Part shown: piece by piece, positions 1 through 64,000 of the stretch
Numbering within the stretch: position 1 is the stretch's first letter
How the letters are laid out: each line of letters starts with the position of its first letter
Source: Fibrobacteria bacterium
GTDB lineage: Bacteria > Fibrobacterota > Fibrobacteria > UBA11236
Direction: 5' to 3'
Assembly (NCBI GenBank): GCA_043745805.1
Contig: JAYTSD010000017.1
Span: 160,001-224,000 of the forward strand
DNA length: 64,000 nucleotides
The notes under the pieces: model-generated
Told to the model about the DNA's origin: nothing
Databases searched by the model: none
Seen by the model: only the letters and a program-made list of their open reading frames with translations
Program-made: the position numbers and the translations under genes

Positions 1-516
1 GTAGAAAATTCTAAAATTGGACTTTATCTCCTCTTTGGATTGTTAATGACTATTGTTTTAGGATTTGGCATTTGGTGGAAGCTTAGAAGGAATAAAAATG
101 GTGTTGCGATGGATAAGCCTCGCTTACCTCCATTTGAAGAAGCCTTAGAATATTTGAAAAACTTAAGGCAAGAAAAATTAATCGCGCAAAACAAAAGCAA
201 AAACTTTTGCTTTCAATTGTCTGAAGTTTTACGTCGTTATTTAGATAGACGTTTTGCCTCGGCAACTTTAGAAAGTACCACGAGCGAGTTTTTGCAAAAA
301 TTAAACAGCTTACCTTTAACGGTTTTACAAAAGGAATGGATTGCACGCTTTTGTGAAAAAACTGATTTTGTAAAATTTGCAAATGCGATGCTAACAGAAG
401 CAGAAGGCGAAGAACTTTTACAGCAAGTGGAAAAATTTCTTCAGCAAACCAAACCGACGGAAACAGAAAATAAAGGTAACCCAGAGAATACCCCTCATTC
501 AGAAGGGAGAGCTTAA
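1..516 (+). CDS. Bat-operon membrane protein upstream of batA (5'-truncated by window edge)
   Basis: Frame 1 is open from base 1 (VENSKIGLYLLFGLL...). One TM segment, then a helical domain (LSEVLRRYL...ESTTSE...DFVKFA) typical of the gene preceding batA. Stop overlaps batA start (TAATG). Confidence 0.7.
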   Translation, partial: VENSKIGLYLLFGLLMTIVLGFGIWWKLRRNKNGVAMDKPRLPPFEEALEYLKNLRQEKLIAQNKSKNFCFQLSEVLRRYLDRRFASATLESTTSEFLQKLNSLPLTVLQKEWIARFCEKTDFVKFANAMLTEAEGEELLQQVEKFLQQTKPTETENKGNPENTPHSEGRA

Positions 517-1514
517 TGAATCTCCCACATTTTCAAAACCCATGGTTTTTATTGGCTCTATTTGTATTGCCTATATTAATTTGGGATTATTTTCATAAAC
601 AACAAAAGCGAAAAGCCAGTATTCGCTTCCCTTCTCTGCAAATTGTGAAACGTATTCCACAAGGTTGGGCTTATAAAGCGCGGCATTCCCTGCTGGTTTT
701 AAGACTTTGTGCCATTGCCTTACTCAGTATTGCCTTAGCAAGACCACAATGGGGCGAATCCATTGAAGATATTAGTACTAATGGCGTAGATATCATGTTG
801 GCATTGGATATTTCCAGTTCTATGCGTACGATGGACTTTAAACCGAATAATCGACTTTTTGTCGCCAAACAAGTGATAGAAGATTTTGTACTGGGTCGTA
901 AACACGATAGAATCGGTTTGGTGGTTTTTTCGGGAAAAAGTTTTACGCAATGCCCTTTAACTTTAGATTATGGAATTCTTACGCAATTTTTACAAAGAAC
1001 CGATTTCGGGATGGTGGAAGATGGTACAGCCATTGGAACCGCTATTTTAAATGGTGTAAATCGTTTAAGAAATAGTGATGCAAAAAGTAAAATCATAATT
1101 CTCTTAACCGACGGATCTAATAATTCCGGTGAAGTAGATCCCATAACCGCAGCAAAGGCGGCACAGGCATTAGGGATAAAAATTTATACCATTGGAGTGG
1201 GAAAAGATGGTGATCAGCCTTTAGAAATAGACGATCCTATTTTTGGAAAACGTATAGTGAGCGTGCGTACCGATGTGGATGTAAATATTTTGAAACAAAT
1301 TGCAGAGAGTACCCATGCTAAATTTTATCGCGCACAAGATGCCGAAGCCTTAGTGGATATTTATCAGAATATTGATAAGCTGGAAAAAACGGAAATCAAG
1401 ACGACTAGTTATTATCGCTATCATGAACTCTTTTATAATATTGCTATTGCTAGTCTTATACTTATTCTGCTGGAAATAGTTCTCGCTAATACAAGGTTTA
1501 TGAAAATCCCATGA
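516..1514 (+). CDS. batA: BatA, membrane-anchored vWA domain protein
   Basis: N-terminal F-x-N-P-W TM start, LARPQ, MIDAS DISSS, GTAIG, LLTDG, IYTIGVG, C-terminal TM; position in operon. Confidence 0.9.
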   Translation: MNLPHFQNPWFLLALFVLPILIWDYFHKQQKRKASIRFPSLQIVKRIPQGWAYKARHSLLVLRLCAIALLSIALARPQWGESIEDISTNGVDIMLALDISSSMRTMDFKPNNRLFVAKQVIEDFVLGRKHDRIGLVVFSGKSFTQCPLTLDYGILTQFLQRTDFGMVEDGTAIGTAILNGVNRLRNSDAKSKIIILLTDGSNNSGEVDPITAAKAAQALGIKIYTIGVGKDGDQPLEIDDPIFGKRIVSVRTDVDVNILKQIAESTHAKFYRAQDAEALVDIYQNIDKLEKTEIKTTSYYRYHELFYNIAIASLILILLEIVLANTRFMKIP

Positions 1515-2536
1515 GATTTGGTTCCCCACAAAGCCTTTGGCTGCTTTTATTATTGCCTATTATGGCTGGATTTTTTCTTTATGCTTATCGACGCAAAAGA
1601 AAAACCTTGCAGCGCTTTGCGCAAGTAGAGATGCTGCGCAAAATGACAGATCAAATTTCCTATTGGAGACAAGGGTTAAAATCAATAATGCTTTTGTTAG
1701 GACTTTTTTTCCTAATCATTGCTTTAAGTCGTCCGCAATGGGGCACTAAAATGGAACTCATGAAACGCAAAGGCTTAGACATTGTTATCGCGGTGGATGT
1801 TTCCCTATCCATGTATGCCGAAGATATTAAACCCAATCGCCTAGCAAGAGCCAAACAAGAAATAGGAAAATTTGTTGATCGCTTAAGTGGTGATCGCGTG
1901 GGACTAGTCGCTTTTGCAGGAGATGCTTTTATGCAATGTCCGTTAACTACGGATTATAGTGCCTTAAAAATATTTTTAGATGTCCTAGGTCCTGACCTCA
2001 TTGAAACTCCTGGCACATCTTTGGGAGCGGCTTTAGAAACCTCCATGAAAGCTTTTGATCCCAAAGAAAGAAAATATCGCGTTATTTTATTATTAACCGA
2101 CGGTGAAGAAAATAATGAGCATGCCGAAAAATATGCGGAAGAAGCCGCTAAGCTAGGTATTTCGATATTTACCGTAGGCATTGGATCTTTAAATGGCGTT
2201 CCCATTCCCTTAAAAGATGGTCAAGGTAATGTGAATTATAAAAAAGATCCCGATGGAAATATTGTCACAACAAAATTGGATGAAGATGTATTGTTAAAAA
2301 TTGCTTCCGCGACCAATGGAAAATATTATCATGCAGAACCCGGACGCTTTGAATTAGAAGAAGTACTAAAACAAATTAATACTATGGAAAAGCGAGAATT
2401 AGAAGGACAAAAACTAACACAGTATGAAGATCGTTTTCAAATCCCTTTAATCTTGGCTTTTATCTGTTTATTACTAGAAATGTTAATTCCCGATCGTAAA
2501 AAAAGGAAAACCGAATGGACGGGACGATTCTCATGA
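1511..2536 (+). CDS. batB: BatB, membrane-anchored vWA domain protein
   Basis: LSRPQWG, MIDAS DVSLS, PNRL, VAFAG, CPLTTDY, LLTDGE; ATGA overlap with batA. Confidence 0.88.
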   Translation: MRFGSPQSLWLLLLLPIMAGFFLYAYRRKRKTLQRFAQVEMLRKMTDQISYWRQGLKSIMLLLGLFFLIIALSRPQWGTKMELMKRKGLDIVIAVDVSLSMYAEDIKPNRLARAKQEIGKFVDRLSGDRVGLVAFAGDAFMQCPLTTDYSALKIFLDVLGPDLIETPGTSLGAALETSMKAFDPKERKYRVILLLTDGEENNEHAEKYAEEAAKLGISIFTVGIGSLNGVPIPLKDGQGNVNYKKDPDGNIVTTKLDEDVLLKIASATNGKYYHAEPGRFELEEVLKQINTMEKRELEGQKLTQYEDRFQIPLILAFICLLLEMLIPDRKKRKTEWTGRFS

Positions 2537-3396
2537 AAAATTTTAAAGGCTTTTTTATTGTCGGCTTTATCTGCCTTATGGGTTCTTTATTGCCAGCTAA
2601 TTTATGGGCGCAGGATTCGAATTCTATAAGTGCAGAAAATAACTCCTCTCCTCGTTTATCGACATGGTTTCGCGGGACATTGCAAGCTCTGCATTTAAGC
2701 CCATCTCCCCTTAAGGAAGCGCAAAAAGCTTATGCCAATGGCGATTATGATTTGGCGGTGCAAAAGTTTTCTGAAGCCGAACTCGATCATCCTAATTCTC
2801 AAGCCTTGGCTTATAATACCGGCAATGCATTATTCAAAAAAAAGCAATACGACTTGGCTATACCGGCATTTAAAAAAGCTTTAAATGGAACCGATACTAA
2901 AGTGGCCGCGGCCGCCTATTATAATTTAGGGAATGCGCATTTTCGTAAAGGGGAATTTGCCATTCAAAGTGGTAAGCAAGAAGGTTTACAAGATTATCGC
3001 GAAGCCATGGCAAATTATAAAAAGTCATTGGAAATTATTCCACAAAATATCGATGCGAAGCGTAATGTTGAAGTCGTACAAGCACGCATCAAAGAATTAC
3101 TTGATAGACAAAAACAGGATCAAAAAGATCAACAAAAAAACAATCAACCTCCTCCTGAACCCAGCGAAAAGGCTAAAGCGGTTTTAGCGCGCGCTATGCA
3201 ATTAGTTGAACAAAGAAAGTATGCCGAGGCAAAGAATATTTTAGAACAAATTATTCAAGAAGATCCTACCGCTGCCAGTTATAAATCGCATGTACAGCGT
3301 ATTGACGATGTGGAAAAAATCCTCCGTGGTGAAATACCAACCGCTCCCAAAAGTCAAGACCCAAGAGCACAACAAAATGGCGTGGGTGTGATATGA
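2533..3396 (+). CDS. BatC-like exported TPR protein (TPR half)
   Basis: Signal peptide; TPR motifs YNTGNALF, YYNLGNAHF, YKKSLEIIPQNIDAKRN. Start placed at ATG 2533 (ATGA overlap with batB stop) rather than 2515. Confidence 0.75.
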   Translation: MKNFKGFFIVGFICLMGSLLPANLWAQDSNSISAENNSSPRLSTWFRGTLQALHLSPSPLKEAQKAYANGDYDLAVQKFSEAELDHPNSQALAYNTGNALFKKKQYDLAIPAFKKALNGTDTKVAAAAYYNLGNAHFRKGEFAIQSGKQEGLQDYREAMANYKKSLEIIPQNIDAKRNVEVVQARIKELLDRQKQDQKDQQKNNQPPPEPSEKAKAVLARAMQLVEQRKYAEAKNILEQIIQEDPTAASYKSHVQRIDDVEKILRGEIPTAPKSQDPRAQQNGVGVI

Positions 3397-4010
3397 AATT
3401 AAGCAAACTTATGAGCCATACTTTTGGATTTGTTTTTTTATTGTTGGGCTCCACATTTGCAAAAATGGCGGATGATTATTTACATGCGGCTTCGGCTAAA
3501 TATATTGGTGGACGCATGCAAGAAGCAGGTATTGAAGTGGAAGAAGGCTTACGCCAATACCCAAATGACGCGAAGTTGAAAAACTTAAATGGACTGCTAA
3601 AACAAATGAAGGATCAGCAGAATAAAGATCAACAAAAAAACGATCCGCAAAATCAGGATCAAAAAGACAAGCAAGACAAAGAAAACAAAGACAAAAATCA
3701 AAATGGCCAGGGTGAGCAAAAACCCAAGGATCAAAAAGATTCCGCCCAAGATAAAAAGTCGAAAGAGGATAAAAAGCAGGACGCAAAACCTGAAGATAAA
3801 AAACCGCAACCAAATCCATCGGATAGCGCACAAAATAAAGATCCCAAAGATAGCGCAAAAGGCGAAAATGGAAAAGCACCACTTCCAGGAGAAATGAGCA
3901 AGGAAGATGCTGAGCGTTTATTAAATTCTTATCAGGATGATGAAAAGAAAGAACATCGTAATATGCAAAACAAGCAAAGAAAGCGAGTACAAGTTGAAAA
4001 GGATTGGTAA
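3393..4010 (+). CDS. BatC-like exported protein (Q/K/D-rich linker plus conserved BatC C-terminus)
   Basis: Signal peptide, one TPR-like helix pair, low-complexity QDK region, tail MSKEDAERLLN...VEKDW resembling BatC. Confidence 0.7.
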   Translation: MKLSKLMSHTFGFVFLLLGSTFAKMADDYLHAASAKYIGGRMQEAGIEVEEGLRQYPNDAKLKNLNGLLKQMKDQQNKDQQKNDPQNQDQKDKQDKENKDKNQNGQGEQKPKDQKDSAQDKKSKEDKKQDAKPEDKKPQPNPSDSAQNKDPKDSAKGENGKAPLPGEMSKEDAERLLNSYQDDEKKEHRNMQNKQRKRVQVEKDW

Positions 4011-5790
4011 GCTTTTTTACCACCTCTTTTTTTCGGGATTATTTTTGGTTTCTGGGGTAAACGCTGAAATCTTAAATGCGACGGCATCATTATCTTCCGG
4101 TCAGGCGGGAACGGGAGAGGCGATACAATTGACGGTACAAATCGCCACTGACGAGCAAGCTGCAAAACTGCCTTGGCCTCAAATTGAGGGATTAGGTAAC
4201 TTTACGGTAACTAAAAACTCAGGGTCTTCAGCTAATTCTCAAACGACTATTATTAATGGCAAGATTTCACAGTCTTCCGTTTATGTTACCAATTTTATCT
4301 ATACTCTCGTTTCCAACAAACCCGGAACTTATTCCATTGGACCCATTAGCTATAGTTATAAAAACTTTACAAAAACTTTAGGTAGCGCAAGTATTACCAT
4401 TAGCAAGCAAGAATCGGGTTTACAATTAGTGCCGAGCCTATCAAAACGGCAAGCTTATGTTGGGGAGCAGTTAACTTATATGTTACGTATTATTCCTAAT
4501 GCGAATGTACAAAAGGTAACGCCTCCCGATTTTCAAAAAGTCATAGGTGAAAAGTTTTGGTTCCAACACTTAGACAAAGATGTGCAAGCAAAAAATGTGG
4601 TGATCAATGGTCAAAATGCTAGAGTATTTGATGTGCGCATAGTGCTTTTTCCTTTGCTTAGTGGAACAACGGAATTACCTGGTGTGTCCGTTGATTATCA
4701 ACAAATTTCAAGAAGCACGCGAAGACATCGTACCGGATCGATTTTTGATATGCTGGATGATGATGCCTTTTTTGGTGGTGGATCGATTGCCAATTTAACG
4801 GCACAAAGTAGCCCTATGAGCTTGGAAATAAAACCCTTGCCAGGAGGTGCTCCCAGTGATTTTTCGGGTGCGGTTGGGCAATATACTTTGTCCGCAAATA
4901 TTGATAAAAACACCTTGGCTTCAGGTGAGGCTTTGACTTTAACTATTACGATTAAGGGAAATGGTGAGCCGAAAACCATAACTAAACCCTTATTACCTGA
5001 TCTTTCTTCATTCGAAATTTTTGATCCCGAAATTAATTCTAGCACCAATGTAATTGGTAATACTTTGTGGACCACTAAAACTTTTAAATATGTATTAGTG
5101 CCACATAGAGTAGGCAATACGGAAATTGGTCCTATAGGTTTTTCTTTTTTCAATTCCGAAAAAGGAATTTACACTTCAGCAAAATCGCAACCCTATTCCA
5201 TTACTATTAAGCAAGGCAAGGAAATGGAACAACCTCGCAGCTTGGTATCAAATCAAAAGGAAATTACCGAATTAGGATCGGATATTCGTCATATCAAAGG
5301 AAATACCACGGTGCTAATTCGTGAGAATAATTATCTCTATAAGCATTTTGGTTTTTGGTTTCTGTTCTCCCTCGCTCCCCTAACCTATGCGGGCTTGATG
5401 ATTTTTCGGCGTAGACAAATATTGCTGGCTTCGGATGCTTCTTTAAAGCGTAAAAGTCTTGCGAGTTCGGCTTTGAAGAAAAGAATGAAAGAAGCTCGCG
5501 AAGCGATGCAACAAAGCAAAGGTTCGGCTTTTTATAAAGCTTTGGATCAAGCTATTATTGGATTTATTAGTGATAAACTTAATGTTGAATTTCGCGGTTT
5601 AACGCTGCAAGATGCCAAGCAATTGTTGATACAAAAAGGCGCAAGCACACAAATAGCCGAGGAATATGAAGGTTTAATTCAACAATGTGATTTTGGACAG
5701 TTTTCTGGACAAGATAAAAATGAGGAGCATTGGAAAATGGCTCTGCAAAAAGCCGAAGACATTCTCTCTCGTTTGGAGAAAGAAATATGA
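3994..5790 (+). CDS. batD: BatD family protein
   Basis: Repeated Ig-like BatD units (YVGEQL, FSGAVGQY, GEALTLTITIKGNG), C-terminal TM and helical tail. In-frame TTG at 3994 precedes the signal peptide (ORF track starts at 3937). Confidence 0.85.
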   Translation: MKRIGKLFYHLFFSGLFLVSGVNAEILNATASLSSGQAGTGEAIQLTVQIATDEQAAKLPWPQIEGLGNFTVTKNSGSSANSQTTIINGKISQSSVYVTNFIYTLVSNKPGTYSIGPISYSYKNFTKTLGSASITISKQESGLQLVPSLSKRQAYVGEQLTYMLRIIPNANVQKVTPPDFQKVIGEKFWFQHLDKDVQAKNVVINGQNARVFDVRIVLFPLLSGTTELPGVSVDYQQISRSTRRHRTGSIFDMLDDDAFFGGGSIANLTAQSSPMSLEIKPLPGGAPSDFSGAVGQYTLSANIDKNTLASGEALTLTITIKGNGEPKTITKPLLPDLSSFEIFDPEINSSTNVIGNTLWTTKTFKYVLVPHRVGNTEIGPIGFSFFNSEKGIYTSAKSQPYSITIKQGKEMEQPRSLVSNQKEITELGSDIRHIKGNTTVLIRENNYLYKHFGFWFLFSLAPLTYAGLMIFRRRQILLASDASLKRKSLASSALKKRMKEAREAMQQSKGSAFYKALDQAIIGFISDKLNVEFRGLTLQDAKQLLIQKGASTQIAEEYEGLIQQCDFGQFSGQDKNEEHWKMALQKAEDILSRLEKEI

Positions 5791-6566
5791 AAAATATTTT
5801 TCCAAAAGCAAAATTTTTTCTGGCATTAATCATTTTGGCCCTCAATGCGAAATCAAGCTTTGCTTCGCAAGATATGGCCACCGCTTTTTTTAATCAAGCG
5901 AATGCGGCATATGAATATGGCGATTATGCAACGGCTGAAACCATGTATCGTAAAGCTGTTGATGAAGGTGTTGCCAATTCAAAACTCTTTTATAATTATG
6001 CCAATACTTTATTCCGCCTACATAAGCTTGGACCAGCGATTCAGTACTATGAAAAAGGATTAAAGTTATCGCCTGAAGATGAAGATATTCAATACAATTT
6101 AAAATTTGCCAATGCGCAAACTATCGACAAAAACCCAATCCTTGAAAATAATTTCTTCACTAAAGTCCTTTGGTTAATTCACTCCGCTTATTCTATTGCA
6201 CAAGGTTTATGGGCGATTTTACTGCTATTTTCAAGCATATTTCTTTTTGCAGCGATGGCTTTGTTTTTACCCGCAAAATTAAAACCCCTAGGTTATGGTT
6301 TAATGGTTTTGTCTATTTTTTCCATTTTGCTATTGATTCCTTCACTTTGGGTTAAAATCGATCAGCAGGAAAGTGCAAAGTATGCTATTGTTCTAAAACC
6401 CACCGCCGAAATGTTTAGCGGCCCGGGAGATAATTATCAGGTGCTTACCAAAGTGCATGAAGGCACTAAATTCGAAATCATTAATATTACCGGTGAATGG
6501 GTATCGGTGAAGTTACTGAGTGGTAAAGGCGGATTTGTAAAGGCAGCTGACTTAGGAAAGGTTTAA
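5787..6566 (+). CDS. batE: BatE, TPR plus SH3b domain protein
   Basis: TPR (YNYANTLF, YYEKGLKLSP, YNL), two TMs, SH3-like SGPG...VHEGTK...W..V. ATG 5787 has a GGAG RBS and overlaps the batD stop. Confidence 0.85.
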   Translation: MKNIFPKAKFFLALIILALNAKSSFASQDMATAFFNQANAAYEYGDYATAETMYRKAVDEGVANSKLFYNYANTLFRLHKLGPAIQYYEKGLKLSPEDEDIQYNLKFANAQTIDKNPILENNFFTKVLWLIHSAYSIAQGLWAILLLFSSIFLFAAMALFLPAKLKPLGYGLMVLSIFSILLLIPSLWVKIDQQESAKYAIVLKPTAEMFSGPGDNYQVLTKVHEGTKFEIINITGEWVSVKLLSGKGGFVKAADLGKV

Positions 6567-7616
6567 ATGTTTAAGTTCACTGTTTTGGCATTGCTTTCCA
6601 TGGCTGCATTTGGATTTGCGCAACATTCTGCCATAGTTGAATTACCCGATTCCATCGCCGCCGCAGGAACAACCGTACAATGGGTTAAAAAATTACCTAG
6701 CTATTGCGAAGGCCCTGCAATAGATGCCGAAGGAAATCTCTATTTTACGCAACAATCTGGAAATGTTTGGCCCGTTTGGAAAATAAACCCCAGTAACATA
6801 GCGGATACTGGGTCTATTTTCTTAAATACCAATCAAAATAATGGATTAGCTTTTGACGCAAAAGGTCGCTTAGTGGTCGCCCAAAAAGGGAAAATTGGGC
6901 GCTATTTAAAAAATGGGACTTTGGATTCGGTGCTTGGCGTATCGGGATCAGGCGCTACTTTTGGACAAGCCAATGATCTTTCTTTAGGCACTAATGGAGA
7001 CATTTACTTTACCGATTTAGCCAGCAATATTTTTTATATCGACGCAAGCCGTACCCTTAAAACCGCTATTACCGGCCTCAGTGGATGTAATGGCATAGAA
7101 TGGTTGGAAGAACAAAATGCCGTCTATGTTTTTGAAGGCGGTAAAAATCAAATCACTCGCCTCGATATTCAACCCAATGGAAATCTTGGCAATGCGCAAA
7201 AGTTCATTACGGTTACCGGTCCAGATGGCGGCGACGTGGATAGCCATGGAAACTGGTATATCGGCAGTTATTCCCAAGGTGCCGTATTAGTGTTCAATGC
7301 AGCGGCGCAACAAATCGGCAAAATTAGTTTTAAAATGACTGCTGGGATTTATGATACGCGCGCAGGTGATGCGGGTAATATTTGCAATTGCCATTTCGGT
7401 GGGGCCGATAGAAAAACTCTTTATTGCACTGGCGATGGCGGTGCATACAGTATTCAATTAAAAATCCCTGGAAGACAATGGGCTTCAAGTGTCTCCATAA
7501 ACAAATTAAACTACCGTAACCCTATTATTACCCACTCTGCCGAATATTTGGCTGATGGGAAAAAATCAAAGCCGCAGTCGCAACTAAACCTGAAGAAGTT
7601 TAAATCGGTCAAGTAA
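6567..7616 (+). CDS. Secreted SMP-30/gluconolactonase-family beta-propeller
   Basis: Signal peptide; EGP...GNLYFT, NGLAFD, ANDL...GDIYFTD, NGI, PDGGDVDSHGN, NCHFGG...TLY motifs; basic C-terminal tail. Confidence 0.85.
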   Translation: MFKFTVLALLSMAAFGFAQHSAIVELPDSIAAAGTTVQWVKKLPSYCEGPAIDAEGNLYFTQQSGNVWPVWKINPSNIADTGSIFLNTNQNNGLAFDAKGRLVVAQKGKIGRYLKNGTLDSVLGVSGSGATFGQANDLSLGTNGDIYFTDLASNIFYIDASRTLKTAITGLSGCNGIEWLEEQNAVYVFEGGKNQITRLDIQPNGNLGNAQKFITVTGPDGGDVDSHGNWYIGSYSQGAVLVFNAAAQQIGKISFKMTAGIYDTRAGDAGNICNCHFGGADRKTLYCTGDGGAYSIQLKIPGRQWASSVSINKLNYRNPIITHSAEYLADGKKSKPQSQLNLKKFKSVK

Positions 7617-7653
7617 GAGCAAAAATTTCTAAGGGGAAATAAAATTTCCTGCT

Positions 7654-8568
7654 TTAAGTATTCTCACCAGAATTTTGCACATGATCAAGAATACTTTTTT
7701 GATCACCGGCTTCTATCCAGTGAATAGGAATTCCCCTTTTTTCCATACCTCGAAAATAAGTTTCTTGCCTTTTGGCAAGATGACGAATTTCATTTTCTAA
7801 ATCCATAGCCATTTTATTATAAGATTTCTCGCCACATAAATACGCCGCAATTTCCCTGTATTCCATACCCAACAAGTCTAAACGGTGGCGTGATAATCCA
7901 TTTTCCATAAGCAGTTTCACTTCCTCTATCATACCGGATTGTAAACGCTGATGAAGCCTTTCGGCAATGCGCGCTTGCAATAAAGGTCTTTCCATTTTTA
8001 TCGCAAATACAGTGAAAGTAAAAGGTTCTTTTGGAAGTTCGCCGTAGGAAATTGGCGCCAATTTTTCGGCTTCCATAATTTCCAAGGCGCGGACAATTCT
8101 TTTTTTACTGCTTTTATCGGTACTATCCCAAAGCAAGCTTGAGGCTTCCTCTTGTAATTTATGCAATAATTCTGTTTGCGGAAGCTGAGATAATTCATTG
8201 CGCAAACTAAAGTTTTCGGGAATATTGGCAATACGATATTGCTTAAGCACCGCTTCGATATATAATCCGCTGCCGCCGCAAAGAATTATGGATGATGATT
8301 TTTGAGTATTTAAAATTTGATAAAAATCTTGTTGATAACGAAACAAACTATACACTTCATGCGGCTCAATAATATCGATTAAATGATAAGTAATGGCCTG
8401 AGCGTATTTTCGATATTCCTGTAAATCTTTACCGGATCCAATATCGAGACCTTTATACACTTGGCGAGAGTCTGCAGAAATAATTTCGCTATTTATTTTA
8501 TGGGCAATCTCCACCGCTAAGGCAGTTTTGCCCGTAGCAGTTGGCCCACATATTACTATCACATGCAT
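7654..8568 (-). CDS. miaA: tRNA dimethylallyltransferase (MiaA family, GKDL-type paralogue)
   Basis: GPTATGKT, ISADSRQVY, HLIDI, GGSGLY, RALEI, AKRQ. Confidence 0.9.
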   Translation of the reverse strand: MHVIVICGPTATGKTALAVEIAHKINSEIISADSRQVYKGLDIGSGKDLQEYRKYAQAITYHLIDIIEPHEVYSLFRYQQDFYQILNTQKSSSIILCGGSGLYIEAVLKQYRIANIPENFSLRNELSQLPQTELLHKLQEEASSLLWDSTDKSSKKRIVRALEIMEAEKLAPISYGELPKEPFTFTVFAIKMERPLLQARIAERLHQRLQSGMIEEVKLLMENGLSRHRLDLLGMEYREIAAYLCGEKSYNKMAMDLENEIRHLAKRQETYFRGMEKRGIPIHWIEAGDQKSILDHVQNSGENT

Positions 8569-8570
8569 AT

Positions 8571-9797
8571 TTATTCGGCCTTACCCAGAACCAGCGATAA
8601 TTTATTTCGCATCACATTTAACTGCTGTTCAGTTTTTGCCACTACGCACCAACCAATACGTTTTGGATGAACCTGTTGTTGGTTCTTTGTATAAATCAAA
8701 GGTGTGGTTAAGAAAATACCTTCTTGGTGAAGCGGATGGTAATTAATATCATCCAAAATATTTTCCCATTGCGCATAATTGGTGGGTAAAGTTAAAGCAT
8801 GGGTTGAGGGCAGTTGCCAAAGCAAATGTCTATCGGGTAATAATTTACTGATTTGATGGGCTGGAAAGGCCATGGAATATCGCGCATTAATATCGACCAG
8901 TGGACGTAACTTTAATGTTTCCTTATCTTTCCAGACATAAATATCAAAATTCACCGGCCCAAAATAGCCTTCCGTATAAAGTGCATTCGCTAAAGATGAA
9001 ATCGTTTTGTGTAATGAATTTTCCCAAGGCTTTAAAAATTTTTGCTCAGGATCAAGTTGTACGCCTAAGAAAACACCTTGTGCGGAATTGTGTAAGCGAT
9101 GAAAACGTGGAATGCTGATTTCACCTTGTTGTGATAATTCAAAAAAACAACCCATGTCTAAAACCCTTTCATGAAAAGGTTCTAAAACCACACAACCATT
9201 TTCATGTAAAAATTTTTGTACCACCTGTTCATCAGTGGCATTCATTCCCTCTCTGGAAATATAGCGATGCCCCGCGCCAGCATTACCGTGATTTGCTTTA
9301 ATCACCCACTGTTTTGGAGAGTCTTCAAATTTTTGTAAATGATTTTTTAAAATTTCTATTTCATAAAAAATGCCACCTTGCGACAAAGGTTGATCCAAAT
9401 TTTGTGAGGAAGAGATTTCTAAAGCACTTTCTAATGTAAAACTAAAACTCCTGCTATTGACCTTCGCAATAATTGCTGCAGAAGGGCAAGGTGTGGGATT
9501 ATTATGTAAATCATTCAAGGCGCACGTTTGTTTATTCCAGCCAAAAGGTTTAAAGTGAGACTGGACTTTAATTTGTGGGTATAATAAAGTTTGTGGGCAA
9601 ACCAAACCTATGCGTTTAAGATAGGTAAAATACTCTTGCGGAAAATTATAATGCGCTAATAAAGTATCGTCGGCTTCACAGGCAAAAAGATAGTGCATAC
9701 TTAATTCATGTAAAAAAGTATCTCCCTGTTGGGCTAAAAGAGAAGGTGTACCACGTAAGGTACGGTCAAATTCGGCATTAAAATAATAGGTATTCAC
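8571..9797 (-). CDS. ATP-grasp fold protein of unknown function
   Basis: WVIKANHGNAGAG, VVLEPF, GYFGPVNFD, DINAR (variant of EINPR). Confidence 0.65.
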   Translation of the reverse strand: MNTYYFNAEFDRTLRGTPSLLAQQGDTFLHELSMHYLFACEADDTLLAHYNFPQEYFTYLKRIGLVCPQTLLYPQIKVQSHFKPFGWNKQTCALNDLHNNPTPCPSAAIIAKVNSRSFSFTLESALEISSSQNLDQPLSQGGIFYEIEILKNHLQKFEDSPKQWVIKANHGNAGAGHRYISREGMNATDEQVVQKFLHENGCVVLEPFHERVLDMGCFFELSQQGEISIPRFHRLHNSAQGVFLGVQLDPEQKFLKPWENSLHKTISSLANALYTEGYFGPVNFDIYVWKDKETLKLRPLVDINARYSMAFPAHQISKLLPDRHLLWQLPSTHALTLPTNYAQWENILDDINYHPLHQEGIFLTTPLIYTKNQQQVHPKRIGWCVVAKTEQQLNVMRNKLSLVLGKAE

Positions 9798-9856
9798 GTA
9801 AAAATATTTTCACTAGCTAGTTTAATAATCATGGCATAATAAGGCATGGATATTTT

Positions 9857-10408
9857 TTATTTGAGCGGTAATGCAAGAGGATAAATGTTTTCTAAACAAT
9901 ATATTGAGCCGTCGGGTTTTAATTCACTGGAGTATAAAGCAAATTCATTCATCTCTAGGCTTTCGCTGCAAAACAAAGAATTACGCATCATATATTCCCC
10001 TACCCATTCCGGACGCGCTGATTTTAATTTTGCTAGGGTAACATGAGGATGAAATTTGCGTTTATCCATGTCAAGGGAAAGTGTTCCTAAGGCACGCTCC
10101 ACTTTGTGCTGTAATTGTAATAATTCCGAAGAGGGCTCTACTCCCGCCCAAAGCGTAAGGGGATTTCCACGTAAAGGAAAGTTACCTAAACCTTTGAGCG
10201 TAATGGAAAAACTAGGTATGGAAATCTTTTCTAAAACTCGATTAATTTCCGAAAGTAATACCGTATCGACTTCACCAATAAATCGTAAAGTTAAATGATA
10301 TTTTTCTTGATCGGTCCAATCTGCTCCTGGTAAATCGCAGGCAATTTCTTGTAATTGTTGACTTACCTCTCGGTTAATGGCTAAAGCTACAAATAGTCTT
10401 TTTTTCAT
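9857..10408 (-). CDS. thpR: RNA 2',3'-cyclic phosphodiesterase (2H phosphoesterase)
   Basis: RLFVAL, HLTLRFIG, FHPHVTLA (two HxT motifs), LYSSELKPDGSIY. Confidence 0.92.
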   Translation of the reverse strand: MKKRLFVALAINREVSQQLQEIACDLPGADWTDQEKYHLTLRFIGEVDTVLLSEINRVLEKISIPSFSITLKGLGNFPLRGNPLTLWAGVEPSSELLQLQHKVERALGTLSLDMDKRKFHPHVTLAKLKSARPEWVGEYMMRNSLFCSESLEMNEFALYSSELKPDGSIYCLENIYPLALPLK

Positions 10409-10571
10409 TCACTAAGGCTTCCCCGATAGTTATGGCTTCCGCGTTGTCTTTGGTTGTCACGTAAACAAAAATGCTCTTCATACAAAGAAAAGTAAAAACA
10501 AAATCAAAAACCTAGGAGCAAGGATTAAATGCATTTGGTATAATAAGGAAAGATTTAACCAATGAAACCAT

Positions 10572-12959
10572 TTGCTGGCAAAAAAAACCTCATTCGTATA
10601 TAAATCCTTATATAACCTGTTAAAGTTTGGAAGGCCATTTTTGCTTTGCGGCATTTTTATGTCTATACTTGTTTTACCCCTACAAGCTTATGTGGCCTAT
10701 AGCACTAGTGATTCCGTTATTAATAAACCCGATACGCTTAATACTATTCATGTAAATAATTTAAAAATCGATTCAACGTACACCGCTATGGAGAAGCCTA
10801 TTCCCCATTATCACACCGTACTTTTTTTAAGTGCCGAAGATTTAACTTTTTATAGCACCATAGGTTTATTACAAGCTTTGGAAGAGTTAAACTTAAGTCC
10901 GGATATTATTGTGGCTGAAAGTAAAACGGCTTTATTAGGCGTGGCTTGGGCTTTAGGTTACTCGGCGCAAGAGATGCGCATTCAATTTGTGCAAAACCCT
11001 GCAAACTCTTTATTTATACTTGATACGCATTTAGGGAATGAGGAAAAAAATAATTTAGTCTCCCCATTAAAAATTTCTTTTAATAATATAAGTCCCTTGC
11101 CCAATCATTTTAACTTTGAAATTGCCACTCAAAAAAAACCAGAGTTTTTGAATTTATCTTGGACGATTGCTTTGCTTACCTACAATACACCATTTGGTCC
11201 CATCGATAAAATGGAAAATACGCCTTATCCTTTGGCCCTGCAAATGCTTCCTACAAAGGACTCTGTGATTGAGCTGGTACAAAATGGATCGCTACAAAAT
11301 CTATTAAAAGCCTGCGTGGCACCATCCAATTTAACTCTAACGCGATCTGATTTGTCACATTTTCAACCAGGTGAATGGGTTACTGGACATAATCCTAAAC
11401 CGAATAAATGGCCTTTCAGTTTTGATCATATTCTCATGCTTAAACCATCGGGTCATGAACCACCCGCTAACTTAGATCAACATCGATCAAATACTGTCGA
11501 TTCAGTATTTTTTAATTGGCAAAAAAACTTGGCTAATATGGAAAGTTCATTGTATCGCAATAAAATTTTTGAAATCATTTTTACGCCTCCTGCAAGTGAT
11601 TCTGTGAATTTATGGATCGAGGCGGGTTATCAAGCGACTCTTCAAAATAGAGATCCTTTAAGAACTACGCTTAATGCGAAAAATAATGCTGCCAACATAG
11701 TAATGGCAACGTTACAAAAAAATAAAATATCGGCTAAATCATCTTTAGTGTCGAGTTTAAAAAATGCTGGACTTTTGGGTAAACCTATATTAGGTGATAT
11801 TTTAAACTCGAATTATACCCAAAATGATAGTAATGGCTATTCCGCTATTCGTGCATTAACTAATTCCGATTTTTATTCACAATTAGATGTGGAATGGTTT
11901 AAATCTTCGCAGGATCCTCAACCCACATTACAATTTTACGCTAGTGAAAAACCTAAAATATTATTTGAAGGTGGCGCCGAAGCCAGTATGCAAGGGTATC
12001 CTGAGCTTTATGGACAATTATCATGGGCCGAGCCTTTTTATATTCCCTTTAAACTAGAGGGTGCGGCCATAACGGGATTAAGGGAAACCGGGTTGGGGTG
12101 GCAAATGGGTGTATACCCTATTTTCCCTATGAAATTAGCACTCACTTTTTCACAATTGCAAAGAGATATGGAATATAAAATTCCTCCGGATAAAATTATT
12201 GAAATGGGTGGAAGGGGTTATTTCCTTCGCCAAAATCGTCAGCGATTTGCCTTAGCCTATTTTCCCTTTCCGGCAACTTGGCTTAAATTTGCTTTGGCGA
12301 AGAACTTTTATCTTAGTGGTTATGATATGGAAAATGGTAAGCTCGGATTTAGTACTATGGATATTAGTAAAGAAATTCATATTCCCATTCCTAATATTTT
12401 ATCGAGTAAAAAAAATAATGGCGAATTAATGCTGCATCATGAAAATCGTTTTCCTAAAAATGAATCTGGAGAAGTACAAGATTCTGTGCAATGGGTCGAA
12501 GCCTTACTATCCTTGGCATTTGGCCCTGTGCAACTTAAAACCCAATATTACTGGTCGGATTTTATTTTTAATAATCGGACACTTTTTTTTGATCCACAAA
12601 TCTATTATGATCCCTTTTTGGCAGGGGAAATTCAGGCCTTAGATTTACAAGAAAATTATTTTTTGTATTCACTAAGAGCAAATCATTTCCTTAATCCAAA
12701 AATGACTTATACTGATGCCATTTATAATTTTGAATATGCTGTCAGTGTGGGTCGCTATTATATTCTGGGCGATCGGTTTTCACAGGAGATAAAATCAACT
12801 GTTCAGGATTATGGCGAAGCCTTATTGCGATACCAAACACCTTTTGGACCGATTCAAATTGGTTTGGGTTCTTTAGGACTAAGAAGAGCTACTTTTTTTT
12901 CTCTAAAAATTGGGGTTCACGGCAGTTTATTGAATTTGCTTGATCATTCTTCCTTGTAA
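10572..12959 (+). CDS. Degenerate patatin-like domain plus C-terminal outer-membrane beta-barrel (PlpD-like architecture)
   Basis: IGLLQALEELNLSPDIIVAESKTALLG..WALGYSAQEM follows the patatin N-terminal pattern; C-terminal half is amphipathic beta strands ending YQTPFGPIQIGLG. Start uncertain. Confidence 0.55.
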   Translation: MLAKKTSFVYKSLYNLLKFGRPFLLCGIFMSILVLPLQAYVAYSTSDSVINKPDTLNTIHVNNLKIDSTYTAMEKPIPHYHTVLFLSAEDLTFYSTIGLLQALEELNLSPDIIVAESKTALLGVAWALGYSAQEMRIQFVQNPANSLFILDTHLGNEEKNNLVSPLKISFNNISPLPNHFNFEIATQKKPEFLNLSWTIALLTYNTPFGPIDKMENTPYPLALQMLPTKDSVIELVQNGSLQNLLKACVAPSNLTLTRSDLSHFQPGEWVTGHNPKPNKWPFSFDHILMLKPSGHEPPANLDQHRSNTVDSVFFNWQKNLANMESSLYRNKIFEIIFTPPASDSVNLWIEAGYQATLQNRDPLRTTLNAKNNAANIVMATLQKNKISAKSSLVSSLKNAGLLGKPILGDILNSNYTQNDSNGYSAIRALTNSDFYSQLDVEWFKSSQDPQPTLQFYASEKPKILFEGGAEASMQGYPELYGQLSWAEPFYIPFKLEGAAITGLRETGLGWQMGVYPIFPMKLALTFSQLQRDMEYKIPPDKIIEMGGRGYFLRQNRQRFALAYFPFPATWLKFALAKNFYLSGYDMENGKLGFSTMDISKEIHIPIPNILSSKKNNGELMLHHENRFPKNESGEVQDSVQWVEALLSLAFGPVQLKTQYYWSDFIFNNRTLFFDPQIYYDPFLAGEIQALDLQENYFLYSLRANHFLNPKMTYTDAIYNFEYAVSVGRYYILGDRFSQEIKSTVQDYGEALLRYQTPFGPIQIGLGSLGLRRATFFSLKIGVHGSLLNLLDHSSL

Positions 12960-13186
12960 TTCGCTAATACGGGAAAACTTGTTTCGGTAAGTGTAAAAGA
13001 TTTCAACGATTTTCTTATAATTTTCCAGAAATTCCTACAATGTTGAATGTTTTTTGGTTCATTTTACCTTAGATTAGAATATGTTTATTGAGAATTTAAT
13101 GACTAAACGTTTACAACTGCATCCTATCCAAAATTTTTGTAGTGCAATTTAAATCATTTTTTTTTTAAAATAATTCAAATACTTTG

Positions 13187-13206
13187 CGATTTATTCCAAT
13201 AAATCG
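13187..13206. promoter_or_regulatory. Perfect inverted repeat, candidate operator
   Basis: CGATTTATT-CC-AATAAATCG, about 55 bp upstream of ATG 13262. Confidence 0.35.
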
Positions 13207-13261
13207 ATTAATTTCATTAAATGCCGTAGTGCAAAAATGCTTTCAACTGAAGGAGCGACAC

Positions 13262-16200
13262 ATGAGTAAGACATCCCTGAAATTTTGGGGGGCGATAAGT
13301 TTTCTTTTAAGCCTTACTGCGCAAAGCTGGGGACAGGCTAAGCCAGCCTTTTTACCTATTACTATTAAGATTCGCGATCAAATGGAATGGGGATCAGGCG
13401 GTATTAAAGACACCACTAGTGCTAATCCACAAAACCATCAATTTGAAGGTCCAAATATTCATGCTGCAAATGTGAATGCTGCAACTACTGGGGTTTTAAA
13501 AGCAATTATTGATACTACGGGTAACATAAATGTTTTGGACTCTGCTGAGTTTAAATTCGACAATCGCACCCCTAAACTGGCCCTTCCGTTGGCCACAGTT
13601 TACCCTGCAAAACTTTATCCACGACCAGAGCGGTTTGAAGAATGGTACAATGATTCCAGTGCATCTAAAAATCGTTCTTTCTTAAAAACTGTTAATTTAA
13701 CTCGCGTTGGTACTACTGACAATTATGAATTTAGAGATGATAATTTTTTCCCATTAGATATAATAGGGACCGGCGCAACGGATACAAGAAAAGTTGATCC
13801 TGTAAACGGACCCGATCCATTTGGCCTATCGTATATCTTTAACGGCGCTACTCCCACAAAGCAAGTCCATAATTATGGTTTTACGGTAGAATTCCACTCC
13901 CGCTTTACATTCGTAAATCAAGGTAAACAAGTATTCACATTTACAGGAGATGACGATGTATGGGTATTTATAAATGGTAAATTAGCCATCGATTTGGGTG
14001 GAGACCATCAGGCACTTACTGCGACGGTAGATTTAGACAATCCCTTAACCCAACAACAATTGGGATTAGTGGACGGGGAAACCTATATCCTTGATTTTTT
14101 CTACGCTGAAAGACAATTCACAACGTCTCACATGAAAATCACTACCAGTATTCTTCTTGATGCTAAGGAAGTCCCTGCCGAACTTTATTTCACGGATGCA
14201 AATGGAAGTAAGCTTGCTCCTGGAGCTACTATTCTTCCATCCACTCCAACTCTAAATCTTATATATGTCGATGATTATGGAAAAGGTACACCTCCCGACA
14301 ATTTAACCTTGACAATAAAAAATCGTAACGGAAATGCACCGGGTGATGTGGAAACTATACTCGTTAAAAATTTTACTGCCACTCAGTTAGGGGATGCGAG
14401 CACTTGGAAAATTTCTATTCCATTGGTGGAGTTACAAAATGCTATCCCGCAAGATGGCAAAGCTGAAACATACTATTTTAGTGAAGTTAATGCCTCTATC
14501 AAAACCAGGAATCCTAAAGGTTTATTGGATGGTGGAACTGTGGAGTCGAATTTAAATATTACCAATCCCGATGTAACTGGTAAAATTGAAATCACCGATG
14601 CAAAAAATCCATTAATACCTATCGATAGGGCCACGGATTCGATTAAAATAAAAGTGATTGATCAAAGTTTTTCAAAATTTCAAGACACCCTTTTTGCTAC
14701 CGTAACTTGTTCCGGAACAGGTGATGTAGCGAATGTCAAATTAGTCGAACAACAACCCGTAACCACAAACCCAGCAACATATATAAATGTTACGCCCATC
14801 TTGAAAGATGAAGGAAATGTTGCAAGCGTGGGTCCAACTTTAACTTGTAAATCAGGTGATGTTTTAATTGTAAAATATACAGACCCAGTTTATCTTGGCA
14901 CTACACAAGACCAAGTAAGTTGGACGGTAAAGGGAGCTGATGCATTAAAATTTACATCCGTAATTGATCTGGCTACACCCATTACTCAAATAGAAGATAA
15001 AGATCCGCATACATTTGCTATAGTAACATCAGGTGCGGACCCTACAGCTAATAAAATTGATAATGTGAACATTATCATAACATCACCTCAAGGGGAGAGT
15101 GAAACCTTTCCAGCGATTGAAACAGGACCTAATTCAGGTATATTTATTTTGCCTACGGTCACCTATGGATATACCGTAGGGGCTCCTATTGCTGGTGATG
15201 GAATATTGCAAGCCCAGCTCAACCCTAATTCAGTAGACAATAGTGTTGTATTCACAGCAAAGGTTACCATTGGAACAGGTAGCCTTCAATCAAAAACCAT
15301 CACATTGACATCTTCGTTAAACCCTGTGGTTATGGCCTATATCAAAGATGAAAATGGTGATGGACGTGGAGATAAAGTGTATGTGGTATTTAAAAATAAA
15401 TTAGCTGCGGTACCGGATCCAATTGATGGCGTGTATTGGAATGTATCAGATGACGCACATAAAAAAATACCTAAAGCGGGTACAGTCTCTACCGATGGCG
15501 ATAAAACTGTAATTATTGATTTTTCTAAAGATCAATTTCCCTTAAATTTAACCGGCATTGGAATCGGTGCAGCGCCAATAGTTAGTTTGCCTGCAGGAAG
15601 TGTTTTCAACGCACAGAAACCAGTTATAGTTGATTCTATCGGCCCTAAAATTGTTTTCGCCTATAAAAAACCTTGGGATCCAACAAAAACCGTTCCCGGT
15701 TCTAATGCCTTAAACATTGATACGATATTGGTAACCTTATCGGAACCGTTAGATAAAAATATAGTGGATTTAAGTGTGCTAATTAAATTCGGTACCGGCG
15801 ATGGAAAACAATGTGTTTCCTATGCTTTGGCATCGACTCTTGTGGGTGATGTAAAGCGCTTGACCGATACCACTTATATAATTCTAGTAAATAATGGAAA
15901 CGCCGGAAAAGGCTCTCCTCTTTTTGGGAATGGAAATAACTGTGCATATTTAAATGCAGGTGGAAAATATACGGATATTAATTTTAATAAGCCCGGCTTA
16001 GTTGGTGTTGAATTAGGTGGAAGTGATCCTGCTAAACAAGTTGTTTTGCGTGGCTATCCTCCTGTTGTAGGCATATCCAGTGATGTAAATTCCGAAAAGT
16101 TTCGCATAGGCACACAAGACAATCCCAATGGTAATCCTTACGCGACCTCAAGGGATTCCATGATTGCCGTTTACTGGATTCCTCCAGCGGGTTGGGATTT

Positions 16201-16633
16201 TGCTGGCAAAGATGCTACGAAATTCGAGTTAGATAGAGCAAAATATTTACCTAACGGTATTAATGGTGATGTCTCAACTTCAATTCCACAAGATAACAGT
16301 AGATTGCCTGAGCCCATTCCTCAAAATGTAAGCCTAATTCAGGTGGTTTCCTTAGGTCGCTATATTGCGAATGTAAGTATTTTCGATAATTTAGGTCATT
16401 TTATGAAATCCTTTAAACAAGCTTTTGGATATCAAGGTGAGCTGGATAACCGTAATCGCATTTCTCAAAATGGTCCTCGTGGAATGGTGAGTTATTTGGT
16501 TTGGGATTTAAAAGACAAAAATGGAGCGATGGCTGGTCAGGGTGTGTACATTTGGAAAATTGCATTTTCATATCCACAAAACAAAAAAACCGAAATCGAA
16601 TATGTGCGCATTGGGTTAATGCGTCAAAAATAA
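13262..16633 (+). CDS. Secreted fibro-slime (PA14-like) domain protein with Ig-like stalk and FlgD/T9SS-like C-terminus
   Basis: FFPLD, HNYGFTVEFH, FTFTGDDDVWVFINGKLAIDLGGDH, DFFYAER; C-terminal WDLKDKNG...GVYIWK; AAGGAG RBS before ATG 13262. Confidence 0.9.
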   Translation: MSKTSLKFWGAISFLLSLTAQSWGQAKPAFLPITIKIRDQMEWGSGGIKDTTSANPQNHQFEGPNIHAANVNAATTGVLKAIIDTTGNINVLDSAEFKFDNRTPKLALPLATVYPAKLYPRPERFEEWYNDSSASKNRSFLKTVNLTRVGTTDNYEFRDDNFFPLDIIGTGATDTRKVDPVNGPDPFGLSYIFNGATPTKQVHNYGFTVEFHSRFTFVNQGKQVFTFTGDDDVWVFINGKLAIDLGGDHQALTATVDLDNPLTQQQLGLVDGETYILDFFYAERQFTTSHMKITTSILLDAKEVPAELYFTDANGSKLAPGATILPSTPTLNLIYVDDYGKGTPPDNLTLTIKNRNGNAPGDVETILVKNFTATQLGDASTWKISIPLVELQNAIPQDGKAETYYFSEVNASIKTRNPKGLLDGGTVESNLNITNPDVTGKIEITDAKNPLIPIDRATDSIKIKVIDQSFSKFQDTLFATVTCSGTGDVANVKLVEQQPVTTNPATYINVTPILKDEGNVASVGPTLTCKSGDVLIVKYTDPVYLGTTQDQVSWTVKGADALKFTSVIDLATPITQIEDKDPHTFAIVTSGADPTANKIDNVNIIITSPQGESETFPAIETGPNSGIFILPTVTYGYTVGAPIAGDGILQAQLNPNSVDNSVVFTAKVTIGTGSLQSKTITLTSSLNPVVMAYIKDENGDGRGDKVYVVFKNKLAAVPDPIDGVYWNVSDDAHKKIPKAGTVSTDGDKTVIIDFSKDQFPLNLTGIGIGAAPIVSLPAGSVFNAQKPVIVDSIGPKIVFAYKKPWDPTKTVPGSNALNIDTILVTLSEPLDKNIVDLSVLIKFGTGDGKQCVSYALASTLVGDVKRLTDTTYIILVNNGNAGKGSPLFGNGNNCAYLNAGGKYTDINFNKPGLVGVELGGSDPAKQVVLRGYPPVVGISSDVNSEKFRIGTQDNPNGNPYATSRDSMIAVYWIPPAGWDFAGKDATKFELDRAKYLPNGINGDVSTSIPQDNSRLPEPIPQNVSLIQVVSLGRYIANVSIFDNLGHFMKSFKQAFGYQGELDNRNRISQNGPRGMVSYLVWDLKDKNGAMAGQGVYIWKIAFSYPQNKKTEIEYVRIGLMRQK

Positions 16634-16670
16634 CCGTTTGCTTTTGTAAAGCTTTTAAAATCAGTTAGTT

Positions 16671-16698
16671 AAAGCCGAGGCAACTCGGCTTTTTTTTT
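16671..16698 (+). terminator. Rho-independent terminator
   Basis: AAAGCCGAG-GCAA-CTCGGCTTT followed by a T-run. Confidence 0.9.
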
Positions 16699-16860
16699 GT
16701 GCTCAAAAATAGATGACTTAAGGGATAAACTTTTGTTTTTTTGCGAATTTATATTTGTTAGGTTTTATCTCGTTTTATACCTATAAATAAAGGGCTTTCC
16801 CTTTACTCTGACGATTAAAAACGCGATAATTATTCATGACTACAAAGAACCATTCCTCTA

Positions 16861-16875
16861 TGGACAACAAATTGC
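16861..16875 (+). promoter_or_regulatory. Possible sigma-54 (-24/-12) promoter
   Basis: TGGACAACAAATTGC has the GG-N10-GC spacing with TGG and TTGC, but a non-consensus -24 core. Confidence 0.35.
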
Positions 16876-16969
16876 CTTTAAAAATAATCATAGGACTAAC
16901 CCTCATGAATTTTTATTATCTATGCATTGGACTTTTTGGGGGATTTTAGAATGGGTGAGCGGGGATATT

Positions 16970-19900
16970 ATGAAAAATAACAATTCACATTATTTAATGA
17001 ACCAAATGGTACTCGGAAATCTTGTTAATATGCGTAAAAATTTTTCTTTGAGTATGTTTAAAGTTACGGTAACATTAATGATACTGTTGTCGAGCATGAA
17101 TATTTTTGCTGCGGCGAAACGATGTGATTTGGTGGGTAAAGATACCACAACGAGTGGGGGTGTTAGGTTTAAAAAATGTTTGGATTTGTCCGATTTAAAT
17201 GGAAAAACAATAGTTATTCCTTCCAACATCACACGTATCGACAATGATGGACTGTCCTTGTGCAAAGGCGCGGTAAGCGGAAGCGGATCGGCAGATATTG
17301 GTTTTGCCGTCGATCAAAGTGGAAGTATGAAACCTATATACGGATGGATTGATGTTGCGAAAAATGACACCATCTATTATGAAATTAATCCAGGTTGTGC
17401 AAGTAAAACAACAAATGGAACAATTACAATTCAGGGTGCAAGTCCGCTTGGACCGCAAACAGTTTTAAAATTAGTTGACAGCACCGGATGTAAAGAATTT
17501 GCGGGTGATCCGTATAGCAAACGAGCTGATGCGGTAAAAAAAGCTATGGTGTACATGGCCTCAATTTCTCCAAATTCTACGGCAGGCTATTACGGTTTTG
17601 CTAGTGGTCCAGGTTCTGCAGGGGTAGCCCAACCATTACTCCAACTCAATACAGCTGCCAAACTGCAACAAGATACAGCTGCTGTAAAAATTTTGGATGC
17701 TGGCGGTACATCGTATAATCCTCCTTTATCTGCCATAAACGGATGGCTGAATGATATTAATTTGAAAAAAAATACCAACCAAGCAATAGTATTAATCTCA
17801 GATGGAAAGCCTGGAGATTCTGCAATATATACACCTACCTTGGTTAATATGCCCAAAATATATACCATATACCTTGGTAAATCGTCCAATTTAGCAGGAT
17901 ATGCTAAACTTCAATCCATAGCGAATGTTACCGGTGGAACTTTTACCATTATCCCTGCAGATCAACCCGATAGCTTAGCTTCAGTTATTAAAAACATTCT
18001 TAAAACTGTATTACAAAGTTATACTCCAGCTAATTTAACCGTAACCAATACCACAATTGGGCAATCAGCCTTTAATAGCACACCTGCTAACTTTGTGCCT
18101 CAGGCCGATGGAAGTTGGTTAGTGAAATTAAATGATATAGTTGCACTTAGCCCTTCAACGGGTAATAGTATCAAAGTAGTTTCTAATTTTAAGGAAACTG
18201 GTACTTCAACTTTGGATACTACCTCTAGTATTTTCACTATTAGCACTACAGGCACACCCGATTCGGTAAACCATAGCATTCTAGGATCACAATTTGGAAT
18301 TGTCTGCTACGATAAATCCGCAATTCGTATTTTAAATAATGCTAGCATACGTCCCCCCTACCTTACAGAAAACGATCTTAATTATCGATTGCGTATACGC
18401 ACGACTCCCATTGACCTAACAATACTCAATGCCAACTCCAAAACTCAAATTAAATTGGATAATGAAGCGCCGGTATTAGGAGCTCCAGTTACAAATACGG
18501 ACAGTATTGTTTACGGCGGATTATTTAATTTTAAAGTTGGAGCGGCTACAAATTTAAACGGCACCTTGGAATCGTCTCCGTACGATTTTTTAATTGCTAA
18601 TTGGACTCATCCTCGTGATGCGCAAGATTTTGCAGCGGATACATTAGCAATTAAAGCATCGCAAAAAATTTCGACCATGATTTTTACGCAAAGCGATTTT
18701 GTCACTCCGCCAACCAATGGACAATATTCTAGCACCCAAACTTTTGCCTATATAAAAGTTACCGATCAAGAAAAAGATCCTTCTAAATCGTATACCGTAA
18801 CCTTTACGGATAATTTGGGTGATTTGGAAACCGTTACCTTAACTCCAACAGCAGTGACAGGCGTATTTACTGGACAAATACCCATGGAGATTTTTGCAAC
18901 GACAAGCCCGAATAATGGTAAAATTCAATTCTCTGCTTCGGGTGATCAATTGCATGCGATTTATATCGATCCCGTATACGGCGACACGGCCATCGCGAAT
19001 GTGGGAATTGGTCAAGATGTACAAGAAGCCGGCGTGCTTAATTTTACCGATGAAAATGGAGTAATCTTAGCGCCTAATGCTTTGTGGAATCCAAGCAAGG
19101 GTAAGGTTTATGTTACCTATGCAGATGATTATGTTTCAGGAACTATTGCTAATAAAGATATTGCCTTAGTCATCAACAACAAAAAATATGGTGCTACTAG
19201 AGATCAAGATATTGAACATTTCATCATAAATTTAAAACTGCCCCACAACTCAGGCCCTGGAATTTGGACGGGGGAAATTAATCTTTCCGATATATTCCCC
19301 GCAAAAGATTCCAATAGTGTTTTGGAAACTAATTTTCGCGGTGAATTAACAGCTTCAGTTTTCCCCCATGATAATGTGGGAAAAATCCAATCCATACCTG
19401 CAACAGCCAGTTTGCTCATAGCCTATCCTGATGCCGTAGCTAGTTTAAGCTATGAGGTGGTAGATTCGACTAAAGGTAGTCCTTTTGTAAAAACCAGTGA
19501 AGGCTGGCGCATTACGGTAAAGGATCAAAGTTTTACCAATTCTGCTTCAGATACCGTTTTGGTTTCCATGAAATGTTTAATAAATGGCGATAGTGTTTCG
19601 GGTATAAATGCCATAGAAAATGGAAGTGGAAATTATGTTACGGGTTGGGTGGAAAAAAATGAAGGTGCACCGAATTTATCGGACAAAATATTATCTTGCG
19701 CTAGTGCAGATAATATTTCCATCACTTATGTGGACCCAGTTTATGGAACAACGGGACAGCTATTAATTAATGAAGTGGCTAAACCGGTAGCGAATCCTCC
19801 TGCACAACAGTTCGTTTCCAAAGTGGATGTGGTACTCACCTCAACGACAACGAATGCCTTAATTTATTACACGCTCGATGGTAGCATGCCCGATACTACT

Positions 19901-22900
19901 AAAACTCTTTATAAGGGCACTATCACTATTACGAAAAACACTACTATTAAGGCTATTGCGGTAAAAGCGGGTTGGAAAAATAGTAAGGTGATGACGGAAG
20001 TTTATATTAAGCAATTCACTTTATCAAAATTAACTATCACCCCACTTGATACTAATGGCAATATTGTCGCTGGAAAGTTTTTAACCCAATTGACTAAAAC
20101 TTATAAGGTGAACTTAACTACTACCGAAGCTGGATTTAATCAATTAAGTCCAACAGCGATTATGAAAAGAAGTAATGATCATGAAACTTTGAATTTGTTT
20201 ATTAATCAACAAAATGGGAATGGCATTCTTTTCAGTAATGTGCAAAATTTTGTAATTGGTTCTGCCACTAATCAAAACAGTATTACGGAATCCTCTTTAT
20301 TCGATACGCTAATTGTTTCATGGGTAAATCCTAATGATGCCAATGACCATGCTGAAGATACAGTTTATGTGCATCCTGGATTTCAACAAGCTCAAGTTTA
20401 TTTTTCTAATTCCATTGGCGGCACACCGATTTCGCAATACCCTTCAAATCAAGATACGGTTTATGTGAACATTGATGATCAACCTGGTGATTCACGATTG
20501 CCTTATACAGTAAAAGTTACATCGAACAAGCATAACCCTATTGACGAAGAAATTTTAACACTAACCGAAATATCACCTGGGCATTTTAGTGCCAAGATAC
20601 CAGTAACCGCGAATGCATTTCAACCAGGAAATAATGCTTTAGAAGTTTCTCGAGCGGGAGATCAATTACAGGCTATATTTGTGGATCCGGTTTATTTTGA
20701 TACCTCTATTGGTTCGGCAGGCTTTGCCGAAGGCGTTCAGGAAGTGGCCCGTATTGACTTTATCGACACTCTTGGTGGCAGCGTGCTTGCTCCCGATGTG
20801 GTGTGGAATCCAGAAAAGGCAAATATTTATTTGCGCTATAGTGATGATTGGAGCATAAGCGTTAATGCTGTATTGCAACAAAAAAGCATTAGCCTCATTT
20901 TGCAACAAAAAAAGTACAGTCAAATTTTAGCCATTGATACGGAAACGGTTAAACTCAATTTAATTTCACACAATGCTACGCGAGGAATTTGGGAAGGCAG
21001 CTTCCCTTTAAAAGATGCCAACCCTCCGCGTAAAAATGATACCAGTGATACTTATTATCGTGGGGAATTAAACGCCAATGCACAGGCCCATGATAATGCA
21101 GGTGTTGCCGAAAATACCAGTGTAGGTGATTTATTGGTGATTGCTTATCCAAATCAAACGGCGGACATTGTGCTTGAAGACTCTGTCAATAAAACTATAG
21201 AGCGCTTAACGGATAAATTGATTATCACCATTCATGACCAAATTTTCACACATGTGGGTAACCCTACAATCTTGGCACAAATTAGTTGTGCGGCCACAGG
21301 TGACATTATTGATAATGTGGAAATGGCTTGGGATGCAAGTAAATCCGCTTATGTGACCACTAAGGCTATTATTAAAACGGAACAATTGACAGGTCAACCG
21401 AATACCAGCGATAATTTCTTGGCTTGTAGTGAAACGGATATTGTAAAAGTAGTGTATATCGATCCCGTTTATGGCAATAGCAATGAAATAAAAGCACAGT
21501 ATTTTGGCGATAAAGTCCCGTCACTTATATTCGCTTCAAGCTTGGACAGTACCAAAGTCACTTCCCGAAATGAAAAAATAGATAAGGATTTCTTGGTGAT
21601 TGTCGAAGCCAAAAGTCCTACTCGGGATCAAATTGATATTATTAAAGTTGTTGTAACAGGACCGTTTGATGAACTGGATACACTATTAGCTGTGGAAACG
21701 GCATCATTCTCTGGAAAATTTGTGGTGAGAGTTCCCTTTAAATTTGTAACCGCAATGCCAACACCTAATAATGATAGTATTGAGGCGAAACTGGATATTA
21801 CTTCCAATAAAAATAGTGCCTTTATTAAAGCTAAAGTCATTATCGGAGCGAATACCATTACTGCGGACCTAACTTTATTTGCGCAATTTAATTTGGTGGT
21901 TCATGCTTATATTAAGGATGAAAATAAAAATGCCCGTGGCGATAAAGTTTATTTCGTTTTTGATCATTCCTTATCCTCTTTACCTAAGTCACTCGATGCC
22001 GTATACTGGAATCAAGTGGATGCAAAGTTCAAAAAAATTGTAGGTCCATCGCAAATAAGCTTTGCAGGAAAAGATTCCTCGGTAATTGTGGCCGACTTTA
22101 CCCAAAGTGAGTTTGGACAAGATTTAACGGGAATACCCGAAGGCGTAGAAAATCCCTATGCCCTGTTTCCCGATAATGCCCTCTTTGGCGCACAGAAACA
22201 TAATATCGATGATTCCATGGGACCCGTAATGTTAACTGCAAAAAAATTACCTTCAGATCTTATCGCTTATCAAGTCTCGGAAAATCAAAAGCGTTTTAGC
22301 CCTGATACATTGTTGATTAAAGTTTCCGAAAAATTAATTACCGGACCTGGAAATAATAGTTGGAAAACTTTATTTCGTTTTAGTAAAGGTTGCAGTGATT
22401 ATGCACATACTGCTCCGGTTTTAGTTTTGGGAGAACCTAAATTAGACAGTAATAACACTTATTTTAAAGTGCTTGTAGATAATACCCCAGGGGCTATCAC
22501 TCCTTTAATTGGTGATTGTATTTTCCTTACCATTGATGGATCTTATACTGATGCTCCAGGAAATTTACCTTTGCCTATCGGTGTGGAACTTACTGGTGCA
22601 AATCCTGCGCAAATTGTTCGTTCATTTAGAAATTTTCCACCTGTGGCGGGTTTAGATGTAAATGACCCTAAATTTTTAATTGCAACTCATGATCCTGCTA
22701 ACAATGTTCCGGGCGAAACATATAAAACCCAAGATCCAGGTAAACTTGGAAAACTTTTATTTGTTCCTCCTGTGGGCTTTGATGCTAAAACTGGAAAATG
22801 GATTACAAATTATGTTCCTGAAAGCGTTAATGATTCGACAAGGGCAAGTTACAATGAAGTAGCTAGTTTTGAAGATTTTGAATCAACCAAGTATTCTGCT

Positions 22901-23200
22901 GTGGAAGTTGTTGCCTCCAGTGAATACATTGCCCATGTAAGTATATTCGATCATCATGGGTTATTTATGCAATCCTTTGTGCAAAGTTTTGGCTACAATG
23001 GTGAAATGAAAAACCCAAATCGTTCAATGCAAGGAGGGCTTGTTTCTTGGTTGGTTTGGGATTTAAAGGATTCGCATGGTGCGCTATCGGGTAATGGTGT
23101 TTATGTTTGGAAAGTGTTATTCCAATTTAAAGGCAGCAAAGATGGAAAGTCCAAGCAAGAAATTAAGTACACAAAAATGGGACGATTAAGACCTCAATAG
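16970..23200 (+). CDS. Giant secreted vWA-domain protein with duplicated Ig-like stalk, Fn3-associated domain and FlgD/T9SS-like C-terminus
   Basis: MIDAS DQSGS...GGTSY...LISDG; IYYTLDGSMP...TTIKAIA (chitobiase/hexosaminidase C-terminal-like); four [YF]xDPVY repeats; C-terminus homologous to the upstream fibro-slime protein. Start uncertain (16922, 16970 or later). Confidence 0.85.
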   Translation: MKNNNSHYLMNQMVLGNLVNMRKNFSLSMFKVTVTLMILLSSMNIFAAAKRCDLVGKDTTTSGGVRFKKCLDLSDLNGKTIVIPSNITRIDNDGLSLCKGAVSGSGSADIGFAVDQSGSMKPIYGWIDVAKNDTIYYEINPGCASKTTNGTITIQGASPLGPQTVLKLVDSTGCKEFAGDPYSKRADAVKKAMVYMASISPNSTAGYYGFASGPGSAGVAQPLLQLNTAAKLQQDTAAVKILDAGGTSYNPPLSAINGWLNDINLKKNTNQAIVLISDGKPGDSAIYTPTLVNMPKIYTIYLGKSSNLAGYAKLQSIANVTGGTFTIIPADQPDSLASVIKNILKTVLQSYTPANLTVTNTTIGQSAFNSTPANFVPQADGSWLVKLNDIVALSPSTGNSIKVVSNFKETGTSTLDTTSSIFTISTTGTPDSVNHSILGSQFGIVCYDKSAIRILNNASIRPPYLTENDLNYRLRIRTTPIDLTILNANSKTQIKLDNEAPVLGAPVTNTDSIVYGGLFNFKVGAATNLNGTLESSPYDFLIANWTHPRDAQDFAADTLAIKASQKISTMIFTQSDFVTPPTNGQYSSTQTFAYIKVTDQEKDPSKSYTVTFTDNLGDLETVTLTPTAVTGVFTGQIPMEIFATTSPNNGKIQFSASGDQLHAIYIDPVYGDTAIANVGIGQDVQEAGVLNFTDENGVILAPNALWNPSKGKVYVTYADDYVSGTIANKDIALVINNKKYGATRDQDIEHFIINLKLPHNSGPGIWTGEINLSDIFPAKDSNSVLETNFRGELTASVFPHDNVGKIQSIPATASLLIAYPDAVASLSYEVVDSTKGSPFVKTSEGWRITVKDQSFTNSASDTVLVSMKCLINGDSVSGINAIENGSGNYVTGWVEKNEGAPNLSDKILSCASADNISITYVDPVYGTTGQLLINEVAKPVANPPAQQFVSKVDVVLTSTTTNALIYYTLDGSMPDTTKTLYKGTITITKNTTIKAIAVKAGWKNSKVMTEVYIKQFTLSKLTITPLDTNGNIVAGKFLTQLTKTYKVNLTTTEAGFNQLSPTAIMKRSNDHETLNLFINQQNGNGILFSNVQNFVIGSATNQNSITESSLFDTLIVSWVNPNDANDHAEDTVYVHPGFQQAQVYFSNSIGGTPISQYPSNQDTVYVNIDDQPGDSRLPYTVKVTSNKHNPIDEEILTLTEISPGHFSAKIPVTANAFQPGNNALEVSRAGDQLQAIFVDPVYFDTSIGSAGFAEGVQEVARIDFIDTLGGSVLAPDVVWNPEKANIYLRYSDDWSISVNAVLQQKSISLILQQKKYSQILAIDTETVKLNLISHNATRGIWEGSFPLKDANPPRKNDTSDTYYRGELNANAQAHDNAGVAENTSVGDLLVIAYPNQTADIVLEDSVNKTIERLTDKLIITIHDQIFTHVGNPTILAQISCAATGDIIDNVEMAWDASKSAYVTTKAIIKTEQLTGQPNTSDNFLACSETDIVKVVYIDPVYGNSNEIKAQYFGDKVPSLIFASSLDSTKVTSRNEKIDKDFLVIVEAKSPTRDQIDIIKVVVTGPFDELDTLLAVETASFSGKFVVRVPFKFVTAMPTPNNDSIEAKLDITSNKNSAFIKAKVIIGANTITADLTLFAQFNLVVHAYIKDENKNARGDKVYFVFDHSLSSLPKSLDAVYWNQVDAKFKKIVGPSQISFAGKDSSVIVADFTQSEFGQDLTGIPEGVENPYALFPDNALFGAQKHNIDDSMGPVMLTAKKLPSDLIAYQVSENQKRFSPDTLLIKVSEKLITGPGNNSWKTLFRFSKGCSDYAHTAPVLVLGEPKLDSNNTYFKVLVDNTPGAITPLIGDCIFLTIDGSYTDAPGNLPLPIGVELTGANPAQIVRSFRNFPPVAGLDVNDPKFLIATHDPANNVPGETYKTQDPGKLGKLLFVPPVGFDAKTGKWITNYVPESVNDSTRASYNEVASFEDFESTKYSAVEVVASSEYIAHVSIFDHHGLFMQSFVQSFGYNGEMKNPNRSMQGGLVSWLVWDLKDSHGALSGNGVYVWKVLFQFKGSKDGKSKQEIKYTKMGRLRPQ

Positions 23201-23220
23201 TTTACATATTAAAAATAATT

Positions 23221-23252
23221 AAGCCTTGCGATATTTTCGCAGGGCTTTTTTT
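23221..23252. terminator. Terminator between convergent genes
   Basis: AAGCCTTGCGA-loop-TCGCAGGGCTT hairpin followed by a T-run. Confidence 0.8.
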
Positions 23253-24135
23253 ATAGTTTAGTAATGGGAGGCGGAATCGGATTAGGTAATGAATTTATTA
23301 CTGGAGGAGTAGTGACATTAGGCTTTAAAGGTTTAACTGAAGGTGTCCATAATAAGCGAAATTGAAATTCTAATCCGGATAATTCCCAGCTCGCTTTTCC
23401 TGCGATATTATTCGTAGGTATAATAGCGATCCAAGCTTTATCGCTTTGCCATTTTGCTTGACTAAAGGTTAAGGCACCTTGCCAAATTAAACTTTTTGAC
23501 GCATCATGCTGAAACCCTAATTGAATATCATAGCCAATAGGTGCAAAACTTAAGGTGGCAGGTAACTTTCCAGAAGTGGAGTAGATTTCACTAAAGCCTA
23601 AATTCCAATAAGGTAATACACTAATAAATAAACCTATTTGTTTATTTACGGAAAATACCGAGGATGGAATGTAATACTTGATCCCTACCCCACCTGAATG
23701 CGCTTGCACAGCATATGATTCTTCATAAGAGGAATGTGTAGAGTCTTGCGATAAAGCGTTTTGTTGATACCAAAAACTTTTACTGCCCACAATAATATCT
23801 AAATCATTATGAATGGGGATTCCGGCTAAAAAGCCTATTGGAAAGGCCAAATGTACAGATTCAAAATCTTGGGAAGACTTCCAATGGTTAGCTCGGCGTA
23901 AGGAATCCAAATTATTCACGAAGTATGTTTTTGCGCTGAAATCAAAAAAGGAAATTCCTGCATACACACCCAAATAGGCTTGCCGTTTGGCAGAAGGCAT
24001 TTTTATTTTTGTGGAATCATGCGTTTCACCTAGAGTATCTTGAGGGTTACCTTGGGTATTTAGTAAGTTTGCTTGACTATGCGCGGGTGCTGCAAAAAAA
24101 CCAAGTAAACCTATTAAACTTAATGATTTAAACAT
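23251..24135 (-). CDS. Exported protein, probable small outer-membrane beta-barrel with Pro-rich tail
   Basis: Signal peptide; alternating aromatic/Gly strands (YLGVYAGISF, GVGIKYY, GYDIQLGFQH, SGLEFQFRLLW). Confidence 0.55.
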   Translation of the reverse strand: MFKSLSLIGLLGFFAAPAHSQANLLNTQGNPQDTLGETHDSTKIKMPSAKRQAYLGVYAGISFFDFSAKTYFVNNLDSLRRANHWKSSQDFESVHLAFPIGFLAGIPIHNDLDIIVGSKSFWYQQNALSQDSTHSSYEESYAVQAHSGGVGIKYYIPSSVFSVNKQIGLFISVLPYWNLGFSEIYSTSGKLPATLSFAPIGYDIQLGFQHDASKSLIWQGALTFSQAKWQSDKAWIAIIPTNNIAGKASWELSGLEFQFRLLWTPSVKPLKPNVTTPPVINSLPNPIPPPITKL

Positions 24136-24140
24136 TCCCC

Positions 24141-25025
24141 CTAAAGGGCTTCCTGAGGCTTGTTTTTATCCGCTTCTTGCTTTTTCACTGCAGCGTACTT
24201 GCTTTTAGCTTTTTCTAAACGTGTATAGCCATCTTTAACTTTTGCTAAAAAGGGATCGTCTTTAGCTACTCCGTCAAATTTAGCGAGGTACGATTCTGCT
24301 TCTTCGAATTGTTGCAAAGCGATATAGCAATCCACTAATTTCATATGAATATCACGTAAATCAATATAGCCAGGATAATCCTTGATTAAACCCTTGTAGT
24401 AAACGGCGGCCCCTTGAGGCTCCCCCATGCGTGTGTATAAGCGGGCAATCAGCATTTCTTTTTCCACCAATTGCTTGCGTAATTTATCGGCAAAATTTTT
24501 GGCACTATCGGCATATTGCGATTCGGGATAGTAACTGATAAATTTGTTAAACTCATCAATGGCTTCCACTGTTTGACTTTGATCGCGGGCAGGAATTTCT
24601 ACTTGTTTGGCCGCAGTTTCCGCTAAGCGAAACTGAGCTAATTCACCGTATTTTTTGGAGGAGGGATAGTCTTTTAAAAAGGACATATATTCGCTTTGCG
24701 CTTCAATCCAATCACCCAACTGATAATAAGAGTCTGCTAATTCATAATAGGCTTGTTCTGTAAATGAAAAGCCATTACAAGCACTAATTAAATCACGTAA
24801 GGGATCACGTACTTCAGTATAATGTTTTTTGTCGTATTTCTTTTGCGCATCATTAAACTTATCATTACAAGTTTGTTCATGAGTTAATTTTTTACTGGAG
24901 CTACAACCCCAAAAGGACAGGAGCATTGCGTAGCAAAGCGCATGGATAATAAAATGGGCGGTTTTACTTTTAGTGATGATTTTATTTTTTGTGAAATGCT
25001 GCATAAGCATAATAATTAACTCCAA
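24141..25025 (-). CDS. bamD: Outer membrane protein assembly lipoprotein BamD
   Basis: Lipobox FWGC, TPRs, FLKDYPSS, RDQSQT..AIDEF..FISYYPESQYA, IARLY. True start probably downstream of 25025. Confidence 0.85.
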   Translation of the reverse strand: MELIIMLMQHFTKNKIITKSKTAHFIIHALCYAMLLSFWGCSSSKKLTHEQTCNDKFNDAQKKYDKKHYTEVRDPLRDLISACNGFSFTEQAYYELADSYYQLGDWIEAQSEYMSFLKDYPSSKKYGELAQFRLAETAAKQVEIPARDQSQTVEAIDEFNKFISYYPESQYADSAKNFADKLRKQLVEKEMLIARLYTRMGEPQGAAVYYKGLIKDYPGYIDLRDIHMKLVDCYIALQQFEEAESYLAKFDGVAKDDPFLAKVKDGYTRLEKAKSKYAAVKKQEADKNKPQEAL

Positions 25026-25027
25026 CT

Positions 25028-25933
25028 CTACTCTAATTTAGCCAATTCATCTTTGGCTCTCTCTAAATATTCGCTATCAGGATACAAAGATACTAGTTTT
25101 TTAAACTCTTCTACCGCCTGCTTTCGGTCTCCTAAACGTAGGAAGCAATAGCCTAATTTAATTTGCGCATCATCGGCTTTTTCCGTATCGGCAAAGGTGA
25201 GTACTTTACGAAAACTCGTAATGGCTTTAGCAAAATTTCCCACGGAGAAATGACACTCCCCTATCCAGTAATAAGAATTATCCACATAGGCACCGGAAGG
25301 ATAATTGTGAATAATTTCTTCAAATTTTAAAATGGCTTTTTCATAGTCTCGCGCATAATAAAGATCGAAAGCCTTTTTATATAGTTGTGCTTCGGCTTCA
25401 TTGGCTATTTTTTTTGGCGGAGCATTTTTTGTTAAGACTTTAGCTTCAGGCTTAGGATTTTTTTTGTCATCACTAACGACTGCATTATTAGGTGGATTTG
25501 AGCTGGGAGTAAATGTCGCCACCCCTTTTTCCGGCACCGATTTTAAATGACTCAAAGCAGATTCCATATTTTTAAATTGCTCTTGTAATAAACGGACTTG
25601 CTGTTGCAATTCTTCGAATTTGGCGGGAGACAAGGTTGCCAATTGCTCTTGTAGGGCAGCAAAGCGGCCCTCAATTTCCTTCATTTTAGTATTGAGCGTT
25701 TGAATCTCTAATTTGTTTTCCTGCGAAATTTTTAAAGCTTCATCCGCATTATCTTTAATTTGCAATACATCGACTTCTGCAGAAGTGGGATCCGGTGCAG
25801 CAAGCTTAGGGGCTTGTGTAGCCGCGCAACCCAAAAAAAATAATGCCAAGCCAAAGTTTAAGGCTAAAGTACAACGAGACAAAAATTTGTGTTTCAATTT
25901 GTATTCCCGCTGGTTTACTAATTCATTTTCCAT
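25028..25933 (-). CDS. cpoB: Tol-Pal associated CpoB/YbgF-like lipoprotein
   Basis: Lipobox FLGC, N-terminal coiled coil, C-terminal TPRs (YPSG.YVDNSYYWIGE, KADDAQIKLG, YPDS). Start uncertain. Confidence 0.8.
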   Translation of the reverse strand: MENELVNQREYKLKHKFLSRCTLALNFGLALFFLGCAATQAPKLAAPDPTSAEVDVLQIKDNADEALKISQENKLEIQTLNTKMKEIEGRFAALQEQLATLSPAKFEELQQQVRLLQEQFKNMESALSHLKSVPEKGVATFTPSSNPPNNAVVSDDKKNPKPEAKVLTKNAPPKKIANEAEAQLYKKAFDLYYARDYEKAILKFEEIIHNYPSGAYVDNSYYWIGECHFSVGNFAKAITSFRKVLTFADTEKADDAQIKLGYCFLRLGDRKQAVEEFKKLVSLYPDSEYLERAKDELAKLE

Positions 25934-26051
25934 AAGTTTTAAGTTGCAACAAAATAGGAAATTATTTGTCTTAAATAAGGGCAATATCGAGGGATTTAGC
26001 TATCTATTCCCTTCCGGTGGAAGATAATTCTTTACATAATCTGGTTGTTGT

Positions 26052-27458
26052 ATGATCCTAGCTAGATACATCTTGCGTGAGCATATAGCTCCGTTTCTAT
26101 ATGCTTTATTTATTATCACTTTTTTGTTCCTTATCGATTTCCTCATTCGCATTTTATCCTCCATTTTGTCCAAAGGATTGGCTTGGCAAACGGTTTTAGA
26201 AATTATTGTCCTCAATTTAGCATGGATGCTGGCCTTATCCATTCCCATGGCCGTTTTGGTAGCTACGCTAATGGCCTTCGGGCGATTTTCCGCCGACAAT
26301 GAAATTACCGCTATGAAGGCGAATGGCATTTCCCCTTTTCGCGCTATTCTTCCTGTTTTGACCATGGCCATTTTATTATGCGGAGGAATGATTTATTTCA
26401 ATAATTATATTCTTCCCGATGCGAATCACCGCGCTGCCGCCTTACGCAATGATATTGGCCGAAAAAAACCTACTGCTTTAATTACTCCTCATACTCTGAT
26501 TAAGGATTTTGAAAACTATCAATTGTGGATCGATAGTTTAAATCCCGTAACTGGCAGAATGCGTGGTGTGCGTATATATGCCATGGAAATGGGAAAACCT
26601 TTGCGTTATATCTGTAGCGATTCCGCCTTTATGGAATATGCCCGCGGAGGCAAAACCATACTCATTCGCCTTTATGGAGGTGAAAATCATATTGTCGATC
26701 CCAAAGAAAATAAAAATTATGTACGCATAAAATACCAAAAGGAAATTGTGTCCATTGATAATGTTGACGCCGCTTTAGAAAGGCATGAAAGAAGTTATCG
26801 CACGGATAGAGAAATGTCGGTACAAGATATGTACGGGGTTATAAAAACAGCCGGTGGACGCTTAAAAAGTTTGAATGGAGAATATCAAAATAAGGTTTTT
26901 GATGAGCTTCAGGCTTTAGATGTTTTGTTCAAAGCGGACACGGTAAAAAATATACCACCGCGATTAATGGATCAAAAATGGTGGACCAATGCTCCCATTA
27001 GCAGCGTGACTATTGCCGAAGTCCGAAAGCAAGAACAGGATAAGCAATATATCATTCAACGTTATAATGTGCGCGCCGATGATGAGCAAAAAGAAATGGA
27101 TAAATTTTGGGTGGAAATTCATAAAAAGTTTTCCATTCCCGTGGCTTGTTTGGTTTTTGTTTTTATTGGCGCACCCTTGGGCATTATGGCGCGGCGCGGT
27201 GGTATAGGGACGGGATCCATTTATAGTCTATTTTTCTTTTTACTGTATTGGGCTTGCTTAATTCGTGGTGAAGTATTGGCGGATAAAGCGATTATCACTC
27301 CTTGGATGGCGATGTGGTTTCCAAATATTATTGTGGGGATTGCGGGTTTGTTTTTAGCGATACGTATGTCACGGGAAAATTATTTATCGCAAAATACTTG
27401 GTTACAAAAATTTTTCGCGATGTTTAAATCCATTTTTATCCGACGCAAAGTGCCATGA
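26052..27458 (+). CDS. lptF: LPS export permease LptF family
   Basis: ILARYILRE, IPMAVL..TLMAFGRFSADNEITAMKANGIS, EIHKKFSIPVAC, AMWFPN. Confidence 0.85.
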   Translation: MILARYILREHIAPFLYALFIITFLFLIDFLIRILSSILSKGLAWQTVLEIIVLNLAWMLALSIPMAVLVATLMAFGRFSADNEITAMKANGISPFRAILPVLTMAILLCGGMIYFNNYILPDANHRAAALRNDIGRKKPTALITPHTLIKDFENYQLWIDSLNPVTGRMRGVRIYAMEMGKPLRYICSDSAFMEYARGGKTILIRLYGGENHIVDPKENKNYVRIKYQKEIVSIDNVDAALERHERSYRTDREMSVQDMYGVIKTAGGRLKSLNGEYQNKVFDELQALDVLFKADTVKNIPPRLMDQKWWTNAPISSVTIAEVRKQEQDKQYIIQRYNVRADDEQKEMDKFWVEIHKKFSIPVACLVFVFIGAPLGIMARRGGIGTGSIYSLFFFLLYWACLIRGEVLADKAIITPWMAMWFPNIIVGIAGLFLAIRMSRENYLSQNTWLQKFFAMFKSIFIRRKVP

Positions 27459-28528
27459 AAATTTATTCGCGCTATATTTTCAAAAGCTTTTTAGGGCTTT
27501 TTATACTGTGCTGTTTTAGTGCGGTCTTAATTTTTGTGGTCGTAGATTTTGTAGGCAATAGCAAAGAATGGCTAGCACGCCCACATCGAGAAATTTATCT
27601 ATACTACATGTATTATTTGCCGCATATTCTCTATTTAATATTGCCTATCGCTTTATTGCTGGCCGCTGTTTTTTCGGTGGGCAATTTAGCTAAACATCTA
27701 GAGCTAGTGGCGCTTAAAGCGGCCGGACTTTCGGTATTCACTATTTTGTTACCTATACTTTTTTTTGGAATCCTTTGCAGTGCGGGAATGTTCTATGTGG
27801 AAAATCGCATTTTGCCGGATGCCAATCATAAGCGTTTTAAAATTAATGAACCGAAGAGTCAAGACAGTGATAATGCCGAATCGAATGAAAAATTCAATTA
27901 TATCTATACGGGTTCGGATGGCTTTCAATATTATTTTGAATATTTTTCTGGCAATAAAAAAATGGGTCAAGGGATAACCATATTAAAACATCATCATGGT
28001 CTTTTGTTTGAGCGCTACGATGCACGGAGTATGTATTGGGAAGGCCATAATTGGAAATTAACGGATGGCATACATCGGACCTTTAATGACAAAGGCTTAC
28101 AAGCCGAAAGCTTTAAAGAAGTCACTCTGTTGGATTTTAAGGATCAACCTAAAGATTTAATGGATGAAAGAGTTTATCCCGACGAAATGAGTTTGCAAGA
28201 AATTCATCGCCGAATTTCCATTTTGAGTCGAACGGGTGAATCAACCCGCGCTTTGGAAACGCAAGGGCATTTTCGATTTGCCAGTGCCTTAGTCAATTTT
28301 TTTATGGTGCTTATCGGTTGCGCCTTAGCCGTAAATACTATTAAAACTGGCCTTGCGCGTAATTTTGGATTCGCTTTGTTAATTACCTTCCTTTATTATA
28401 TCGCTTTGAGAGTAGGTTTGGTTATGGGAGAAAACGGCGCATTAACCCCTTTGGCGGGTGCTTGGTTTGGCAATGCTTTATTTGCCCCACTGGGACTATT
28501 TTTTCTTTGGAAAGCCGCGCGCACATGA
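27455..28528 (+). CDS. lptG: LPS export permease LptG family
   Basis: IYSRYI, LPIALLLA, ELVALKAAGLS, LTPLAGAWFGN; ATGA overlap with lptF. Confidence 0.85.
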   Translation: MKIYSRYIFKSFLGLFILCCFSAVLIFVVVDFVGNSKEWLARPHREIYLYYMYYLPHILYLILPIALLLAAVFSVGNLAKHLELVALKAAGLSVFTILLPILFFGILCSAGMFYVENRILPDANHKRFKINEPKSQDSDNAESNEKFNYIYTGSDGFQYYFEYFSGNKKMGQGITILKHHHGLLFERYDARSMYWEGHNWKLTDGIHRTFNDKGLQAESFKEVTLLDFKDQPKDLMDERVYPDEMSLQEIHRRISILSRTGESTRALETQGHFRFASALVNFFMVLIGCALAVNTIKTGLARNFGFALLITFLYYIALRVGLVMGENGALTPLAGAWFGNALFAPLGLFFLWKAART

Positions 28529-30276
28529 GATTAGGCCTAACCTTTTGCTTGTTCGCTTTAGGATGGGCATTAGGTAGAGGTTACTGGATTTTCGCTTTAA
28601 TTGTTGTAATATTTGTTGCGATAATTATTTATTTGTTTAATAAAAAATCGTCATTTTTTAAGAAGAGCAAAAACCCAGTTGAGCCCAATAATGAACCGGA
28701 AACGAAATCGTTTTTAAAAACGCAAAGCGCTTCTGCCAATCCAGAAAGCACGGGAAAACCAGGCCCGGCTTTGCGTGAAGATCGTAAAAAAGCCTTGCGC
28801 GATGTAGAAGAACAAATTGATATCTTGCTATCCGATGGCCTCACTTTATTGAAACAAACTTTGGATAAAACCTTTACTTTAGCGGTCTTTTTCCCCAGCC
28901 GTGACGGCGGCGTGTATTTACGATCATGGATTTCGGAAAGCGAATCTTTAATTGGTGGAGCGACTTTACAAAGTAATCAGGGATTAGCTGGTAAGCTATT
29001 GAAGGATGATATTACGCGTGTATTAGAAGGTGATATTATTACCGATTCCACGCAATTGCATTATTATGCAGCAAATGAAGGCATAAATTCTTTGGCTGGT
29101 GTACCTATTTTGGTACAGGGATCGCGCCGTGGAGCAATTTTAGTCGACAGCTTGGAAAAGCAAGCCTTTGATAATCACACCATTGAAAACCTCGAAGAAT
29201 TTGCGCGCTTAATTGGTCACCTTGTTTATTATGCCTATTTGTCTTGTGAAAATGCGCATCAACGCGATCAGCTTATTGCGCTTAGTCAATACCAACGGAA
29301 ATTTTTGGAGAATATGTCGCTCGATAATATTCTATTACATGTGCGCGAGTATATGACACAGAGTGTAGAAGGCGAACGCTTTATGGTTATTGCTCGCCAA
29401 GAAGAAAATTCGCAGGCTGGTAAAGTGATTAGCTGCGAAGGCGTGGGCACAAAATTCTTTCAAGATCTTTATTTTGATTTTTCGGAAAAAGGTTTAATCT
29501 CTTTAGTCTTTGAAAAAGAACAAATTATTAATCGAAGTTTTCAGGGGTTTGAATATACACCTCGCTTTGGCAGCAAAGAAAAACCCGATCCACAATGGTC
29601 TTGTCTCATGGCAGTTCCCGTGCATACAGATCAAGGTGTGGATATGGCGCTAATGGTGGAAAGCTCACGCTTAAAACGTTATTCGGAATATCAACAGGCC
29701 ATGTTGCTCACTATCGCAAGAGCCATGGGATTTGCCCTTTCGCGTGCGCGCCTCTATCAAGAAAAAGAACACCTAGCGAGTCGCGATGGATTGACTGGCG
29801 TACAAAACCGTCGCGTTTTTAATGAACAATTTCAAAAGGAAATTCTTCGGGCTCAGCGGCAAGATGTGCAAGTTGCGGTGCTTATGATGGACATCGATCA
29901 TTTTAAAAAAGTAAATGACACTTATGGGCATGCCGCCGGTGATTTGGTCTTAAAAGAAGTGGCGGGTATTTTGTCGCAAGCGGTACGCGCAGGAAGTGAC
30001 ACTTTAGCGCGTTTTGGGGGCGAAGAATTTGTGTGTTTACTGACGGAAACTACACCTAGTCGAGCAATGGAAACGGCTGAGCGGATTCGACATAGCGTGG
30101 CACAAAAAAGTTTTGATACCGGAAATGGAATACCTTTTCAAGTCACCATTAGTATTGGTGGCGCTATTTTTCCTGATGATTCGCGTCATGGAAAAGAGCT
30201 TTTAGAAAAAGCCGATAAGGCGCTGTATAAGGCAAAGGAAAGCGGACGCAACCGCGCTATATTTTATAATGGCTAA
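28525..30276 (+). CDS. Membrane-anchored GAF-GAF-GGDEF diguanylate cyclase
   Basis: N-terminal TM, two GAF-like domains, DGLTGVQNRR, DIDHFKKVNDTYGH, RFGGEEF, ADKALYKAK. ATG 28525 overlaps the lptG stop. Confidence 0.9.
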   Translation: MRLGLTFCLFALGWALGRGYWIFALIVVIFVAIIIYLFNKKSSFFKKSKNPVEPNNEPETKSFLKTQSASANPESTGKPGPALREDRKKALRDVEEQIDILLSDGLTLLKQTLDKTFTLAVFFPSRDGGVYLRSWISESESLIGGATLQSNQGLAGKLLKDDITRVLEGDIITDSTQLHYYAANEGINSLAGVPILVQGSRRGAILVDSLEKQAFDNHTIENLEEFARLIGHLVYYAYLSCENAHQRDQLIALSQYQRKFLENMSLDNILLHVREYMTQSVEGERFMVIARQEENSQAGKVISCEGVGTKFFQDLYFDFSEKGLISLVFEKEQIINRSFQGFEYTPRFGSKEKPDPQWSCLMAVPVHTDQGVDMALMVESSRLKRYSEYQQAMLLTIARAMGFALSRARLYQEKEHLASRDGLTGVQNRRVFNEQFQKEILRAQRQDVQVAVLMMDIDHFKKVNDTYGHAAGDLVLKEVAGILSQAVRAGSDTLARFGGEEFVCLLTETTPSRAMETAERIRHSVAQKSFDTGNGIPFQVTISIGGAIFPDDSRHGKELLEKADKALYKAKESGRNRAIFYNG

Positions 30277-30294
30277 AAGGAAATAAAGAGGGCT

Positions 30295-31794
30295 ATGTTC
30301 GGAATCTGGGATTGGGCTGTAGTAGCCACTTACTTTGCTGGAATTGCTTGGATTGGTTTTTACTTTTCCAATAAAAGCAAAAATTATTCAGAGTTTATGT
30401 TTGGTGGCGGGAGCATGCCTTGGCTGGCCATAGGTATTTCTTTAATTGCAACTTCAGTAAGTGCCACCACATTTTTAGGTGAGCCGGCGGATGCTTATGC
30501 CAATGATATGAGTTTGCTCATGCTTAATTTTGGAGCTCTCTTGGCCATTTTAATTATTGGAAAAGTTTTCATTCCCCGTTTTCGGGCGGCCGGAATTCGC
30601 TCGGCTTATGAGTTATTAGAATTGCGTTTTTCGCGTAAGGTACGTCTCTTGGCCGCTACGCTTTATTGCGGACATTTATTATTACGTACCGGTATCTTAG
30701 TTTATGGTCCCTCGCTTGTGCTTTCAAAAATTATGCATGTGCCGATGATAGTCGCTATTGGAATGATCTCCATTGTAGCTATGCTCTATACTTTTTTTGG
30801 AGGTATTAAGGCCGTTACTTGGACCGATGTGATTCAGTTTTCCATTTTCTTTGGAAGTGGAATTGCGGCTTTATTATTTGTGGCCCACGCCGTGGGATCC
30901 TTTGGCGAAACCTTATCCTTGGCTGCGCAAGCGGGAAAAACCCATTGGATAGATTTTCACTTTGATCCGCATAGCGCCCGCAATATATGGTCGGCTGGCA
31001 TGGCCTATATTGTTTTTGAAGTGGCCATACGTGGCTGCGATCAACAATTTGTGCAACGTTACCTCTCGTGCAAAAGTGTAAAGGAAGCCAATTATTCTTC
31101 CACGAGTTCGGTTTTTTTAGGTGTGGCAGTGGGTTGTATTTTCTTTACTTTGGGCGCTTTTCTTTATGTTTATTTCCAAGTTAAAAAGGTGGAAATTCTT
31201 CCCCCTATGGGCGTGAATGAAGTATTCCCCTATTTCATTCTAAATATTTTACCCACGGGTTTTAAAGGTCTTTTGGTAGCAGCCATTTTTGCTGCGGCTA
31301 TGGGTGCCCTTAGCTCTGCCTTTACAGCCTTGTCGAACACCGCTGCAATTGATTTATTTCCCCGTAAAGAAAATACCAGTGGTGAAGTCAGTCTTTGGCA
31401 TGCTAAAAAATGGGTATTGATTTGGGGAGCTATTAGCACATTAACAGCTTCGCTTTGTGCCTTAGGCAATGTTTCTTTATTATCGAAAGCTTTATTCTTT
31501 ACTTCGCTTTTTACCGGTCCCCTTTTAGGCATGTTTTTATTAGCCTTCTTTGCCCCCTTTGTTAAGCCTTTGGCCGTTATACTTGGCGTCTTTGCGGGCA
31601 TAGCTGCTTTATTACCTTTTTTACAAATCCCTATCTTTCCCGATTTATGGTGGAAGCCAATTTATGCTTTTGCTTGGCCTTGGAATCCTTTAATCGCCTT
31701 AAGTGCAATGCTCGTAACGTCCTTGTTACTTAATTTGGTTTTACCGAATCAAAAAAACCAGCAAAAAGATCAGCGGAGAGAATTATATGCTTGA
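30295..31794 (+). CDS. Sodium:solute symporter (SSS family)
   Basis: Many TMs; SATTFLG, SAYELLE.RF, GGIKAVTWTDVIQ, DQQFVQRYL, GLLVAAIFAAAM. Confidence 0.9.
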   Translation: MFGIWDWAVVATYFAGIAWIGFYFSNKSKNYSEFMFGGGSMPWLAIGISLIATSVSATTFLGEPADAYANDMSLLMLNFGALLAILIIGKVFIPRFRAAGIRSAYELLELRFSRKVRLLAATLYCGHLLLRTGILVYGPSLVLSKIMHVPMIVAIGMISIVAMLYTFFGGIKAVTWTDVIQFSIFFGSGIAALLFVAHAVGSFGETLSLAAQAGKTHWIDFHFDPHSARNIWSAGMAYIVFEVAIRGCDQQFVQRYLSCKSVKEANYSSTSSVFLGVAVGCIFFTLGAFLYVYFQVKKVEILPPMGVNEVFPYFILNILPTGFKGLLVAAIFAAAMGALSSAFTALSNTAAIDLFPRKENTSGEVSLWHAKKWVLIWGAISTLTASLCALGNVSLLSKALFFTSLFTGPLLGMFLLAFFAPFVKPLAVILGVFAGIAALLPFLQIPIFPDLWWKPIYAFAWPWNPLIALSAMLVTSLLLNLVLPNQKNQQKDQRRELYA

Positions 31795-32257
31795 GCTTCC
31801 CGACGATAATTTTTTCATGCAACATGCCATTCGTGAAGCGGAATGGGCTTATCGCGAAAGAGAAGTGCCGATAGGTTGTGTAATAGTCAAAGAAGGCATC
31901 ATAATTGGTAAAGGCTATAATCGCGTAGAAGCTTTACATGATCCCACTGCACATGCCGAAATCATTGCTATTGGAGCGGCCTGCAATCAATTAGAGAATT
32001 GGCGCTTAGAGGGCTGTACGTTGTATTGCACTTTAGAGCCTTGTCCTATGTGCGCGGGAGCGATTTTGAATTCGCGAATTTCCAAAGTGGTTTATGGATC
32101 GCGCGATAAAAGATTAGGCGCTTTAGGATCCACTTATAATATCTTGGAGAATAATCCGCTTAATCGCCCAGTGGAAGTATTACACAATGTAATGCCTGAA
32201 GAATGCTTGGGATTGATTCAAGATTTTTTTGCAGAATTAAGAGAAAAAAAAGGGTAA
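31787..32257 (+). CDS. tadA: tRNA adenosine(34) deaminase
   Basis: EVPIGCVIV, DPTAHAE, WRL, TLEPCPMCAGAI, FF..LR. Confidence 0.9.
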   Translation: MLELPDDNFFMQHAIREAEWAYREREVPIGCVIVKEGIIIGKGYNRVEALHDPTAHAEIIAIGAACNQLENWRLEGCTLYCTLEPCPMCAGAILNSRISKVVYGSRDKRLGALGSTYNILENNPLNRPVEVLHNVMPEECLGLIQDFFAELREKKG

Positions 32258-32299
32258 CCTAAAAGCTACCCTAATCTGTTTTAGCGGCTAATTCGGGGG

Positions 32300-32905
32300 C
32301 TAAATTTTTCCTGCGTCAGAAAGCCATTTCAGCCATTGATACAAAGCCAAAGTACGGTGGCTACCACGAGCTTTTATTTCACTACCCATTTCCGCAAAAG
32401 TATAAGTTGTGCCATCGGGAATAAATAAGCTGTCATAACCAAACCCTTGTGTGCCACGCTCTTCGGTGGCAATAGTGCCATTACATACGCCAGTAAAAAA
32501 ATAAGGTTTACTATTGGTTTTTAAATAGCAAAGGACGCAAACAAAGCGCGCACGACGATTGGTTTTACCCTGCATAGTCTCTAAAAGTTTTTGGCGATTA
32601 TGCGCTTCATTGGCCTGAGGGCCGGCAAAGCGTGCGGAATAAATTCCCGGCGCATCACCTAAGGCCTCAACCTCTAAACCACTGTCATCACTGAGTACAG
32701 GCGATTGACTAAAACGAGATAAAACTTTTGCTTTCAATAAAGCATTTTCAGCAAAGGTTTCGCCGGTTTCAGGAATTTCTTCCACAAAACCAATTTCTTT
32801 GGAGGACATAACTAAAAAACCCAAGGGAGATAATAATGAAACTATTTCTTGAGTCTTACCCGCATTGGCGCTAGCTAGGACGATTTTTCTTTGAAATTCT
32901 GACAT
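32300..32905 (-). CDS. rdgB: Non-canonical purine NTP pyrophosphatase (RdgB/Ham1)
   Basis: ASANAGK..E, ETGETFAENALLKA, DDSGLEV, PGIYSARF, GFGYD, SHR. Confidence 0.92.
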   Translation of the reverse strand: MSEFQRKIVLASANAGKTQEIVSLLSPLGFLVMSSKEIGFVEEIPETGETFAENALLKAKVLSRFSQSPVLSDDSGLEVEALGDAPGIYSARFAGPQANEAHNRQKLLETMQGKTNRRARFVCVLCYLKTNSKPYFFTGVCNGTIATEERGTQGFGYDSLFIPDGTTYTFAEMGSEIKARGSHRTLALYQWLKWLSDAGKI

Positions 32906-32912
32906 AAGAATA

Positions 32913-35444
32913 TTATACCGGTTTTACTACGAAGTTAACCAGTTTATCCTTTACTATAATAATTTTTATGACTTGTTGATTCTCTAAATAAGTACTGAAT
33001 TTAGGCTCTTGTTTGGCAAGGATTTCGAGTTCACTTTCCAATGTTCCTTTTTGCACTTCCAAACGTACGCGCACTTTCCCATTGGTTTGTAACACTACGG
33101 TTACGGTATTTTCAACGGTCAAAGCTTCTTCATAAGTTGGCCAAGTTACATAAGTTAGCGTTTCCGTATGCCCTAGGGATTCCCATACCTCTTCCGCAAA
33201 ATGAGGTGCAAAGGGTGCAACTAATAAAGCCAATGTTTCGGCGACCTTGCGAGAAACCGAACCCGTTTTTTCATGGTCTTCACTCAACTCATTGCAAAAA
33301 ATCATTAATTGCGATATCGCGGTATTGAAGCGAAGATGTTCAATATCTTCGGTAACTTTTTTAATGGTTTGATGTAACCGTTTTTGAATTAACTCCGAAG
33401 GACCGTCTTCACTTAATCGTAAAGTTGATTTTTCATCGCCAACGGTTAAACGCCAAACCTTATTTAAAAAACGCCATAAGCCTTCTATACCAGCGGTTTG
33501 CCAAGGCTTCTGCCTTTCCAATGGCCCCATAAACATTTCATATAAGCGCATAGAATCCGCGCCATAATCCTTAATCACATCATCAGGATTTACCACATTA
33601 CCCCGTGACTTTGACATTTTTTCGCCATCTTCACCAAGGATTAATCCTTGATTTACCAATTTGTAAAACGGTTCAGTTTGCGAAACCAAGCCCAGATCAA
33701 AAAGAAATTTATGCCAAAAGCGAGCGTATAATAAATGCAATACGGCATGCTCAGCCCCACCGATATATAAATCGACGGGCATCCAATATTTTTCCGCGTC
33801 CTTACTAAAAGGCTCCAAATCGTTCATCGGATCGAGATAACGCAAAAAATACCAACTCGAACCCGCCCATTGCGGCATGGTATTTAATTCGCGCATGCCA
33901 TGTAAGGAAACCTCGGCGTTACTGTAATTAAGCCAATCTTTAGCCTTCGCGAGTGGTGGTTCAAAAGTTCCCGTAGGTTTAAAATCTTCTAGGGCTGGCA
34001 ACTTAATTGGCAAATCACTATCGGGTACCGCTTCGGTTCCATTTGCACCGTGTACAATAGGAAAGGGTTCGCCCCAATATCTTTGACGTGAAAAAAGCCA
34101 GTCGCGTAAACGATACTGCGTTTTAGCCTGACCGATTTTTTTTGCTTCCAGCCATGCAATCATTTTGCTTTTAGCAACTTCGGCATTTAAGCCATTTAAG
34201 AAATCAGAATTAATCAGCAATCCATCGGCAGTATAGGCTTCTTTGCCAATTTCTCCACCAGCGATGACTTCCATAATAGGCAAAGAAAATTTTTTGGCAA
34301 AGGCATAATCCCTTACATCATGCGCAGGTACAGCCATAATGGCGCCAGTGCCATAACCCATCATGACATAATCCGCCGTCCAAATAGGTATTTGCTGACC
34401 ATTCACAGGATTAATAGCAAAGGCTCCGGTAAACACACCAGATTTTTCTTTTTCTATGCCACGTTCTAAATCCGATTTACTACTCGATTCTTTTCGATAG
34501 GCTTTCACGGCTTCTTTTTGCACAGGAGTAGTAATAATATCAAGTAATGGATGTTCTGGCGCTACCACCATATAGGTTGCTCCGAATAAGGTATCGGGAC
34601 GGGTGGTAAAAATTTCTAAGGAAAACTCATGGCCCACTAAAGCAAAATGCATTTCCGCACCGATGGATTTACCCACCCAATTTCTTTGCATTTGTTTAAT
34701 GGAATCGGGCCAATCTAATCCATTTAAATCGGAAAGTAATCTTTCGGCATATGCGGTAATGCGTAACACCCATTGTCGCATTGGTTTACGTTCACAAGGA
34801 AATTGACCACGCTCACTATGCCCATCTATTACTTCTTCATTGGCTAGCACCGTGCCCAATTCTTGGCACCACCATACGGGTACTTCGGCAATATAAGCCA
34901 TGCGAAATCCGTCTTGATATTTATTAATCGCTAACTTGCCTTGTACAGTATTTGGAATCGGTAATTCGGCAATGGGACGAGCCTTTTGCGCAGAAAAATC
35001 ATACCAATGTTCAAAAAGTTGCTTGAATATCCACTGCGTCCATTTAAAATAACGAGGATCTGCGGTGCTAATTTCGCGATCCCAATCATAAGAAAATCCT
35101 AAGGCGCGGATTTGGCGACGAAAATTATTGATATTGCTTTCTGTGGTTACCGCAGGATGAGTTCCGGTTTTAATGGCATGCTGTTCGGCAGGTAAACCAA
35201 AAGCATCCCAGCCCATTGGATGTAAAACATTAAAGCCTTGCATGCGTTTATAGCGGCATACTATATCCGTGGCGGTATAACCTTCGGGATGCCCTACATG
35301 CAAACCATTTGCGGAGGGATAGGGAAACATATCCAAGCAATAAAACTTGGGTTTAGTTTTGTCTTGGCCAGCACGAAATGATTTATTGGCGAGCCAATAT
35401 TCTTGCCATTTAGGCTCAACCGAATGAGGATTATATCTAGGCAC
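32913..35444 (-). CDS. leuS: Leucine--tRNA ligase
   Basis: [58 protein letters not shown]. Confidence 0.97.
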
Positions 35445-35586
35445 CTTATATCCTTAGAAAATGTTAGGTAAAGGTAAAAAAAATGCTTCCCCAAAATTGT
35501 AATTAACCAAATAACTGAAGGAAATTTAGGCTTGAGTCTTGTATATTTTACGCCCGACATTGGGGATGTCGTTTTGAAAGGTGATC

Positions 35587-36567
35587 ATGAAATTTAGAAC
35601 ATTGGGGAAAACGGGAATTAGTATTTCCGAAATCGGTTTTGGTGCCTGGGCCCTGGGTGGAGCAATGTGGGCTGGCCAAAATGATGACGATTCATTACAA
35701 GCCTTACAACACGCAATCAGCAAGGGTGTCAATTTTATTGATACCGCTGCCGGTTATGGTAATGGACATAGTGAAAAAGTTATTGGAAAATTCTTAAGCG
35801 GGCAAAAAGAAAAAATTTGGGTTGCAACGAAAATACCTCCCGCAGCAGGTTCTTGGCCCCCTTCGCCCTATGATAAAATAGAAGACTGTTATCCCGAAAA
35901 ATATATACGCGAAATGGTGGAAGAACGTCTGCGTTATCTCAATGTGGATTGCATTGATATTTTACAATTGCATACTTGGACCAGGGCGTGGAATAAAAAC
36001 CCCAAAGCTTTGGATACCTTACGTAAAATTCAAGCCGAAGGGAAAATCAAACATATTGGTATATCTACTCCTGAACAGGATCAAAATAGCCTCATTGAAT
36101 TGATGAGAAAAGGTTATCTCGATGTTGTACAAGTGATTTACAATCTCTTTGAACAAGAGCCTGCTGCCGAATTTTTGCCTGCGGCTTTAGAAGCAAAAGT
36201 AGGTGTCATTGTGCGCGTGGCCTTTGATGAAGGTTCGCTTACCGGTAAATTTACTGTCGATTCAAAATTTGCCGAAGGTGATTTTCGTGCCGACTATTTT
36301 CATGGCGATCGCTTTCCACGTACCGTACGTCGCGTGGAATTAATTAAAAAAGATTTAGTGGGTTCTGGTTATACCATGCCACAAGCGGCTTTGAAATTTG
36401 TATTGGCGCATCCTGCTGTTGGAGTAGTTATTCCTGGCATACGTAATATTGCACAAGCCGAGGCTAATACTTCGGTTTCGGATATGACGCCGATGCCTCA
36501 AAGCTTACTCGAAAAATTACATGCACATAATTGGTTACGAGGAAACTGGTATCCGGGAAATTTATAA
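35587..36567 (+). CDS. Aldo/keto reductase
   Basis: LGKTG..ISEIGFG, FIDTAAGYG.GHSE, VATK, LQLH, IGIS, VIPG. Confidence 0.92.
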   Translation: MKFRTLGKTGISISEIGFGAWALGGAMWAGQNDDDSLQALQHAISKGVNFIDTAAGYGNGHSEKVIGKFLSGQKEKIWVATKIPPAAGSWPPSPYDKIEDCYPEKYIREMVEERLRYLNVDCIDILQLHTWTRAWNKNPKALDTLRKIQAEGKIKHIGISTPEQDQNSLIELMRKGYLDVVQVIYNLFEQEPAAEFLPAALEAKVGVIVRVAFDEGSLTGKFTVDSKFAEGDFRADYFHGDRFPRTVRRVELIKKDLVGSGYTMPQAALKFVLAHPAVGVVIPGIRNIAQAEANTSVSDMTPMPQSLLEKLHAHNWLRGNWYPGNL

Positions 36568-36607
36568 ACTTAAGCGCTAACCACATGCTACTTATGCGTT
36601 ACCTGGA

Positions 36608-36637
36608 GTTACCTTTAACTTTCAAGTGAGAGGTAAC
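36608..36637. terminator. Hairpin between convergent genes, possible bidirectional terminator
   Basis: GTTACCTTTAACTT / AAGTGAGAGGTAAC imperfect stem. Confidence 0.45.
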
Positions 36638-36655
36638 CTTTAATTAATCGCTAAA

Positions 36656-37321
36656 TTATTCTACAAATCGAATCGGCGAATTACGATCCACGCCTACGGC
36701 ACTGCGTTCATAAAAATCTGCCAATAATCGCAATCTTTCCGGCTCCGATAATACAAAATTTTCACGCCCTTTTTTTTCCATCCAACGATCCACGGTGGAA
36801 ATCAATACTCCCCCACAAACGGACACATTCATGCTTTCGGTGAGACCACGTTGCGGTATTTTAAAAGCTATGTCGGCAGCGGCAATTGTGTCGGGATGAT
36901 TGCCTAAGGTTTCGGATCCTAAATAAAAAGCCGTCGGCTTAGAAAAGTCTAAATCCTGTAAATAGGTTGTGGCATTGGTAGAGGCCACAGCCACCTGATA
37001 ACCTTTGGCTTTAAGATTTTGTAAACAGGTACTGCGTTTTTTATAACGATAAATATCCAACCATTTATAACTGCCTTTTAAAATGGAGCGTGTAATGGCA
37101 TAAGCATTCACTTCTTCGATAACATGTACATCTTGCAATCCAAAGACTTCGCAAGTGCGAATCACCGCACTAATATTATGTTGATCTTTTAAATCTTCCA
37201 TCACCATGGTGAAATAACGAGTACGCTGATTAACGGTTTTTTGTAATAAATCACGACGCGCAGGAGTTAATTTAAAAGCATATTTTTCAATTAATGCTTG
37301 TATTTCGGGCACATTTTCCAT
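36656..37321 (-). CDS. SpoU/TrmH-family RNA 2'-O-methyltransferase
   Basis: HNISAVIRTCEVFG, LGSETLG, IPQRGLTESMNVSV. Confidence 0.88.
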   Translation of the reverse strand: MENVPEIQALIEKYAFKLTPARRDLLQKTVNQRTRYFTMVMEDLKDQHNISAVIRTCEVFGLQDVHVIEEVNAYAITRSILKGSYKWLDIYRYKKRSTCLQNLKAKGYQVAVASTNATTYLQDLDFSKPTAFYLGSETLGNHPDTIAAADIAFKIPQRGLTESMNVSVCGGVLISTVDRWMEKKGRENFVLSEPERLRLLADFYERSAVGVDRNSPIRFVE

Positions 37322-37322
37322 G

Positions 37323-38219
37323 CTAGGGTAATTTCAAAAGTGAGTCTATTTTCATTTTATCTTCCAATGACCATTGAGGATCTTTTCGGAGTGAATCGGC
37401 ACCTCCATTGGCAAGCTTTTGTGCCGAACTGGTAATGTCTAAAAGTACATCATGAATTTTTCCATCGACAATTTTTTTGAAAAGTCCCAAATTCATAATC
37501 CCATTAATAACTCCATTACCAGGGAATACTAAAATTTTCATTTTATAATAAAGTCCTTTTTGCGGATCGCGATAATAAGAAAATTCTAAGAGAGCTGGTC
37601 CTTTTAATTTCCACCAAGCAATTTCCGCGACACCTTGTCCAAAATAAAATAAGCGTTTTTCGGTGAAGTTTCCTGAAATGAACCGTGCTTCTCCACTTAA
37701 GCGTTTGCCCTTAGTGCCTTTAAAAAAATTATGTGTCGTATCCACATAGACCGCAGTATATTGCTCGGTTTGAAAATAACTGACTAATTTAGCGGCAAAT
37801 GGTAAATCACTGAGTAAATATTCTAAACGTTTTTCACTAATCGGTACAAAATCTTCAATAATATAAATGACGCGATATTCCATACCTAAAAAGCGATAGA
37901 GTTTATAACCCACGGTAGGATTATCAGGACCTATGCCTCGCTGATTCAATAATCGGCCTTCGGCACAACGTGTGGAATCATAGCTAAAATTACTTTTTCC
38001 TAAGGCAGTAGAGTCAGGACAATAGGTCGCTTGTTTAGGTAACCCGCAATGCCAAATGAATTGACAATAATCTCTTTGCCCTTCAGAAAGGGTAATAGAA
38101 ACTTGGGTATTAGCGCGCGGCGCTGTATTGGGAGTGGCGGACCTAGCTTTGGAATTTCCCGCATTCAGCAAGGCCCAGGCCGCCAATACGCAAAATCCAA
38201 TGCTAAAAATCCGCCGCAT
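37323..38219 (-). CDS. Exported hypothetical protein with N-terminal Cys cluster
   Basis: Signal peptide, 298-aa ORF tightly packed in the operon, no recognised family. Confidence 0.6.
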   Translation of the reverse strand: MRRIFSIGFCVLAAWALLNAGNSKARSATPNTAPRANTQVSITLSEGQRDYCQFIWHCGLPKQATYCPDSTALGKSNFSYDSTRCAEGRLLNQRGIGPDNPTVGYKLYRFLGMEYRVIYIIEDFVPISEKRLEYLLSDLPFAAKLVSYFQTEQYTAVYVDTTHNFFKGTKGKRLSGEARFISGNFTEKRLFYFGQGVAEIAWWKLKGPALLEFSYYRDPQKGLYYKMKILVFPGNGVINGIMNLGLFKKIVDGKIHDVLLDITSSAQKLANGGADSLRKDPQWSLEDKMKIDSLLKLP

Positions 38220-38239
38220 ATAACTTAAGCTAAAAAAAA

Positions 38240-39481
38240 TTAATGCTCAAAGCTTTTAAAAATTAAGGTGCAATTATGTCCGCCAAAACCAAAGGAATTA
38301 GATAATACCGCCTTGACCTTTTTTTCCTGCGCGACATTCGCGACATAATTTAAATCACACTCTTCATCTTTTTCAGTTTGATTAATAGTGGGATGAACAA
38401 TGTCCTGAGTTAAGGCTTGAATATCCGCTATGGCTTCCACGGCCCCAGCCGCACCCAATAAATGACCAATCATCGATTTAGTGGAATGCACTAAAAGTTT
38501 ATTAGCATGCTCGCCAAAACATTTTTTGATGGCTTTGGTTTCTCCAGCGTCGCCTAGTGGAGTGGACGTACCATGTGCGTTAACCACATCAATATCTTCA
38601 GGATTCATTTTTGCCGAAGCCAGCGCCAATTTCATAGCGCGATAGCCGCCATTACCTTCGGGATGAGGAGCCGTAATGTGATGTGCATCACAAGTTTGTC
38701 CAAAACCAACTATCTCAGCATAAATTCTGGCGCCACGTGCCTTGGCATGATCCAAACTTTCAAATACCAAAACGCCCGAACCTTCGCTCATAACAAAACC
38801 ATCACGGCCTTTATCAAAAGGACGAGATGCCTCAGTAGGGCTTTCATTGCGGGTAGAAAGAGCTTTCATATTCGCAAAGCCGGCATAAATAATTTCACAA
38901 AGTGTAGACTCTGATCCACCAGTGAACATAATGTCGGCATCGCCACGCTTAATAATTTCAAACGCTTCCCCCATACTATGATTTGCGCTGGCGCAAGCAG
39001 ACAACATGGTAAAATTTGGGCCTTGCAAATTATTTTCAATGGCAAAATAAGCGGGAACCGTATTGGCTAACATCATAGGAATAAAAAATGGAGAAACACG
39101 ACGATGACCTTTTTCAATCATCACGCGCATATCCGATTCGAATACACCTGTGCCACCGATACCTGTACCAATAGCCACACCCGCACGTTCGGGATCAAAA
39201 TGTCCTTTTAAACCGGCATCTTCCATCGCTTGCGTTGCGGCCACATGGGCATATACTACACAACGATCTAAACGCTTCGCCATTTTCTGATCTTTGAAAA
39301 AGGGCAAATAATCAAAGTCCGCCACTTGACCGCCAATGCGACTAGTCATGGTGCTATTATCAAATCGATCCACTATGCGAATTCCACTTTGGCCGGCAGC
39401 TAATTTTTTCCAATAGTCTTCCACATTCAAGGCTAAAGGATTAATCGTTCCCAAGCCTGTTATTACTACTCTTTGACTCAT
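38240..39481 (-). CDS. fabF: Beta-ketoacyl-ACP synthase II
   Basis: RVVITGLG, SACAS (catalytic Cys), NAHGTST, KSMIGHLLGAAG, SNSFGFGGHN. Confidence 0.95.
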   Translation of the reverse strand: MSQRVVITGLGTINPLALNVEDYWKKLAAGQSGIRIVDRFDNSTMTSRIGGQVADFDYLPFFKDQKMAKRLDRCVVYAHVAATQAMEDAGLKGHFDPERAGVAIGTGIGGTGVFESDMRVMIEKGHRRVSPFFIPMMLANTVPAYFAIENNLQGPNFTMLSACASANHSMGEAFEIIKRGDADIMFTGGSESTLCEIIYAGFANMKALSTRNESPTEASRPFDKGRDGFVMSEGSGVLVFESLDHAKARGARIYAEIVGFGQTCDAHHITAPHPEGNGGYRAMKLALASAKMNPEDIDVVNAHGTSTPLGDAGETKAIKKCFGEHANKLLVHSTKSMIGHLLGAAGAVEAIADIQALTQDIVHPTINQTEKDEECDLNYVANVAQEKKVKAVLSNSFGFGGHNCTLIFKSFEH

Positions 39482-41016
39482 TATTTTTTTCCTGTTGCTT
39501 TAGTTGCATTAGGAAGTGCAAGTGCTTCCCGTTTTTCGATTTCTTCAGTAGTTAAAAAATGTACGACCCCAAAATCACTAAGTTGAGCATTATGCTTTTC
39601 ATCTTTTGCTAATAACGCAGCCTTTGGCCCAACAATGACAATGCGCATAGAATCGGGATTAAAATATTTGGCAAAAGTTTGTTCTACTTCAGATTTTGTC
39701 ATAGCTTGAATCGTTTTCACATATTCGGTGAAATGATTTAAATCTCTTTTCCAAATTTCTCCTTGTGCAAAAATGGAAGCGGTTGCTGAAGGGGTATCAA
39801 AAGTAGAAGGCAAACTTTTAATTAAACCATCCTTCGCTCTTTGTAATTCTTCATCGGTTATGCCTTCTTTAGCCATTTTCAACATTTCTTCTTTAATCAA
39901 TTTCAAAGCATAAGCCGCGGTTTCCACCTTGGTTTGTAAGGAAACATATACGGTACCTGACCTTTCATAATCACTGACAACCTCACTGCCGATGCCATAG
40001 GCTAGGCCTTCATTCGAGCGTACCCGAGTTACCAAGCGAGAAGTAAAGCCCCCATCGCCAAAAATGGAGCTGGCCACAATTAAGCGATAATAGTCTGGAT
40101 GAGGACGTTGCACACCCATAGCCGAAAGTTTAATAGTGGCTTGGGAAAAAGTTTTATCCACCACATAAACACCAGCAGTTTGTGGGCCTTTAAAAGATGG
40201 GGTTTTAATGACGCTATCAATTACGCTAACTTTTGGTTTAGGAAATTTTGCGACCAAGGCATTCAAATTTTTCAGCATCTCTTCGCGATTAAATTGACCC
40301 GACACCGCGATCACTAAATTTTGCGAGGTAAAGCCTTTTCCCAATAAGAATTTTAATTCCGAAGGCGTCAGTTTTAATATTTCTTTTTCTTGAGGCATCC
40401 AATTGGAAGGATGACTTCCATACATAACGAATTCAGAAGCCGTTCCCATTACTCCACGAGGAGTATCATAGCGGTGACGTATGGCCTCCCCTATTTTTTT
40501 CTGTTGTAATTTAAAAACCTCAGGATCCAGACGCGGCTGTAAAACTATTCCAGGCAATAATTGCAAAAGGGGATAAAAATCCTTCTGCATACAATTTATG
40601 CCCATTTCACTTTGGTAATCTCCCACATGTGCGGAGAGCGAGGCGGCGACAAATTCTAAAGTATCTTCCAATTTTTCGGGTGAAAAACGTTTAGTACCAC
40701 CCGTTTTTAACAAGGACGCATATAAAGTGACTGCCGCTACTTCGGACGGTTTTAAAGGTAAATTCGGAACTCCAAAATAAAGCGTCATCGAGATCAAGCC
40801 GAGCGTGCTATCGGGTACCAAATAAGCTATGGCTCCCCCATCTAATGCAATGCGAAAATCTTGGGGAGCGGGCGGATTATATTCCCAATTTGGAAAATTT
40901 ATTTTTGAATAATGACTAGGCAAAGCATTTGCATCGGATTTGGTTACTGTGGTTTTAGCGTAGGCAATGCTTAAGCTCATTCCAAGGAGTACGGTGAATT
41001 GTTTTAGCGTTTTCAT
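39481..41016 (-). CDS. M16 peptidase, non-catalytic subunit
   Basis: Signal peptide, GGT, FGDGGFTSRL..RVR..EGLAY; no HxxEH. Confidence 0.85.
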   Translation of the reverse strand: MKTLKQFTVLLGMSLSIAYAKTTVTKSDANALPSHYSKINFPNWEYNPPAPQDFRIALDGGAIAYLVPDSTLGLISMTLYFGVPNLPLKPSEVAAVTLYASLLKTGGTKRFSPEKLEDTLEFVAASLSAHVGDYQSEMGINCMQKDFYPLLQLLPGIVLQPRLDPEVFKLQQKKIGEAIRHRYDTPRGVMGTASEFVMYGSHPSNWMPQEKEILKLTPSELKFLLGKGFTSQNLVIAVSGQFNREEMLKNLNALVAKFPKPKVSVIDSVIKTPSFKGPQTAGVYVVDKTFSQATIKLSAMGVQRPHPDYYRLIVASSIFGDGGFTSRLVTRVRSNEGLAYGIGSEVVSDYERSGTVYVSLQTKVETAAYALKLIKEEMLKMAKEGITDEELQRAKDGLIKSLPSTFDTPSATASIFAQGEIWKRDLNHFTEYVKTIQAMTKSEVEQTFAKYFNPDSMRIVIVGPKAALLAKDEKHNAQLSDFGVVHFLTTEEIEKREALALPNATKATGKK

Positions 41017-42587
41017 TTGCCTTCCTCCCCTTCGGTTATTTTAGCCTGGGACAGCGTATTTTTTTTATCGGTTTTTTCTTTACTCAATGGTTTTATTTCT
41101 GGAATCAAAATGCCAACCGTAGATTTTTTTTTCAAAAAATATTCTTTGGCAATCCTTTGCACATCATCGGCGGTTACCTTTTGCACATTTGCAGGGAAAG
41201 TATTAATATTATTCCAGCCTCCACGCATTTCCCAATAAGCCAGTTCGGTTGCTAATTCATCAAGGTCTTCTAAAGATCTTTGGCTGCGCGCAAGTACTTG
41301 ATTTTTTGCGCGTTGCAATTCTCTTTCACTAATTGGTTTTTCAGCTAATTCATTGAGTACTTCCCAAATAGCACTTTCCACTTTATCGGCTTTTGGATTC
41401 GGACCTAATTGTGCGGATATGGAAAAGTTAGATGTGTATTTATCTACCCCATTTCCTCCATCTGCCGAAGTTGCAATTTTTAAATCCTTCACTAATTTTT
41501 TATACAATCTTCCGCTTTTACCGGAGAGCACTCCTTCCAAAATATCGAAGGTATATAAGTCTGCATCTGGGAAACCAGGTGTGTGAAAAAGCATGTCCAA
41601 ACGAGGTTCGGCGGCATTTTTTTCAACAATCATTCGCTTCTGTCCAATTTGGGGTGGCTCCTGGGTTAATACCGGAGGAAAATCTGCACCGCGTTTAATG
41701 GGGGCAAAATATTGTTTTATTTTCTCCAAAGCCTCCGGAGCATTGATATCACCGGCTAATACTAAAATGCAATTATTGGGTTTATAAAAACTTTTATAAT
41801 GGGCCGCTGCCGCTGCTTGCGATAATGCTTTTATATCCGAAGGATAACCGATAGTAGGAAATCGAAAAGGATGCGCTTCATAAAATACGCCCATTAAACT
41901 TTCCCAGTAGCGCCCGGTAGGACTGTCTTCTACGCGCATACGACGTTCTTCTTGTACCACATCACGTTCAGGATAAAATTCGCGTAAGATTGCATTTTGC
42001 ATACGATCGGATTCCAACCAAAGAAACAAATCCACTTTATTTTTAGGTAAAGACACAATATAGGCTGTCATTAAATCCGAGGTAAAAGCATTCAGTCCCG
42101 TGCCACCATTTTTTTCATAGGCTTCCCATAACTCGTATTTATGTATGAGCTTACGTTGTTCACTTAATAAAGAATCGTATTGATGACGTAAGTTCAAGGT
42201 TTTACCGGAATCAAGTGGTAACAAAGCAGTTACGGCCTCTAAATTCATCATTACATTTTCAATTTTGCTTTCGAGAACGGCATCCGCTACGGAATCAACG
42301 GTCCCCACTTTTTTCGTGCCTTTAAAAAGCATATGCTCCAATAAATGCGCAATACCAGTATGGCCTGGTGCTTCATGCACCGATCCTGTAACGTAGAAGA
42401 TACGACAAGACACAATAGGCGCACGATGATTAGGATATAAAATCACCTTTAAACCATTGTCTAATACGGTATATTGAGCGGCGATTTCCGCTTGCACTAG
42501 CGAGGTCATTGCCAAGGCGGCCATATTCACAAGCCCTAAAATTTTAAATCCTCGAGTAATTAACTTTGTTAGGAAAATGTTTGGCAT
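41013..42587 (-). CDS. M16 zinc peptidase, catalytic subunit
   Basis: LDNGLKV, GSVHE, GIAHLLEHMLFKGT (HxxEH), NAFT, LESDRM, VVQEERR. Confidence 0.92.
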   Translation of the reverse strand: MPNIFLTKLITRGFKILGLVNMAALAMTSLVQAEIAAQYTVLDNGLKVILYPNHRAPIVSCRIFYVTGSVHEAPGHTGIAHLLEHMLFKGTKKVGTVDSVADAVLESKIENVMMNLEAVTALLPLDSGKTLNLRHQYDSLLSEQRKLIHKYELWEAYEKNGGTGLNAFTSDLMTAYIVSLPKNKVDLFLWLESDRMQNAILREFYPERDVVQEERRMRVEDSPTGRYWESLMGVFYEAHPFRFPTIGYPSDIKALSQAAAAAHYKSFYKPNNCILVLAGDINAPEALEKIKQYFAPIKRGADFPPVLTQEPPQIGQKRMIVEKNAAEPRLDMLFHTPGFPDADLYTFDILEGVLSGKSGRLYKKLVKDLKIATSADGGNGVDKYTSNFSISAQLGPNPKADKVESAIWEVLNELAEKPISERELQRAKNQVLARSQRSLEDLDELATELAYWEMRGGWNNINTFPANVQKVTADDVQRIAKEYFLKKKSTVGILIPEIKPLSKEKTDKKNTLSQAKITEGEEGK

Positions 42588-42590
42588 AGA

Positions 42591-44303
42591 TTACTCTCCC
42601 CAATCGATAATGGAATAGGTGTAGCCTTGTTCAGTTAAAAACAATTGACGGTTCATACCAAATTCTTGTTCCTTGGTATCACGCGTAATTAAAGTATAAA
42701 AGTGGGCTAAAGCGCCATTGGCCTTTGGTCTCAATACTCTACCCAATCGTTGAGCCTCTTCTTGACGGCTTCCAAAAGTTCCCGAGATTTGAATCAAAAT
42801 ATTCGCATCGGGAATATCGATAGCAAAGTTACCTACCTTACTCACCATCAAGGTTTCGATAACGCCGTCACGAAATTCTTTAAAGAGTACTTCTCTATCA
42901 GGATTCGAAGTGGCTCCAGTGATAAGCGGCACTTTGAGTAAAGTAGATAAAGCATCTAATTGCTCTAAATATTGACCGATAATTAAAACCCGTTCATGTT
43001 TATGCTTCACCAATAACTCTTGCACCACGGCAAATTTTTCGCGATTACAGGAAGCCAACATCACCTTCTGGCGCAAATCAGCCATGGCATAGGTCATTTT
43101 TGCTTCGGGCCGTAAACTTACGCGTACTTCGGTACAATCGGCGGTGGCAATCCAGCCTTGTTGTTCCAGTACCTTCCAAGGTACCTCAAATTTTTTCGGA
43201 CCAATTAAAGAGAACACATCTTTTTGGCGTCCATCTTCACGAATTAAAGTGGCCGTCAAACCTAAACGACGTGTCGCTTGCATTTCCGCTGAAATACGAA
43301 ATACCGGTGCTGGCAAAAGATGAACTTCATCATAAATAATCAATCCCCAATTATTCCGCTGGAATAAATCGAAATGAGGATAATCTTCGGTTTTACGTTT
43401 GCGATAGGTAATAATTTGATAAGTCGCTACCGTAACTGGCGCAATACATTTAAGATCGCCGGTATATTCAGAAACTTGTGCCGGTATTAAAGTCGTTTTA
43501 TCTAAAATTTCACGTATCCATTGGCGCGCAGCCGTTACGTTGGTCGTTAAAATTAAGGTTTGTGTTTTGCAGTGAGCCATAATAGCTAAACCCACTAAGG
43601 TTTTTCCTGCACCGCAAGGCAAAACAATAACACCGGACCCACCTTTTTCGCTACCTCCAGCATGAAAAACTCTTGCTCCATCAACTTGATAATCACGCAA
43701 ATTAAGAGGTTTATTGTCTGACAACATAGCGGATCGCAAGGTAACATCCAGCGGAGTACCCACGGTGTAACCCGCTAAATCTTCGGCTGGAAAACCAATT
43801 TGCGTCAAAGCCATTTTCACTAAACCACGCGAATGAGGCATTAATACTAATTGATGTTCATTTAATTCTTTTTCGATATAATTGGCAATTTGCTTATTGT
43901 GTTTTATTTCATTAAGCAAAGCTTCATCTTCAGTTTCTAAAACCAATTGACCATCTACACGGATGATACGGACCAAGCCATAGCGACCCATAAAGGTTTC
44001 AATTTCGTATACCAAATTATGAGGCAAGTCGAAGCGGGAAAATTTACGCAGAGTTTCCAAAATGGTTTCTGCGGTTTGACCCGAAGCTGCTGCATTCCAC
44101 AAGGATAAATGGGAAATGGCATAGGTGTGTATATGCTCTGGACTTTTAACCAGCTCCGTAAAAGCAGCGATAGAATCACGAGCTTCCGTGTACATTGGAT
44201 GGGCCACTTCTAAAAGTGCCGTCATATCGCCCTGTACGATTAGTGGTCCTGGTTGTGTCGATTGGATTGAGGATGGAATCAATTGTACCTCGGAATTACC
44301 CAT
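42591..44303 (-). CDS. Bacterial XPB/Rad25-like DNA helicase
   Basis: ELVKSPEHIHTY, LRDYQ, GVIVLPCGAGKT, DEVHLLPA, LGLTAT, QRLGRVLRPK. Confidence 0.92.
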   Translation of the reverse strand: MGNSEVQLIPSSIQSTQPGPLIVQGDMTALLEVAHPMYTEARDSIAAFTELVKSPEHIHTYAISHLSLWNAAASGQTAETILETLRKFSRFDLPHNLVYEIETFMGRYGLVRIIRVDGQLVLETEDEALLNEIKHNKQIANYIEKELNEHQLVLMPHSRGLVKMALTQIGFPAEDLAGYTVGTPLDVTLRSAMLSDNKPLNLRDYQVDGARVFHAGGSEKGGSGVIVLPCGAGKTLVGLAIMAHCKTQTLILTTNVTAARQWIREILDKTTLIPAQVSEYTGDLKCIAPVTVATYQIITYRKRKTEDYPHFDLFQRNNWGLIIYDEVHLLPAPVFRISAEMQATRRLGLTATLIREDGRQKDVFSLIGPKKFEVPWKVLEQQGWIATADCTEVRVSLRPEAKMTYAMADLRQKVMLASCNREKFAVVQELLVKHKHERVLIIGQYLEQLDALSTLLKVPLITGATSNPDREVLFKEFRDGVIETLMVSKVGNFAIDIPDANILIQISGTFGSRQEEAQRLGRVLRPKANGALAHFYTLITRDTKEQEFGMNRQLFLTEQGYTYSIIDWGE

Positions 44304-44465
44304 TGTTTACCTATGGCGAAAAATTTTACAAAAAACCAAATGTCATCCAGTTCTCTGGGCTTTTAGCCACCAAAATTGAGAACCGCAATTTACAATTTTA
44401 TTAAGTAATAGATAAGGGACTAGGGCTATTTTTGGAAAATTTGCCACTTTATTGCTGGATTTCAG

Positions 44466-45230
44466 CTACTGACCTGGTATTGCTGCCAATAAATGTTGGG
44501 TGTATTCATGCTCGGGTTGGGAAAAAAGCTCTTCTGAGGATTTCATTTCCACAATTTCACCTTTTTTCATTACCGCAACGTTATCGGAAACATGTTTAAT
44601 CACGCGCAAATCATGGGAAATAAATAAATAACTCAAATTGAATTGTTCTTTTAAATCCAATAATAAATTCAAAATTTGGGCTTGGATAGAAACATCCAAC
44701 GAAGAAACTGGTTCATCACAAACAATAAATTCAGGCTCCACGCATAAAGCACGTGCAATGCCAAGGCGTTGTCTTTGGCCTCCAGAAAATTCATGAGGGT
44801 AACGCGCAAGATAACTAGGGTCTAGGCCTACGGAGCGCATTTTGGTGGCGGCTATTTCGTCCCAAACTTTTTCTTCCCCAGGATGGCCTAGACTTAAAGC
44901 CTCTCTAAGACTTCGGCGCAGGGTAAGCTTGGGGTCGAGTGAGGAATAAGGATCTTGAAAAATAATTTGGATTTTTTTGCGATAAGGCAAAAAGGCCTTT
45001 TCTGAAAGCGGTAATATATCTTCGTCTTGAAATTCAATTTTTCCACTTTTAGGTTGTAGTAATTTAATGATAGAACGTCCGACCGTGGTTTTACCACAGC
45101 CCGATTCCCCGACTAATCCTAAGGTGGAATGTTTGGGAATATTAAAACTAACATCGCGTACAGCTCTCACAAGGCTTTCACCACGGCCGTATTCCACACA
45201 AAGATTTTTGACTGCTAATAAATCAGGCAT
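44466..45230 (-). CDS. Peptide-type ABC transporter ATP-binding protein (OppF/DppF-like)
   Basis: GESGCGKT, FQDPYSSL, YPHEFSGGQRQR, CDEPVS, SHDL, HEYTQHLL. Confidence 0.9.
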   Translation of the reverse strand: MPDLLAVKNLCVEYGRGESLVRAVRDVSFNIPKHSTLGLVGESGCGKTTVGRSIIKLLQPKSGKIEFQDEDILPLSEKAFLPYRKKIQIIFQDPYSSLDPKLTLRRSLREALSLGHPGEEKVWDEIAATKMRSVGLDPSYLARYPHEFSGGQRQRLGIARALCVEPEFIVCDEPVSSLDVSIQAQILNLLLDLKEQFNLSYLFISHDLRVIKHVSDNVAVMKKGEIVEMKSSEELFSQPEHEYTQHLLAAIPGQ

Positions 45231-45369
45231 GAGGGAAAGATAAAAAAATCTTGCGTGCTTCTAAAGAGAAGCTGCTTAAATTAATCAGCGACAGTATAAT
45301 CGTTACCGCGCTGCTTAGGATTAGGACATCAATTTAGGAAGAGGCTTATGCTCCTTACTAACTGTCTTT

Positions 45370-46356
45370 TCATTTGCTTTTAGTAGATGGATTTGTAGCC
45401 TTTAGTATTTCGTCTAAACCTATCTCCACCGTAAAGCGATGTGTTTGTCCTAGTGACAACTCACTGCTTTGACTGGTCTGAAACGCATACTGTACAGCTA
45501 CTCCAGAAAAATTAAAACCCAATCCTCCGGTGAATAGCATATTGTCTCGGCTATTTTGAAATATACTATTGGCCCCACCTCGCACAAAAATGCTCCAATT
45601 ATCTTTGGAGAAACCATACTCCAAACCACCAAAGCCTTTATAATTGCTCGCTACACCATTTATTCCTTCGGTGTATTCCACATCTTTTTTGTTGGCAATA
45701 TCCGTGGCCACAGTAATCTGATGATGAGCATTGCTCCAAATATAACCCAAACCGTAGCGCAGTTCCGGTTCAATTTTATCACCCATCATATCGGCGCCTA
45801 ATGAATGCCCAGCAATACCGAAGCGAAAACCATATGGAAATTGCGTGAGAAATCCTAAATCAAAACCTGTTCCCGCACCATTATCGTTACCGCTGCTCAG
45901 CACATAGCGATTAATACTCACACCTATACTGGTATGTTGAAAGCCCAATAAGTTGTCCCAAAGCTCACGACCACCAGCTAACGAGAAATCATGCTCGACC
46001 CAATTATTCGTTTTGTAAGTATCGGTATTACCTTCTTCCAAATTTGCGTACTGCATCAACCAGCCACCTGCTAAAACTCCCACACCACTGATAGGAAATA
46101 CACTGTTGAAATAATTCACATTCAATCCGGATATATCCTTCAGCAACCAATTCGTTTCCGAAAAAGTAATTCCTTTGATTTGAGGAAGCCCTGCTGGATT
46201 CCAATAAGTGGCCGAGGCATCATTTGCGATGGCGACAAATGCCCCGCCCATACCAAAGCCGCGTGTTCCCATTTGTAAATCCAATGGTTTGGAAATACTA
46301 TATGTTACGCTGAGGGAAATGCCCAATAAGAGTCGAAGCCAATTTTTGTTTTGCAT
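45370..46356 (-). CDS. PorV/PorQ-family outer-membrane beta-barrel (T9SS-associated)
   Basis: GTRGFGMGGAFVAIANDASATYWNPAGL N-terminus, GFDLG, C-terminal LGQTHRFTV; AAGGAGG RBS. Confidence 0.8.
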   Translation of the reverse strand: MQNKNWLRLLLGISLSVTYSISKPLDLQMGTRGFGMGGAFVAIANDASATYWNPAGLPQIKGITFSETNWLLKDISGLNVNYFNSVFPISGVGVLAGGWLMQYANLEEGNTDTYKTNNWVEHDFSLAGGRELWDNLLGFQHTSIGVSINRYVLSSGNDNGAGTGFDLGFLTQFPYGFRFGIAGHSLGADMMGDKIEPELRYGLGYIWSNAHHQITVATDIANKKDVEYTEGINGVASNYKGFGGLEYGFSKDNWSIFVRGGANSIFQNSRDNMLFTGGLGFNFSGVAVQYAFQTSQSSELSLGQTHRFTVEIGLDEILKATNPSTKSK

Positions 46357-46365
46357 AGTCCCTCC

Positions 46366-49300
46366 TTATTTCTTCACCAGCCCAAGGGGCTTGCGGATGA
46401 GTTGTGAAATTTTGCCATCATCAGATACGTATTTAAAGACATAAACATAAAGTCCTGCACCTGCGAATTTGCCGGATACATTTTGCCCATCCCATTCTTC
46501 TGAAAATGTGCCAGCACTTTTTACCGTTTGCAAAGGAATGATTTCCCTGGCCATATCACCTGCTAAATCAAGAATATGCAAGGATACTTTTCCTGCCGCA
46601 GGCAATTGATAATTGAATACCGCAGGTTGATTTTGATGGATAGGATTGTGATTCCAATATACCTTAAGTTTGGTGGGAAGGGGCGCGATATCCGAAGCTA
46701 GATCATATAGGGTAAAATGATTTACAGTTACCGTAACACGATGGTTAATTAAGTCGCGACTTGACTCTCCCGCTTTGACCCACGTAGAACCATCCCAAAA
46801 AACAATGCTCAGGGTTTTGGGGTCAATATCGGGAATACCATCTTGGTTTTTATCCAAATCCGCTTCAGTATACGATAAAGTAAGTGTTACAGGTTTACGG
46901 AATATGGTTTTATCCGGTCCATATTCATGGGGCACGCCTAAAAGCTTAATTTGGTTGTCCAAAGGTTTTGGCTCTTCGATAGGATCCACAATACGAACTG
47001 TTACCTCCAGAGGATGGTATAAAGATTGGGCTGGGATAGTTACCCCGCTGCCATCAGGGCTAGTAATGGTGGCCGCAGAATCGGGCTTCACTAAAACGGT
47101 GACCTTCGGTTCAATAAATGTTACTTCGCCGGATACTGTATCGATATTCCCTGCCCTATCTCCCGTAACTAAGAGGATACGGTTTTTTCCCGGCACCAAA
47201 TTAATGATGCGGCTGAATTTTCCTTGGTCCAACGGAATACCGTTAGGACTGTTGTTAACATGCGCAGCACTATCATTGAGCACAACTAAGTTCACAAAGG
47301 CCATGCCTGAGCCTCCGCTATCGCTAAAATTGCCCTTCATCACCAATTTTTCGCTATATACTTCCCCGTGCACACTATCCGCTCCGCGTACAGGTTTAGG
47401 AAGCAAATTGAATACAGCAATAGGTGCAATATTGTCCAGTACCACAAAGCTTTGTAAGGTGGTATCATTGCCCAAAGCATCACGTCCACGTAAGGAATAA
47501 AGAATTGCTCCTGAAGTATCATTGTTAACATTCACAGTTGTGCTAAACACATTGTCACCCGCCACTAAGTCACCGTTCAAACCGTCATCATGCATAATTA
47601 AGGTTTGAGGAGTCGTCGCAATTTTCGCTGTGTATAACACCATCGCAGAATCCTTATCTAAGCCAGCAATATAATCCAAGCCTAGGGCCGAAATTACGAG
47701 TGGCAAACCTTTTTTACTTATGCTGCCATTATCAGGATAGCGCACCGAAGGCATGCTAATTTTTGGGGCGGAATTATCAATTTGCATAGAGACGATAGAG
47801 GACAAACCATTTTTTCCACTGCCATCCGTGCTACGTATTTGTAATGTGAAAGCCCCATCTTTAAATAATCGCGTATCCCAATTAAAGGTGGAATCCGACG
47901 CAACTTGCCAAGCGCCACCCGCTAAAGCAATTTCATTTTTAACAATGACATCGGGCGCTACAGCCTTAGCCTTAAAGCGTACTGTCGTTAAACCGTTCAC
48001 TAAAGCCGCCGGAGTTGGGTTATTAATAGTTACCGTAGGCGCATTGCGAATATTAAACTTCACAATCGTGGAGAAAGCCGTCTTGCGATTGCTATCGCGC
48101 ACCTGTAATTGCAATTGATGCGCCCCTTCAGTTAGAGCACGAGTGTCTAGGATCAAAGTTGAATCTGTATTCGTAGCTCGCCAGTTACCTCCATCCAGAG
48201 CATAAAAAGTCGAATCTACAAGTGCAGGCGCCATGGCTGATGCGTTGAAAAGCAAAGCTAGTTGCCCAGACACTGTCGAATCCGCCAAAGTTGTCAATAA
48301 GCGAATACTTGGAGCATTTTTACTGAGAACGGTAACCAGTAAAGACCAACCGACTTTAGCATTATTATCCGTGCTTTTAATTTGGAAAGTATGCGAACCG
48401 TCGATCCAAGCCACAGTAACCACGCTATCAACACCCGCAAGGCTCAAGGATGCATTCGCCTTACCGTCGACGTATAAAGAATCTGTAGCAATTGTCGCAA
48501 TGCCTTTAGGCGTAACGGTGTAGGTCAGGGCAACTTTTCCGGAGACCGCAGATCCAGCTATGGGCGTGGTTAACACAACAGTGGGTCCATTCTGTATCAA
48601 ATAACTTACAACTTGGGAAGTCGCTTGCCCACCAGCGGTATTGGTTACCCTGATTTGTACCGTATGATTTCCTTCACTTAAATTCGCCGTATTCCAGGTA
48701 TGCGTTGTTGTCGTAGTCGTAGCAATATAGGCCGCACCATCAATAGATATTTCCGTAACCGTGATGCTACCTGAACCTGCTGTAGTTGTAAAGGCTATAG
48801 TTTGCGTTCCTGAAAGCGTACTACCTGGAGTGGGTGTGCTTAAGCTGACAGTAGGTAAACTGCTGCTACCGCTGCCATTACCAATGGTCAAGGGTACTAA
48901 ACGATCCAAGGCTAAACCACGAATATTGGTTACGCGAAAAATTAAAGTGTCGGATCCGTTGGCCAGATTGGTTACGTTCCAAGATCCAGACCACTCCCCT
49001 GCCCTAGCAATTCGAGTTAAATCAATTTTAGTGGTGGTATCCGATGCACGAAAATATTTTACCGAAACAATGGAATCTACACCTGAACCTGCTAAACCAT
49101 TATCCTGCGCAAAGACACGCAAATTCACAACACCTTCTACGGTTGCATCATCGACCGGAAAAATCACTTGGGAATAGGGTGCGCCTAATTGTAATTCTGG
49201 CCAACCAATTGAGGAATATATACCCCCATTATTATCCAAAATCACACCATCGCTATTGGGAGAATATTCCCAATAATAATCCGCTACGGCTCCCGCTTTG

Positions 49301-50649
49301 GCATCATGATAACGGATGAAAAATCCCATCGGAGAATTTGCAGAAAAGTTTAGATCTTGTGCATCACCCGTGCGGTTAATTTGGAATTCGTATTCATAAT
49401 TTCCTGCTGCAAAACGTTTACCCATTGCTGTTTGACCTGCCGCCACATCAGCGATCCAACTTGTTGCCCCCCAATGTTGATCGTTCGCTAGCACAAAAGC
49501 ATTTTCCGTCGCTTTCAATGCATTTTCTTTGCCTGCATCTAGGATATAATTTCGCACCGCACTTGGACTGGTGGCATAACTTTGTTCTTGATAAACGATG
49601 CAAGTATCACCCGCATCATTAGTAGGATCCACTACTTTAAGACCTACATAAATATTTTTATTGGTAACATCTTCCACAGAGTAAAGTGTGGCCGGTAAAG
49701 TATGCCCATTAAAATCTGTTAGCGTGATACTGCGGCGATATGATCCACGCCAAGCATCATCGGGGGTCGTACCACCGGAAATATTGCCATCGATAATAGG
49801 ATTGCCATTGGCATTGAAGGTGGAATAAAAAGTGAGAAAAGATCGTTTCACACCTAAACGTAAATCAGCCCAACCGGGCAATGAATCAGGGCGTGTTTTA
49901 GAACGATTAGTTTCAATCCAGTTATAAGTTTTATTTCCGCCTTGTTCAAAGGCTTCAATATATAACCCTAATTCCTGGTTATTGGTTACATTGAGATAGG
50001 AATTATTATCATTAATGGTATTTCCATTCAAGGGAATTTTATATTCCGCTTGTACAAAGGAAGATCCTAAATTACTTCCCGATCCGCTAAATACGGCTGC
50101 ATTAGTATTGGCTATCCAAGTCGTACCATTATAGGATCCTTCCTCCTTGGTATTATTATTCGGAAATACTTTTGCATAGTATTCTGCATTATTTATTCCG
50201 GCTCCACCACCTTGCAAAAGATCATCATGATTGCCTCCACCTATGCCTTGATCAAAATGTAGGGTAAGGTAATTTCCTACTGCGGAATTGCTTAAGTTAG
50301 TCGTAATACCAACATAGAGATAATTATCATCATTCATTAAATAAAGCGTTGCAAGTGCAGAATCCGCACCACTCGCTGTTTTCAATCGCACTTGGCGTAC
50401 AAAAGCATTTTTCCACTCATCATATTCTACACCGGCAGATCCAAGCGGTGCATTATTGGTTTTGTCCGTAACACTACCGTTAATTTTAGGGGGAACGCTT
50501 GTGTAAGCACTGTATAATTGTAGAGCTTTGCCTTGTCCGTCCGAAATATGTGCAAAAGATGCTGGGGCGAGTATCGCTATACATCCAAAGCTTGCGCATA
50601 ATGTTTTCCGTATCGTGTGATGAAACGTTTTTTTACATCCGCCTGTCAT
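46366..50649 (-). CDS. Giant secreted protein: two DOMON/CBM9-like domains, Ig-like repeats, DDG Ca-type repeat, ZU5-like domain, FlgD-type C-terminal domain
   Basis: PKING/PIIDG...LYVG...EY.I units; PTV...P..G...SG...WNT....G.H repeats; MHDDGLNGDLVAGDNVFS; YGP...FRKPVTLTLSY...VNHFT; NP...YQLP...ILDLAG...WDG...GLYVY. AAGGAGG RBS before ATG 50649. Confidence 0.8.
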   Translation of the reverse strand: MTGGCKKTFHHTIRKTLCASFGCIAILAPASFAHISDGQGKALQLYSAYTSVPPKINGSVTDKTNNAPLGSAGVEYDEWKNAFVRQVRLKTASGADSALATLYLMNDDNYLYVGITTNLSNSAVGNYLTLHFDQGIGGGNHDDLLQGGGAGINNAEYYAKVFPNNNTKEEGSYNGTTWIANTNAAVFSGSGSNLGSSFVQAEYKIPLNGNTINDNNSYLNVTNNQELGLYIEAFEQGGNKTYNWIETNRSKTRPDSLPGWADLRLGVKRSFLTFYSTFNANGNPIIDGNISGGTTPDDAWRGSYRRSITLTDFNGHTLPATLYSVEDVTNKNIYVGLKVVDPTNDAGDTCIVYQEQSYATSPSAVRNYILDAGKENALKATENAFVLANDQHWGATSWIADVAAGQTAMGKRFAAGNYEYEFQINRTGDAQDLNFSANSPMGFFIRYHDAKAGAVADYYWEYSPNSDGVILDNNGGIYSSIGWPELQLGAPYSQVIFPVDDATVEGVVNLRVFAQDNGLAGSGVDSIVSVKYFRASDTTTKIDLTRIARAGEWSGSWNVTNLANGSDTLIFRVTNIRGLALDRLVPLTIGNGSGSSSLPTVSLSTPTPGSTLSGTQTIAFTTTAGSGSITVTEISIDGAAYIATTTTTTHTWNTANLSEGNHTVQIRVTNTAGGQATSQVVSYLIQNGPTVVLTTPIAGSAVSGKVALTYTVTPKGIATIATDSLYVDGKANASLSLAGVDSVVTVAWIDGSHTFQIKSTDNNAKVGWSLLVTVLSKNAPSIRLLTTLADSTVSGQLALLFNASAMAPALVDSTFYALDGGNWRATNTDSTLILDTRALTEGAHQLQLQVRDSNRKTAFSTIVKFNIRNAPTVTINNPTPAALVNGLTTVRFKAKAVAPDVIVKNEIALAGGAWQVASDSTFNWDTRLFKDGAFTLQIRSTDGSGKNGLSSIVSMQIDNSAPKISMPSVRYPDNGSISKKGLPLVISALGLDYIAGLDKDSAMVLYTAKIATTPQTLIMHDDGLNGDLVAGDNVFSTTVNVNNDTSGAILYSLRGRDALGNDTTLQSFVVLDNIAPIAVFNLLPKPVRGADSVHGEVYSEKLVMKGNFSDSGGSGMAFVNLVVLNDSAAHVNNSPNGIPLDQGKFSRIINLVPGKNRILLVTGDRAGNIDTVSGEVTFIEPKVTVLVKPDSAATITSPDGSGVTIPAQSLYHPLEVTVRIVDPIEEPKPLDNQIKLLGVPHEYGPDKTIFRKPVTLTLSYTEADLDKNQDGIPDIDPKTLSIVFWDGSTWVKAGESSRDLINHRVTVTVNHFTLYDLASDIAPLPTKLKVYWNHNPIHQNQPAVFNYQLPAAGKVSLHILDLAGDMAREIIPLQTVKSAGTFSEEWDGQNVSGKFAGAGLYVYVFKYVSDDGKISQLIRKPLGLVKK

Positions 50650-50861
50650 CGACGCCTCCTTATCATTTTTTTTATCTGGACTCAAAACTCATATAGTAAG
50701 CTTATTTGATTTTTGAATTGGAAATGAGATTCTCTAAAATTGATTATCTAATAGATGAATCTCTTATTACTAGGTAAGATTTTAAAATTGGATATTTTTT
50801 TTGATGTAAGTATTACCGAAATAACTATCCTGATTTCCCAATCAAAAAAATATCTATAACA

Positions 50862-50886
50862 ATTGGAAGCAAGGTTGATGCCTAAA
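50862..50886 (-). promoter_or_regulatory. Sigma-54 (-24/-12) promoter of the giant protein / porV-like unit
   Basis: Minus strand TTTAGGCATCAACCTTGCTTCCAAT: GGCA...TTGCT with exact GG-N10-GC spacing; 21/25 identical to 58985-59009. Confidence 0.8.
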
Positions 50887-50943
50887 AGAATTGGGCGAAA
50901 TTTGTTTAATTGAGTCTATATTAAATTCAAGTAAAAAAAAAGA

Positions 50944-50961
50944 TGAGGCTATTTCACCCCA
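50944..50961. promoter_or_regulatory. Candidate activator binding box 1
   Basis: TGAGGC-TATTTC-ACCCCA, variant of TGGGGT-N6-ACCCCA. Confidence 0.65.
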
Positions 50962-51034
50962 CATTCAGTTAGAAATTTCTTTATAAATATTTTAATCCTA
51001 TATAAACCAAGACTTTAGCAAGCCGTAATAATTG

Positions 51035-51052
51035 TGTAGTGATTTGACCCCA
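51035..51052. promoter_or_regulatory. Candidate activator binding box 2
   Basis: TGTAGT-GATTTG-ACCCCA. Confidence 0.6.
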
Positions 51053-51201
51053 AAAGTCTAAACGAATCGACGACTCTTACTCTATAGTATGTTAATCCTC
51101 TGCTTATTTTTTTCTTATAAAGAAATTTATGCCTTCCTCATTATTATTGACCTATTTTTCTCCGGGTTAAAACAGATGTTAAAGGAGCAAGGAACTTGCC
51201 A

Positions 51202-51620
51202 ATGAACAAAGAAAAAATTTAGTCTCTTGGAGCGGAGGCAAGGATAGTAGCCTAGTGCTGCACGAATTAATTCAGTCCGGTAAATATGCGATCGAAGCTC
51301 TGCTTTGCGTAATCAAAGAAAAAGATCAGAGTATTAATATGCATGGAGTACCCGTTGGAAAAGTACTGATGCATTATTCCGAATTGGGTATAAATAAAAC
51401 AGCCTATGGAGATTTGTTTTTAGAAGCTCTTCCACCAAGTATTGATCGTTGAGGAGAGAATAGGGAATTTCATCCCTTTGTTTTTAATGGCCCGCTCTTT
51501 AAAAATCCCGTAGGTTTCCAAGCGGCTGCTTCGGTTTTGCAACACTTCCGTGACGGAGCTCATGAATTTCTTTTAGGGTTTTGCGATCTAATACCATTAG
51601 AATTTAATACCGTATCTTAG
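51202..51620 (+). pseudogene. Decayed Dph6/MJ0570-like ATP pyrophosphatase (PP-loop) gene
   Basis: ATG 51202 reads MNKEKI*, then a frameshift into LVSWSGGKDS...MHGV...AYGDLFLE; in-frame TGA at 51450; continues GENREFHPFVFNGPLFKNPV...FCDLIP; much shorter than intact members. Confidence 0.8.
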
Positions 51621-51752
51621 TAGTTACCTTCTCTTCAATGGAAATGCAAAAAATTTGCGGGCAATGTTTGCAAAGCGAAATAGAAAATGATAAATTTGGC
51701 TGAACCTCAGGATGCTTTTTGCAATGGTTAACTGGATTGGAAATAGCGTAAA

Positions 51753-53582
51753 TTATTTGCGATAATCGTCGGCGCGTAAATCCGCTTCTTCCATTAATTT
51801 CATCAGCCATTTGCGATCTACATCCAACATTTTAGCAGCTAGCGAAACATTGCCAGCAGTTTTACCTAGCGCCTCTGCAATCGCCTTTTTATCTGCTTGC
51901 TGTCGAACTTCTTTTAAGGTCGTCTGGCCAAAGCCATTTTCGGTAGGAGCATCTCCCCAATCCCATTGCAAATCCTCTGGGCGAATTTGTTGTGTATTGG
52001 AAAAGAGCACAGCCTTTTGCATAATATTTTCAAGCTCGCGAATATTACCGGGAAACCTATAGGTCAATAATTTATTACGTGCTGCAACAGAAAAGGTTTT
52101 AAGAGGTAAACCGAACTGTTGCAGATATTTTTTGAGCAGATAATCGGCCAAGAGCAAAATATCCTGACCACGCTCACGCAGAGGGGGAAGTAGCAAGCCC
52201 AAAACCGATAAACGGAAAAACAAATCTTGCCGAAAGCGCCCTTCCTGAATTTCTTTGGACAAATCCCTATGGGTAGCACAAACGATACGTACGTCCACGG
52301 TTATGGGCTTCGTGCTGCCTATGCGCGTCACTTCGCCTTCTTGTAATACCCTTAACATTTTCACTTGCAAAGAAAGAGGTAGTTCGCCTATTTCATCCAA
52401 AAATAAAGTGCCTTGATGCGCGGATTCAAAAAGACCGACTTTGCGTTGATCGGCACCGGTAAACGATCCTTTTTCATGCCCGAATAATTCTGATTCAATA
52501 AGATTAGCCGGTATAGCGCCACAGTTAAGAGCAACAAAGGTTTTATCCATGCGTTTGGAATTTTCATGCACATAGCGTGCTAGTAATTCCTTTCCCGTTC
52601 CCGTTTCTCCTCGAATAAGCACCGTTGCATCGGTTTTAGCGATGCGTGCGGCTAACTCCATCATCCCTAGCATGGCGGGACTGGCGTAAATCATTCCGCC
52701 CTTTGATTCCATACTCACCTTTTGCAAGCGTTCTATGGTTTCCTTTTGCCTTTGCGCTTCCCCATGGCGGGATAAAATTTCTCCGAAAAGTTTACTCAAG
52801 GTATCACAAAGTAAACGTTCTTTTTCGGTAAAAGGAATGCCGCCACCCAACCTATCCATATAAAGATACCCCAAAGTATCCCCGCCTTCGCGCAAGGCCA
52901 CACATAAGATTGAAGCAATATCATTGGTACGCAAAGAGCTTAAAGAGTTTTTGTCTTCCCATTCGCCTTCATGAAGCAATACAGCATGGCTAGAGGCTTT
53001 AGCCCAATCGATAGCTCGATCGGAAAATCTTTCTAAACCGCTATGCATGGGGTAACGTGCAATAGTATGTCGCAATCCATTCGTCTTATCTTCTATCACA
53101 ACCCGAGCCGCATCGCAACGTAACAAACGAGATACTCCAGATACTAAAGGTGTAAATACATCCGCACCTCTTTCTCGCAACAATTCCACTAAGGCTTCGA
53201 TTAACTCCCCTAGAGGAGCTGACATTTCATCATGATTTATAGGGCTTTCCCCTATTGGAAAGGTATCCGTTTCATTTATAGGCTTATCTAGGTAATGGTA
53301 ACGTGATATTCCTAATTCCAAGTGATCGCCATGCACAAGTGCTAAGGCTTCAGTAACTTTGACTCCATTACATTTGATAACGCTATCCGCAGTAACTACT
53401 TGTAAAAAATATTTACCTTCCCGAAACAAAAAATGTCCCATTCTCTCTTTTAGCCCTTTTCCTTGCAATTGTAAATTGCAATCCCTGGAAGTGCCAAAAG
53501 TAATCAGGCGACCAGAAAGCACAAAGTCAGCCTCTCCATTTTCCAATTTAAGCAATGGATATTGATGGGTTGGCATAATCAA
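51753..53582 (-). CDS. Sigma-54 enhancer-binding protein, FHA-GAF-AAA+-HTH
   Basis: FHA-like N-terminus (NGVKV...LVHGDHLELG), GAF, GETGTGKE, ESELFGHEKGSFTGA, LFLDEIGE, FPGNIRELEN, Fis-type HTH GNVSLAAKMLDV. Confidence 0.92.
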   Translation of the reverse strand: MIMPTHQYPLLKLENGEADFVLSGRLITFGTSRDCNLQLQGKGLKERMGHFLFREGKYFLQVVTADSVIKCNGVKVTEALALVHGDHLELGISRYHYLDKPINETDTFPIGESPINHDEMSAPLGELIEALVELLRERGADVFTPLVSGVSRLLRCDAARVVIEDKTNGLRHTIARYPMHSGLERFSDRAIDWAKASSHAVLLHEGEWEDKNSLSSLRTNDIASILCVALREGGDTLGYLYMDRLGGGIPFTEKERLLCDTLSKLFGEILSRHGEAQRQKETIERLQKVSMESKGGMIYASPAMLGMMELAARIAKTDATVLIRGETGTGKELLARYVHENSKRMDKTFVALNCGAIPANLIESELFGHEKGSFTGADQRKVGLFESAHQGTLFLDEIGELPLSLQVKMLRVLQEGEVTRIGSTKPITVDVRIVCATHRDLSKEIQEGRFRQDLFFRLSVLGLLLPPLRERGQDILLLADYLLKKYLQQFGLPLKTFSVAARNKLLTYRFPGNIRELENIMQKAVLFSNTQQIRPEDLQWDWGDAPTENGFGQTTLKEVRQQADKKAIAEALGKTAGNVSLAAKMLDVDRKWLMKLMEEADLRADDYRK

Positions 53583-54949
53583 TTCAAGTCTTTCGATGAT
53601 CTTTGTGCAAGCATACTGAAAGTTTTTCTTTGAAAAGGAAGCAATGACATTTTCTCTATTTGCAAATCATGGCCCATTTTATCGCGACAAAACAAAATGT
53701 GAGTTCCAAAAACAACTGGAATTCCTACACGTGCCGTAGCAGGTATTAATAGTCGTTGATCTATAAATAAACGATCACACGATTCAGGGTTTTCAATATA
53801 AACCCAACCGGAAAGTTGATTTTGCCCGTGCACCATTTCTTTTAATCGCAAACCTTTTGTTAAATGTTCATTTGATTTATGGGGTAACACGAGTAAGACT
53901 CTTGATTCCTTATTTGCAGAAGTTACTGCAAAAGTTCGTACTTTAGCTGATTGTTTACCGAAATAAAAAGCCAAAGCTAAAGCCGACATGAATCCCAATA
54001 ATATTCCCACACTCCATATTTTTTTTATTCGATTCTTGCGTTGCGAAATACTCGGAAATTGCTCCATCATTTTTAATGCTTCGAGTGAATCCGGATTTTC
54101 TTCTAAGCATTCAGAGAGTAACCAATAAGCTTCTTCCTCCCGTTTAGCAAAAAGAAGATTTTTCGTCGCTTGCATAAGATGCACCGATAATTCTTGAGCC
54201 GTGAACTGTCCGATTAATATTTTCCAATCACTAGAATGGCGAGGAGCTAATTTTGTTTCCCATTCAGTCCAAAATTGAAACGCAGATTCCGGCCTCCGTA
54301 AAGGATTGTCAGCCAATAAAGCGGTAATGGGAATTTCCCATTCTGAACCTAGATCCAATTGGCGCAAAATTCTACCCAAAGCAAATAAATCTGCTTTCAT
54401 AAAATTTATAGCATCACGATCTTCCCATAATTCTGGAGCCATATAGGCTGGAGTTCCCTTTACAGCATCCACAATAGATCGTTTACCTCCATCCATTTTT
54501 TTTGCAAAACCAAGGTCTACCAGATAAATACCATCTTTGGGAGATATTAAAATATTTGCTGGCTTTAAATCACGATGGGCAAAGCCCAAACGATGTAAGC
54601 TTGCCAGAGCAGAAATAATCGCGGAAGCCAGTACTGAAGGATCCCATTGTGGTAAATCTTTTTCCAAAATGGAAAAAAGTGAAACGCCCTTAATCCATTC
54701 CATGACGATGCAAACTTGTTGCCCCCAAATGAAAGCATCGTAAATATCTGGAATACATCCCAAGGGCATTTGCGCTTGAATTTTTGCTTCCTTCAATAAC
54801 TCTTCGCGACGTAAAGGATTCTTTTCTGATAAAATTTTAATGGCTACCCATCGATCAAGTGCAGTTTGGCGCACACGATATACTGAAGAAAAAGAACCTT
54901 CCCCTATTGTCATCGGATGCGAAAATCCTTTGGGCAATTTTGGGATCAT
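53579..54949 (-). CDS. Membrane-anchored Hanks-type Ser/Thr protein kinase
   Basis: IGEGSFS, VAIK, HRDLKPAN, DLG, GTPAYMAPE, DLFALG; TPR-like helix, one TM, C-terminal PEGA-like segment. ATG 54949 overlaps the upstream stop. Confidence 0.9.
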   Translation of the reverse strand: MIPKLPKGFSHPMTIGEGSFSSVYRVRQTALDRWVAIKILSEKNPLRREELLKEAKIQAQMPLGCIPDIYDAFIWGQQVCIVMEWIKGVSLFSILEKDLPQWDPSVLASAIISALASLHRLGFAHRDLKPANILISPKDGIYLVDLGFAKKMDGGKRSIVDAVKGTPAYMAPELWEDRDAINFMKADLFALGRILRQLDLGSEWEIPITALLADNPLRRPESAFQFWTEWETKLAPRHSSDWKILIGQFTAQELSVHLMQATKNLLFAKREEEAYWLLSECLEENPDSLEALKMMEQFPSISQRKNRIKKIWSVGILLGFMSALALAFYFGKQSAKVRTFAVTSANKESRVLLVLPHKSNEHLTKGLRLKEMVHGQNQLSGWVYIENPESCDRLFIDQRLLIPATARVGIPVVFGTHILFCRDKMGHDLQIEKMSLLPFQRKTFSMLAQRSSKDLN

Positions 54950-55617
54950 GGATTTTCTCTTAATTTGCTTTCCGCAAAAGCAAACCAATAAATAATATCT
55001 TCATTTTGCGGCATTGCTCGTAAAGCTTTTAACCAGTGATCATGCGCTGGCTTAAATTCACCGGCTTGCCAAAGTATCATGCCTAAATTAAAATGAGCTG
55101 AAGCATCATTACTATCTAGTTGAAGTACTTTTGCAAATAAGTTTTTCGCTTTAGAAACTTCTCCCAGTTTGCCGTAAATTATACCCGCAAGATTTAATGG
55201 TTGAACATTATGCGGTGCACGTTCAGTAGCCTTGGCTAAAGCAGAAAGAGCTGACAAAGTGTCGTTTTGATTCAAGCAAATGCGAGCCTTTTCTGTATAG
55301 ACATCTGCTAATAAACTCGATAAATCTTCCGTTGGATGTAAACTCCTACACGCTTCAAACTGAACTAAAGCATATGCAAATGCTGAACTATCTGCTTCTG
55401 CGGTTGCTTTTTGTAATAATGCTTTACCTAAACCCAGACGTGCCAAATAATCTTCAGGATTTTCTTCTACGGCTCGAATAAAAAATTGTGAAGCTAAAGG
55501 ATAATCTCCTAAATCCAAACAAGCATAGCCTTTTTCTAAAACTGAATTTTGACAACCATTAACGATAAACAAAATGATTAACAAACCATGAAATGTAAGT
55601 TGCTTTATTTGTTTCAT
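54946..55617 (-). CDS. TPR lipoprotein
   Basis: Lipobox VNGC, multiple TPRs (ARLGLG, NLAGIIY, AHFNLG). ATG 55617 in TAATG overlap. Confidence 0.8.
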   Translation of the reverse strand: MKQIKQLTFHGLLIILFIVNGCQNSVLEKGYACLDLGDYPLASQFFIRAVEENPEDYLARLGLGKALLQKATAEADSSAFAYALVQFEACRSLHPTEDLSSLLADVYTEKARICLNQNDTLSALSALAKATERAPHNVQPLNLAGIIYGKLGEVSKAKNLFAKVLQLDSNDASAHFNLGMILWQAGEFKPAHDHWLKALRAMPQNEDIIYWFAFAESKLRENP

Positions 55618-57209
55618 TATGAACCCCAAGACTTATTCCATTTAACCGCCGCAGAATATTCTTTGTGCGGAATCCAAATGGCTGCATCTTGTGACAAGTT
55701 GGACCATGTTCTAAACATATTAAATTCTAAAGTTAGGTAACCCCAATTCATTAAAGAGCGCTTTAAATTAAATCCTATTTGAGCCCGTTGATCGATGCGT
55801 TTTTTAATTTTATGCAAAGCCGACGAGGAACTATAATATTCCTTTATACCACCATTTTCCACTCGCAATAGAGAACTATAATATTTTCCATCTACTTGAT
55901 TCAAAACTAAGCTCCGAAAACTTTGCGCTGCAGTTGAAGAAGCCGATTGCGGTATTTTCGCCTCCAGCCATGTATAGGATTTGGGATAAATTGTCAAAGC
56001 GTAACCGCTATTGATCTCTCCAATCCAATTCCAATATAGTGGGTGCGTATAGGAAAGGTTCGGAAAAATACTGATAAAACTTTGTGGTGAAATGGCAGAA
56101 GAAATGCTTCCAGGATCATTAGTATAGAGTTGATAAGCCGTAATTTTTTGATAGGGAATACTATCTTGAAATTGATTGTCCTTAAAATGAGTCGGACGGG
56201 GCTTTGAAACGTCATCGACATATAAAAGAGGAATTTTTTCAACTGCTTGATCGACTTGTACTCCGAAAAAAGAAAATAACCAAGCAAAGCCTTTCCCTTT
56301 TTGTAAAAAACCATCATGATACCAAGTTAGCCATCCGGAAGTGAAACGCTTATCTCCATGAGAATTATATTCCGATTCAATGCCTGCATTTGCAAGCATA
56401 AGTCTTTCTTCAGAAATATTGAGATAAGATATTTCCGTGCGGTAAGAATAAACATGTCCTATACTTGTTACCTGTCCCATTTGGCCTGCCAGCGTGAGCG
56501 AAAGACTGTCCCAAATATGTTCGACTTTAAATTTTAAATTGATACGATAATCGAGAGAATCATAGTAATAGTTTTTTCCAATTTCATAACCCACTCCGCT
56601 ACTTAAAGGAAAACGCTTGGGAGATAATAGCGGCCATAACAAATTTCCTTGCTGTTTAAAAAGCCAACCCGTCGAATTGAGTCCTTCTGGAGATTGCGAA
56701 AAAGGGTAATCATATGCCGTAAAATAATTTTCTCGATCATAACCTGAACTCCATTTCAAATCCCATTGTGGAATACGGTTTTCTTCAGGAATAAGTTTTT
56801 GTGGCAAGGAATCACGGAGCTGCGCCGCTTCAATCGACAATCCAGCAATACTGTATAATTTATATCGCTGCTGCAAAACCATATTTCGCATAGGTTGGAA
56901 AGCGGGCGTTCGAATCGTCAGATTAAAAGCCATTGCAGTGTCATAGGAACATTTTCCAAAAGCTGCTTCAGCAAGAAAATAGTATAAGCTGTCTAACGAC
57001 ATTCCATGCTGATAAGCCTGCATAAAATAATCTTGTGCCAAATCATTTTGACCCTTTTGTAAAGCTTGTTGACCCAGCTCCAAAACTTTTTCCACCGATT
57101 TGGAATTTTCTGATAAAGGTATAAAGCCAGATTTTTCCGCGTGCGAAATTGTTCCAACAGATAAATAAACCAATAAAAAAAATATCAGTATGCCAGACAT
57201 ACTATTCAT
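55617..57209 (-). CDS. Exported TPR plus probable outer-membrane beta-barrel protein
   Basis: Signal peptide, N-terminal TPR, then aromatic beta strands ending YSAAVKWNKSWGS. Confidence 0.6.
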   Translation of the reverse strand: MNSMSGILIFFLLVYLSVGTISHAEKSGFIPLSENSKSVEKVLELGQQALQKGQNDLAQDYFMQAYQHGMSLDSLYYFLAEAAFGKCSYDTAMAFNLTIRTPAFQPMRNMVLQQRYKLYSIAGLSIEAAQLRDSLPQKLIPEENRIPQWDLKWSSGYDRENYFTAYDYPFSQSPEGLNSTGWLFKQQGNLLWPLLSPKRFPLSSGVGYEIGKNYYYDSLDYRINLKFKVEHIWDSLSLTLAGQMGQVTSIGHVYSYRTEISYLNISEERLMLANAGIESEYNSHGDKRFTSGWLTWYHDGFLQKGKGFAWLFSFFGVQVDQAVEKIPLLYVDDVSKPRPTHFKDNQFQDSIPYQKITAYQLYTNDPGSISSAISPQSFISIFPNLSYTHPLYWNWIGEINSGYALTIYPKSYTWLEAKIPQSASSTAAQSFRSLVLNQVDGKYYSSLLRVENGGIKEYYSSSSALHKIKKRIDQRAQIGFNLKRSLMNWGYLTLEFNMFRTWSNLSQDAAIWIPHKEYSAAVKWNKSWGS

Positions 57210-57305
57210 ATCGAATTTTTAATTGTAATTTTATTTGCTAAGACCAAAGAATCTTTTCTTAAACAATGTGTTACCGTTAAAAAAATACTTATCAAAAGGA
57301 CAAAA

Positions 57306-57995
57306 TTATCTTGGCCGAGAAATAATGTATTGTAATGTCTGTTTCGATTTTCGTATTGGCTGCCCGGTTTGATTTTCCAAAAAATTTAGCTTCCGACCAA
57401 TTAGATTGAATGAGTTACTGGATAACTTTTCACTCGTCAAAAGTGGGGTGCCATGCGGGGCATGAATAGAAACCGTGGCGGTAGAAAACTGTATAGTGGA
57501 AATAATATCTGAATAATAAGTAACATTATTCGCCATATCTGTTGAATCTCCAATTGCATAAATCTCATATCCATAATTTCCATTTGCGGTATAGCGCAAG
57601 TATTCCGAATAAGTCGCGTCGCCGTTTCCAGGATAAAAGATTGAGTAGGCTTCTGGAGCCCAATAAGAATGCAGCTTAACACTTGCGGCGGAGTCATAAA
57701 AGGCAACGGATCCAAAGGGAAAGACAGAATTTTCCACAGCTAACATATAAGCAATAAATTGTGCCTGTGTCCAACTTTCGGCTGTTGGATAAGTGATTTT
57801 GTCGATTGAATATACAACCAAGGATAACTGTGATTTATGGGCTTTTGTTGAATCGCGAAAATAGTGTTGATTGGTTCTAGCCTTAATTTGCACCCAGTTT
57901 GTAGGTAAAATGATGGAATAACCGAGTGAGGCATCGGTGATAGTTTCAGCGAAAATTGAGGTAACAAATAATACCAGTACCACTAAAAATTTCAT
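57306..57995 (-). CDS. Secreted protein, PsbP-like fold possible, short basic C-terminal tail
   Basis: Signal peptide, GYSIILPTNW start, IISTIQF end of domain, tail VSI...FNLIGRK. Confidence 0.55.
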   Translation of the reverse strand: MKFLVVLVLFVTSIFAETITDASLGYSIILPTNWVQIKARTNQHYFRDSTKAHKSQLSLVVYSIDKITYPTAESWTQAQFIAYMLAVENSVFPFGSVAFYDSAASVKLHSYWAPEAYSIFYPGNGDATYSEYLRYTANGNYGYEIYAIGDSTDMANNVTYYSDIISTIQFSTATVSIHAPHGTPLLTSEKLSSNSFNLIGRKLNFLENQTGQPIRKSKQTLQYIISRPR

Positions 57996-58399
57996 TTTTG
58001 TAAATCCTTAAATTCTAATTTACGTTCTTCCTTTCTATTTTCCATATCTGCCATTGCCTTGTCAACTCGATTCTTTACTTCGGGTGGTAAATCTTTTAAT
58101 GCTTCTAGCTTTTTTTCATGGCGTTCTTTTGGTATGCCTTCAGAAGATGATTTCTTTTTTGTTTTTGATGGAGACTCCTTAATCAGAGGAGCTCGAGCAG
58201 AATCTACTTTTGCACGATTGTCTTCAGGAAGTTTTTTTAATATTTCTGCGTATAGTGCATCATACTTTACTTTAGTTGGAATCACAACGGGGGAGTTATT
58301 TTGCTTTTGAGTAATTGAATTATTTTCTGGATCAGCATTTGCAATTATCGCTAAACAAAGTAGGCTGGGTAAAATTTTAAGACAGTCTTGAAATCGCAT
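57992..58399 (-). CDS. Small exported charged helical protein (paralogue of 58496-58915)
   Basis: GAGG RBS before ATG 58399, signal peptide, LPEDNRAKV and LPPEVKNRV repeats. Confidence 0.65.
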   Translation of the reverse strand: MRFQDCLKILPSLLCLAIIANADPENNSITQKQNNSPVVIPTKVKYDALYAEILKKLPEDNRAKVDSARAPLIKESPSKTKKKSSSEGIPKERHEKKLEALKDLPPEVKNRVDKAMADMENRKEERKLEFKDLQK

Positions 58400-58495
58400 G
58401 TTAACCTCATTGTTACTAGAAAAAGGGAGAAATAACTTTCCCTTTTTCATACCTTAAATCAAAGAAGAATTTTAATTCCCTCTAATGCACAAAGC

Positions 58496-58915
58496 TTAAG
58501 GATTAGCTTTGGCATCCGCTTTTCTTTCATCCAAACGTTTAGTCACAACCTCTTTGGCCTTAGTTACCTTTTCTTTAGCAACATCAGGTAAGCCATTCAA
58601 TGCATCGATAGCTTTTTGTAGATTTAAAATCGCGGCAGCTTTTTTTTCTGTAATCGTAGCTTGAATTTCTTCTGGAGTTTTTCCGGAAGCCTTCATCGCA
58701 TCAATATCAGCTTTAGCAGCTTTAGCTGCAGCTTTAGCTGCAGCTATTTTATCAGCAACACCGGCAGGTAGGTTTTTCATGGCATCAGCAACTTTGGTGC
58801 TAGAAGTAGCCTTGCCCATTGAGTCTGCTGCTGGAGGAGTGCTAGGTTTGCCTTGTGCAAATACACCAGTAGCCAAAGCCATTCCTAAGGTAAGAGTCGT
58901 TAATAATGCTTTCAT
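58496..58915 (-). CDS. Small exported Ala/Lys-rich helical protein
   Basis: AAAGGA RBS, signal peptide ending VFA, LPAGVADKI and LPDVAKEKV repeats. Confidence 0.75.
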   Translation of the reverse strand: MKALLTTLTLGMALATGVFAQGKPSTPPAADSMGKATSSTKVADAMKNLPAGVADKIAAAKAAAKAAKADIDAMKASGKTPEEIQATITEKKAAAILNLQKAIDALNGLPDVAKEKVTKAKEVVTKRLDERKADAKANP

Positions 58916-58984
58916 AATTAATCCTTTTTGAATTGTTAAGAAGCCTTCATTTGTACGATTACTTCAAATCAGGCTTCTCTTTAT

Positions 58985-59009
58985 ATTGGAAGCAACCCTT
59001 ATGCCTAAA
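58985..59009 (-). promoter_or_regulatory. Sigma-54 (-24/-12) promoter of the kinase/activator operon
   Basis: Minus strand TTTAGGCATAAGGGTTGCTTCCAAT, exact GG-N10-GC spacing. Confidence 0.8.
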
Positions 59010-59066
59010 TAAAAACTTCATAATTAATCAAAAAAAGGCATGTTTAAAAAGGAATTCCTTATTTAA

Positions 59067-59084
59067 TGGGTTGTTTTAACCCCA
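59067..59084. promoter_or_regulatory. Candidate activator binding box 1
   Basis: TGGGTT-GTTTTA-ACCCCA. Confidence 0.65.
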
Positions 59085-59155
59085 ATAGGACTTCAAATCA
59101 TCAAGTATCATTGATAAGTCATTGAAAAATATGAGTTACACAAAACAAGCTTTCT

Positions 59156-59173
59156 TGGGGTGAAATGACCGCA
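59156..59173. promoter_or_regulatory. Candidate activator binding box 2
   Basis: TGGGGT-GAAATG-ACCGCA. Confidence 0.65.
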
Positions 59174-59199
59174 ACTAAATTTCAAACTTAAGGATAAAA

Positions 59200-59763
59200 T
59201 CAAGAAAATAAATTCTGAAACAAGAAAAATGAACCGCATACCCCTAAGCCCAAACTAACATACCACAGAGGTTTTTTCTTCACCAGCACTGCAATAGCTG
59301 ACATGGCAATTGCGATCTGAAAAAATGTTACCCCGCGGGCAAGTACACTGTGTTGTGCTAAATGTTGTTCTCCTGATTTTTGTTTTTCTTCCGCTTTTTC
59401 TTGAATTTCTTTTTGTTCTTTTTTGTAATCGGAAATTTTTTCAATGTCTTCCTTAGAAGCTTGTTTTCCTAAGACGGTAAGCAATTCTAATTTATTGGAA
59501 AGTATTGCCGACTTAATACCTTTGGCTTGATAATACGACCATTGATCAGAAGCCTGTAATTGCTCAATCATCGCTTCATTAGCATGATGACCCGCTAATA
59601 AAGCAGCGATAGCGGCAAGCACAGCGAGCAAAGCTGAGCTTAATGCAACTTGCATAACCCAACTCACTCCATTTTTATGTCCCTCACCATGGCCCGCTTC
59701 ATGGGCGGCCTCATGAATATTTTCATGCAAATGTTCGGTGGGAACTTCGATTTCTTCCGGCAT
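59200..59763 (-). CDS. DUF4337-like membrane protein
   Basis: His-rich N-terminus, TM, ASDQWSYYQAKGIK, coiled coil, FQIAIAMSAIA and two TMs. Confidence 0.75.
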   Translation of the reverse strand: MPEEIEVPTEHLHENIHEAAHEAGHGEGHKNGVSWVMQVALSSALLAVLAAIAALLAGHHANEAMIEQLQASDQWSYYQAKGIKSAILSNKLELLTVLGKQASKEDIEKISDYKKEQKEIQEKAEEKQKSGEQHLAQHSVLARGVTFFQIAIAMSAIAVLVKKKPLWYVSLGLGVCGSFFLFQNLFS

Positions 59764-59797
59764 GTTTTATCCTTAAAAAAATGAAAACAAAAAATAG

Positions 59798-61657
59798 CTA
59801 AGCTTCTACCCAGCGTCCATGCTCTTTGATAAGATTGACCAAGGCTTCGGGAGCATTGTCTTCGACAATATTTTTTTTCACGCAATCTCGACCAACATAT
59901 AAATTTACCTTACCCGGTGCGCCACCCACATAACCAAAATCTGCATCGGCCATTTCGCCAGGTCCATTTACAATACAACCCATAATGGCAATAGAAATAT
60001 TTTTTAAATGGGCCGTGCGTTGACGGATTTTTTGCGTGGTGGTTTGCAAATCAAAAAGCGTACGTCCACAACTCGGACAAGCCACATATTCGGGTTTCGT
60101 TTTGCGTACGCCGGCCGCTTGTAAAATATCATACGCTAAATGCATAGCTCCGCGCGCACTGGAACTAGTGATATGTAATAAATCACCCAAACCGTCCACT
60201 AACACAGCGCCTAGTTTTGCCGCTAATTCCATATTGTCCTCCGGAGAGCCATCGCTAATTCCACGTAAAACAATTAAATCCGAACGTTTTAACTTTTCAA
60301 TCCAAGCGGCCACGGAACGATAACCAGCAATAGGATTTTCTGTTCCTACAAAAGACCATAAAATTTGGTCTTTTTGTAAAACCTCCGGTGAGATTTTTGT
60401 GAGATGCATAACATCTTCAATAACTATTTCTAAAGCACCGGAAGGAATGTTTTTAGCGTTAGCAATTAAATCACTGCTTTTAACAATATTCCAAACAGTC
60501 ACTTCGACAGGCTCAGTGACCGAAGTAGCTGGCTTAAGAACCAAGGCAATTGCCTGATTTGACAATCCAGTCACGGAGCTTGTCGAAGTGACCCATTCTA
60601 ATTGTCTTTCTCCTTTGGGCAAAGTTTCTTGGGGAGGTAAGGGCGTGCCAACCAAAATTTTTTCTCGATGTCCCGCCATTAAATTTTCCATAGGAAATTC
60701 TACAGAGTCTCGTCTATGATACGCATAAAAATTTAGGTTTTCTTCAAGTACAGAGGACGCTGCAAGTTTTGCGGTATCACAAAGTTCAACTAAAATTTTA
60801 GCTACAGGAATTTCATGCACCGGATCTTCGGTGAGAGAAACACGTACGGTATCCCCTATTCCATCTAATAATAAAGCGCCAATGCCAACCGAGGATTTTA
60901 AACGCCCATCTTCCCCATCACCCGCTTCGGTCACCCCAACATGGAAAGGATAAGGTTTATGTCCTTGTGATAAGCGAGCGGCCAATAAACGATAAGCCTG
61001 CACGGCGACTTTGGGGTTGGAAGACTTCATGCTAAAAACAATTTGATCAAAGTTTTCCGCTTCGCAAACGGCCAAATATTCCATGGCACTTTCTACCATG
61101 CCTTCGATGGTATCGCCAAATTTCCACAGCATTCTATCGGATAAGGATCCATGGTTAGTTCCGATACGCAAACATACTCCGCGCGATTTGGCTTCGCGAA
61201 TTAATGGCGTAAAGGCTTCAAATACTTTATCGCAACCAGCCGCAAAAGTAGAATCATCATATAAACGTGTGACAACTCCTTTGGAGTCCACAAAATTGCC
61301 TGGATTGATACGCACCTTCTCTACCCATTTTACTGCTTCCATGGCAGCACGTGGTTGAAAATGAATATCCGCTGAAATTGGGACGGTACAACCCGCAGCG
61401 CGAACTTGTTGCACAATATCACGCAAGCACTCAGAATCTTTTTGCGTAGGTGCAGTAATGCGTACTAATTCACAACCGGCGGCAGCCAATTCCAAAGTTT
61501 GCTTTACTGTAGCCGCAACATCTTTGGTGTTGGTGGTGGTCATGCTCTGCACTAAAATGGGCGCATTGCCACCAATAATGCGATTGCCTACGCGCACTTC
61601 TAATGTTTGCCGGCGCATTGGTGCGAAGCGATTATTCATATAAGGTAATTGAGTCAT
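59798..61657 (-). CDS. ispG: HMBPP synthase IspG, long form
   Basis: VQSMTTT, ADIHF, RINPGN, RIGTNHGSLS, HVGVTEAG, GDTVRVSLT, CPSCGR, MGCIVNGPGE; central insertion. Confidence 0.95.
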   Translation of the reverse strand: MTQLPYMNNRFAPMRRQTLEVRVGNRIIGGNAPILVQSMTTTNTKDVAATVKQTLELAAAGCELVRITAPTQKDSECLRDIVQQVRAAGCTVPISADIHFQPRAAMEAVKWVEKVRINPGNFVDSKGVVTRLYDDSTFAAGCDKVFEAFTPLIREAKSRGVCLRIGTNHGSLSDRMLWKFGDTIEGMVESAMEYLAVCEAENFDQIVFSMKSSNPKVAVQAYRLLAARLSQGHKPYPFHVGVTEAGDGEDGRLKSSVGIGALLLDGIGDTVRVSLTEDPVHEIPVAKILVELCDTAKLAASSVLEENLNFYAYHRRDSVEFPMENLMAGHREKILVGTPLPPQETLPKGERQLEWVTSTSSVTGLSNQAIALVLKPATSVTEPVEVTVWNIVKSSDLIANAKNIPSGALEIVIEDVMHLTKISPEVLQKDQILWSFVGTENPIAGYRSVAAWIEKLKRSDLIVLRGISDGSPEDNMELAAKLGAVLVDGLGDLLHITSSSARGAMHLAYDILQAAGVRKTKPEYVACPSCGRTLFDLQTTTQKIRQRTAHLKNISIAIMGCIVNGPGEMADADFGYVGGAPGKVNLYVGRDCVKKNIVEDNAPEALVNLIKEHGRWVEA

Positions 61658-61764
61658 TTTTCCGTCTTTTTAATTTGCATTAAATATACGAAATTGCGAG
61701 AAGATGGGTTTGGGTATTGACTGATTCCACAGCAAAATTACAGAAATTTTTATAAATCCCTAGC

Positions 61765-62901
61765 ATGTTTCAATTACCAATTAAGGTTCAAAAATTTTTA
61801 GGTAATATTGGGTATTCTCACTATTTTGCTTTATTGCTTTTGCCCCAAATTATTTTGGCAATGCCCTCCGAACTCGCCAGCCAAGAATCCGAATCAAGGC
61901 AAGCCGGAATATACTTTGCCAATGATGCGCAACTTTTAACTCTCGGTTTATTAAGTGATGAAGATCGATATTTTTCCCAAGGCGTTCATGTCTTTTGGAT
62001 GAATGCCCCGCATACCGTTCAGGCTAGCTGGAAACCTATACACTGGATAGGCGAAAAATTAAATGCTGAAAATACGGCTTCCAGCTTTCGCTTCGGCCAA
62101 GATATTTTTACTCCCAATGATTTAAGTATGAGCTCGTCACCTATTCTTGACGATCGACCTTTTTTAGGTTGGACACATTTGGATTTAGCACAGCGCTTTT
62201 ATGGGCAACTAGGCATAAAAGCAACGCGCTTAATTTTGCAAATGGATATTGGATTGGTGGGGCCATTATCATTCGGAAAAGATGTTCAAGTTTGGTACCA
62301 TGAAAAACGCAGAGCAACGTCCACCCATCCCGAACTCGATCCAGACCCGTCCAAAGGTTGGGATAGGCAATATGGAAAAAATGGATTTCCAAGTCGATTC
62401 CAGGTAATCACCAATTATGGAATAGATATTCTAAATAGAAAATATGGTAATATTTTTGGTATTAATCTCGGCGCCGAAACTTTCATTAATGTAGGAACGC
62501 TTTATGGGATTCTCGGACTAATTGCACAATCGCGATTAGGGCTAATGACACGTGATTTTTATCAACCCCAAATCGACGGTAATTATAATGGTTGGGAAGG
62601 TTTTATTTTTACCCGGACGGAAGTAAATGCCGTAGGCTGGAATAAAGTGCTAACGGGTGAACCCTCAAGTGAGGTAAAAATAGCGCCTTTGCTATTAAAG
62701 CATGAATTGGGAATATTATTCAGAGGTCCCTCGCCCATACCCGAATTGAGTTTTAGTCTATCATTTTGGAGTCGCGAAACCCTAAACAACCCTCGTGAAC
62801 CCTTTCAACTTGAACATACCGACTATCGCCCTTATCTTCAAGTACGCGGGCCATGGTTTGATCATGGTTTTGGAACAGTGCGTTTGGTTTGGCTTTGGTA
62901 A
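61765..62901 (+). CDS. Lipid A deacylase LpxR-family outer membrane protein
   Basis: ND...DRYFSQG, GQDIFTP, DRPFLGW, IGLVGPLSFGKDVQ..YH, terminal Trp. Confidence 0.75.
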   Translation: MFQLPIKVQKFLGNIGYSHYFALLLLPQIILAMPSELASQESESRQAGIYFANDAQLLTLGLLSDEDRYFSQGVHVFWMNAPHTVQASWKPIHWIGEKLNAENTASSFRFGQDIFTPNDLSMSSSPILDDRPFLGWTHLDLAQRFYGQLGIKATRLILQMDIGLVGPLSFGKDVQVWYHEKRRATSTHPELDPDPSKGWDRQYGKNGFPSRFQVITNYGIDILNRKYGNIFGINLGAETFINVGTLYGILGLIAQSRLGLMTRDFYQPQIDGNYNGWEGFIFTRTEVNAVGWNKVLTGEPSSEVKIAPLLLKHELGILFRGPSPIPELSFSLSFWSRETLNNPREPFQLEHTDYRPYLQVRGPWFDHGFGTVRLVWLW

Positions 62902-63091
62902 AAAAAATTCTATACCATCCAGAAAAAACTCACACTTATATTCAGCTTTTTACGGTATGTTTACCACAGAAAACTATCATGGGGATTTGAGCTAGTTTTC
63001 TCATTGTATATCTCACTTTTGCTTTGGCGAGTTTTGATAACTAAAATGCAAATCCCCGATAATATGATTTTTAAAAGCGGGGGCTTGGCTT

Positions 63092-64000
63092 ATGGAATCT
63101 TTTAAACTCTATAATCACCTTATTTGGCTAGGTATAATACATCTAAGTGTCGCTTTGGTTTTTTCCCAAACTGCTGGTATTAATTCGGGATCTATTTACA
63201 CTTTGAAATCAAAGGCCAGTAACCGTCTACTCAATATCAGTAATTCCTCGATGATTGCGGGTGGTAATGTTGATACCTGGACCGATACAAAATCTGATGC
63301 ACAAAGATGGATTATCACCTATCTCAATAATAATTTATATACCCTAACCAATATCGCCAGTGGAAAATTGCTCCATATTGCCAATGCCATTCCAGCTAAT
63401 GCCGTGAATATAGATCAAAGCAGTAACACCGATGATAACACTACCAAATGGAGTATTGTGGATGCCGGTGGTGGTTATTATCAATTTAAAACAGCTGCTA
63501 ATACAAATTATTCCATGGACCTTTTTAATGGAAACAATGCCGATGGTGCCAATGTACAATTGTGGACAGCGAATCCTGACGATCCCCAAAAATGGTTATT
63601 AACATTAACCAGTCCTCAAGCTGCTGCACCAACCTCCAACATCGCCGATCAAATTTATGAAGCGTGGAAAAGCAAATATTATTTCACCAATGCGAGTGGT
63701 GGATATATAACAGGTGAAGGCTTTTGGGGTGTGGCCGAAATGATGGAAATCATCGATGACGCTTACGAAGTAACCGGCTCGGCTAAATACAAAACTATTT
63801 TAGATGAACTCTTTAAGGGGTTTATTGCAAAAGAAGGTTCTGACTGGATGTGGAATGATTTTAATGATGATATTGCTTGGATGGTAATAGCCTCAACTAG
63901 GGCTAGTTTATTAACAGGTAACACACAGTATCTCGATAAAGCCAAAGAACAATTCGACAAAATGTATGCACGAGCCGCCACTAATTTATATGGTGGTGGA
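63092..64000 (+). CDS. Secreted ricin-B (CBM13) plus glycoside hydrolase family 76 protein (3'-truncated by window edge)
   Basis: Manual translation from ATG 63092 stays open to the end: signal peptide, three ricin subdomains (AQRW, TKW, QLW...QKW), then FWGVAEMME...DAY and NDFNDDIAW (adjacent Asp pair as in GH76). Confidence 0.85.
   Translation, partial: MESFKLYNHLIWLGIIHLSVALVFSQTAGINSGSIYTLKSKASNRLLNISNSSMIAGGNVDTWTDTKSDAQRWIITYLNNNLYTLTNIASGKLLHIANAIPANAVNIDQSSNTDDNTTKWSIVDAGGGYYQFKTAANTNYSMDLFNGNNADGANVQLWTANPDDPQKWLLTLTSPQAAAPTSNIADQIYEAWKSKYYFTNASGGYITGEGFWGVAEMMEIIDDAYEVTGSAKYKTILDELFKGFIAKEGSDWMWNDFNDDIAWMVIASTRASLLTGNTQYLDKAKEQFDKMYARAATNLYGGG

Follow-up and report, generated by a model that had tools for sequence, protein, structure and literature searches.

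The window analysed here is a 64,000-nt stretch of a Fibrobacteria bacterium genome (UBA11236; GCA_043745805.1), namely positions 160,001-224,000 of the forward strand of contig JAYTSD010000017.1. It contains a seven-gene operon on the minus strand (58915-51753) in which the first two genes specify small helical proteins that are exported and the third an exported protein resembling PsbP; genes for a 530-aa barrel, a TPR lipoprotein, and a Hanks kinase of the membrane follow, and the last encodes a sigma-54 activator with an FHA-fold and a GAF domain. A second unit comprises genes for a giant surface-type protein and a PorV-like partner (Table 1). The operon had been claimed in an earlier sequence-only reading, and all seven genes were located where, and on the strand on which, it had placed them. 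That reading had also described overlapping start and stop codons in the last four genes, which held for the lipoprotein/kinase junction (ATGA) and the barrel/lipoprotein junction (TAATG), while kinase and activator either overlap by TTGA or are separated by 2 nt, according to the start codon chosen. P152 and P229 likewise overlap by ATGA. The kinase likely starts at the ATG at 54949, and P152 probably begins in reality at residue 18, an internal ATG.

Table 1. Genes and regulatory features of the operon and the neighboring giant-protein unit (coordinates are those of the window).
Feature	Position	Strand	Basis
Putative PorV/PorQ-family outer-membrane protein	45370..46356	-	NF033709 (PorV_fam) 87.4 bits vs cut-off 90, full-length match (25-312)
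1439-aa surface-type protein: Ig-like repeats, choice-of-anchor X, C-terminal FlgD_ig-like (T9SS-tail-like) domain	46366..50685	-	Big_7/choice_anchor_X/FlgD_ig-like matches
Sigma-54 type promoter AGGCAT-N5-TTGCTTCCAAT, giant protein/PorV-like unit	50863..50883	-	Sequence pattern
Proximal palindrome TGGGGTGAAATAGCCTCA, giant-protein promoter	50944..50961	-	78 nt upstream; 1 mismatch
Distal palindrome TGGGGTCAAATCACTACA, giant-protein promoter	51035..51052	-	169 nt upstream; 2 mismatches
Frameshifted remnant of a putative PP-loop ATPase gene	51203..51600	+	SGGKDS motif, read from sequence; between the two units, outside the system
Sigma-54 activator: FHA-fold domain, GAF, AAA+ (GSFTGA loop), HTH_8	51753..53582	-	PF00158 243.5 bits vs cut-off 20.2
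Membrane Hanks-type Ser/Thr kinase	53579..54988	-	PF00069 131.5 bits vs cut-off 31.7
TPR lipoprotein, 227 aa	54946..55629	-	Many TPR families (Pfam/NCBIfam); Cys26 after hydrophobic leader
P530, outer-membrane protein: N-terminal helical (TPR-like) domain and C-terminal beta-barrel	55617..57209	-	AlphaFold2, Foldseek, VIA-align
P229, exported protein with weak PsbP-like similarity	57306..57995	-	PsbP 22.5 bits vs cut-off 23.5
P152, second small exported helical protein	57992..58450	-	LPxxV...K(V/I) motifs in common with P139
P139, small exported Ala/Lys-rich helical protein, operon gene 1	58496..58915	-	Signal peptide visible
Sigma-54 type -24/-12 promoter AGGCAT-N5-TTGCTTCCAAT, seven-gene operon	58986..59006	-	Sequence pattern
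Proximal enhancer-like palindrome TGGGGTTAAAACAACCCA	59067..59084	-	78 nt upstream of operon promoter start
Distal enhancer-like palindrome TGCGGTCATTTCACCCCA	59156..59173	-	167 nt upstream of operon promoter start; 1 mismatch to TGGGG-N8-CCCCA

A neighborhood search bore out the expected co-occurrence of these genes. The five-gene core, ordered P229, barrel, lipoprotein, kinase, and activator on the same strand, was recovered in 26 of 29 distinct Fibrobacterota loci from several families; in a first set of loci it was present in eight of ten, the other two being interrupted by contig ends, and among more distant loci in 18 of 20. The P229 gene was found in 25 of the 26 cassette loci, and the kinase adjoined the activator in each of these that extended that far. 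The barrel family (175 representatives) was detected in 60 of 296 Fibrobacterota genomes but in none of the 151 that belong to the phylum's largest family. Relatives from cultured organisms are named in the sources. The flanks of the 29 loci held no conserved synthase or glycosyltransferase, and the sole recurrent neighbor was a small lipoprotein.

Of the exported products, P139 was 62-74% identical across seven close loci and belonged to no family, its sole matches being weak ones to Apolipoprotein and Metal_resist. Among 21 small-protein sequences, Metal_resist (PF13801; ZraP/CpxP-like) matched four (best E 0.016) and Apolipoprotein five, all far below cut-offs, and the small helical proteins had no significant match or relative among solved structures. 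The PsbP model matched six of 24 P229 orthologues. For P530, which had no sequence-family match in Pfam or NCBIfam, the AlphaFold2 model (pLDDT 78) comprised a signal peptide, helices at residues 39-134, and about 20 strands at 148-529. All Foldseek matches listed were outer-membrane barrels, the best being BcsC (E 9e-10) and PelBC (1e-8), and VIA-align placed residues 142-528 closer to CymA and OmpG (Z 20.6 to each) than to PgaA (Z 16.6), with FapF at Z 13.9. The earlier assignment of the 530-aa protein as a barrel was thus upheld by all three methods. Membership of P530 in the BcsC/PelB/PgaA exporter family was considered separately and rejected, given neither a Pfam or NCBIfam match nor a conserved synthase neighbor in the 29 loci.

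The lipoprotein Cys26 was retained in at least 90% of 23 sequences. In the kinase, the catalytic domain is followed by a cytoplasmic TPR-like motif and a single transmembrane helix, beyond which lies a beta-rich extracytoplasmic domain of about 125 aa that terminates in an invariant LPF motif. Its Pkinase score above cut-off is accompanied by the catalytic Lys, HRD, Asn, DFG-Asp, and APE elements of Hanks kinases; K51, H138, D140, K142, N145, D158, T179, and A184-P185-E186 were invariant in 20 sequences, and R139 was kept in at least 90% of these. When co-folded using custom alignments, the lipoprotein and the extracytoplasmic C-terminal domain of the kinase scored 0.72, while the best of three controls scored 0.01; the score expresses model confidence and is no measurement, and 58 of 80 solved complexes attained the mark, as did two of 110 mismatched pairs. 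The runs had at least 83% of contacts in common, with partner pLDDT of at least 68, and the predicted interface joined the invariant L450-P451-F452 of the kinase to the invariant G41, Q73, N146, N181, and W215 of the lipoprotein. This supports the lipoprotein-to-kinase step proposed previously. Elsewhere in the same genome we located a second triad of lipoprotein, kinase, and FHA-fold/GAF activator, again with kinase and activator adjoining and with no barrel, and because of this paralogous arrangement the three proteins can be regarded as one functional unit.

The activator scored above the Sigma54_activat cut-off and carries the Walker A and B motifs and GAFTGA loop of an enhancer-binding protein (GETGTGKE, DEIGE, and GSFTGA). 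The loop read G[AS]FTGA in 18 of 19 aligned activators, with GAFTNA in L019, and the HTH region was highly conserved. The assignment of an FHA domain stood as regards the fold, with a domain model at pLDDT 85 and Foldseek matches to GarA, OdhI, and EmbR (target TM-score, TMt, 0.74-0.88 and rmsd 1.7-2.3 A for FHA-only chains; against the whole EmbR chain, TMt 0.24, rmsd 3.4 A), and the fold residues R25, T28, G30, and G56 were invariant. It did not stand on the Pfam score, which at 17.7 bits was under the cut-off of 20.7, whereas another activator in the same genome, adjoining a kinase (G000:C1:21464-25387), has a canonical FHA domain at 60.3 bits. Moreover, in alignments A3 and A8 Thr, Ser, Ala, or Gly stood in place of the beta3-beta4 loop Arg in 18 of 19 sequences, and these alignments contained neither a conserved Ser preceding His50 nor a conserved Asn in the beta6-beta7 loop. 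Because the domain is without the canonical phosphothreonine-binding residues, the kinase-to-activator step cannot be assumed to follow the textbook kinase/FHA mechanism. The adjoining GAF domain retained a series of invariant residues (D157, R160, R185-F186-S187, W208, C227, and Y241-D243-R244).

Both units were said to share the same sigma-54 promoter architecture, and this was confirmed and extended to paired upstream palindromes. AGGCAT-N5-TTGCTTCC occurred exactly twice in the 3.95-Mb genome, at the two window promoters, although the pattern was built from those sites and the count is therefore post hoc. Only two of the 233 sigma-54-like sites in the genome, both at this locus, had two upstream palindromes at -78 and -167/-169, and three of the 47 one-mismatch palindromes genome-wide fell in these two promoter regions. 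In orthologous loci, TGGCA[CT]-N5-TTGC was located at -58 to -93 of the ATG of the first gene in seven of seven close cases, and the promoter with paired palindromes was recovered ahead of the cassette, regardless of G+C content, in no fewer than 18 of 25 loci (start-to-start spacing of proximal palindrome and promoter 79-84 nt; 11 loci by regex and seven more by eye), the distal palindrome lying at about -160 to -172. Since paired palindromes at identical distances recur in other genomes, the shared promoter has independent support. Counting against it, the right halves of both palindromes at the giant-protein promoter are degenerate, and the proximal one was also flagged by a simple terminator scan (weak hairpin followed by a T run). 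Taken with the single rpoN gene of the genome, the -24/-12 promoters and putative upstream binding sites fit predicted sigma-54 targets, and the common layout is consistent with the autoregulation and co-control of the giant protein/PorV unit suggested by the sequence-only reading. The genome holds 14 further strong sigma-54 activators, which counts against assigning the palindromes to that of the cassette.

As a constant partner of the cassette, however, the giant protein/PorV unit proved too patchy. Orthologues of the giant protein were present in eight of 32 genomes of the family, two of which were without the barrel family; a palindrome was located upstream of three of seven orthologues in other genomes, and none with one mismatch or fewer upstream of the other four. 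The full architecture precedes the orthologue in L038, perfect palindromes lie upstream of two further orthologues, and the giant-then-PorV gene pair recurs in L010. In L007, L008, L009, and L013 the architecture instead precedes a gene for a small Cys/His lipoprotein. The unit is thus an occasional regulon member only. The equivalog models PorV and PorV2 scored far under their cut-offs on the PorV-like protein, and the C-terminus of the giant protein matched FlgD_ig only (E 6e-4, below cut-off), with no match to Por_Secre_tail in Pfam or NCBIfam; a SprA homologue is encoded in the genome (456 bits).

We consider it more likely than not that these genes form a self-activating envelope-signalling cassette. 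For sensing, the extracytoplasmic C-terminal domain of the kinase would grip the TPR lipoprotein, which, probably together with the TPR-barrel and the PsbP-like protein, would report the state of the outer envelope. The kinase would then alter the activity of the co-translated activator, either through phosphorylation or through contact with the activator's non-canonical FHA domain as a docking site, and the activator would bind the paired TGGGG-N8-CCCCA sites about 80 and about 165 nt upstream of sigma-54 promoters. It would in this way turn on its own operon, of which the first, and presumably most expressed, products are the two small exported helical proteins, and would also induce a few exported or surface proteins that vary from lineage to lineage, here the giant Ig-repeat protein and its PorV-like partner. 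We infer both the control of the activator by the kinase and the binding of the palindromes by this activator, as we infer what signal is received and what part the barrel plays, be it sensor or exporter. A more specific version, which we hold only tentatively and think somewhat improbable, is a surface-signalling system particular to Fibrobacterota, wherein a bridge of TPR-barrel, PsbP-like protein, and lipoprotein would gate the kinase and, via a phosphothreonine-blind FHA domain, the activator, as an outside-to-promoter relay governing variable surface proteins.

Parts of this arrangement are familiar. Jelsbak, Givskov and Kaiser, in 2005, reportedly described FHA-domain enhancer-binding proteins of Myxococcus xanthus, sigma-54 activators in which FHA replaces the receiver domain. 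Their input is presumed to come from Ser/Thr kinases, and we know of none reported to be transcribed together with an outer-membrane barrel, a lipoprotein, and a kinase; in the cassette the FHA domain departs from the canonical form and precedes a GAF domain. FecA/FecR/FecI is likewise autoregulated and carries a signal from an outer-membrane barrel to the promoter of an alternative sigma factor by way of an inner-membrane protein that spans the periplasm, but the components are a TonB-dependent transducer, an anti-sigma, and an ECF sigma, where the cassette has a kinase and sigma-54; the ten proteins scanned had no match to transducer, anti-sigma, or ECF families. In ZraPSR and PspF/PspA, the product under sigma-54 activator control is a small helical protein that protects the envelope, and its gene lies next to those of its regulators; Zra uses a histidine kinase with a receiver domain and Psp protein-protein inhibition. 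A small helical output beside the regulators is also predicted for the cassette, but the Hanks kinase, FHA domain, barrel, and lipoprotein are not. In the TagQ/TagR-PpkA-Fha1 threonine phosphorylation pathway of the Pseudomonas aeruginosa H1-T6SS, as described in PMC13713981, a membrane Hanks kinase receives input on its extracytoplasmic side from a lipoprotein together with a periplasmic protein, its target in the cytoplasm has an FHA domain, and the pathway, like that proposed here, reports envelope state. Fha1 is a canonical phosphothreonine reader with post-translational T6SS assembly as output, whereas in the cassette the presumed target is a sigma-54 activator whose FHA domain is degenerate, and the output would be transcriptional. 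The cassette operon also differs in having an outer-membrane barrel and in a locus without T6SS genes or a phosphatase, and the two systems are not related in sequence, Pfam returning general TPR and Pkinase families only.

Several other readings bear on the exported half. A TPR-barrel beside a TPR lipoprotein is the layout of exopolysaccharide outer-membrane modules, and the operon shares with BcsC, PelB/PelC, PgaA, and AlgK/AlgE both this neighbor and the succession of N-terminal TPR-like helices and C-terminal barrel; the small helical proteins, the PsbP-like protein, the TPR-barrel, and the TPR lipoprotein might be parts of a secretion or assembly machine and not of a sensor, with the barrel and lipoprotein exporting or anchoring the small proteins or a polymer and the kinase and activator only tuning expression, perhaps by sensing load via the lipoprotein. 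The exporters among the structural matches, BcsC and PelBC topping the Foldseek results and PgaA and FapF also aligning, would agree with this, as would the position of P139 as first gene after the promoter and best conserved product. Nevertheless, the 14-stranded channels CymA and OmpG outscored the exporters, the flanks held no conserved synthase or glycosyltransferase, the paralogous triad has no barrel, and the conserved groove of the lipoprotein is predicted to hold the kinase; we regard such a machine as unlikely. Possible, though still on the doubtful side, is that the cassette mounts a Zra/Psp/Cpx-type response to envelope stress. A Hanks kinase would then replace the histidine kinase and be activated by envelope damage or misfolding, and the small helical proteins would serve as periplasmic chaperones, possibly also as feedback inhibitors, like ZraP, CpxP, and Spy. 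These proteins are indeed encoded under a sigma-54 promoter beside their own sensor and activator and have some matches to Metal_resist and Apolipoprotein, and TagQ/TagR-PpkA, the nearest system with experimental data, is responsive to membrane damage (PMC13713981). However, those family matches are all far below cut-offs, solved structures gave nothing significant, and the rest of the predicted regulon, namely the giant Ig-repeat protein and the PorV-like barrel, looks suited to surface functions and not to repair.

It is also conceivable, but in our estimation quite improbable, that kinase and activator are neighbors without a pathway, in which case a small-molecule ligand of the GAF domain would govern the activator, and the kinase would have other substrates. 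The FHA domain without phosphothreonine-binding residues and the many invariant GAF residues would accord with this; the GAF domain could make the activator ligand-dependent and kinase-independent, and no phosphatase gene was located at the cassette locus, the single PP2C found in the genome being elsewhere, both of which count against a kinase pathway. Against mere adjacency are its conservation across cassette loci and in the paralogous triad, the close junction of the two genes, and the strict retention of the FHA fold, for which the top structural match was GarA bound to the PknB kinase domain.

The putatively autoregulated kinase-to-sigma-54 cassette appears to be an undescribed wiring of envelope signalling, and appears to switch on its own operon and a few surface-protein genes. 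To our knowledge, the route by which extracytoplasmic signals enter eukaryote-type kinases of diderm bacteria has been established in very few cases, and the feed of such kinases into sigma-54 transcription is known mainly from myxobacterial gene lists. The more specific version, a surface-signalling system particular to Fibrobacterota, would if true be a complete relay without a histidine kinase or an ECF sigma/anti-sigma pair. The cassette offers a compact, testable system with a prediction for each step, comprising a defined enhancer sequence, two promoters, a predicted lipoprotein-kinase interface with named residues, and an FHA domain that should not read phosphothreonine, and the palindrome provides a regulon-prediction tool for Fibrobacterota. 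The cassette is widespread in environmental, polymer-degrading lineages of this phylum, and may explain how their surface proteins are regulated.

The seven-gene operon begins with P139 and P152, two small proteins that each carry a signal peptide, abound in Ala, Lys, and Glu, and have LPxxV...K(V/I) motifs in common. These are followed by P229, an exported protein whose PsbP match stays below threshold (22.5 bits, cut-off 23.5), and by P530, for which Pfam and NCBIfam scans returned no family match. Downstream lie a 227-aa TPR protein, considered a lipoprotein because the Cys that follows its hydrophobic leader (Cys26) is conserved across 90% or more of 23 sequences; a Hanks kinase of 469 aa (131.5 bits to Pkinase); and a 609-aa activator with Sigma54_activat (243.5 bits), GAF, and HTH_8 matches, alongside weak FHA/YscD-like ones. 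ATGA overlaps join P152 to P229 and the lipoprotein to the kinase, the barrel/lipoprotein junction reads TAATG, and kinase and activator are separated by a 2-nt gap or overlap. A feature search of the small proteins gave no score reaching 0.8, and profile searches against solved structures yielded only insignificant helical matches for P139 and P152 (best E 0.022) and none for P229; from these searches we claim no fold for the three proteins. Directly upstream of the operon's candidate enhancer is a DUF4337 membrane protein gene and then ispG, neither of which is kept beside the cassette in other loci.

Features located in this analysis. L-numbers are loci cut out for comparison, from relatives or from the window's own genome (G000, of which C1 and C2 are contigs).
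Feature	Location	Strand	Remarks
Seven-gene block	window 58915-51753	-	
DUF4337 membrane protein gene	window 59200-59763	-	130.8 bits
PP-loop ATPase gene remnant	window 51203-51600	+	frameshifted; SGGKDS motif
Small Cys/His lipoprotein gene	L008:7227-7913; L010:10311-10980; likewise in L007, L009, L013		CH(I/L)PPGNP...AHL.HGD..G.C
Paralogous lipoprotein-kinase-activator triad	G000:C2:39324-43265 (L042:4325-8266)		
Kinase-membrane protein-activator genes	G000:C1:21464-25387 (L043:3465-7388)		

A word-based search recovered 10 relatives of P530, versus 175 representatives by profile search, and the family was present in 60 of the 296 genomes of the phylum, with none in the 151 genomes of the phylum's largest family. 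The full order, P139-P152-P229-P530-lipoprotein-kinase-activator, was found in six of 10 loci, from named Fibrobacterota MAGs; in the others the cassette was broken by contig ends or more diverged. Among 20 further, more distant loci (a set that overlaps the first by one locus), 18 kept P530-lipoprotein-kinase-activator, 17 of these with a detectable P229, and two held lone P530 paralogues. Relatives with a named source belonged without exception to Fibrobacterota, and their labels were hypothetical or generic. The co-occurrence on which the sequence-only reading depended is supported by neighborhood comparison across Fibrobacterota loci, and chance adjacency of the genes is rejected on account of this conserved synteny.

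The same reading had proposed that P530 is an outer-membrane barrel, and structural modeling bears this assignment out, so that the refuting outcome named there, a P530 that is no barrel, did not come about. An AlphaFold2 model built from 10 sequences (pLDDT 78) comprised a helical part (39-134) and a stretch of about 20 strands (148-529). Among the Foldseek matches listed there were only outer-membrane barrels, the best being BcsC and PelBC, both of which also contain TPRs, and VIA-align placed CymA and OmpG closest to the barrel (Z 20.6, 253-276 residues aligned), followed by PgaA (16.6) and by FadL and PorV (both about 15).

As for sensing, the catalytic core of the kinase is intact; the protein also has a conserved TPR-like motif in its cytoplasmic part, a single membrane helix, and an outer domain of about 125 aa in which E445 and L450-P451-F452 are invariant. 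The postulated contact between the lipoprotein and the kinase C-terminus is supported by co-prediction, in which the outer domain and the lipoprotein passed with a score of 0.72, as compared to 0.01 for the best of three controls. Of solved complexes, 58 of 80 reached the mark applied, as did 2 of 110 mismatched pairs; both counts are only rough because our own custom alignments were used. At least 83% of contacts agreed between runs, partner pLDDT was at least 68, and the LPF motif was modeled in a groove lined by the invariant residues of the lipoprotein. A paralogous triad, consisting of a TPR lipoprotein, a Hanks kinase, and an activator with an FHA fold and GAF, was present elsewhere in the genome, between genes for a 577-aa exported protein (before) and a 215-aa exported Lys/Glu-rich protein (after), and neither a barrel nor a PsbP-like gene was found at that locus. 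Because this triad exists without a barrel, lipoprotein, kinase, and activator form the core, and barrel and P229 are additions. The promoter regex had no match at the paralogous cassette, and one candidate picked by eye has the wrong spacing.

The step from kinase to activator is the weak link of the proposed relay. The FHA part of the proposal stood as a fold: the N-terminal domain of the activator models as FHA (pLDDT 85), with Foldseek matches to GarA, OdhI, and EmbR (target TM-scores of 0.74-0.88 for the FHA-only chains). The residues by which FHA domains grip phosphothreonine (Arg, Ser, and Asn) are absent from it. Since another activator of this genome, encoded on C1 with a Hanks kinase and a 239-aa membrane protein, retains a canonical FHA domain (60.3 bits, without GAF), the loss is specific to the lineage of the cassette's activator. 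The C1 genes represent a second type of kinase-activator pairing in this genome. For the cassette, three routes are possible: docking without phosphate, phosphorylation of the activator by the kinase, or regulation via GAF. On a further contig, C50, a kinase adjoins a receiver-type activator. Genome-wide, 15 strong sigma-54 activators and one rpoN were counted, and about 16 Hanks kinases stand against a single PP2C phosphatase match, an unusual ratio of kinases to phosphatases.

The sigma-54 promoter architecture that had been suggested for both window units, the operon and the giant-protein/PorV unit (a 1439-aa Ig-repeat protein and its PorV-like partner), was borne out at the level of motifs. 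Both are preceded by AGGCAT-N5-TTGCTTCCAAT and by paired palindromes, TGGGG-N8-CCCCA, at -78 and -167 (operon) and -78 and -169 (giant protein). A motif tried early on, TGGGGTNAA, showed no more than weak enrichment (6 matches versus 2.7 expected) and was replaced by the full palindrome upon comparison of orthologous regions. A loose sigma-54 pattern occurs at 233 sites in the genome, 12 of which have at least one palindrome (up to two mismatches) within 220 nt upstream; a pair is found nowhere but at the two sites of this locus. No perfect palindrome occurs in the genome, and of the 47 that deviate at one position, three fall in the two promoter regions. A third sigma-54-like site, at window position 35838, has one palindrome, lies inside a plus-strand gene, and was taken as chance. 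Sites from a sigma-70 and terminator scan were no commoner than in shuffled sequence.

Upstream of P139, all seven close loci have TGGCA[CT]-N5-TTGC and two palindrome copies. Across the phylum, a regex placed the proximal palindrome 79-84 nt before the promoter in 11 loci. Seven more loci from more distant lineages (L016, L017, L021, L022, L024, L025, and L031) keep this spacing between palindrome and promoter, with a -12 element of TTGA or TTGT, not TTGC, which brings the arrangement to a minimum of 18 among the 25 loci where the region is present. The HTH of the activator is strongly conserved, and the genome encodes 14 other strong sigma-54 activators. On the most economical interpretation, the activator would bind the palindromes and drive its own operon.

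The remaining predicted regulon varies between lineages. Orthologues of the giant protein, which has a FlgD_ig-like C-terminus and a putative PorV/PorQ-family partner (87.4 bits, cut-off 90), were present in 8 of the 32 genomes of the family. Among the seven from genomes other than that of the window, one is preceded by the complete arrangement, again spaced at 78 nt, and two by a single perfect palindrome; four have none, these four including the two genomes without the barrel family. In L010 the giant/PorV pair lies directly before P139. In the window, the activator gene and the promoter of the giant protein lie 1 kb apart, and the PP-loop ATPase remnant takes up most of this space, which suggests that the two units were joined through rearrangement. 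In four close loci (L007, L008, L009, and L013), a gene for a small Cys/His lipoprotein adjoins the cassette and is predicted to be driven by a palindrome pair and sigma-54 promoter of its own; in L006 this gene sits within the cassette, and no homologue was found in the window's genome. In every case the predicted targets are exported proteins.

TagQ/TagR-PpkA-Fha1 (PMC13713981) is the nearest described system by function and the FHA activators of Myxococcus are nearest on the output side, yet the cassette belongs to neither, nor is it a member of Fec-type signaling or of the exopolysaccharide exporters. No paper on the cassette was found in the literature searched. That the cassette is a conserved unit is well supported, and it is probably autoregulated.

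Follow-up and report, generated by a model that had tools for sequence, protein, structure and literature searches.

The glnAp2/NtrC, nifH/NifA and pspA/PspF types are classical examples of sigma-54 promoters equipped with upstream activator sequences. The locus described here has the same GG-N10-GC core (TGGCAY-N5-TTGCT) as these systems. As in them, paired sites of dyad symmetry lie some 100-200 bp upstream, the activator is an AAA+ protein whose loop is of the GAFTGA type and whose C-terminal HTH is of the Fis type, and the activator gene lies inside its own operon, which makes self-activation possible. The locus differs from them in that the box TGGGGT-N6-ACCCCA is specific to the family described here, the two boxes lie 80-91 bp from each other instead of side by side, an A and not a T precedes the GG of the promoters, and the activator has no receiver domain.

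A second point of comparison is offered by the FHA-domain enhancer-binding proteins (EBPs) of Myxococcus xanthus, reportedly described by Jelsbak, Givskov and Kaiser in 2005. As in the present case, they have an FHA-type domain at the N-terminus instead of a receiver, and are presumed to work with a Hanks-type kinase. In contrast to the M. xanthus proteins, the kinase gene here directly precedes the activator gene within one operon, the activator also contains a GAF domain, and the canonical phosphothreonine-binding Arg/Ser appear to be missing at the Ki-67-aligned positions.

We know of almost no regulatory genetics in the phylum Fibrobacterota, and a full-text literature search for work on sigma-54 regulation in Fibrobacter or its relatives came back empty. 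The analysis of a 64,000-nucleotide stretch of a Fibrobacteria genome (the window) indicates that it probably carries a two-promoter sigma-54 regulon, the activator of which would be encoded in one of the two controlled operons, with upstream palindromes as the activator sites and its own operon included. The class of mechanism is a textbook one, a bacterial switch of an ordinary kind in a phylum that has received little study; the sequence alone yields a complete testable regulatory unit comprising promoter, boxes, candidate activator and kinase, and two target units (Table 1).

Table 1. Features of the two units, in the direction of minus-strand transcription
Feature	Position	Strand	Description
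Site 2 distal palindrome	59156..59173	.	11/12 matches; starts 168 bp upstream of GG
Site 2 proximal palindrome	59067..59084	.	minus strand TGGGGTTAAAACAACCCA; 11/12 matches; starts 79 bp upstream of GG
Site 2 putative sigma-54 promoter	58985..59009	-	GG 59005-59004, GC 58993-58992
Gene 1	58496..58915	-	139-aa secreted Ala/Lys-rich protein; conserved in relatives
Gene 2	57992..58450	-	152-aa exported protein, without family match
Gene 3	57306..57995	-	229-aa exported protein; weak PsbP-like match below Pfam cut-off
Gene 4	55617..57209	-	530 aa; model: N-terminal helical (TPR-like) part, then large beta-barrel
Gene 5	54946..55629	-	227-aa TPR protein
Gene 6	53579..54988	-	Hanks-type Ser/Thr protein kinase, 469 aa; Pkinase E = 4.8e-38
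Gene 7	51753..53582	-	sigma-54 enhancer-binding protein, 609 aa; FHA-like, GAF, AAA+, HTH_8
Site 1 distal palindrome	51035..51052	.	10/12 matches; starts 170 bp upstream of GG
Site 1 proximal palindrome	50944..50961	.	minus strand TGGGGTGAAATAGCCTCA; 10/12 matches; starts 79 bp upstream of GG
Site 1 putative sigma-54 promoter	50862..50886	-	GG 50882-50881, GC 50870-50869
Giant-protein gene	46366..50649	-	1427-aa secreted protein with Ig-like repeats
PorV/PorQ-like gene	45370..46356	-	328-aa outer-membrane protein; 10 bp after giant gene

The paired motif and its upstream palindromes

The two sites are 8123 bp apart and share 21 of their 25 letters (ATTGGAAGCAAGGTTGATGCCTAAA at 50862-50886 and ATTGGAAGCAACCCTTATGCCTAAA at 58985-59009). 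Both read TTTAGGCAT-N5-TTGCTTCCAAT on the minus strand (50886..50862 and 59009..58985) with the spacing GG-N10-GC, and, in line with the preliminary description, both lie upstream of genes of the same strand. In the common context AGGCAT-N5-TTGCT, GG and GC are exactly 10 nt apart at either site. When the C of GC is counted as -12, the predicted +1 positions are 50857 and 58980, with an A on the minus strand at both, again as described before. Transcription would start at these positions, leaving a leader of about 65 nt to the ATG at 58915 at site 2 (+1 at about 58980) and of about 208 nt at site 1 (+1 at about 50857).

The 5-nt spacer holds all four mismatches; the 20 positions outside it have none (Fisher p = 4e-4). 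The preliminary description had taken conservation to be limited to the contact positions. The shared block is real, but it extends past the classical contacts, with TTTA before the GG and CCAAT after TTGCT, which corrects the description on this point. Its preference for selection over recent duplication is in keeping with the spacer-confined mismatches and with an in-register identity of 37-39% in the DNA separating the blocks (flanking controls, 25-33%). A recent duplication of the entire regulatory region was rejected, as the likeness is limited to the functional blocks.

The 23-mer pattern with up to three mismatches has two matches in the window versus 0.11 expected, and 1 of 100 shuffles reached two; the short core GGCAY-N5-TTGCW, with two matches versus 0.73 expected and two reached in 14 of 100 shuffles, does not reach significance there. 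Genome-wide (3,949,059 bp), GGCAT-N5-TTGCTTCC occurs at sites 1 and 2 only. A motif common at random positions would have spoken against the preliminary description; TAGGCAT-N5-TTGCT turned out to be rare, with three copies in the 3,949,059 bp, all of them intergenic and each facing a gene. The third copy, TTAGGCAT-N5-TTGCT at C45:128023, has no palindromes with at least 10 matches nearby and was rejected as a regulon member; it is predicted to drive the gene of a PEP-CTERM protein.

The gene rpoN, on the presence of which the preliminary description had made the sigma-54 reading depend, is encoded in the genome (TIGR02395, 403.4 bits versus a cut-off of 277.35; model positions 4-434 matched, no stops), together with 15 genes with a strong Sigma54_activat match. 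The pattern GGCA[CT]-N5-TTGC has 61 matches genome-wide; 21 are intergenic, where 11.6% of the genome lies outside genes according to a crude ORF map, and 19 of these 21 have the start of a same-strand ORF at most 300 nt away. Judged by this placement, the putative sigma-54 sites of the genome show promoter-like behaviour. A search for sigma-70-like sites around site 2 (58850-59300) found none. For the site 1 leader, folding of a 218-nt stretch gave no structure signal (z = -0.31), and an Rfam search of 50500-51800 returned nothing at E <= 1.

The in-register comparison revealed a second block common to both sites, which resolves into palindromes: each promoter is preceded by two 18-bp palindromes, TGGGGT-N6-ACCCCA, the proximal one starting 79 bp and the distal one 168-170 bp upstream of the -24 GG. 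The copies in the window are imperfect (10-11 of 12 matches to the consensus). The genome contains 76 18-mers with at least 10 of 12 matches, five of them with at least 11; two such palindromes (>=10/12) within 150 bp of each other occur only at the two promoters. Of the other palindromes in the genome, a single one lies within 260 bp of a loose -24/-12-like string, which is a poor one.

The same arrangement was found in relatives. A module was defined as GG[CT]-N7-TTGC with a palindrome (>=10/12) starting 70-82 bp upstream, and 14 such modules are present in the sample of 31 related loci from Fibrobacterota MAGs (263,603 bp); 13 of the modules carry a further, distal palindrome whose start lies 159-171 bp upstream. 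The distance from the proximal palindrome to the GG is 79-82 bp in 15 of 16 modules. All 14 modules of the relatives have a T before the GG, versus an A in both window promoters. Among the 16 loci with a homologue of the 530-aa protein and enough upstream DNA, the module lies ahead of the operon in ten, weaker versions are present in two (L028 and L029), and it is absent in four. A loose pattern, GGGG-N8-CCCC-N52-66-GGY-N7-TTGC, was also searched in 41 genomes and was dropped as too noisy (36 matches versus 26 in the reversed control).

The orthologous operons of relatives carry TGGCAY-N5-TTGC at the position equivalent to site 2. The reading of both sites as sigma-54 promoters is supported at the sequence level, and it gains from the equal distances of the upstream palindromes and from the occurrence of these promoters with the same palindromes in relatives.

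The operon of site 2 and its candidate activator

The operon behind site 2 is conserved and comprises seven genes, the last two of which encode a Hanks kinase and an activator with FHA-like, GAF, AAA+ and HTH domains. The product of gene 1 has no family match. Homologues of gene 4 are present in 14 of the 41 genomes searched. Its structure model (pLDDT 78.4) has BcsC (9b8a) and PelBC (9h80_M) as top Foldseek matches with E-values of 7e-7 to 5e-6, at TM-scores of only 0.24-0.28 and identities of 8-9%. The predicted TPR-like helical N-terminus and large beta-barrel resemble the architecture of BcsC/PelB-type exporters; the site 2 operon has no polysaccharide synthase genes. A BcsC/PelB-type exporter function of gene 4 should be taken only as a lead from the predicted fold.

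The kinase gene and the start of the activator gene overlap by 4 bp, and a Pkinase domain is encoded at the position of gene 6 in all six relatives tested. Gene 7 has clear hallmarks of an EBP (PF00158, E = 1.2e-72; HTH_8, E = 9.3e-5). The loop that contacts sigma-54 is intact, with GSFTGA in the window activator and GAFTGA or GSFTGA in eight orthologues, and the orthologues are 48-64% identical, with a nearly invariant HTH.

The match of the N-terminus to the FHA family is marginal (PF00498, 21.0 bits versus a cut-off of 20.7), and a profile of the eight activator orthologues matches the FHA domain of Ki-67 with E = 5.6e-8. In the HMMER alignment to Ki-67, the activator family has S/T/G/A at the position of the Arg of FGR, and the Ser three residues before the invariant His is missing; it should be noted that the loop alignment may be shifted. 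An invariant Gly-Arg is present 5 residues before the position of the Ki-67 FGR Arg, and the Asn-Gly is kept. Since the FHA-like domain lacks the phosphothreonine-binding Arg/Ser at the Ki-67-aligned positions, control of the activator by the kinase via the textbook route appears doubtful, as far as such an alignment can tell. The arrangement is a further case of a pairing of Hanks kinase and FHA-like sigma-54 activator that recurs and has hardly been studied experimentally.

The unit downstream of site 1

The start of the giant gene was taken as the ATG at 50649, which is preceded by AAGGAGG. The protein has a C-terminal FlgD-Ig-like domain (FlgD_ig, 20.1 bits versus a cut-off of 27), and the product of the following gene reaches 87.4 bits with NF033709 (PorV_fam), just below the cut-off of 90. 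A search of the giant protein with Por_Secre_tail gave nothing at E <= 0.01. An interpretation as type IX secretion cargo with its PorV shuttle was considered and is not supported; the unit resembles this family, and both the FlgD_ig and the PorV_fam matches are sub-threshold.

The stop codon of the activator gene and site 1 are separated by an 870-bp spacer. All ORFs in it are at most 68 aa long, a plus-strand ORF of 65 aa has no Pfam match, and tblastn searches of the spacer gave best E-values of 0.95 with the genes located after the activator gene in relatives and of 0.67 with the 139-aa gene 1 protein. The idea of a decayed gene in the spacer is thus unsupported.

In one related locus (L034), the module and a paralogue of gene 1 (142 aa, 63% identical) are located directly upstream of the giant-protein orthologue; therefore, the link between the regulon and the giant protein is not confined to the genome studied here. 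Among eight giant-protein orthologues in relatives, this full module is found once; in three others, a single palindrome is present but no canonical -24/-12 element.

The proposed regulon and competing explanations

In the favoured reading, both sites would be functional minus-strand -24/-12 promoters of one small regulon, and each would be served by its two 18-bp palindromes as upstream activator sequences, with their centres about 95 and 185 bp before the presumed start. The activator would most likely be the FHA-like/GAF/AAA+/HTH_8 protein, and, as its gene is the last of the site 2 operon, the operon would activate itself. The same protein would switch on the next downstream unit, at site 1, with the giant Ig-repeat surface protein and the PorV-like outer-membrane protein. 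From gene neighbourhood and co-conservation, we infer that this EBP, out of the 15 encoded in the genome, binds the palindromes. The activator may in turn be controlled by the kinase, so that the Hanks kinase and the GAF domain would be the likely signal inputs. The specific contribution of the window is the second putative promoter, upstream of the giant-protein gene, which ties uncharacterized envelope proteins to a giant surface protein and suggests one surface-related programme.

A wider scheme can be sketched tentatively, and we regard it as rather doubtful. It would comprise a Fibrobacterota-specific switch for envelope remodelling, in which a membrane-bound Hanks kinase acts on the sigma-54 activator via an FHA-like domain without canonical phosphothreonine reading, and the activator, assembled from a pair of dimer sites some 80-90 bp from each other, co-induces an exporter set with a BcsC/PelB-like TPR-barrel protein and, depending on the lineage, a giant adhesin or a small lipoprotein. 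With the dimer sites at this distance, the DNA would have to loop between the activator's own boxes and also to the promoter.

Among the alternatives to the two-promoter regulon of the operon-encoded activator, the one that survives best accepts the sigma-54 promoters as real and has the palindromes bound by another of the 15 EBPs or by a repressor, while the operon's activator works elsewhere. The genome does encode 14 further EBPs, and the assignment rests on neighbourhood. However, the module accompanies the activator operon in 10 of 16 related loci (12 of 16 with the weaker versions), the HTH of the orthologues hardly varies, and paired palindromes are restricted to these two promoters in the genome, which makes this explanation unlikely.

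Somewhat less probable still is that site 1 is an inactive duplicate of the site 2 regulatory region that has lost its gene 1 paralogue, and that the giant gene is read from another promoter or by read-through. Such a duplicated arrangement is indeed present in L034, the A before the GG and the CCAAT after TTGCTT are common to both window promoters and missing in relatives, and the leader of site 1 is long (about 208 nt). Against decay, differences affect 4 of 5 spacer positions versus 0 of 20 elsewhere (p = 4e-4), and the palindromes lie at equal offsets in spite of only 37-39% identity between the blocks; kept blocks with diverged DNA between them are the pattern expected under continued selection. 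In addition, a search for a remnant of the small gene found none.

It is very improbable that the palindromes are structural or terminator-like elements placed beside the promoters incidentally. The one observation in its favour is that the site 1 proximal palindrome is followed by T9 on the minus strand and passes a simple terminator scan; the site 2 region, however, has no terminator-like match, T runs do not follow the palindromes in relatives, and the fixed distance of 79-82 bp to the GG in 15 of 16 modules would be hard to explain for terminators. Least credible of all is a chance likeness, or the reading of the sites by another sigma factor, to which only the short core would lend itself (two matches in 14 of 100 window shuffles), since the extended motif and the palindrome pairs are found at these two sites only in the genome, no sigma-70-like site was detected at site 2, and the module is conserved in relatives.

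Twin promoters and their upstream palindromes

A preliminary description, made from the sequence alone, had placed twin sigma-54 promoters on the minus strand of the window (site 1 and site 2; Table), and what it said of their layout was borne out. The two 25-mers lie 8123 bp apart and are identical at 21/25 positions, and the differences are confined to the spacer, with mismatches at 4/5 spacer positions and 0/20 elsewhere (Fisher p = 4e-4). Both sites read TTTAGGCAT-N5-TTGCTTCCAAT, with GG and GC 10 nt apart, and the predicted +1, placed by counting the C of GC as -12, is A in both cases (50857 and 58980). A 23-nt pattern with up to three mismatches matched the window at these two sites only (0.11 matches expected; 1 of 100 shuffles gave two), and the bare core GGCAY-N5-TTGCW is non-significant over the 64-kb window, two matches being reached in 14 of 100 shuffles. 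Across the whole genome (3,949,059 bp, 50 contigs, 40.0% G+C), GGCAT-N5-TTGCTTCC occurs at sites 1 and 2 only, and the proposed scan for TAGGCAT-N5-TTGCT returned three copies. The transcript inferred for site 2 carries an inverted repeat (Table) at about +3 to +42.

The absence of rpoN would have counted against the proposal; the genome carries an uninterrupted copy of the gene (TIGR02395, 403.4 bits; cut-off 277.35). The PF00158 search of the genome gave 21 places, 15 of which, at 192-250 bits, are true enhancer-binding proteins, the other six scoring at most 36 bits. On a crude gene map of non-overlapping ORFs of at least 90 aa (3113 ORFs, 88.4% of the genome covered), 21/61 matches to GGCA[CT]-N5-TTGC are intergenic, and 19 of these 21 lie within 300 nt of an ORF start on the same strand; thus, sigma-54-type sites are about three-fold enriched where promoters belong.

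In an in-register overlay of the two sites, a second shared block begins 75 nt upstream of the 25-mer; it is half of an 18-bp palindrome, TGGGGT-N6-ACCCCA, recognised from relatives, and each window promoter has two copies. Genome-wide, 76 18-mers match the palindrome at 10/12 positions or better (71 at 10, 5 at 11, 0 at 12), and site 2 holds two of the five 11/12 copies. Two palindromes of at least 10/12 lie within 150 bp of each other at sites 1 and 2 only; of the palindromes elsewhere in the genome, just one lies within 260 bp of anything loosely resembling a -24/-12 site, namely the poor match CGGTAAATCATTGGCT. Since the paired palindromes are confined to sites 1 and 2, a regulon delimited by paired boxes together with a promoter has exactly two members in this genome. 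This box definition with genome-wide specificity is one contribution of the window, the second promoter, upstream of a giant surface-protein gene, being the other. The one further copy of TTAGGCAT-N5-TTGCT, on another contig of the genome (C45), lacks paired palindromes and therefore probably belongs to the regulon of another activator.

Features at and around the two promoters (window positions except for contig C45)
Feature	Position	Strand	Description
Site 1	50862-50886	minus	sigma-54-like promoter
Site 1 proximal palindrome	50944-50961		10/12 matches; start 79 bp upstream of GG
Site 1 distal palindrome	51035-51052		10/12 matches; start 170 bp upstream of GG
Site 2	58985-59009	minus	sigma-54-like promoter
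Site 2 proximal palindrome	59067-59084		11/12 matches; start 79 bp upstream of GG
Site 2 distal palindrome	59156-59173		11/12 matches; start 168 bp upstream of GG
Inverted repeat	58939-58978	minus	8 bp, AGAAGCCT ... AGGCTTCT, 24 nt apart
Operon gene 1			139-aa secreted protein, Ala/Lys-rich
Operon genes 2 and 3			exported proteins, 152 aa and 229 aa
Operon gene 4	55617-57209	minus	530-aa protein without family match
Operon gene 5			TPR protein
Operon gene 6			Hanks-type kinase (Pkinase, E = 4.8e-38)
Operon gene 7			609-aa sigma-54 activator (Sigma54_activat, E = 1.2e-72; also GAF, HTH_8)
-24/-12-spaced string	51186-51201	minus	TGGCAAGTTCCTTGCT; between activator gene and site 1
Third motif copy	C45:128023-128039		43 nt upstream of 283-aa secreted protein with PEP-CTERM-like tail

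The operon and its promoter in relatives

Site 2 is followed by seven tightly packed genes on the same strand. The model of the 530-aa protein has a helical (TPR-like) N-terminal part and then a large beta-barrel (pLDDT 78.4); its best fold matches, BcsC and PelBC, have low TM-scores (0.25-0.28), and the likeness is a lead only. Homologues of this protein were found in 14 of the 41 genomes searched, the window's own included, and the seven-gene order is kept in relatives wherever the contig permits. A wider contig search for relatives gave 12 loci, 11 of them named as Fibrobacterota, Fibrobacteres or Fibrobacteria MAGs.

Seven of these 12 were left out as duplicates of other loci, and 31 loci (263,603 bp, both strands) were scanned for the module, that is, GG[CT]-N7-TTGC preceded by a palindrome of at least 10/12 that starts 60-100 bp upstream. 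Fourteen modules were found; in total, these loci match the promoter pattern 141 times and contain 44 palindromes. The palindrome starts 70-82 bp upstream of GG in all 14, and a second one starts 159-171 bp upstream in 13. Sixteen loci have a homologue of the 530-aa protein and enough upstream sequence (three more, L013, L023 and L046, are cut off by contig ends): the module precedes the operon in ten (L018, L019, L020, L021, L022, L025, L027, L042, L048, L050), a weaker one with a 9/12 proximal box does so in two (L028, L029), and none was found in four (L024, L026, L052, L053), loci that either are the most distant or lack synteny. The twin promoters appear to be real and are well supported by the comparison with relatives.

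The consensus of 16 modules (14 from relatives, two from the window) is TTGGCAT-N5-TTGCTT. The view that the twin sites reflect selection rather than recent duplication is consistent with the data. No whole-region copy is visible in the in-register comparison, identity outside promoter and palindromes being 22/57 and 27/73 (37-39%) against 28/110 and 33/100 (25-33%) in flanking controls, and the two 10-nt stretches that are identical on either side of a diverged spacer point to constraint on the promoters. However, the A before GG (T in 14/14 relatives' modules) and the CCAAT after TTGCTT are common to sites 1 and 2 without being family features, and reflect either shared ancestry of the two sites or a constraint peculiar to this genome.

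A predicted self-reinforcing circuit

Judged from sequence, dimers of the operon-encoded activator most likely bind the palindromes via the Fis-type HTH; after assembly on the DNA, the activator would reach the sigma-54 holoenzyme at -24/-12 by looping and open the promoter using ATP. The sigma-54 contact loop is intact (GSFTGA or GAFTGA), and orthologues are 48-64% identical with a nearly invariant HTH, in keeping with the conserved box. Since the activator gene is itself among those driven by site 2, the circuit would be expected to reinforce itself. In mechanism the circuit is ordinary, of the textbook class in which an enhancer-binding protein acts on a sigma-54 promoter; a full-text literature search turned up no paper dealing with sigma-54 regulation in Fibrobacter or relatives.

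Input from the kinase to the activator is plausible, since the two genes overlap by 4 bp at the activator start and the kinase counterpart is a Pkinase in 6/6 relatives tested. The activator N-terminus is FHA-like (PF00498 at 21.0 bits, cut-off 20.7; an eight-sequence profile matched the Ki-67 FHA domain at E = 5.6e-8), and FHA-domain activators reportedly have a precedent in Myxococcus. In the alignment with Ki-67, whose loop region may be shifted, both the Arg of the FGR motif and a Ser three residues ahead of the invariant His are missing from the family, and the kinase-to-FHA step is regarded as the weakest link of the scheme.

Site 1 and second targets of the module

The 867 bp that separate site 1 from the stop codon of the activator gene (50887-51752) contain no recognisable gene: all ORFs are at most 68 aa, Pfam and Rfam gave no match, and no similarity was found to the genes following the activator in relatives. 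A third -24/-12-spaced string, which lies in this gap, is without an upstream palindrome, and chance suffices to explain it, since the genome contains GGCA-N6-TTGC 172 times. Read on the minus strand, the proximal palindrome of site 1 (50943-50962) leads into nine consecutive T and is picked up by a simple terminator scan; it might also stop read-through from the upstream operon.

About 208 nt downstream of site 1, an ATG at 50649, preceded by AAGGAGG, starts the reading frame of a 1427-aa protein (the giant protein), which has Ig-like repeats and, at its C-terminus, a weak FlgD-Ig-like match, and 10 bp past its gene lies a PorV/PorQ-like gene (87.4 bits; cut-off 90).

Three relatives' loci, L018, L020 and L050, have two modules each, the second, complete one (oriented positions 4351, 4395 and 3743, respectively) lying about 800 bp upstream of the operon promoter and predicted to drive a conserved small lipoprotein (GKVT-x-CH-x-PPGNPANAH), of which a homologue is absent from the window's genome. 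In L034, a module and a paralogue of operon gene 1 (142 aa, 63% identical, E = 4e-62) lie directly upstream of an orthologue of the giant protein, and the tie between regulon and giant protein is therefore common to at least two genera. It is patchy across relatives: among eight giant-protein orthologous loci, one has a full module, three have a lone palindrome but no canonical -24/-12 site, and four have neither. In one genus, the lone palindrome upstream of the orthologues (L035 near 1279-1372, L031 near 1310-1400) has a decayed -24/-12-like string at about the usual distance, which in L035 is TGACAT, one additional spacer base and then TTGCTT; this arrangement may be a dying module.

Follow-up and report, generated by a model that had tools for sequence, protein, structure and literature searches.

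Four copies of an 18-bp inverted repeat, TGGGGT-N6-ACCCCA, stand in pairs upstream of two predicted sigma-54 promoters in the window, the 64,000-nucleotide stretch of DNA from an uncultured bacterium of the Fibrobacteria (phylum Fibrobacterota) that was analysed, and they are most likely bound by an activator encoded in the operon that one of these promoters would serve. With a probability of roughly 0.8, the boxes constitute upstream activating sequences for the sigma-54-dependent activator encoded at 51753-53582, which would also activate expression of its own gene. An earlier note on this DNA had proposed such a role, with a small regulon and self-activation; the proposal is supported by sequence inference, by the conservation of the arrangement at orthologous promoters, and by the co-occurrence of the boxes with the activator gene. 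Both binding and self-activation are well supported in this manner, since the activator is the only product of the operon in which profile searches recognized a DNA-binding domain.

The two promoters are located on the minus strand. The predicted promoter of a large surface-protein gene (AGGCATCAACCTTGCT, 50868-50883) and that of a seven-gene operon (AGGCATAAGGGTTGCT, 58991-59006, with GG at -24 and GC at -12) each differ from TGGCAC-N5-TTGCW by a single mismatch at the first base, have their GG and GC elements 10 nt apart, and share a longer 20-nt motif, TTTAGGCAT-N5-TTGCTTCCAAT. Sigma-54 itself is encoded in the genome; rpoN (G000:C8:351468-353021) scored 403 bits (cut-off 277). Another sigma-54-like match on the minus strand (51186-51201) is accompanied by no boxes, overlaps a decayed gene, and was taken to have arisen by chance.

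All four 18-mers were recovered where the earlier note had placed them, beginning at 50944, 51035, 59067, and 59156; each has one or two mismatches to the consensus, and none of the four is a perfect palindrome. Upstream of the operon promoter, the proximal box (59067-59084, TGGGTTGTTTTAACCCCA) has one mismatch, a centre at approximately -95.5, and a matrix score of 13.9, while the distal box (59156-59173, TGGGGTGAAATGACCGCA), also with one mismatch, is centred at approximately -184.5 and scored 20.9. At the second promoter, the proximal box (50944-50961, TGAGGCTATTTCACCCCA; centre at approximately -95.5, score 14.3) and the distal box (51035-51052, TGTAGTGATTTGACCCCA; centre at approximately -186.5, score 11.7) have two mismatches each, and both possess one weak half-site in which two of the six positions are mismatched. 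The matrix was derived from 30 boxes of other genomes and, among the 165 matches that it found genome-wide, the four boxes ranked 2 (59156-59173), 11, 13, and 41 (51035-51052).

The spatial relationships described previously were reproduced. The equal offset of the proximal boxes (+58) corresponds to 58 bp from the extended motif, or 61 bp from the promoter 16-mer, at both promoters, and the box-to-box spacings were again measured as 91 and 89 bp. The centres, claimed to lie near -95 and -185, were found at approximately -96 and -185 on the assumption of the usual start site, counted as 26 nt downstream of the T in TGGCA. With the 6-N6-6 geometry, the centres of the two half-sites are 12 bp apart, or about one helical turn, as in an enhancer dyad. 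Weak IHF-like sequences had also been claimed for these regions, but they do not match WATCAANNNNTTR and are placed between the two boxes, not between enhancer and promoter. The window as a whole contains four exact matches to this IHF site (7.3 expected), with none in 50884-51060 or 59007-59175, and the IHF reading of both regulatory regions was consequently rejected. The genome encodes four proteins of the HU/IHF family.

Absence of the boxes upstream of orthologous loci had been named as the observation that would count against the proposal, and the reverse was found. At 9/9 orthologous operon promoters, located through activator orthology alone in genomes of 40-63% GC, the sequence TGGCA-N6-TTGC is accompanied by a proximal box with 0-2 mismatches and a distal box with 0-3 mismatches; the seven-gene operon is itself syntenic in Fibrobacterota relatives spanning this same range of GC content. 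Throughout all 17 promoter regions compiled from 10 genomes, the proximal centre lies between -86.5 and -99.5 and the distal centre between -175.5 and -186.5, with spacings of 80-92 bp. These promoter counts omit seven loci at which the contig ends before the start of the operon (L025, L028, L008, L033, L037, L038, and L041), together with L031, L035, L036, and G021. Within 30 boxes of the relatives, positions 1-6 and 13-18 are kept while the 6-bp spacer varies, a pattern that is expected of a protein-binding site and not of an RNA stem.

From genome to genome, the boxes also tend to occur where the activator gene does. Exact palindromes occur at 18 sites in 8 of the 11 genomes with an activator orthologue, compared to two sites in 2 of the 29 genomes without one; the reversed-pattern control returned four sites. 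The combined box and promoter pattern gave 17 matches in 9/11 genomes with the orthologue and seven in 6/29 without it (controls, five and three, respectively), and in genus g3, nine sites were found in five genomes with the orthologue as opposed to two in five without. One match to the combined pattern (G013:C85) was not confirmed as a box-and-promoter site, and no promoter was found near the box at L022:10963. The paired arrangement was not found at four loci encoding activators of 47-51% identity (L029, L030, L039, and L040); the first has no box-like site and the others have one each. In genus g5 (G004 and G008), single exact palindromes are present in intergenic DNA with no match to a sigma-54 promoter, including upstream of orthologues of the large surface protein, and some of these are conserved between the two genomes. 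The motif thus also occurs away from sigma-54 promoters, and a second protein may bind it. Orthologues of the large protein in G023, G006, and G030 have no box upstream, compared to the one box in each of G004 and G008.

The putative activator (51753-53582, minus strand) is a 609-aa enhancer-binding protein comprising FHA, GAF, sigma-54 AAA+, and HTH_8 domains. Its AAA+ domain matches Sigma54_activat (PF00158) with 243.5 bits, is followed by an AAA lid, and has the motifs GETGTGKE, LFLDEIG, and GSFTGA, the last of these being GAFTGA in most orthologues. The C-terminal Fis-type HTH scored 22.5 bits with PF02954 (HTH_8; cut-off 22), and its recognition helix, DRKWLMKLM, hardly varies among 18 orthologues. 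The FHA domain was recognized by PF00498 (21.4 bits, cut-off 20.7), as were those of 14/15 orthologues, and its profile also matches the FHA domains of Ki-67 (E 7e-7) and EmbR (E 1.7e-4). Canonical FHA domains bind phosphothreonine through the Arg of a GR motif, the Ser and His of SxxH, and the Asn of NG. All 18 orthologues share G24, R25, and H50, and G73 is almost always kept, but three positions ahead of H50 they have R, V, or I and never S; moreover, the FHA domains of all 15 orthologues tested also match the non-canonical Yop-YscD_cpl family. Given the absence of the canonical phosphothreonine-contacting serine, the link from kinase to FHA domain is weaker than the domain names imply.

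The kinase in question is encoded immediately upstream of the activator gene, the start of which overlaps the kinase stop codon by 4 bp, and the two genes are conserved as neighbours. It is a Hanks-type Ser/Thr protein kinase of 469 aa (53579-54988, minus strand; Pkinase E 4.8e-38) with the motifs HRDLKPANIL and VAIK, a single hydrophobic span near residue 330, and approximately 120 residues C-terminal to it. The five preceding genes of the conserved operon, likewise on the minus strand, encode four secreted or outer-membrane proteins with no assigned function and a TPR lipoprotein. The first gene encodes g139 (58496-58915), a secreted, all-helical protein of 139 aa with 43-74% identity to 10 orthologues; further copies in relatives are found behind the same arrangement of boxes and promoter. 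No Pfam or NCBIfam family matched g139 and an Atlas search returned only matches below 0.8; its AlphaFold model consists of helices only with a pLDDT of 60, and was therefore too weak for a fold search. It is followed by g152 (57992-58450), a predicted secreted, helical protein of 152 aa with no family match; g229 (57306-57995), a 229-aa protein with a signal peptide and a weak resemblance to PsbP that, at 22.5 bits, falls short of the 23.5 cut-off; and g530 (55617-57209), a secreted protein of 530 aa with no family match that, as a guess from its sequence, might form an outer-membrane barrel. The 227-aa lipoprotein (54946-55629) matches TPR families, has a lipobox-like ...VNGC sequence, and is conserved in synteny. 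Adjacent genes of the operon overlap by 4 bp to 43 bp or are separated by gaps of 45 and 96 bp, so that transcription from the first promoter can reach the activator gene; internal promoters are possible.

The second promoter precedes a gene for a protein of 1439 aa (46366-50685, minus strand) that combines Ig-like domains of the bacterial type with a choice-of-anchor X domain and has a FlgD_ig-like domain at its C-terminus. This gene is probably co-transcribed with that of g328 (45370-46356, minus strand), a 328-aa protein with weak FadL/PorV-like matches; a g328-type gene follows BIG-like genes in six relatives. Four DNA sequencing runs, all from a single sediment study, contain the stretch, with no RNA run among those listed.

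Given these elements, we infer that dimers of the C-terminal Fis-type HTH of the activator would bind the half-sites TGGGGT and ACCCCA, with one dimer situated approximately 96 bp and the other approximately 185 bp ahead of each transcription start. Once bound, the dimers would form an active AAA+ ring which, by looping the intervening AT-rich DNA, would make contact with sigma-54 RNA polymerase on the -24/-12 promoter and open that promoter through hydrolysis of ATP. As the operon promoter would drive the operon that ends in the gene of the activator itself, the predicted outcome is positive feedback, while the second promoter would drive production of the 1439-aa Ig-domain surface protein and the FadL/PorV-like protein. 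The input most likely derives from the membrane Ser/Thr kinase, and would be read by the activator through its FHA domain, its GAF domain, or both.

Alternatively, the boxes may be genuine but bound by another protein, either some other enhancer-binding protein or a regulator of the sigma-70 type, with the neighbouring activator recognizing other sequences. Many paralogues are indeed available, as a query with the activator gave 15 matches in the genome, and the single intergenic palindromes of G004 and G008, some of them common to both, would suit such a protein. This explanation is nevertheless improbable: the boxes accompany the activator operon at every orthologous promoter examined and are rare wherever the orthologue was not detected, and the recognition helix of the activator has no similar counterpart among the other HTH domains of the genome. 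The nearest (DRKVLRDIM) is only 41% identical over 54 residues, and no TGGGGT boxes were found at its locus or at a paralogous module on contig C2. It is a good deal less probable still that the palindromes act as nucleic-acid hairpins, with the box at 50944-50961 and the nine T residues that directly follow it on the minus strand serving as an intrinsic terminator of the activator operon. A terminator scan does list 50962-50943 (minus strand), with a 6-nt loop, the nine T residues, and a weak stem of seven pairs, three of them G-T, but the scan shows no excess of sites of this type (nine, where shuffled sequence would give 14.1), and this one lies approximately 790 bp past the activator stop codon. 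Moreover, no T run accompanies any of the other three boxes, the stems are mismatched in three of the four, and the arms of the 30 boxes from relatives keep their sequence with no co-variation.

That the four matches merely reflect base composition beside two chance promoter-like sequences has in its favour the one or two mismatches of every box, the 76 matches with two or fewer mismatches in the 3.95-Mb genome, and the finding that the six matches at this threshold in the window (1.52 expected) were reached in 1/100 window shuffles. However, only two pairs of boxes within 150 bp of each other exist in the 3.95 Mb, and these are the pairs at the two reported promoters, equally far from their promoters, which have the 20-nt motif in common. 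With matrix scoring, only 2 of 1288 sigma-54-like sites have boxes at both -96 and -185, where 0.0005 would be expected by chance, and the same arrangement is seen again in genomes whose GC content differs widely. Coincidence is already contradicted by the number of pairs in the genome, the arrangement in relatives, and this expectation, and its likelihood is negligible. Three further boxes with high scores (C8:168905, C40:51879, and C45:91509) were taken as chance occurrences; each is single, inside a long open reading frame, and has no promoter.

Binding by the activator of the operon would place this system beside some familiar ones. At glnAp2 of enteric bacteria, the NtrC enhancer consists of two inverted-repeat sites for Fis-type-HTH dimers, placed roughly 100-190 bp ahead of a promoter of the -24/-12 type. 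NtrC recognizes the half-sites TGCACC-N5-GGTGCA in sites approximately 30 bp apart, possesses a receiver domain, partners with a histidine kinase, and activates its own operon. The predicted enhancers resemble this arrangement in their paired inverted-repeat sites, an AAA+ activator of the same family, and its own operon as a putative target; the activator scored 314 bits against TIGR01818 (ntrC), which is below the cut-off. They differ from it in their half-sites and site spacing (80-92 bp), in the FHA and GAF domains as input, and in a Ser/Thr kinase as partner. The 6-N6-6 geometry is that of the TyrR boxes, TGTAAA-N6-TTTACA, and TyrR belongs to the same activator superfamily, its profile being weakly matched by the activator. 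TyrR acts at sigma-70 promoters, however, whereas the boxes here have other half-sites and accompany sigma-54 promoters, except perhaps the single boxes of genus g5.

FHA-domain enhancer-binding proteins of Myxococcus xanthus were reportedly described by Jelsbak, Givskov and Kaiser in 2005. Like them, the present protein is an activator of the sigma-54 class that carries its FHA domain at the N-terminus, and its genome likewise encodes many Hanks-type kinases. It differs in its phylum, in having a kinase gene directly preceding and overlapping its own, in its inserted GAF domain, and in an FHA domain without the canonical serine, the comparison being one of proteins and not of DNA motifs. With Desulfovibrio vulgaris, activators were reported to be co-localized with operons having conserved sigma-54 promoters and upstream palindromes, and some were proposed to be autoregulated (PMC4641369). 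The reasoning applied here is of the same kind as that behind these comparative-genomic enhancer motifs, although the text of that article gives no GGGG-containing motif and concerns another phylum and other target genes. No description of a sigma-54 enhancer in Fibrobacter or the Fibrobacterota was found in the literature searched, nor, in a limited search, any report of TGGGGT-N6-ACCCCA as an activator site.

A broader proposal is offered only tentatively, as the odds are against it: that the operon encodes an undescribed, Fibrobacterota-wide envelope-signalling pathway in which the membrane Hanks-type Ser/Thr kinase, together with the TPR lipoprotein and the outer-membrane partners, controls sigma-54 transcription through a non-canonical FHA domain. 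The strongly conserved, secreted, and helical g139 would be the invariant output of this pathway. As parts of the same proposal, the activator may in some genera also act at single palindromes with no sigma-54 promoter, and a third conserved element, TAAC, which lies between the boxes, may be where a third dimer or a DNA-bending protein docks.

An NtrC-type enhancer operated by an FHA-type activator, as in the myxobacteria, is a well-supported but ordinary and classical switch; with a classical mechanism, its value lies in annotation and in the experimental handle that it provides, and no open question is answered by it. What the analysis contributes is a DNA motif, a promoter architecture, and a predicted regulon of two promoters for one sigma-54 activator in the Fibrobacterota. 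Through the putative kinase link, a eukaryote-like Ser/Thr kinase would be tied to sigma-54 control outside the myxobacteria. Finally, g139, g152, g229, g530, and the giant Ig-domain surface protein are marked as putatively co-regulated, which provides an entry point to their role in the cell envelope.

Two sigma-54 promoters in the window, both on the minus strand, are each preceded by a pair of 18-bp palindromic boxes of the type TGGGGT-N6-ACCCCA, and this four-box feature is real and conserved. At the promoter of the seven-gene operon (59006-58991; AGGCATAAGGGTTGCT), the proximal box at 59067 (TGGGTTGTTTTAACCCCA) and the distal box at 59156 (TGGGGTGAAATGACCGCA) each depart from the palindrome by one mismatch; at the second promoter, that of the large-protein gene (50883-50868; AGGCATCAACCTTGCT), the proximal box at 50944 (TGAGGCTATTTCACCCCA) and the distal box at 51035 (TGTAGTGATTTGACCCCA) each carry two, and none of the four is perfect. 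A longer motif, TTTAGGCAT-N5-TTGCTTCCAAT, is common to both promoters. At both promoters, the nearer box starts 61 bp away from the 16-mer of the promoter, or 58 bp counted from the extended motif, and the boxes are 91 bp apart at the second promoter and 89 bp apart at the operon promoter. Assuming that transcription starts 26 nt beyond the 16-mer's first base, the box centres fall at -95.5/-186.5 and -95.5/-184.5, respectively. Reading of the sequence confirmed the positions of the 18-mers, the equal +58 offset and the two spacings claimed in the earlier note, as did the computed centres for its estimate of -95 and -185, given the assumed start site; its IHF-like sequences did not hold up, the IHF consensus being absent from both regulatory regions. 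In a terminator scan, box 50944 together with an adjoining T run appeared terminator-like; such sites showed no enrichment. A third sigma-54-like match (51186-51201, minus strand; TGGCAAGTTCCTTGCT) has no boxes upstream, overlaps the start of a decayed PP-loop ATPase gene, and is probably due to chance. This remnant (51202-51620, plus strand) retains SWSGGKDS and a Diphthami_syn_2 match of 26.5 bits over 51225-51449, is much shorter than the family model (219 positions), and is interrupted by an early stop after six codons and by a shift of frame; a TGA also stands in frame at 51450-51452.

Six box matches with at most two mismatches were observed in the window against 1.5 expected, and 76 in the whole assembly (3.95 Mb, 40% GC), where the only two pairs lying less than 150 bp apart are those reported here. 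With a weight matrix derived from 30 boxes in other genomes, a scan of the window's own genome ranked the four boxes 2, 11, 13 and 41 among 165 hits. Both box positions were filled at 2 of 1288 sigma-54-like sites in this genome, namely the two reported promoters (chance expectation, 0.0005), which was the outcome of the genome scan proposed in the earlier note. The remaining top matrix hits were single, lay inside long open reading frames and lacked a promoter.

All of the operon and target genes are on the minus strand. The operon promoter is followed by seven tightly packed genes encoding two secreted helical proteins that match no family (g139 and g152), a protein with a weak PsbP-like match (g229), one with no match (g530), a TPR lipoprotein, a Hanks-type Ser/Thr kinase that spans the membrane once and, finally, the 609-aa enhancer-binding protein (51753-53582), hereafter the activator. 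Behind the second promoter are genes for the 1439-aa Ig-domain protein (46366-50685) and a protein of 328 aa whose FadL/PorV-like matches are weak. The genome also encodes rpoN. Upstream of the putative operon enhancer are genes for a DUF4337 protein (59200-59763, minus strand), GcpE/IspG (59798-61657, minus strand) and an LpxR-like outer-membrane protein (61765-62901, plus strand).

The activator consists of an FHA domain (PF00498, 21.4 bits; cut-off 20.7) followed by GAF, sigma-54 AAA+ (GSFTGA loop) and HTH_8 domains. PF00498 was matched by 14 of 15 orthologues, and the profile matches the FHA domains of Ki-67 and EmbR; the domain is without the usual serine three residues ahead of the invariant histidine. 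Across orthologues, the recognition helix (DRKWLMKLM) hardly varies, and nothing elsewhere in the genome matches it. FHA-type activators are reportedly known in Myxococcus. In a paralogous module on another contig (C2:35096-44103), genes for proteins of 727 and 577 aa accompany those for a TPR lipoprotein, a Ser/Thr kinase and an FHA-type activator; this activator shows 40% identity and has a different recognition helix. A sigma-54-like promoter lies at C2:43421 ahead of a 215-aa gene, and no TGGGGT-type boxes were found at this module.

Of the 40 other genomes searched, 11 carry full-length activator orthologues (49-64% identity), the named relatives being Fibrobacterota MAGs. The seven-gene order is kept at loci with most or all of the operon, the DNA of which ranges from 41 to 63% GC. 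A sigma-54 promoter with proximal and distal boxes was present at all nine loci that include the sequence ahead of g139 (the window, L021, L022, L023, L024, L026, L027, L032 and L034), in keeping with the earlier expectation of boxes upstream of orthologous loci; the paired arrangement was not found at four distant loci (L029, L030, L039 and L040). Further promoter sets came from an additional promoter ahead of the operon at four loci, exact-box hits, box-plus-promoter pattern hits and individually read sites. Seventeen promoter regions from 10 genomes were tabulated. Proximal centres lie at -95.5 to -99.5 in 15 regions and at -86.5 or -87.5 in two, distal centres at -175.5 to -186.5, and spacing is 80-83 bp in 11 regions and 87-92 bp in six. 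Four additional sites fit, two at g139 copies and two at genes of genus g5 with 67-bp spacing. The consensus, T-G-G-G-G-T-S-r-a-t-y-S-A-C-C-C-C-A, has conserved arms and a free spacer.

Between the boxes of the tabulated regions, a short TAAC element that could be a third site was observed. Of the 11 regions with approximately 81-bp spacing, seven have it 7-9 nt past the distal box and an eighth at +15; among the six with approximately 89-bp spacing, three have it 18-19 nt past that box. Its distance to the proximal box stays at about 51-55 bp while the distal box shifts by about 10 bp. It occurs at L021, L022, L023, L024, L032, L034, L042 and L044 and at 59135-59138 in the window, and is absent at the window's second promoter. 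At four loci (L021:16511-16945, L023:2890-3273, L024:13117-13464 and L032:3771-4178), the operon is closely preceded by an additional box and promoter set, which drives a small lipoprotein with the conserved motif KVT[IL]CH[IL]PPGNPANAH..[ST]VG[AS]PAV.AHL.HGD, for which no counterpart was found at the corresponding place in the window. In two distant relatives (L039:4190-4500 and L040:2530-2820), a box-like site and GGCA[TC]-N5-TTGA precede a stretch of about 200 nt with no obvious ORF and two hairpin and T-run elements at its end, which could therefore represent a sigma-54-dependent small RNA.

The boxes are associated with the activator gene. Exact palindromes number 18 in 8 of the 11 genomes with an orthologue and 2 in 2 of the 29 others (G017 and G021), against 4 sites for a reversed-pattern control; inside genus g3, the counts are 9 with an orthologue versus 2 without. 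The box-plus-promoter pattern gave 17 matches in 9 of the 11 genomes and 7 in 6 of the 29 others, one site among the latter, tRNA-like in appearance, being matched twice, with 5 and 3 matches in controls. One unpublished genome, G021, is included in the tallies of orthologues, exact palindromes, box-plus-promoter matches and large proteins. Large-protein orthologues in G004 and G008, both with the activator, have one box upstream; none was found upstream of those in G023 and G006, where no activator orthologue was found, or in G030, whose activator orthologue is distant. In genus g5, exact palindromes stand singly and without a sigma-54 promoter, pointing to another use for the motif there. 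Lone intergenic TTGGGGT-N6-ACCCCAA palindromes of this kind were seen at L049-L055 (G004 and G008), L072 and L073, of which L050/L055 and L053/L054 appear, by their similar flanks, to be matching sites of the two genomes.

The style of inference used here follows PMC4641369, and a literature search found no paper on any Fibrobacterota sigma-54 enhancer. The arrangement in the window is like that of an NtrC-type enhancer, but differs in its new half-site, its widely spaced sites and the pairing of an FHA-GAF input with a Ser/Thr kinase. On the sequence comparisons, it is likely (probability about 0.8) that the feature is the enhancer of the activator, as the earlier note had proposed, through which the activator would also stimulate its own expression.
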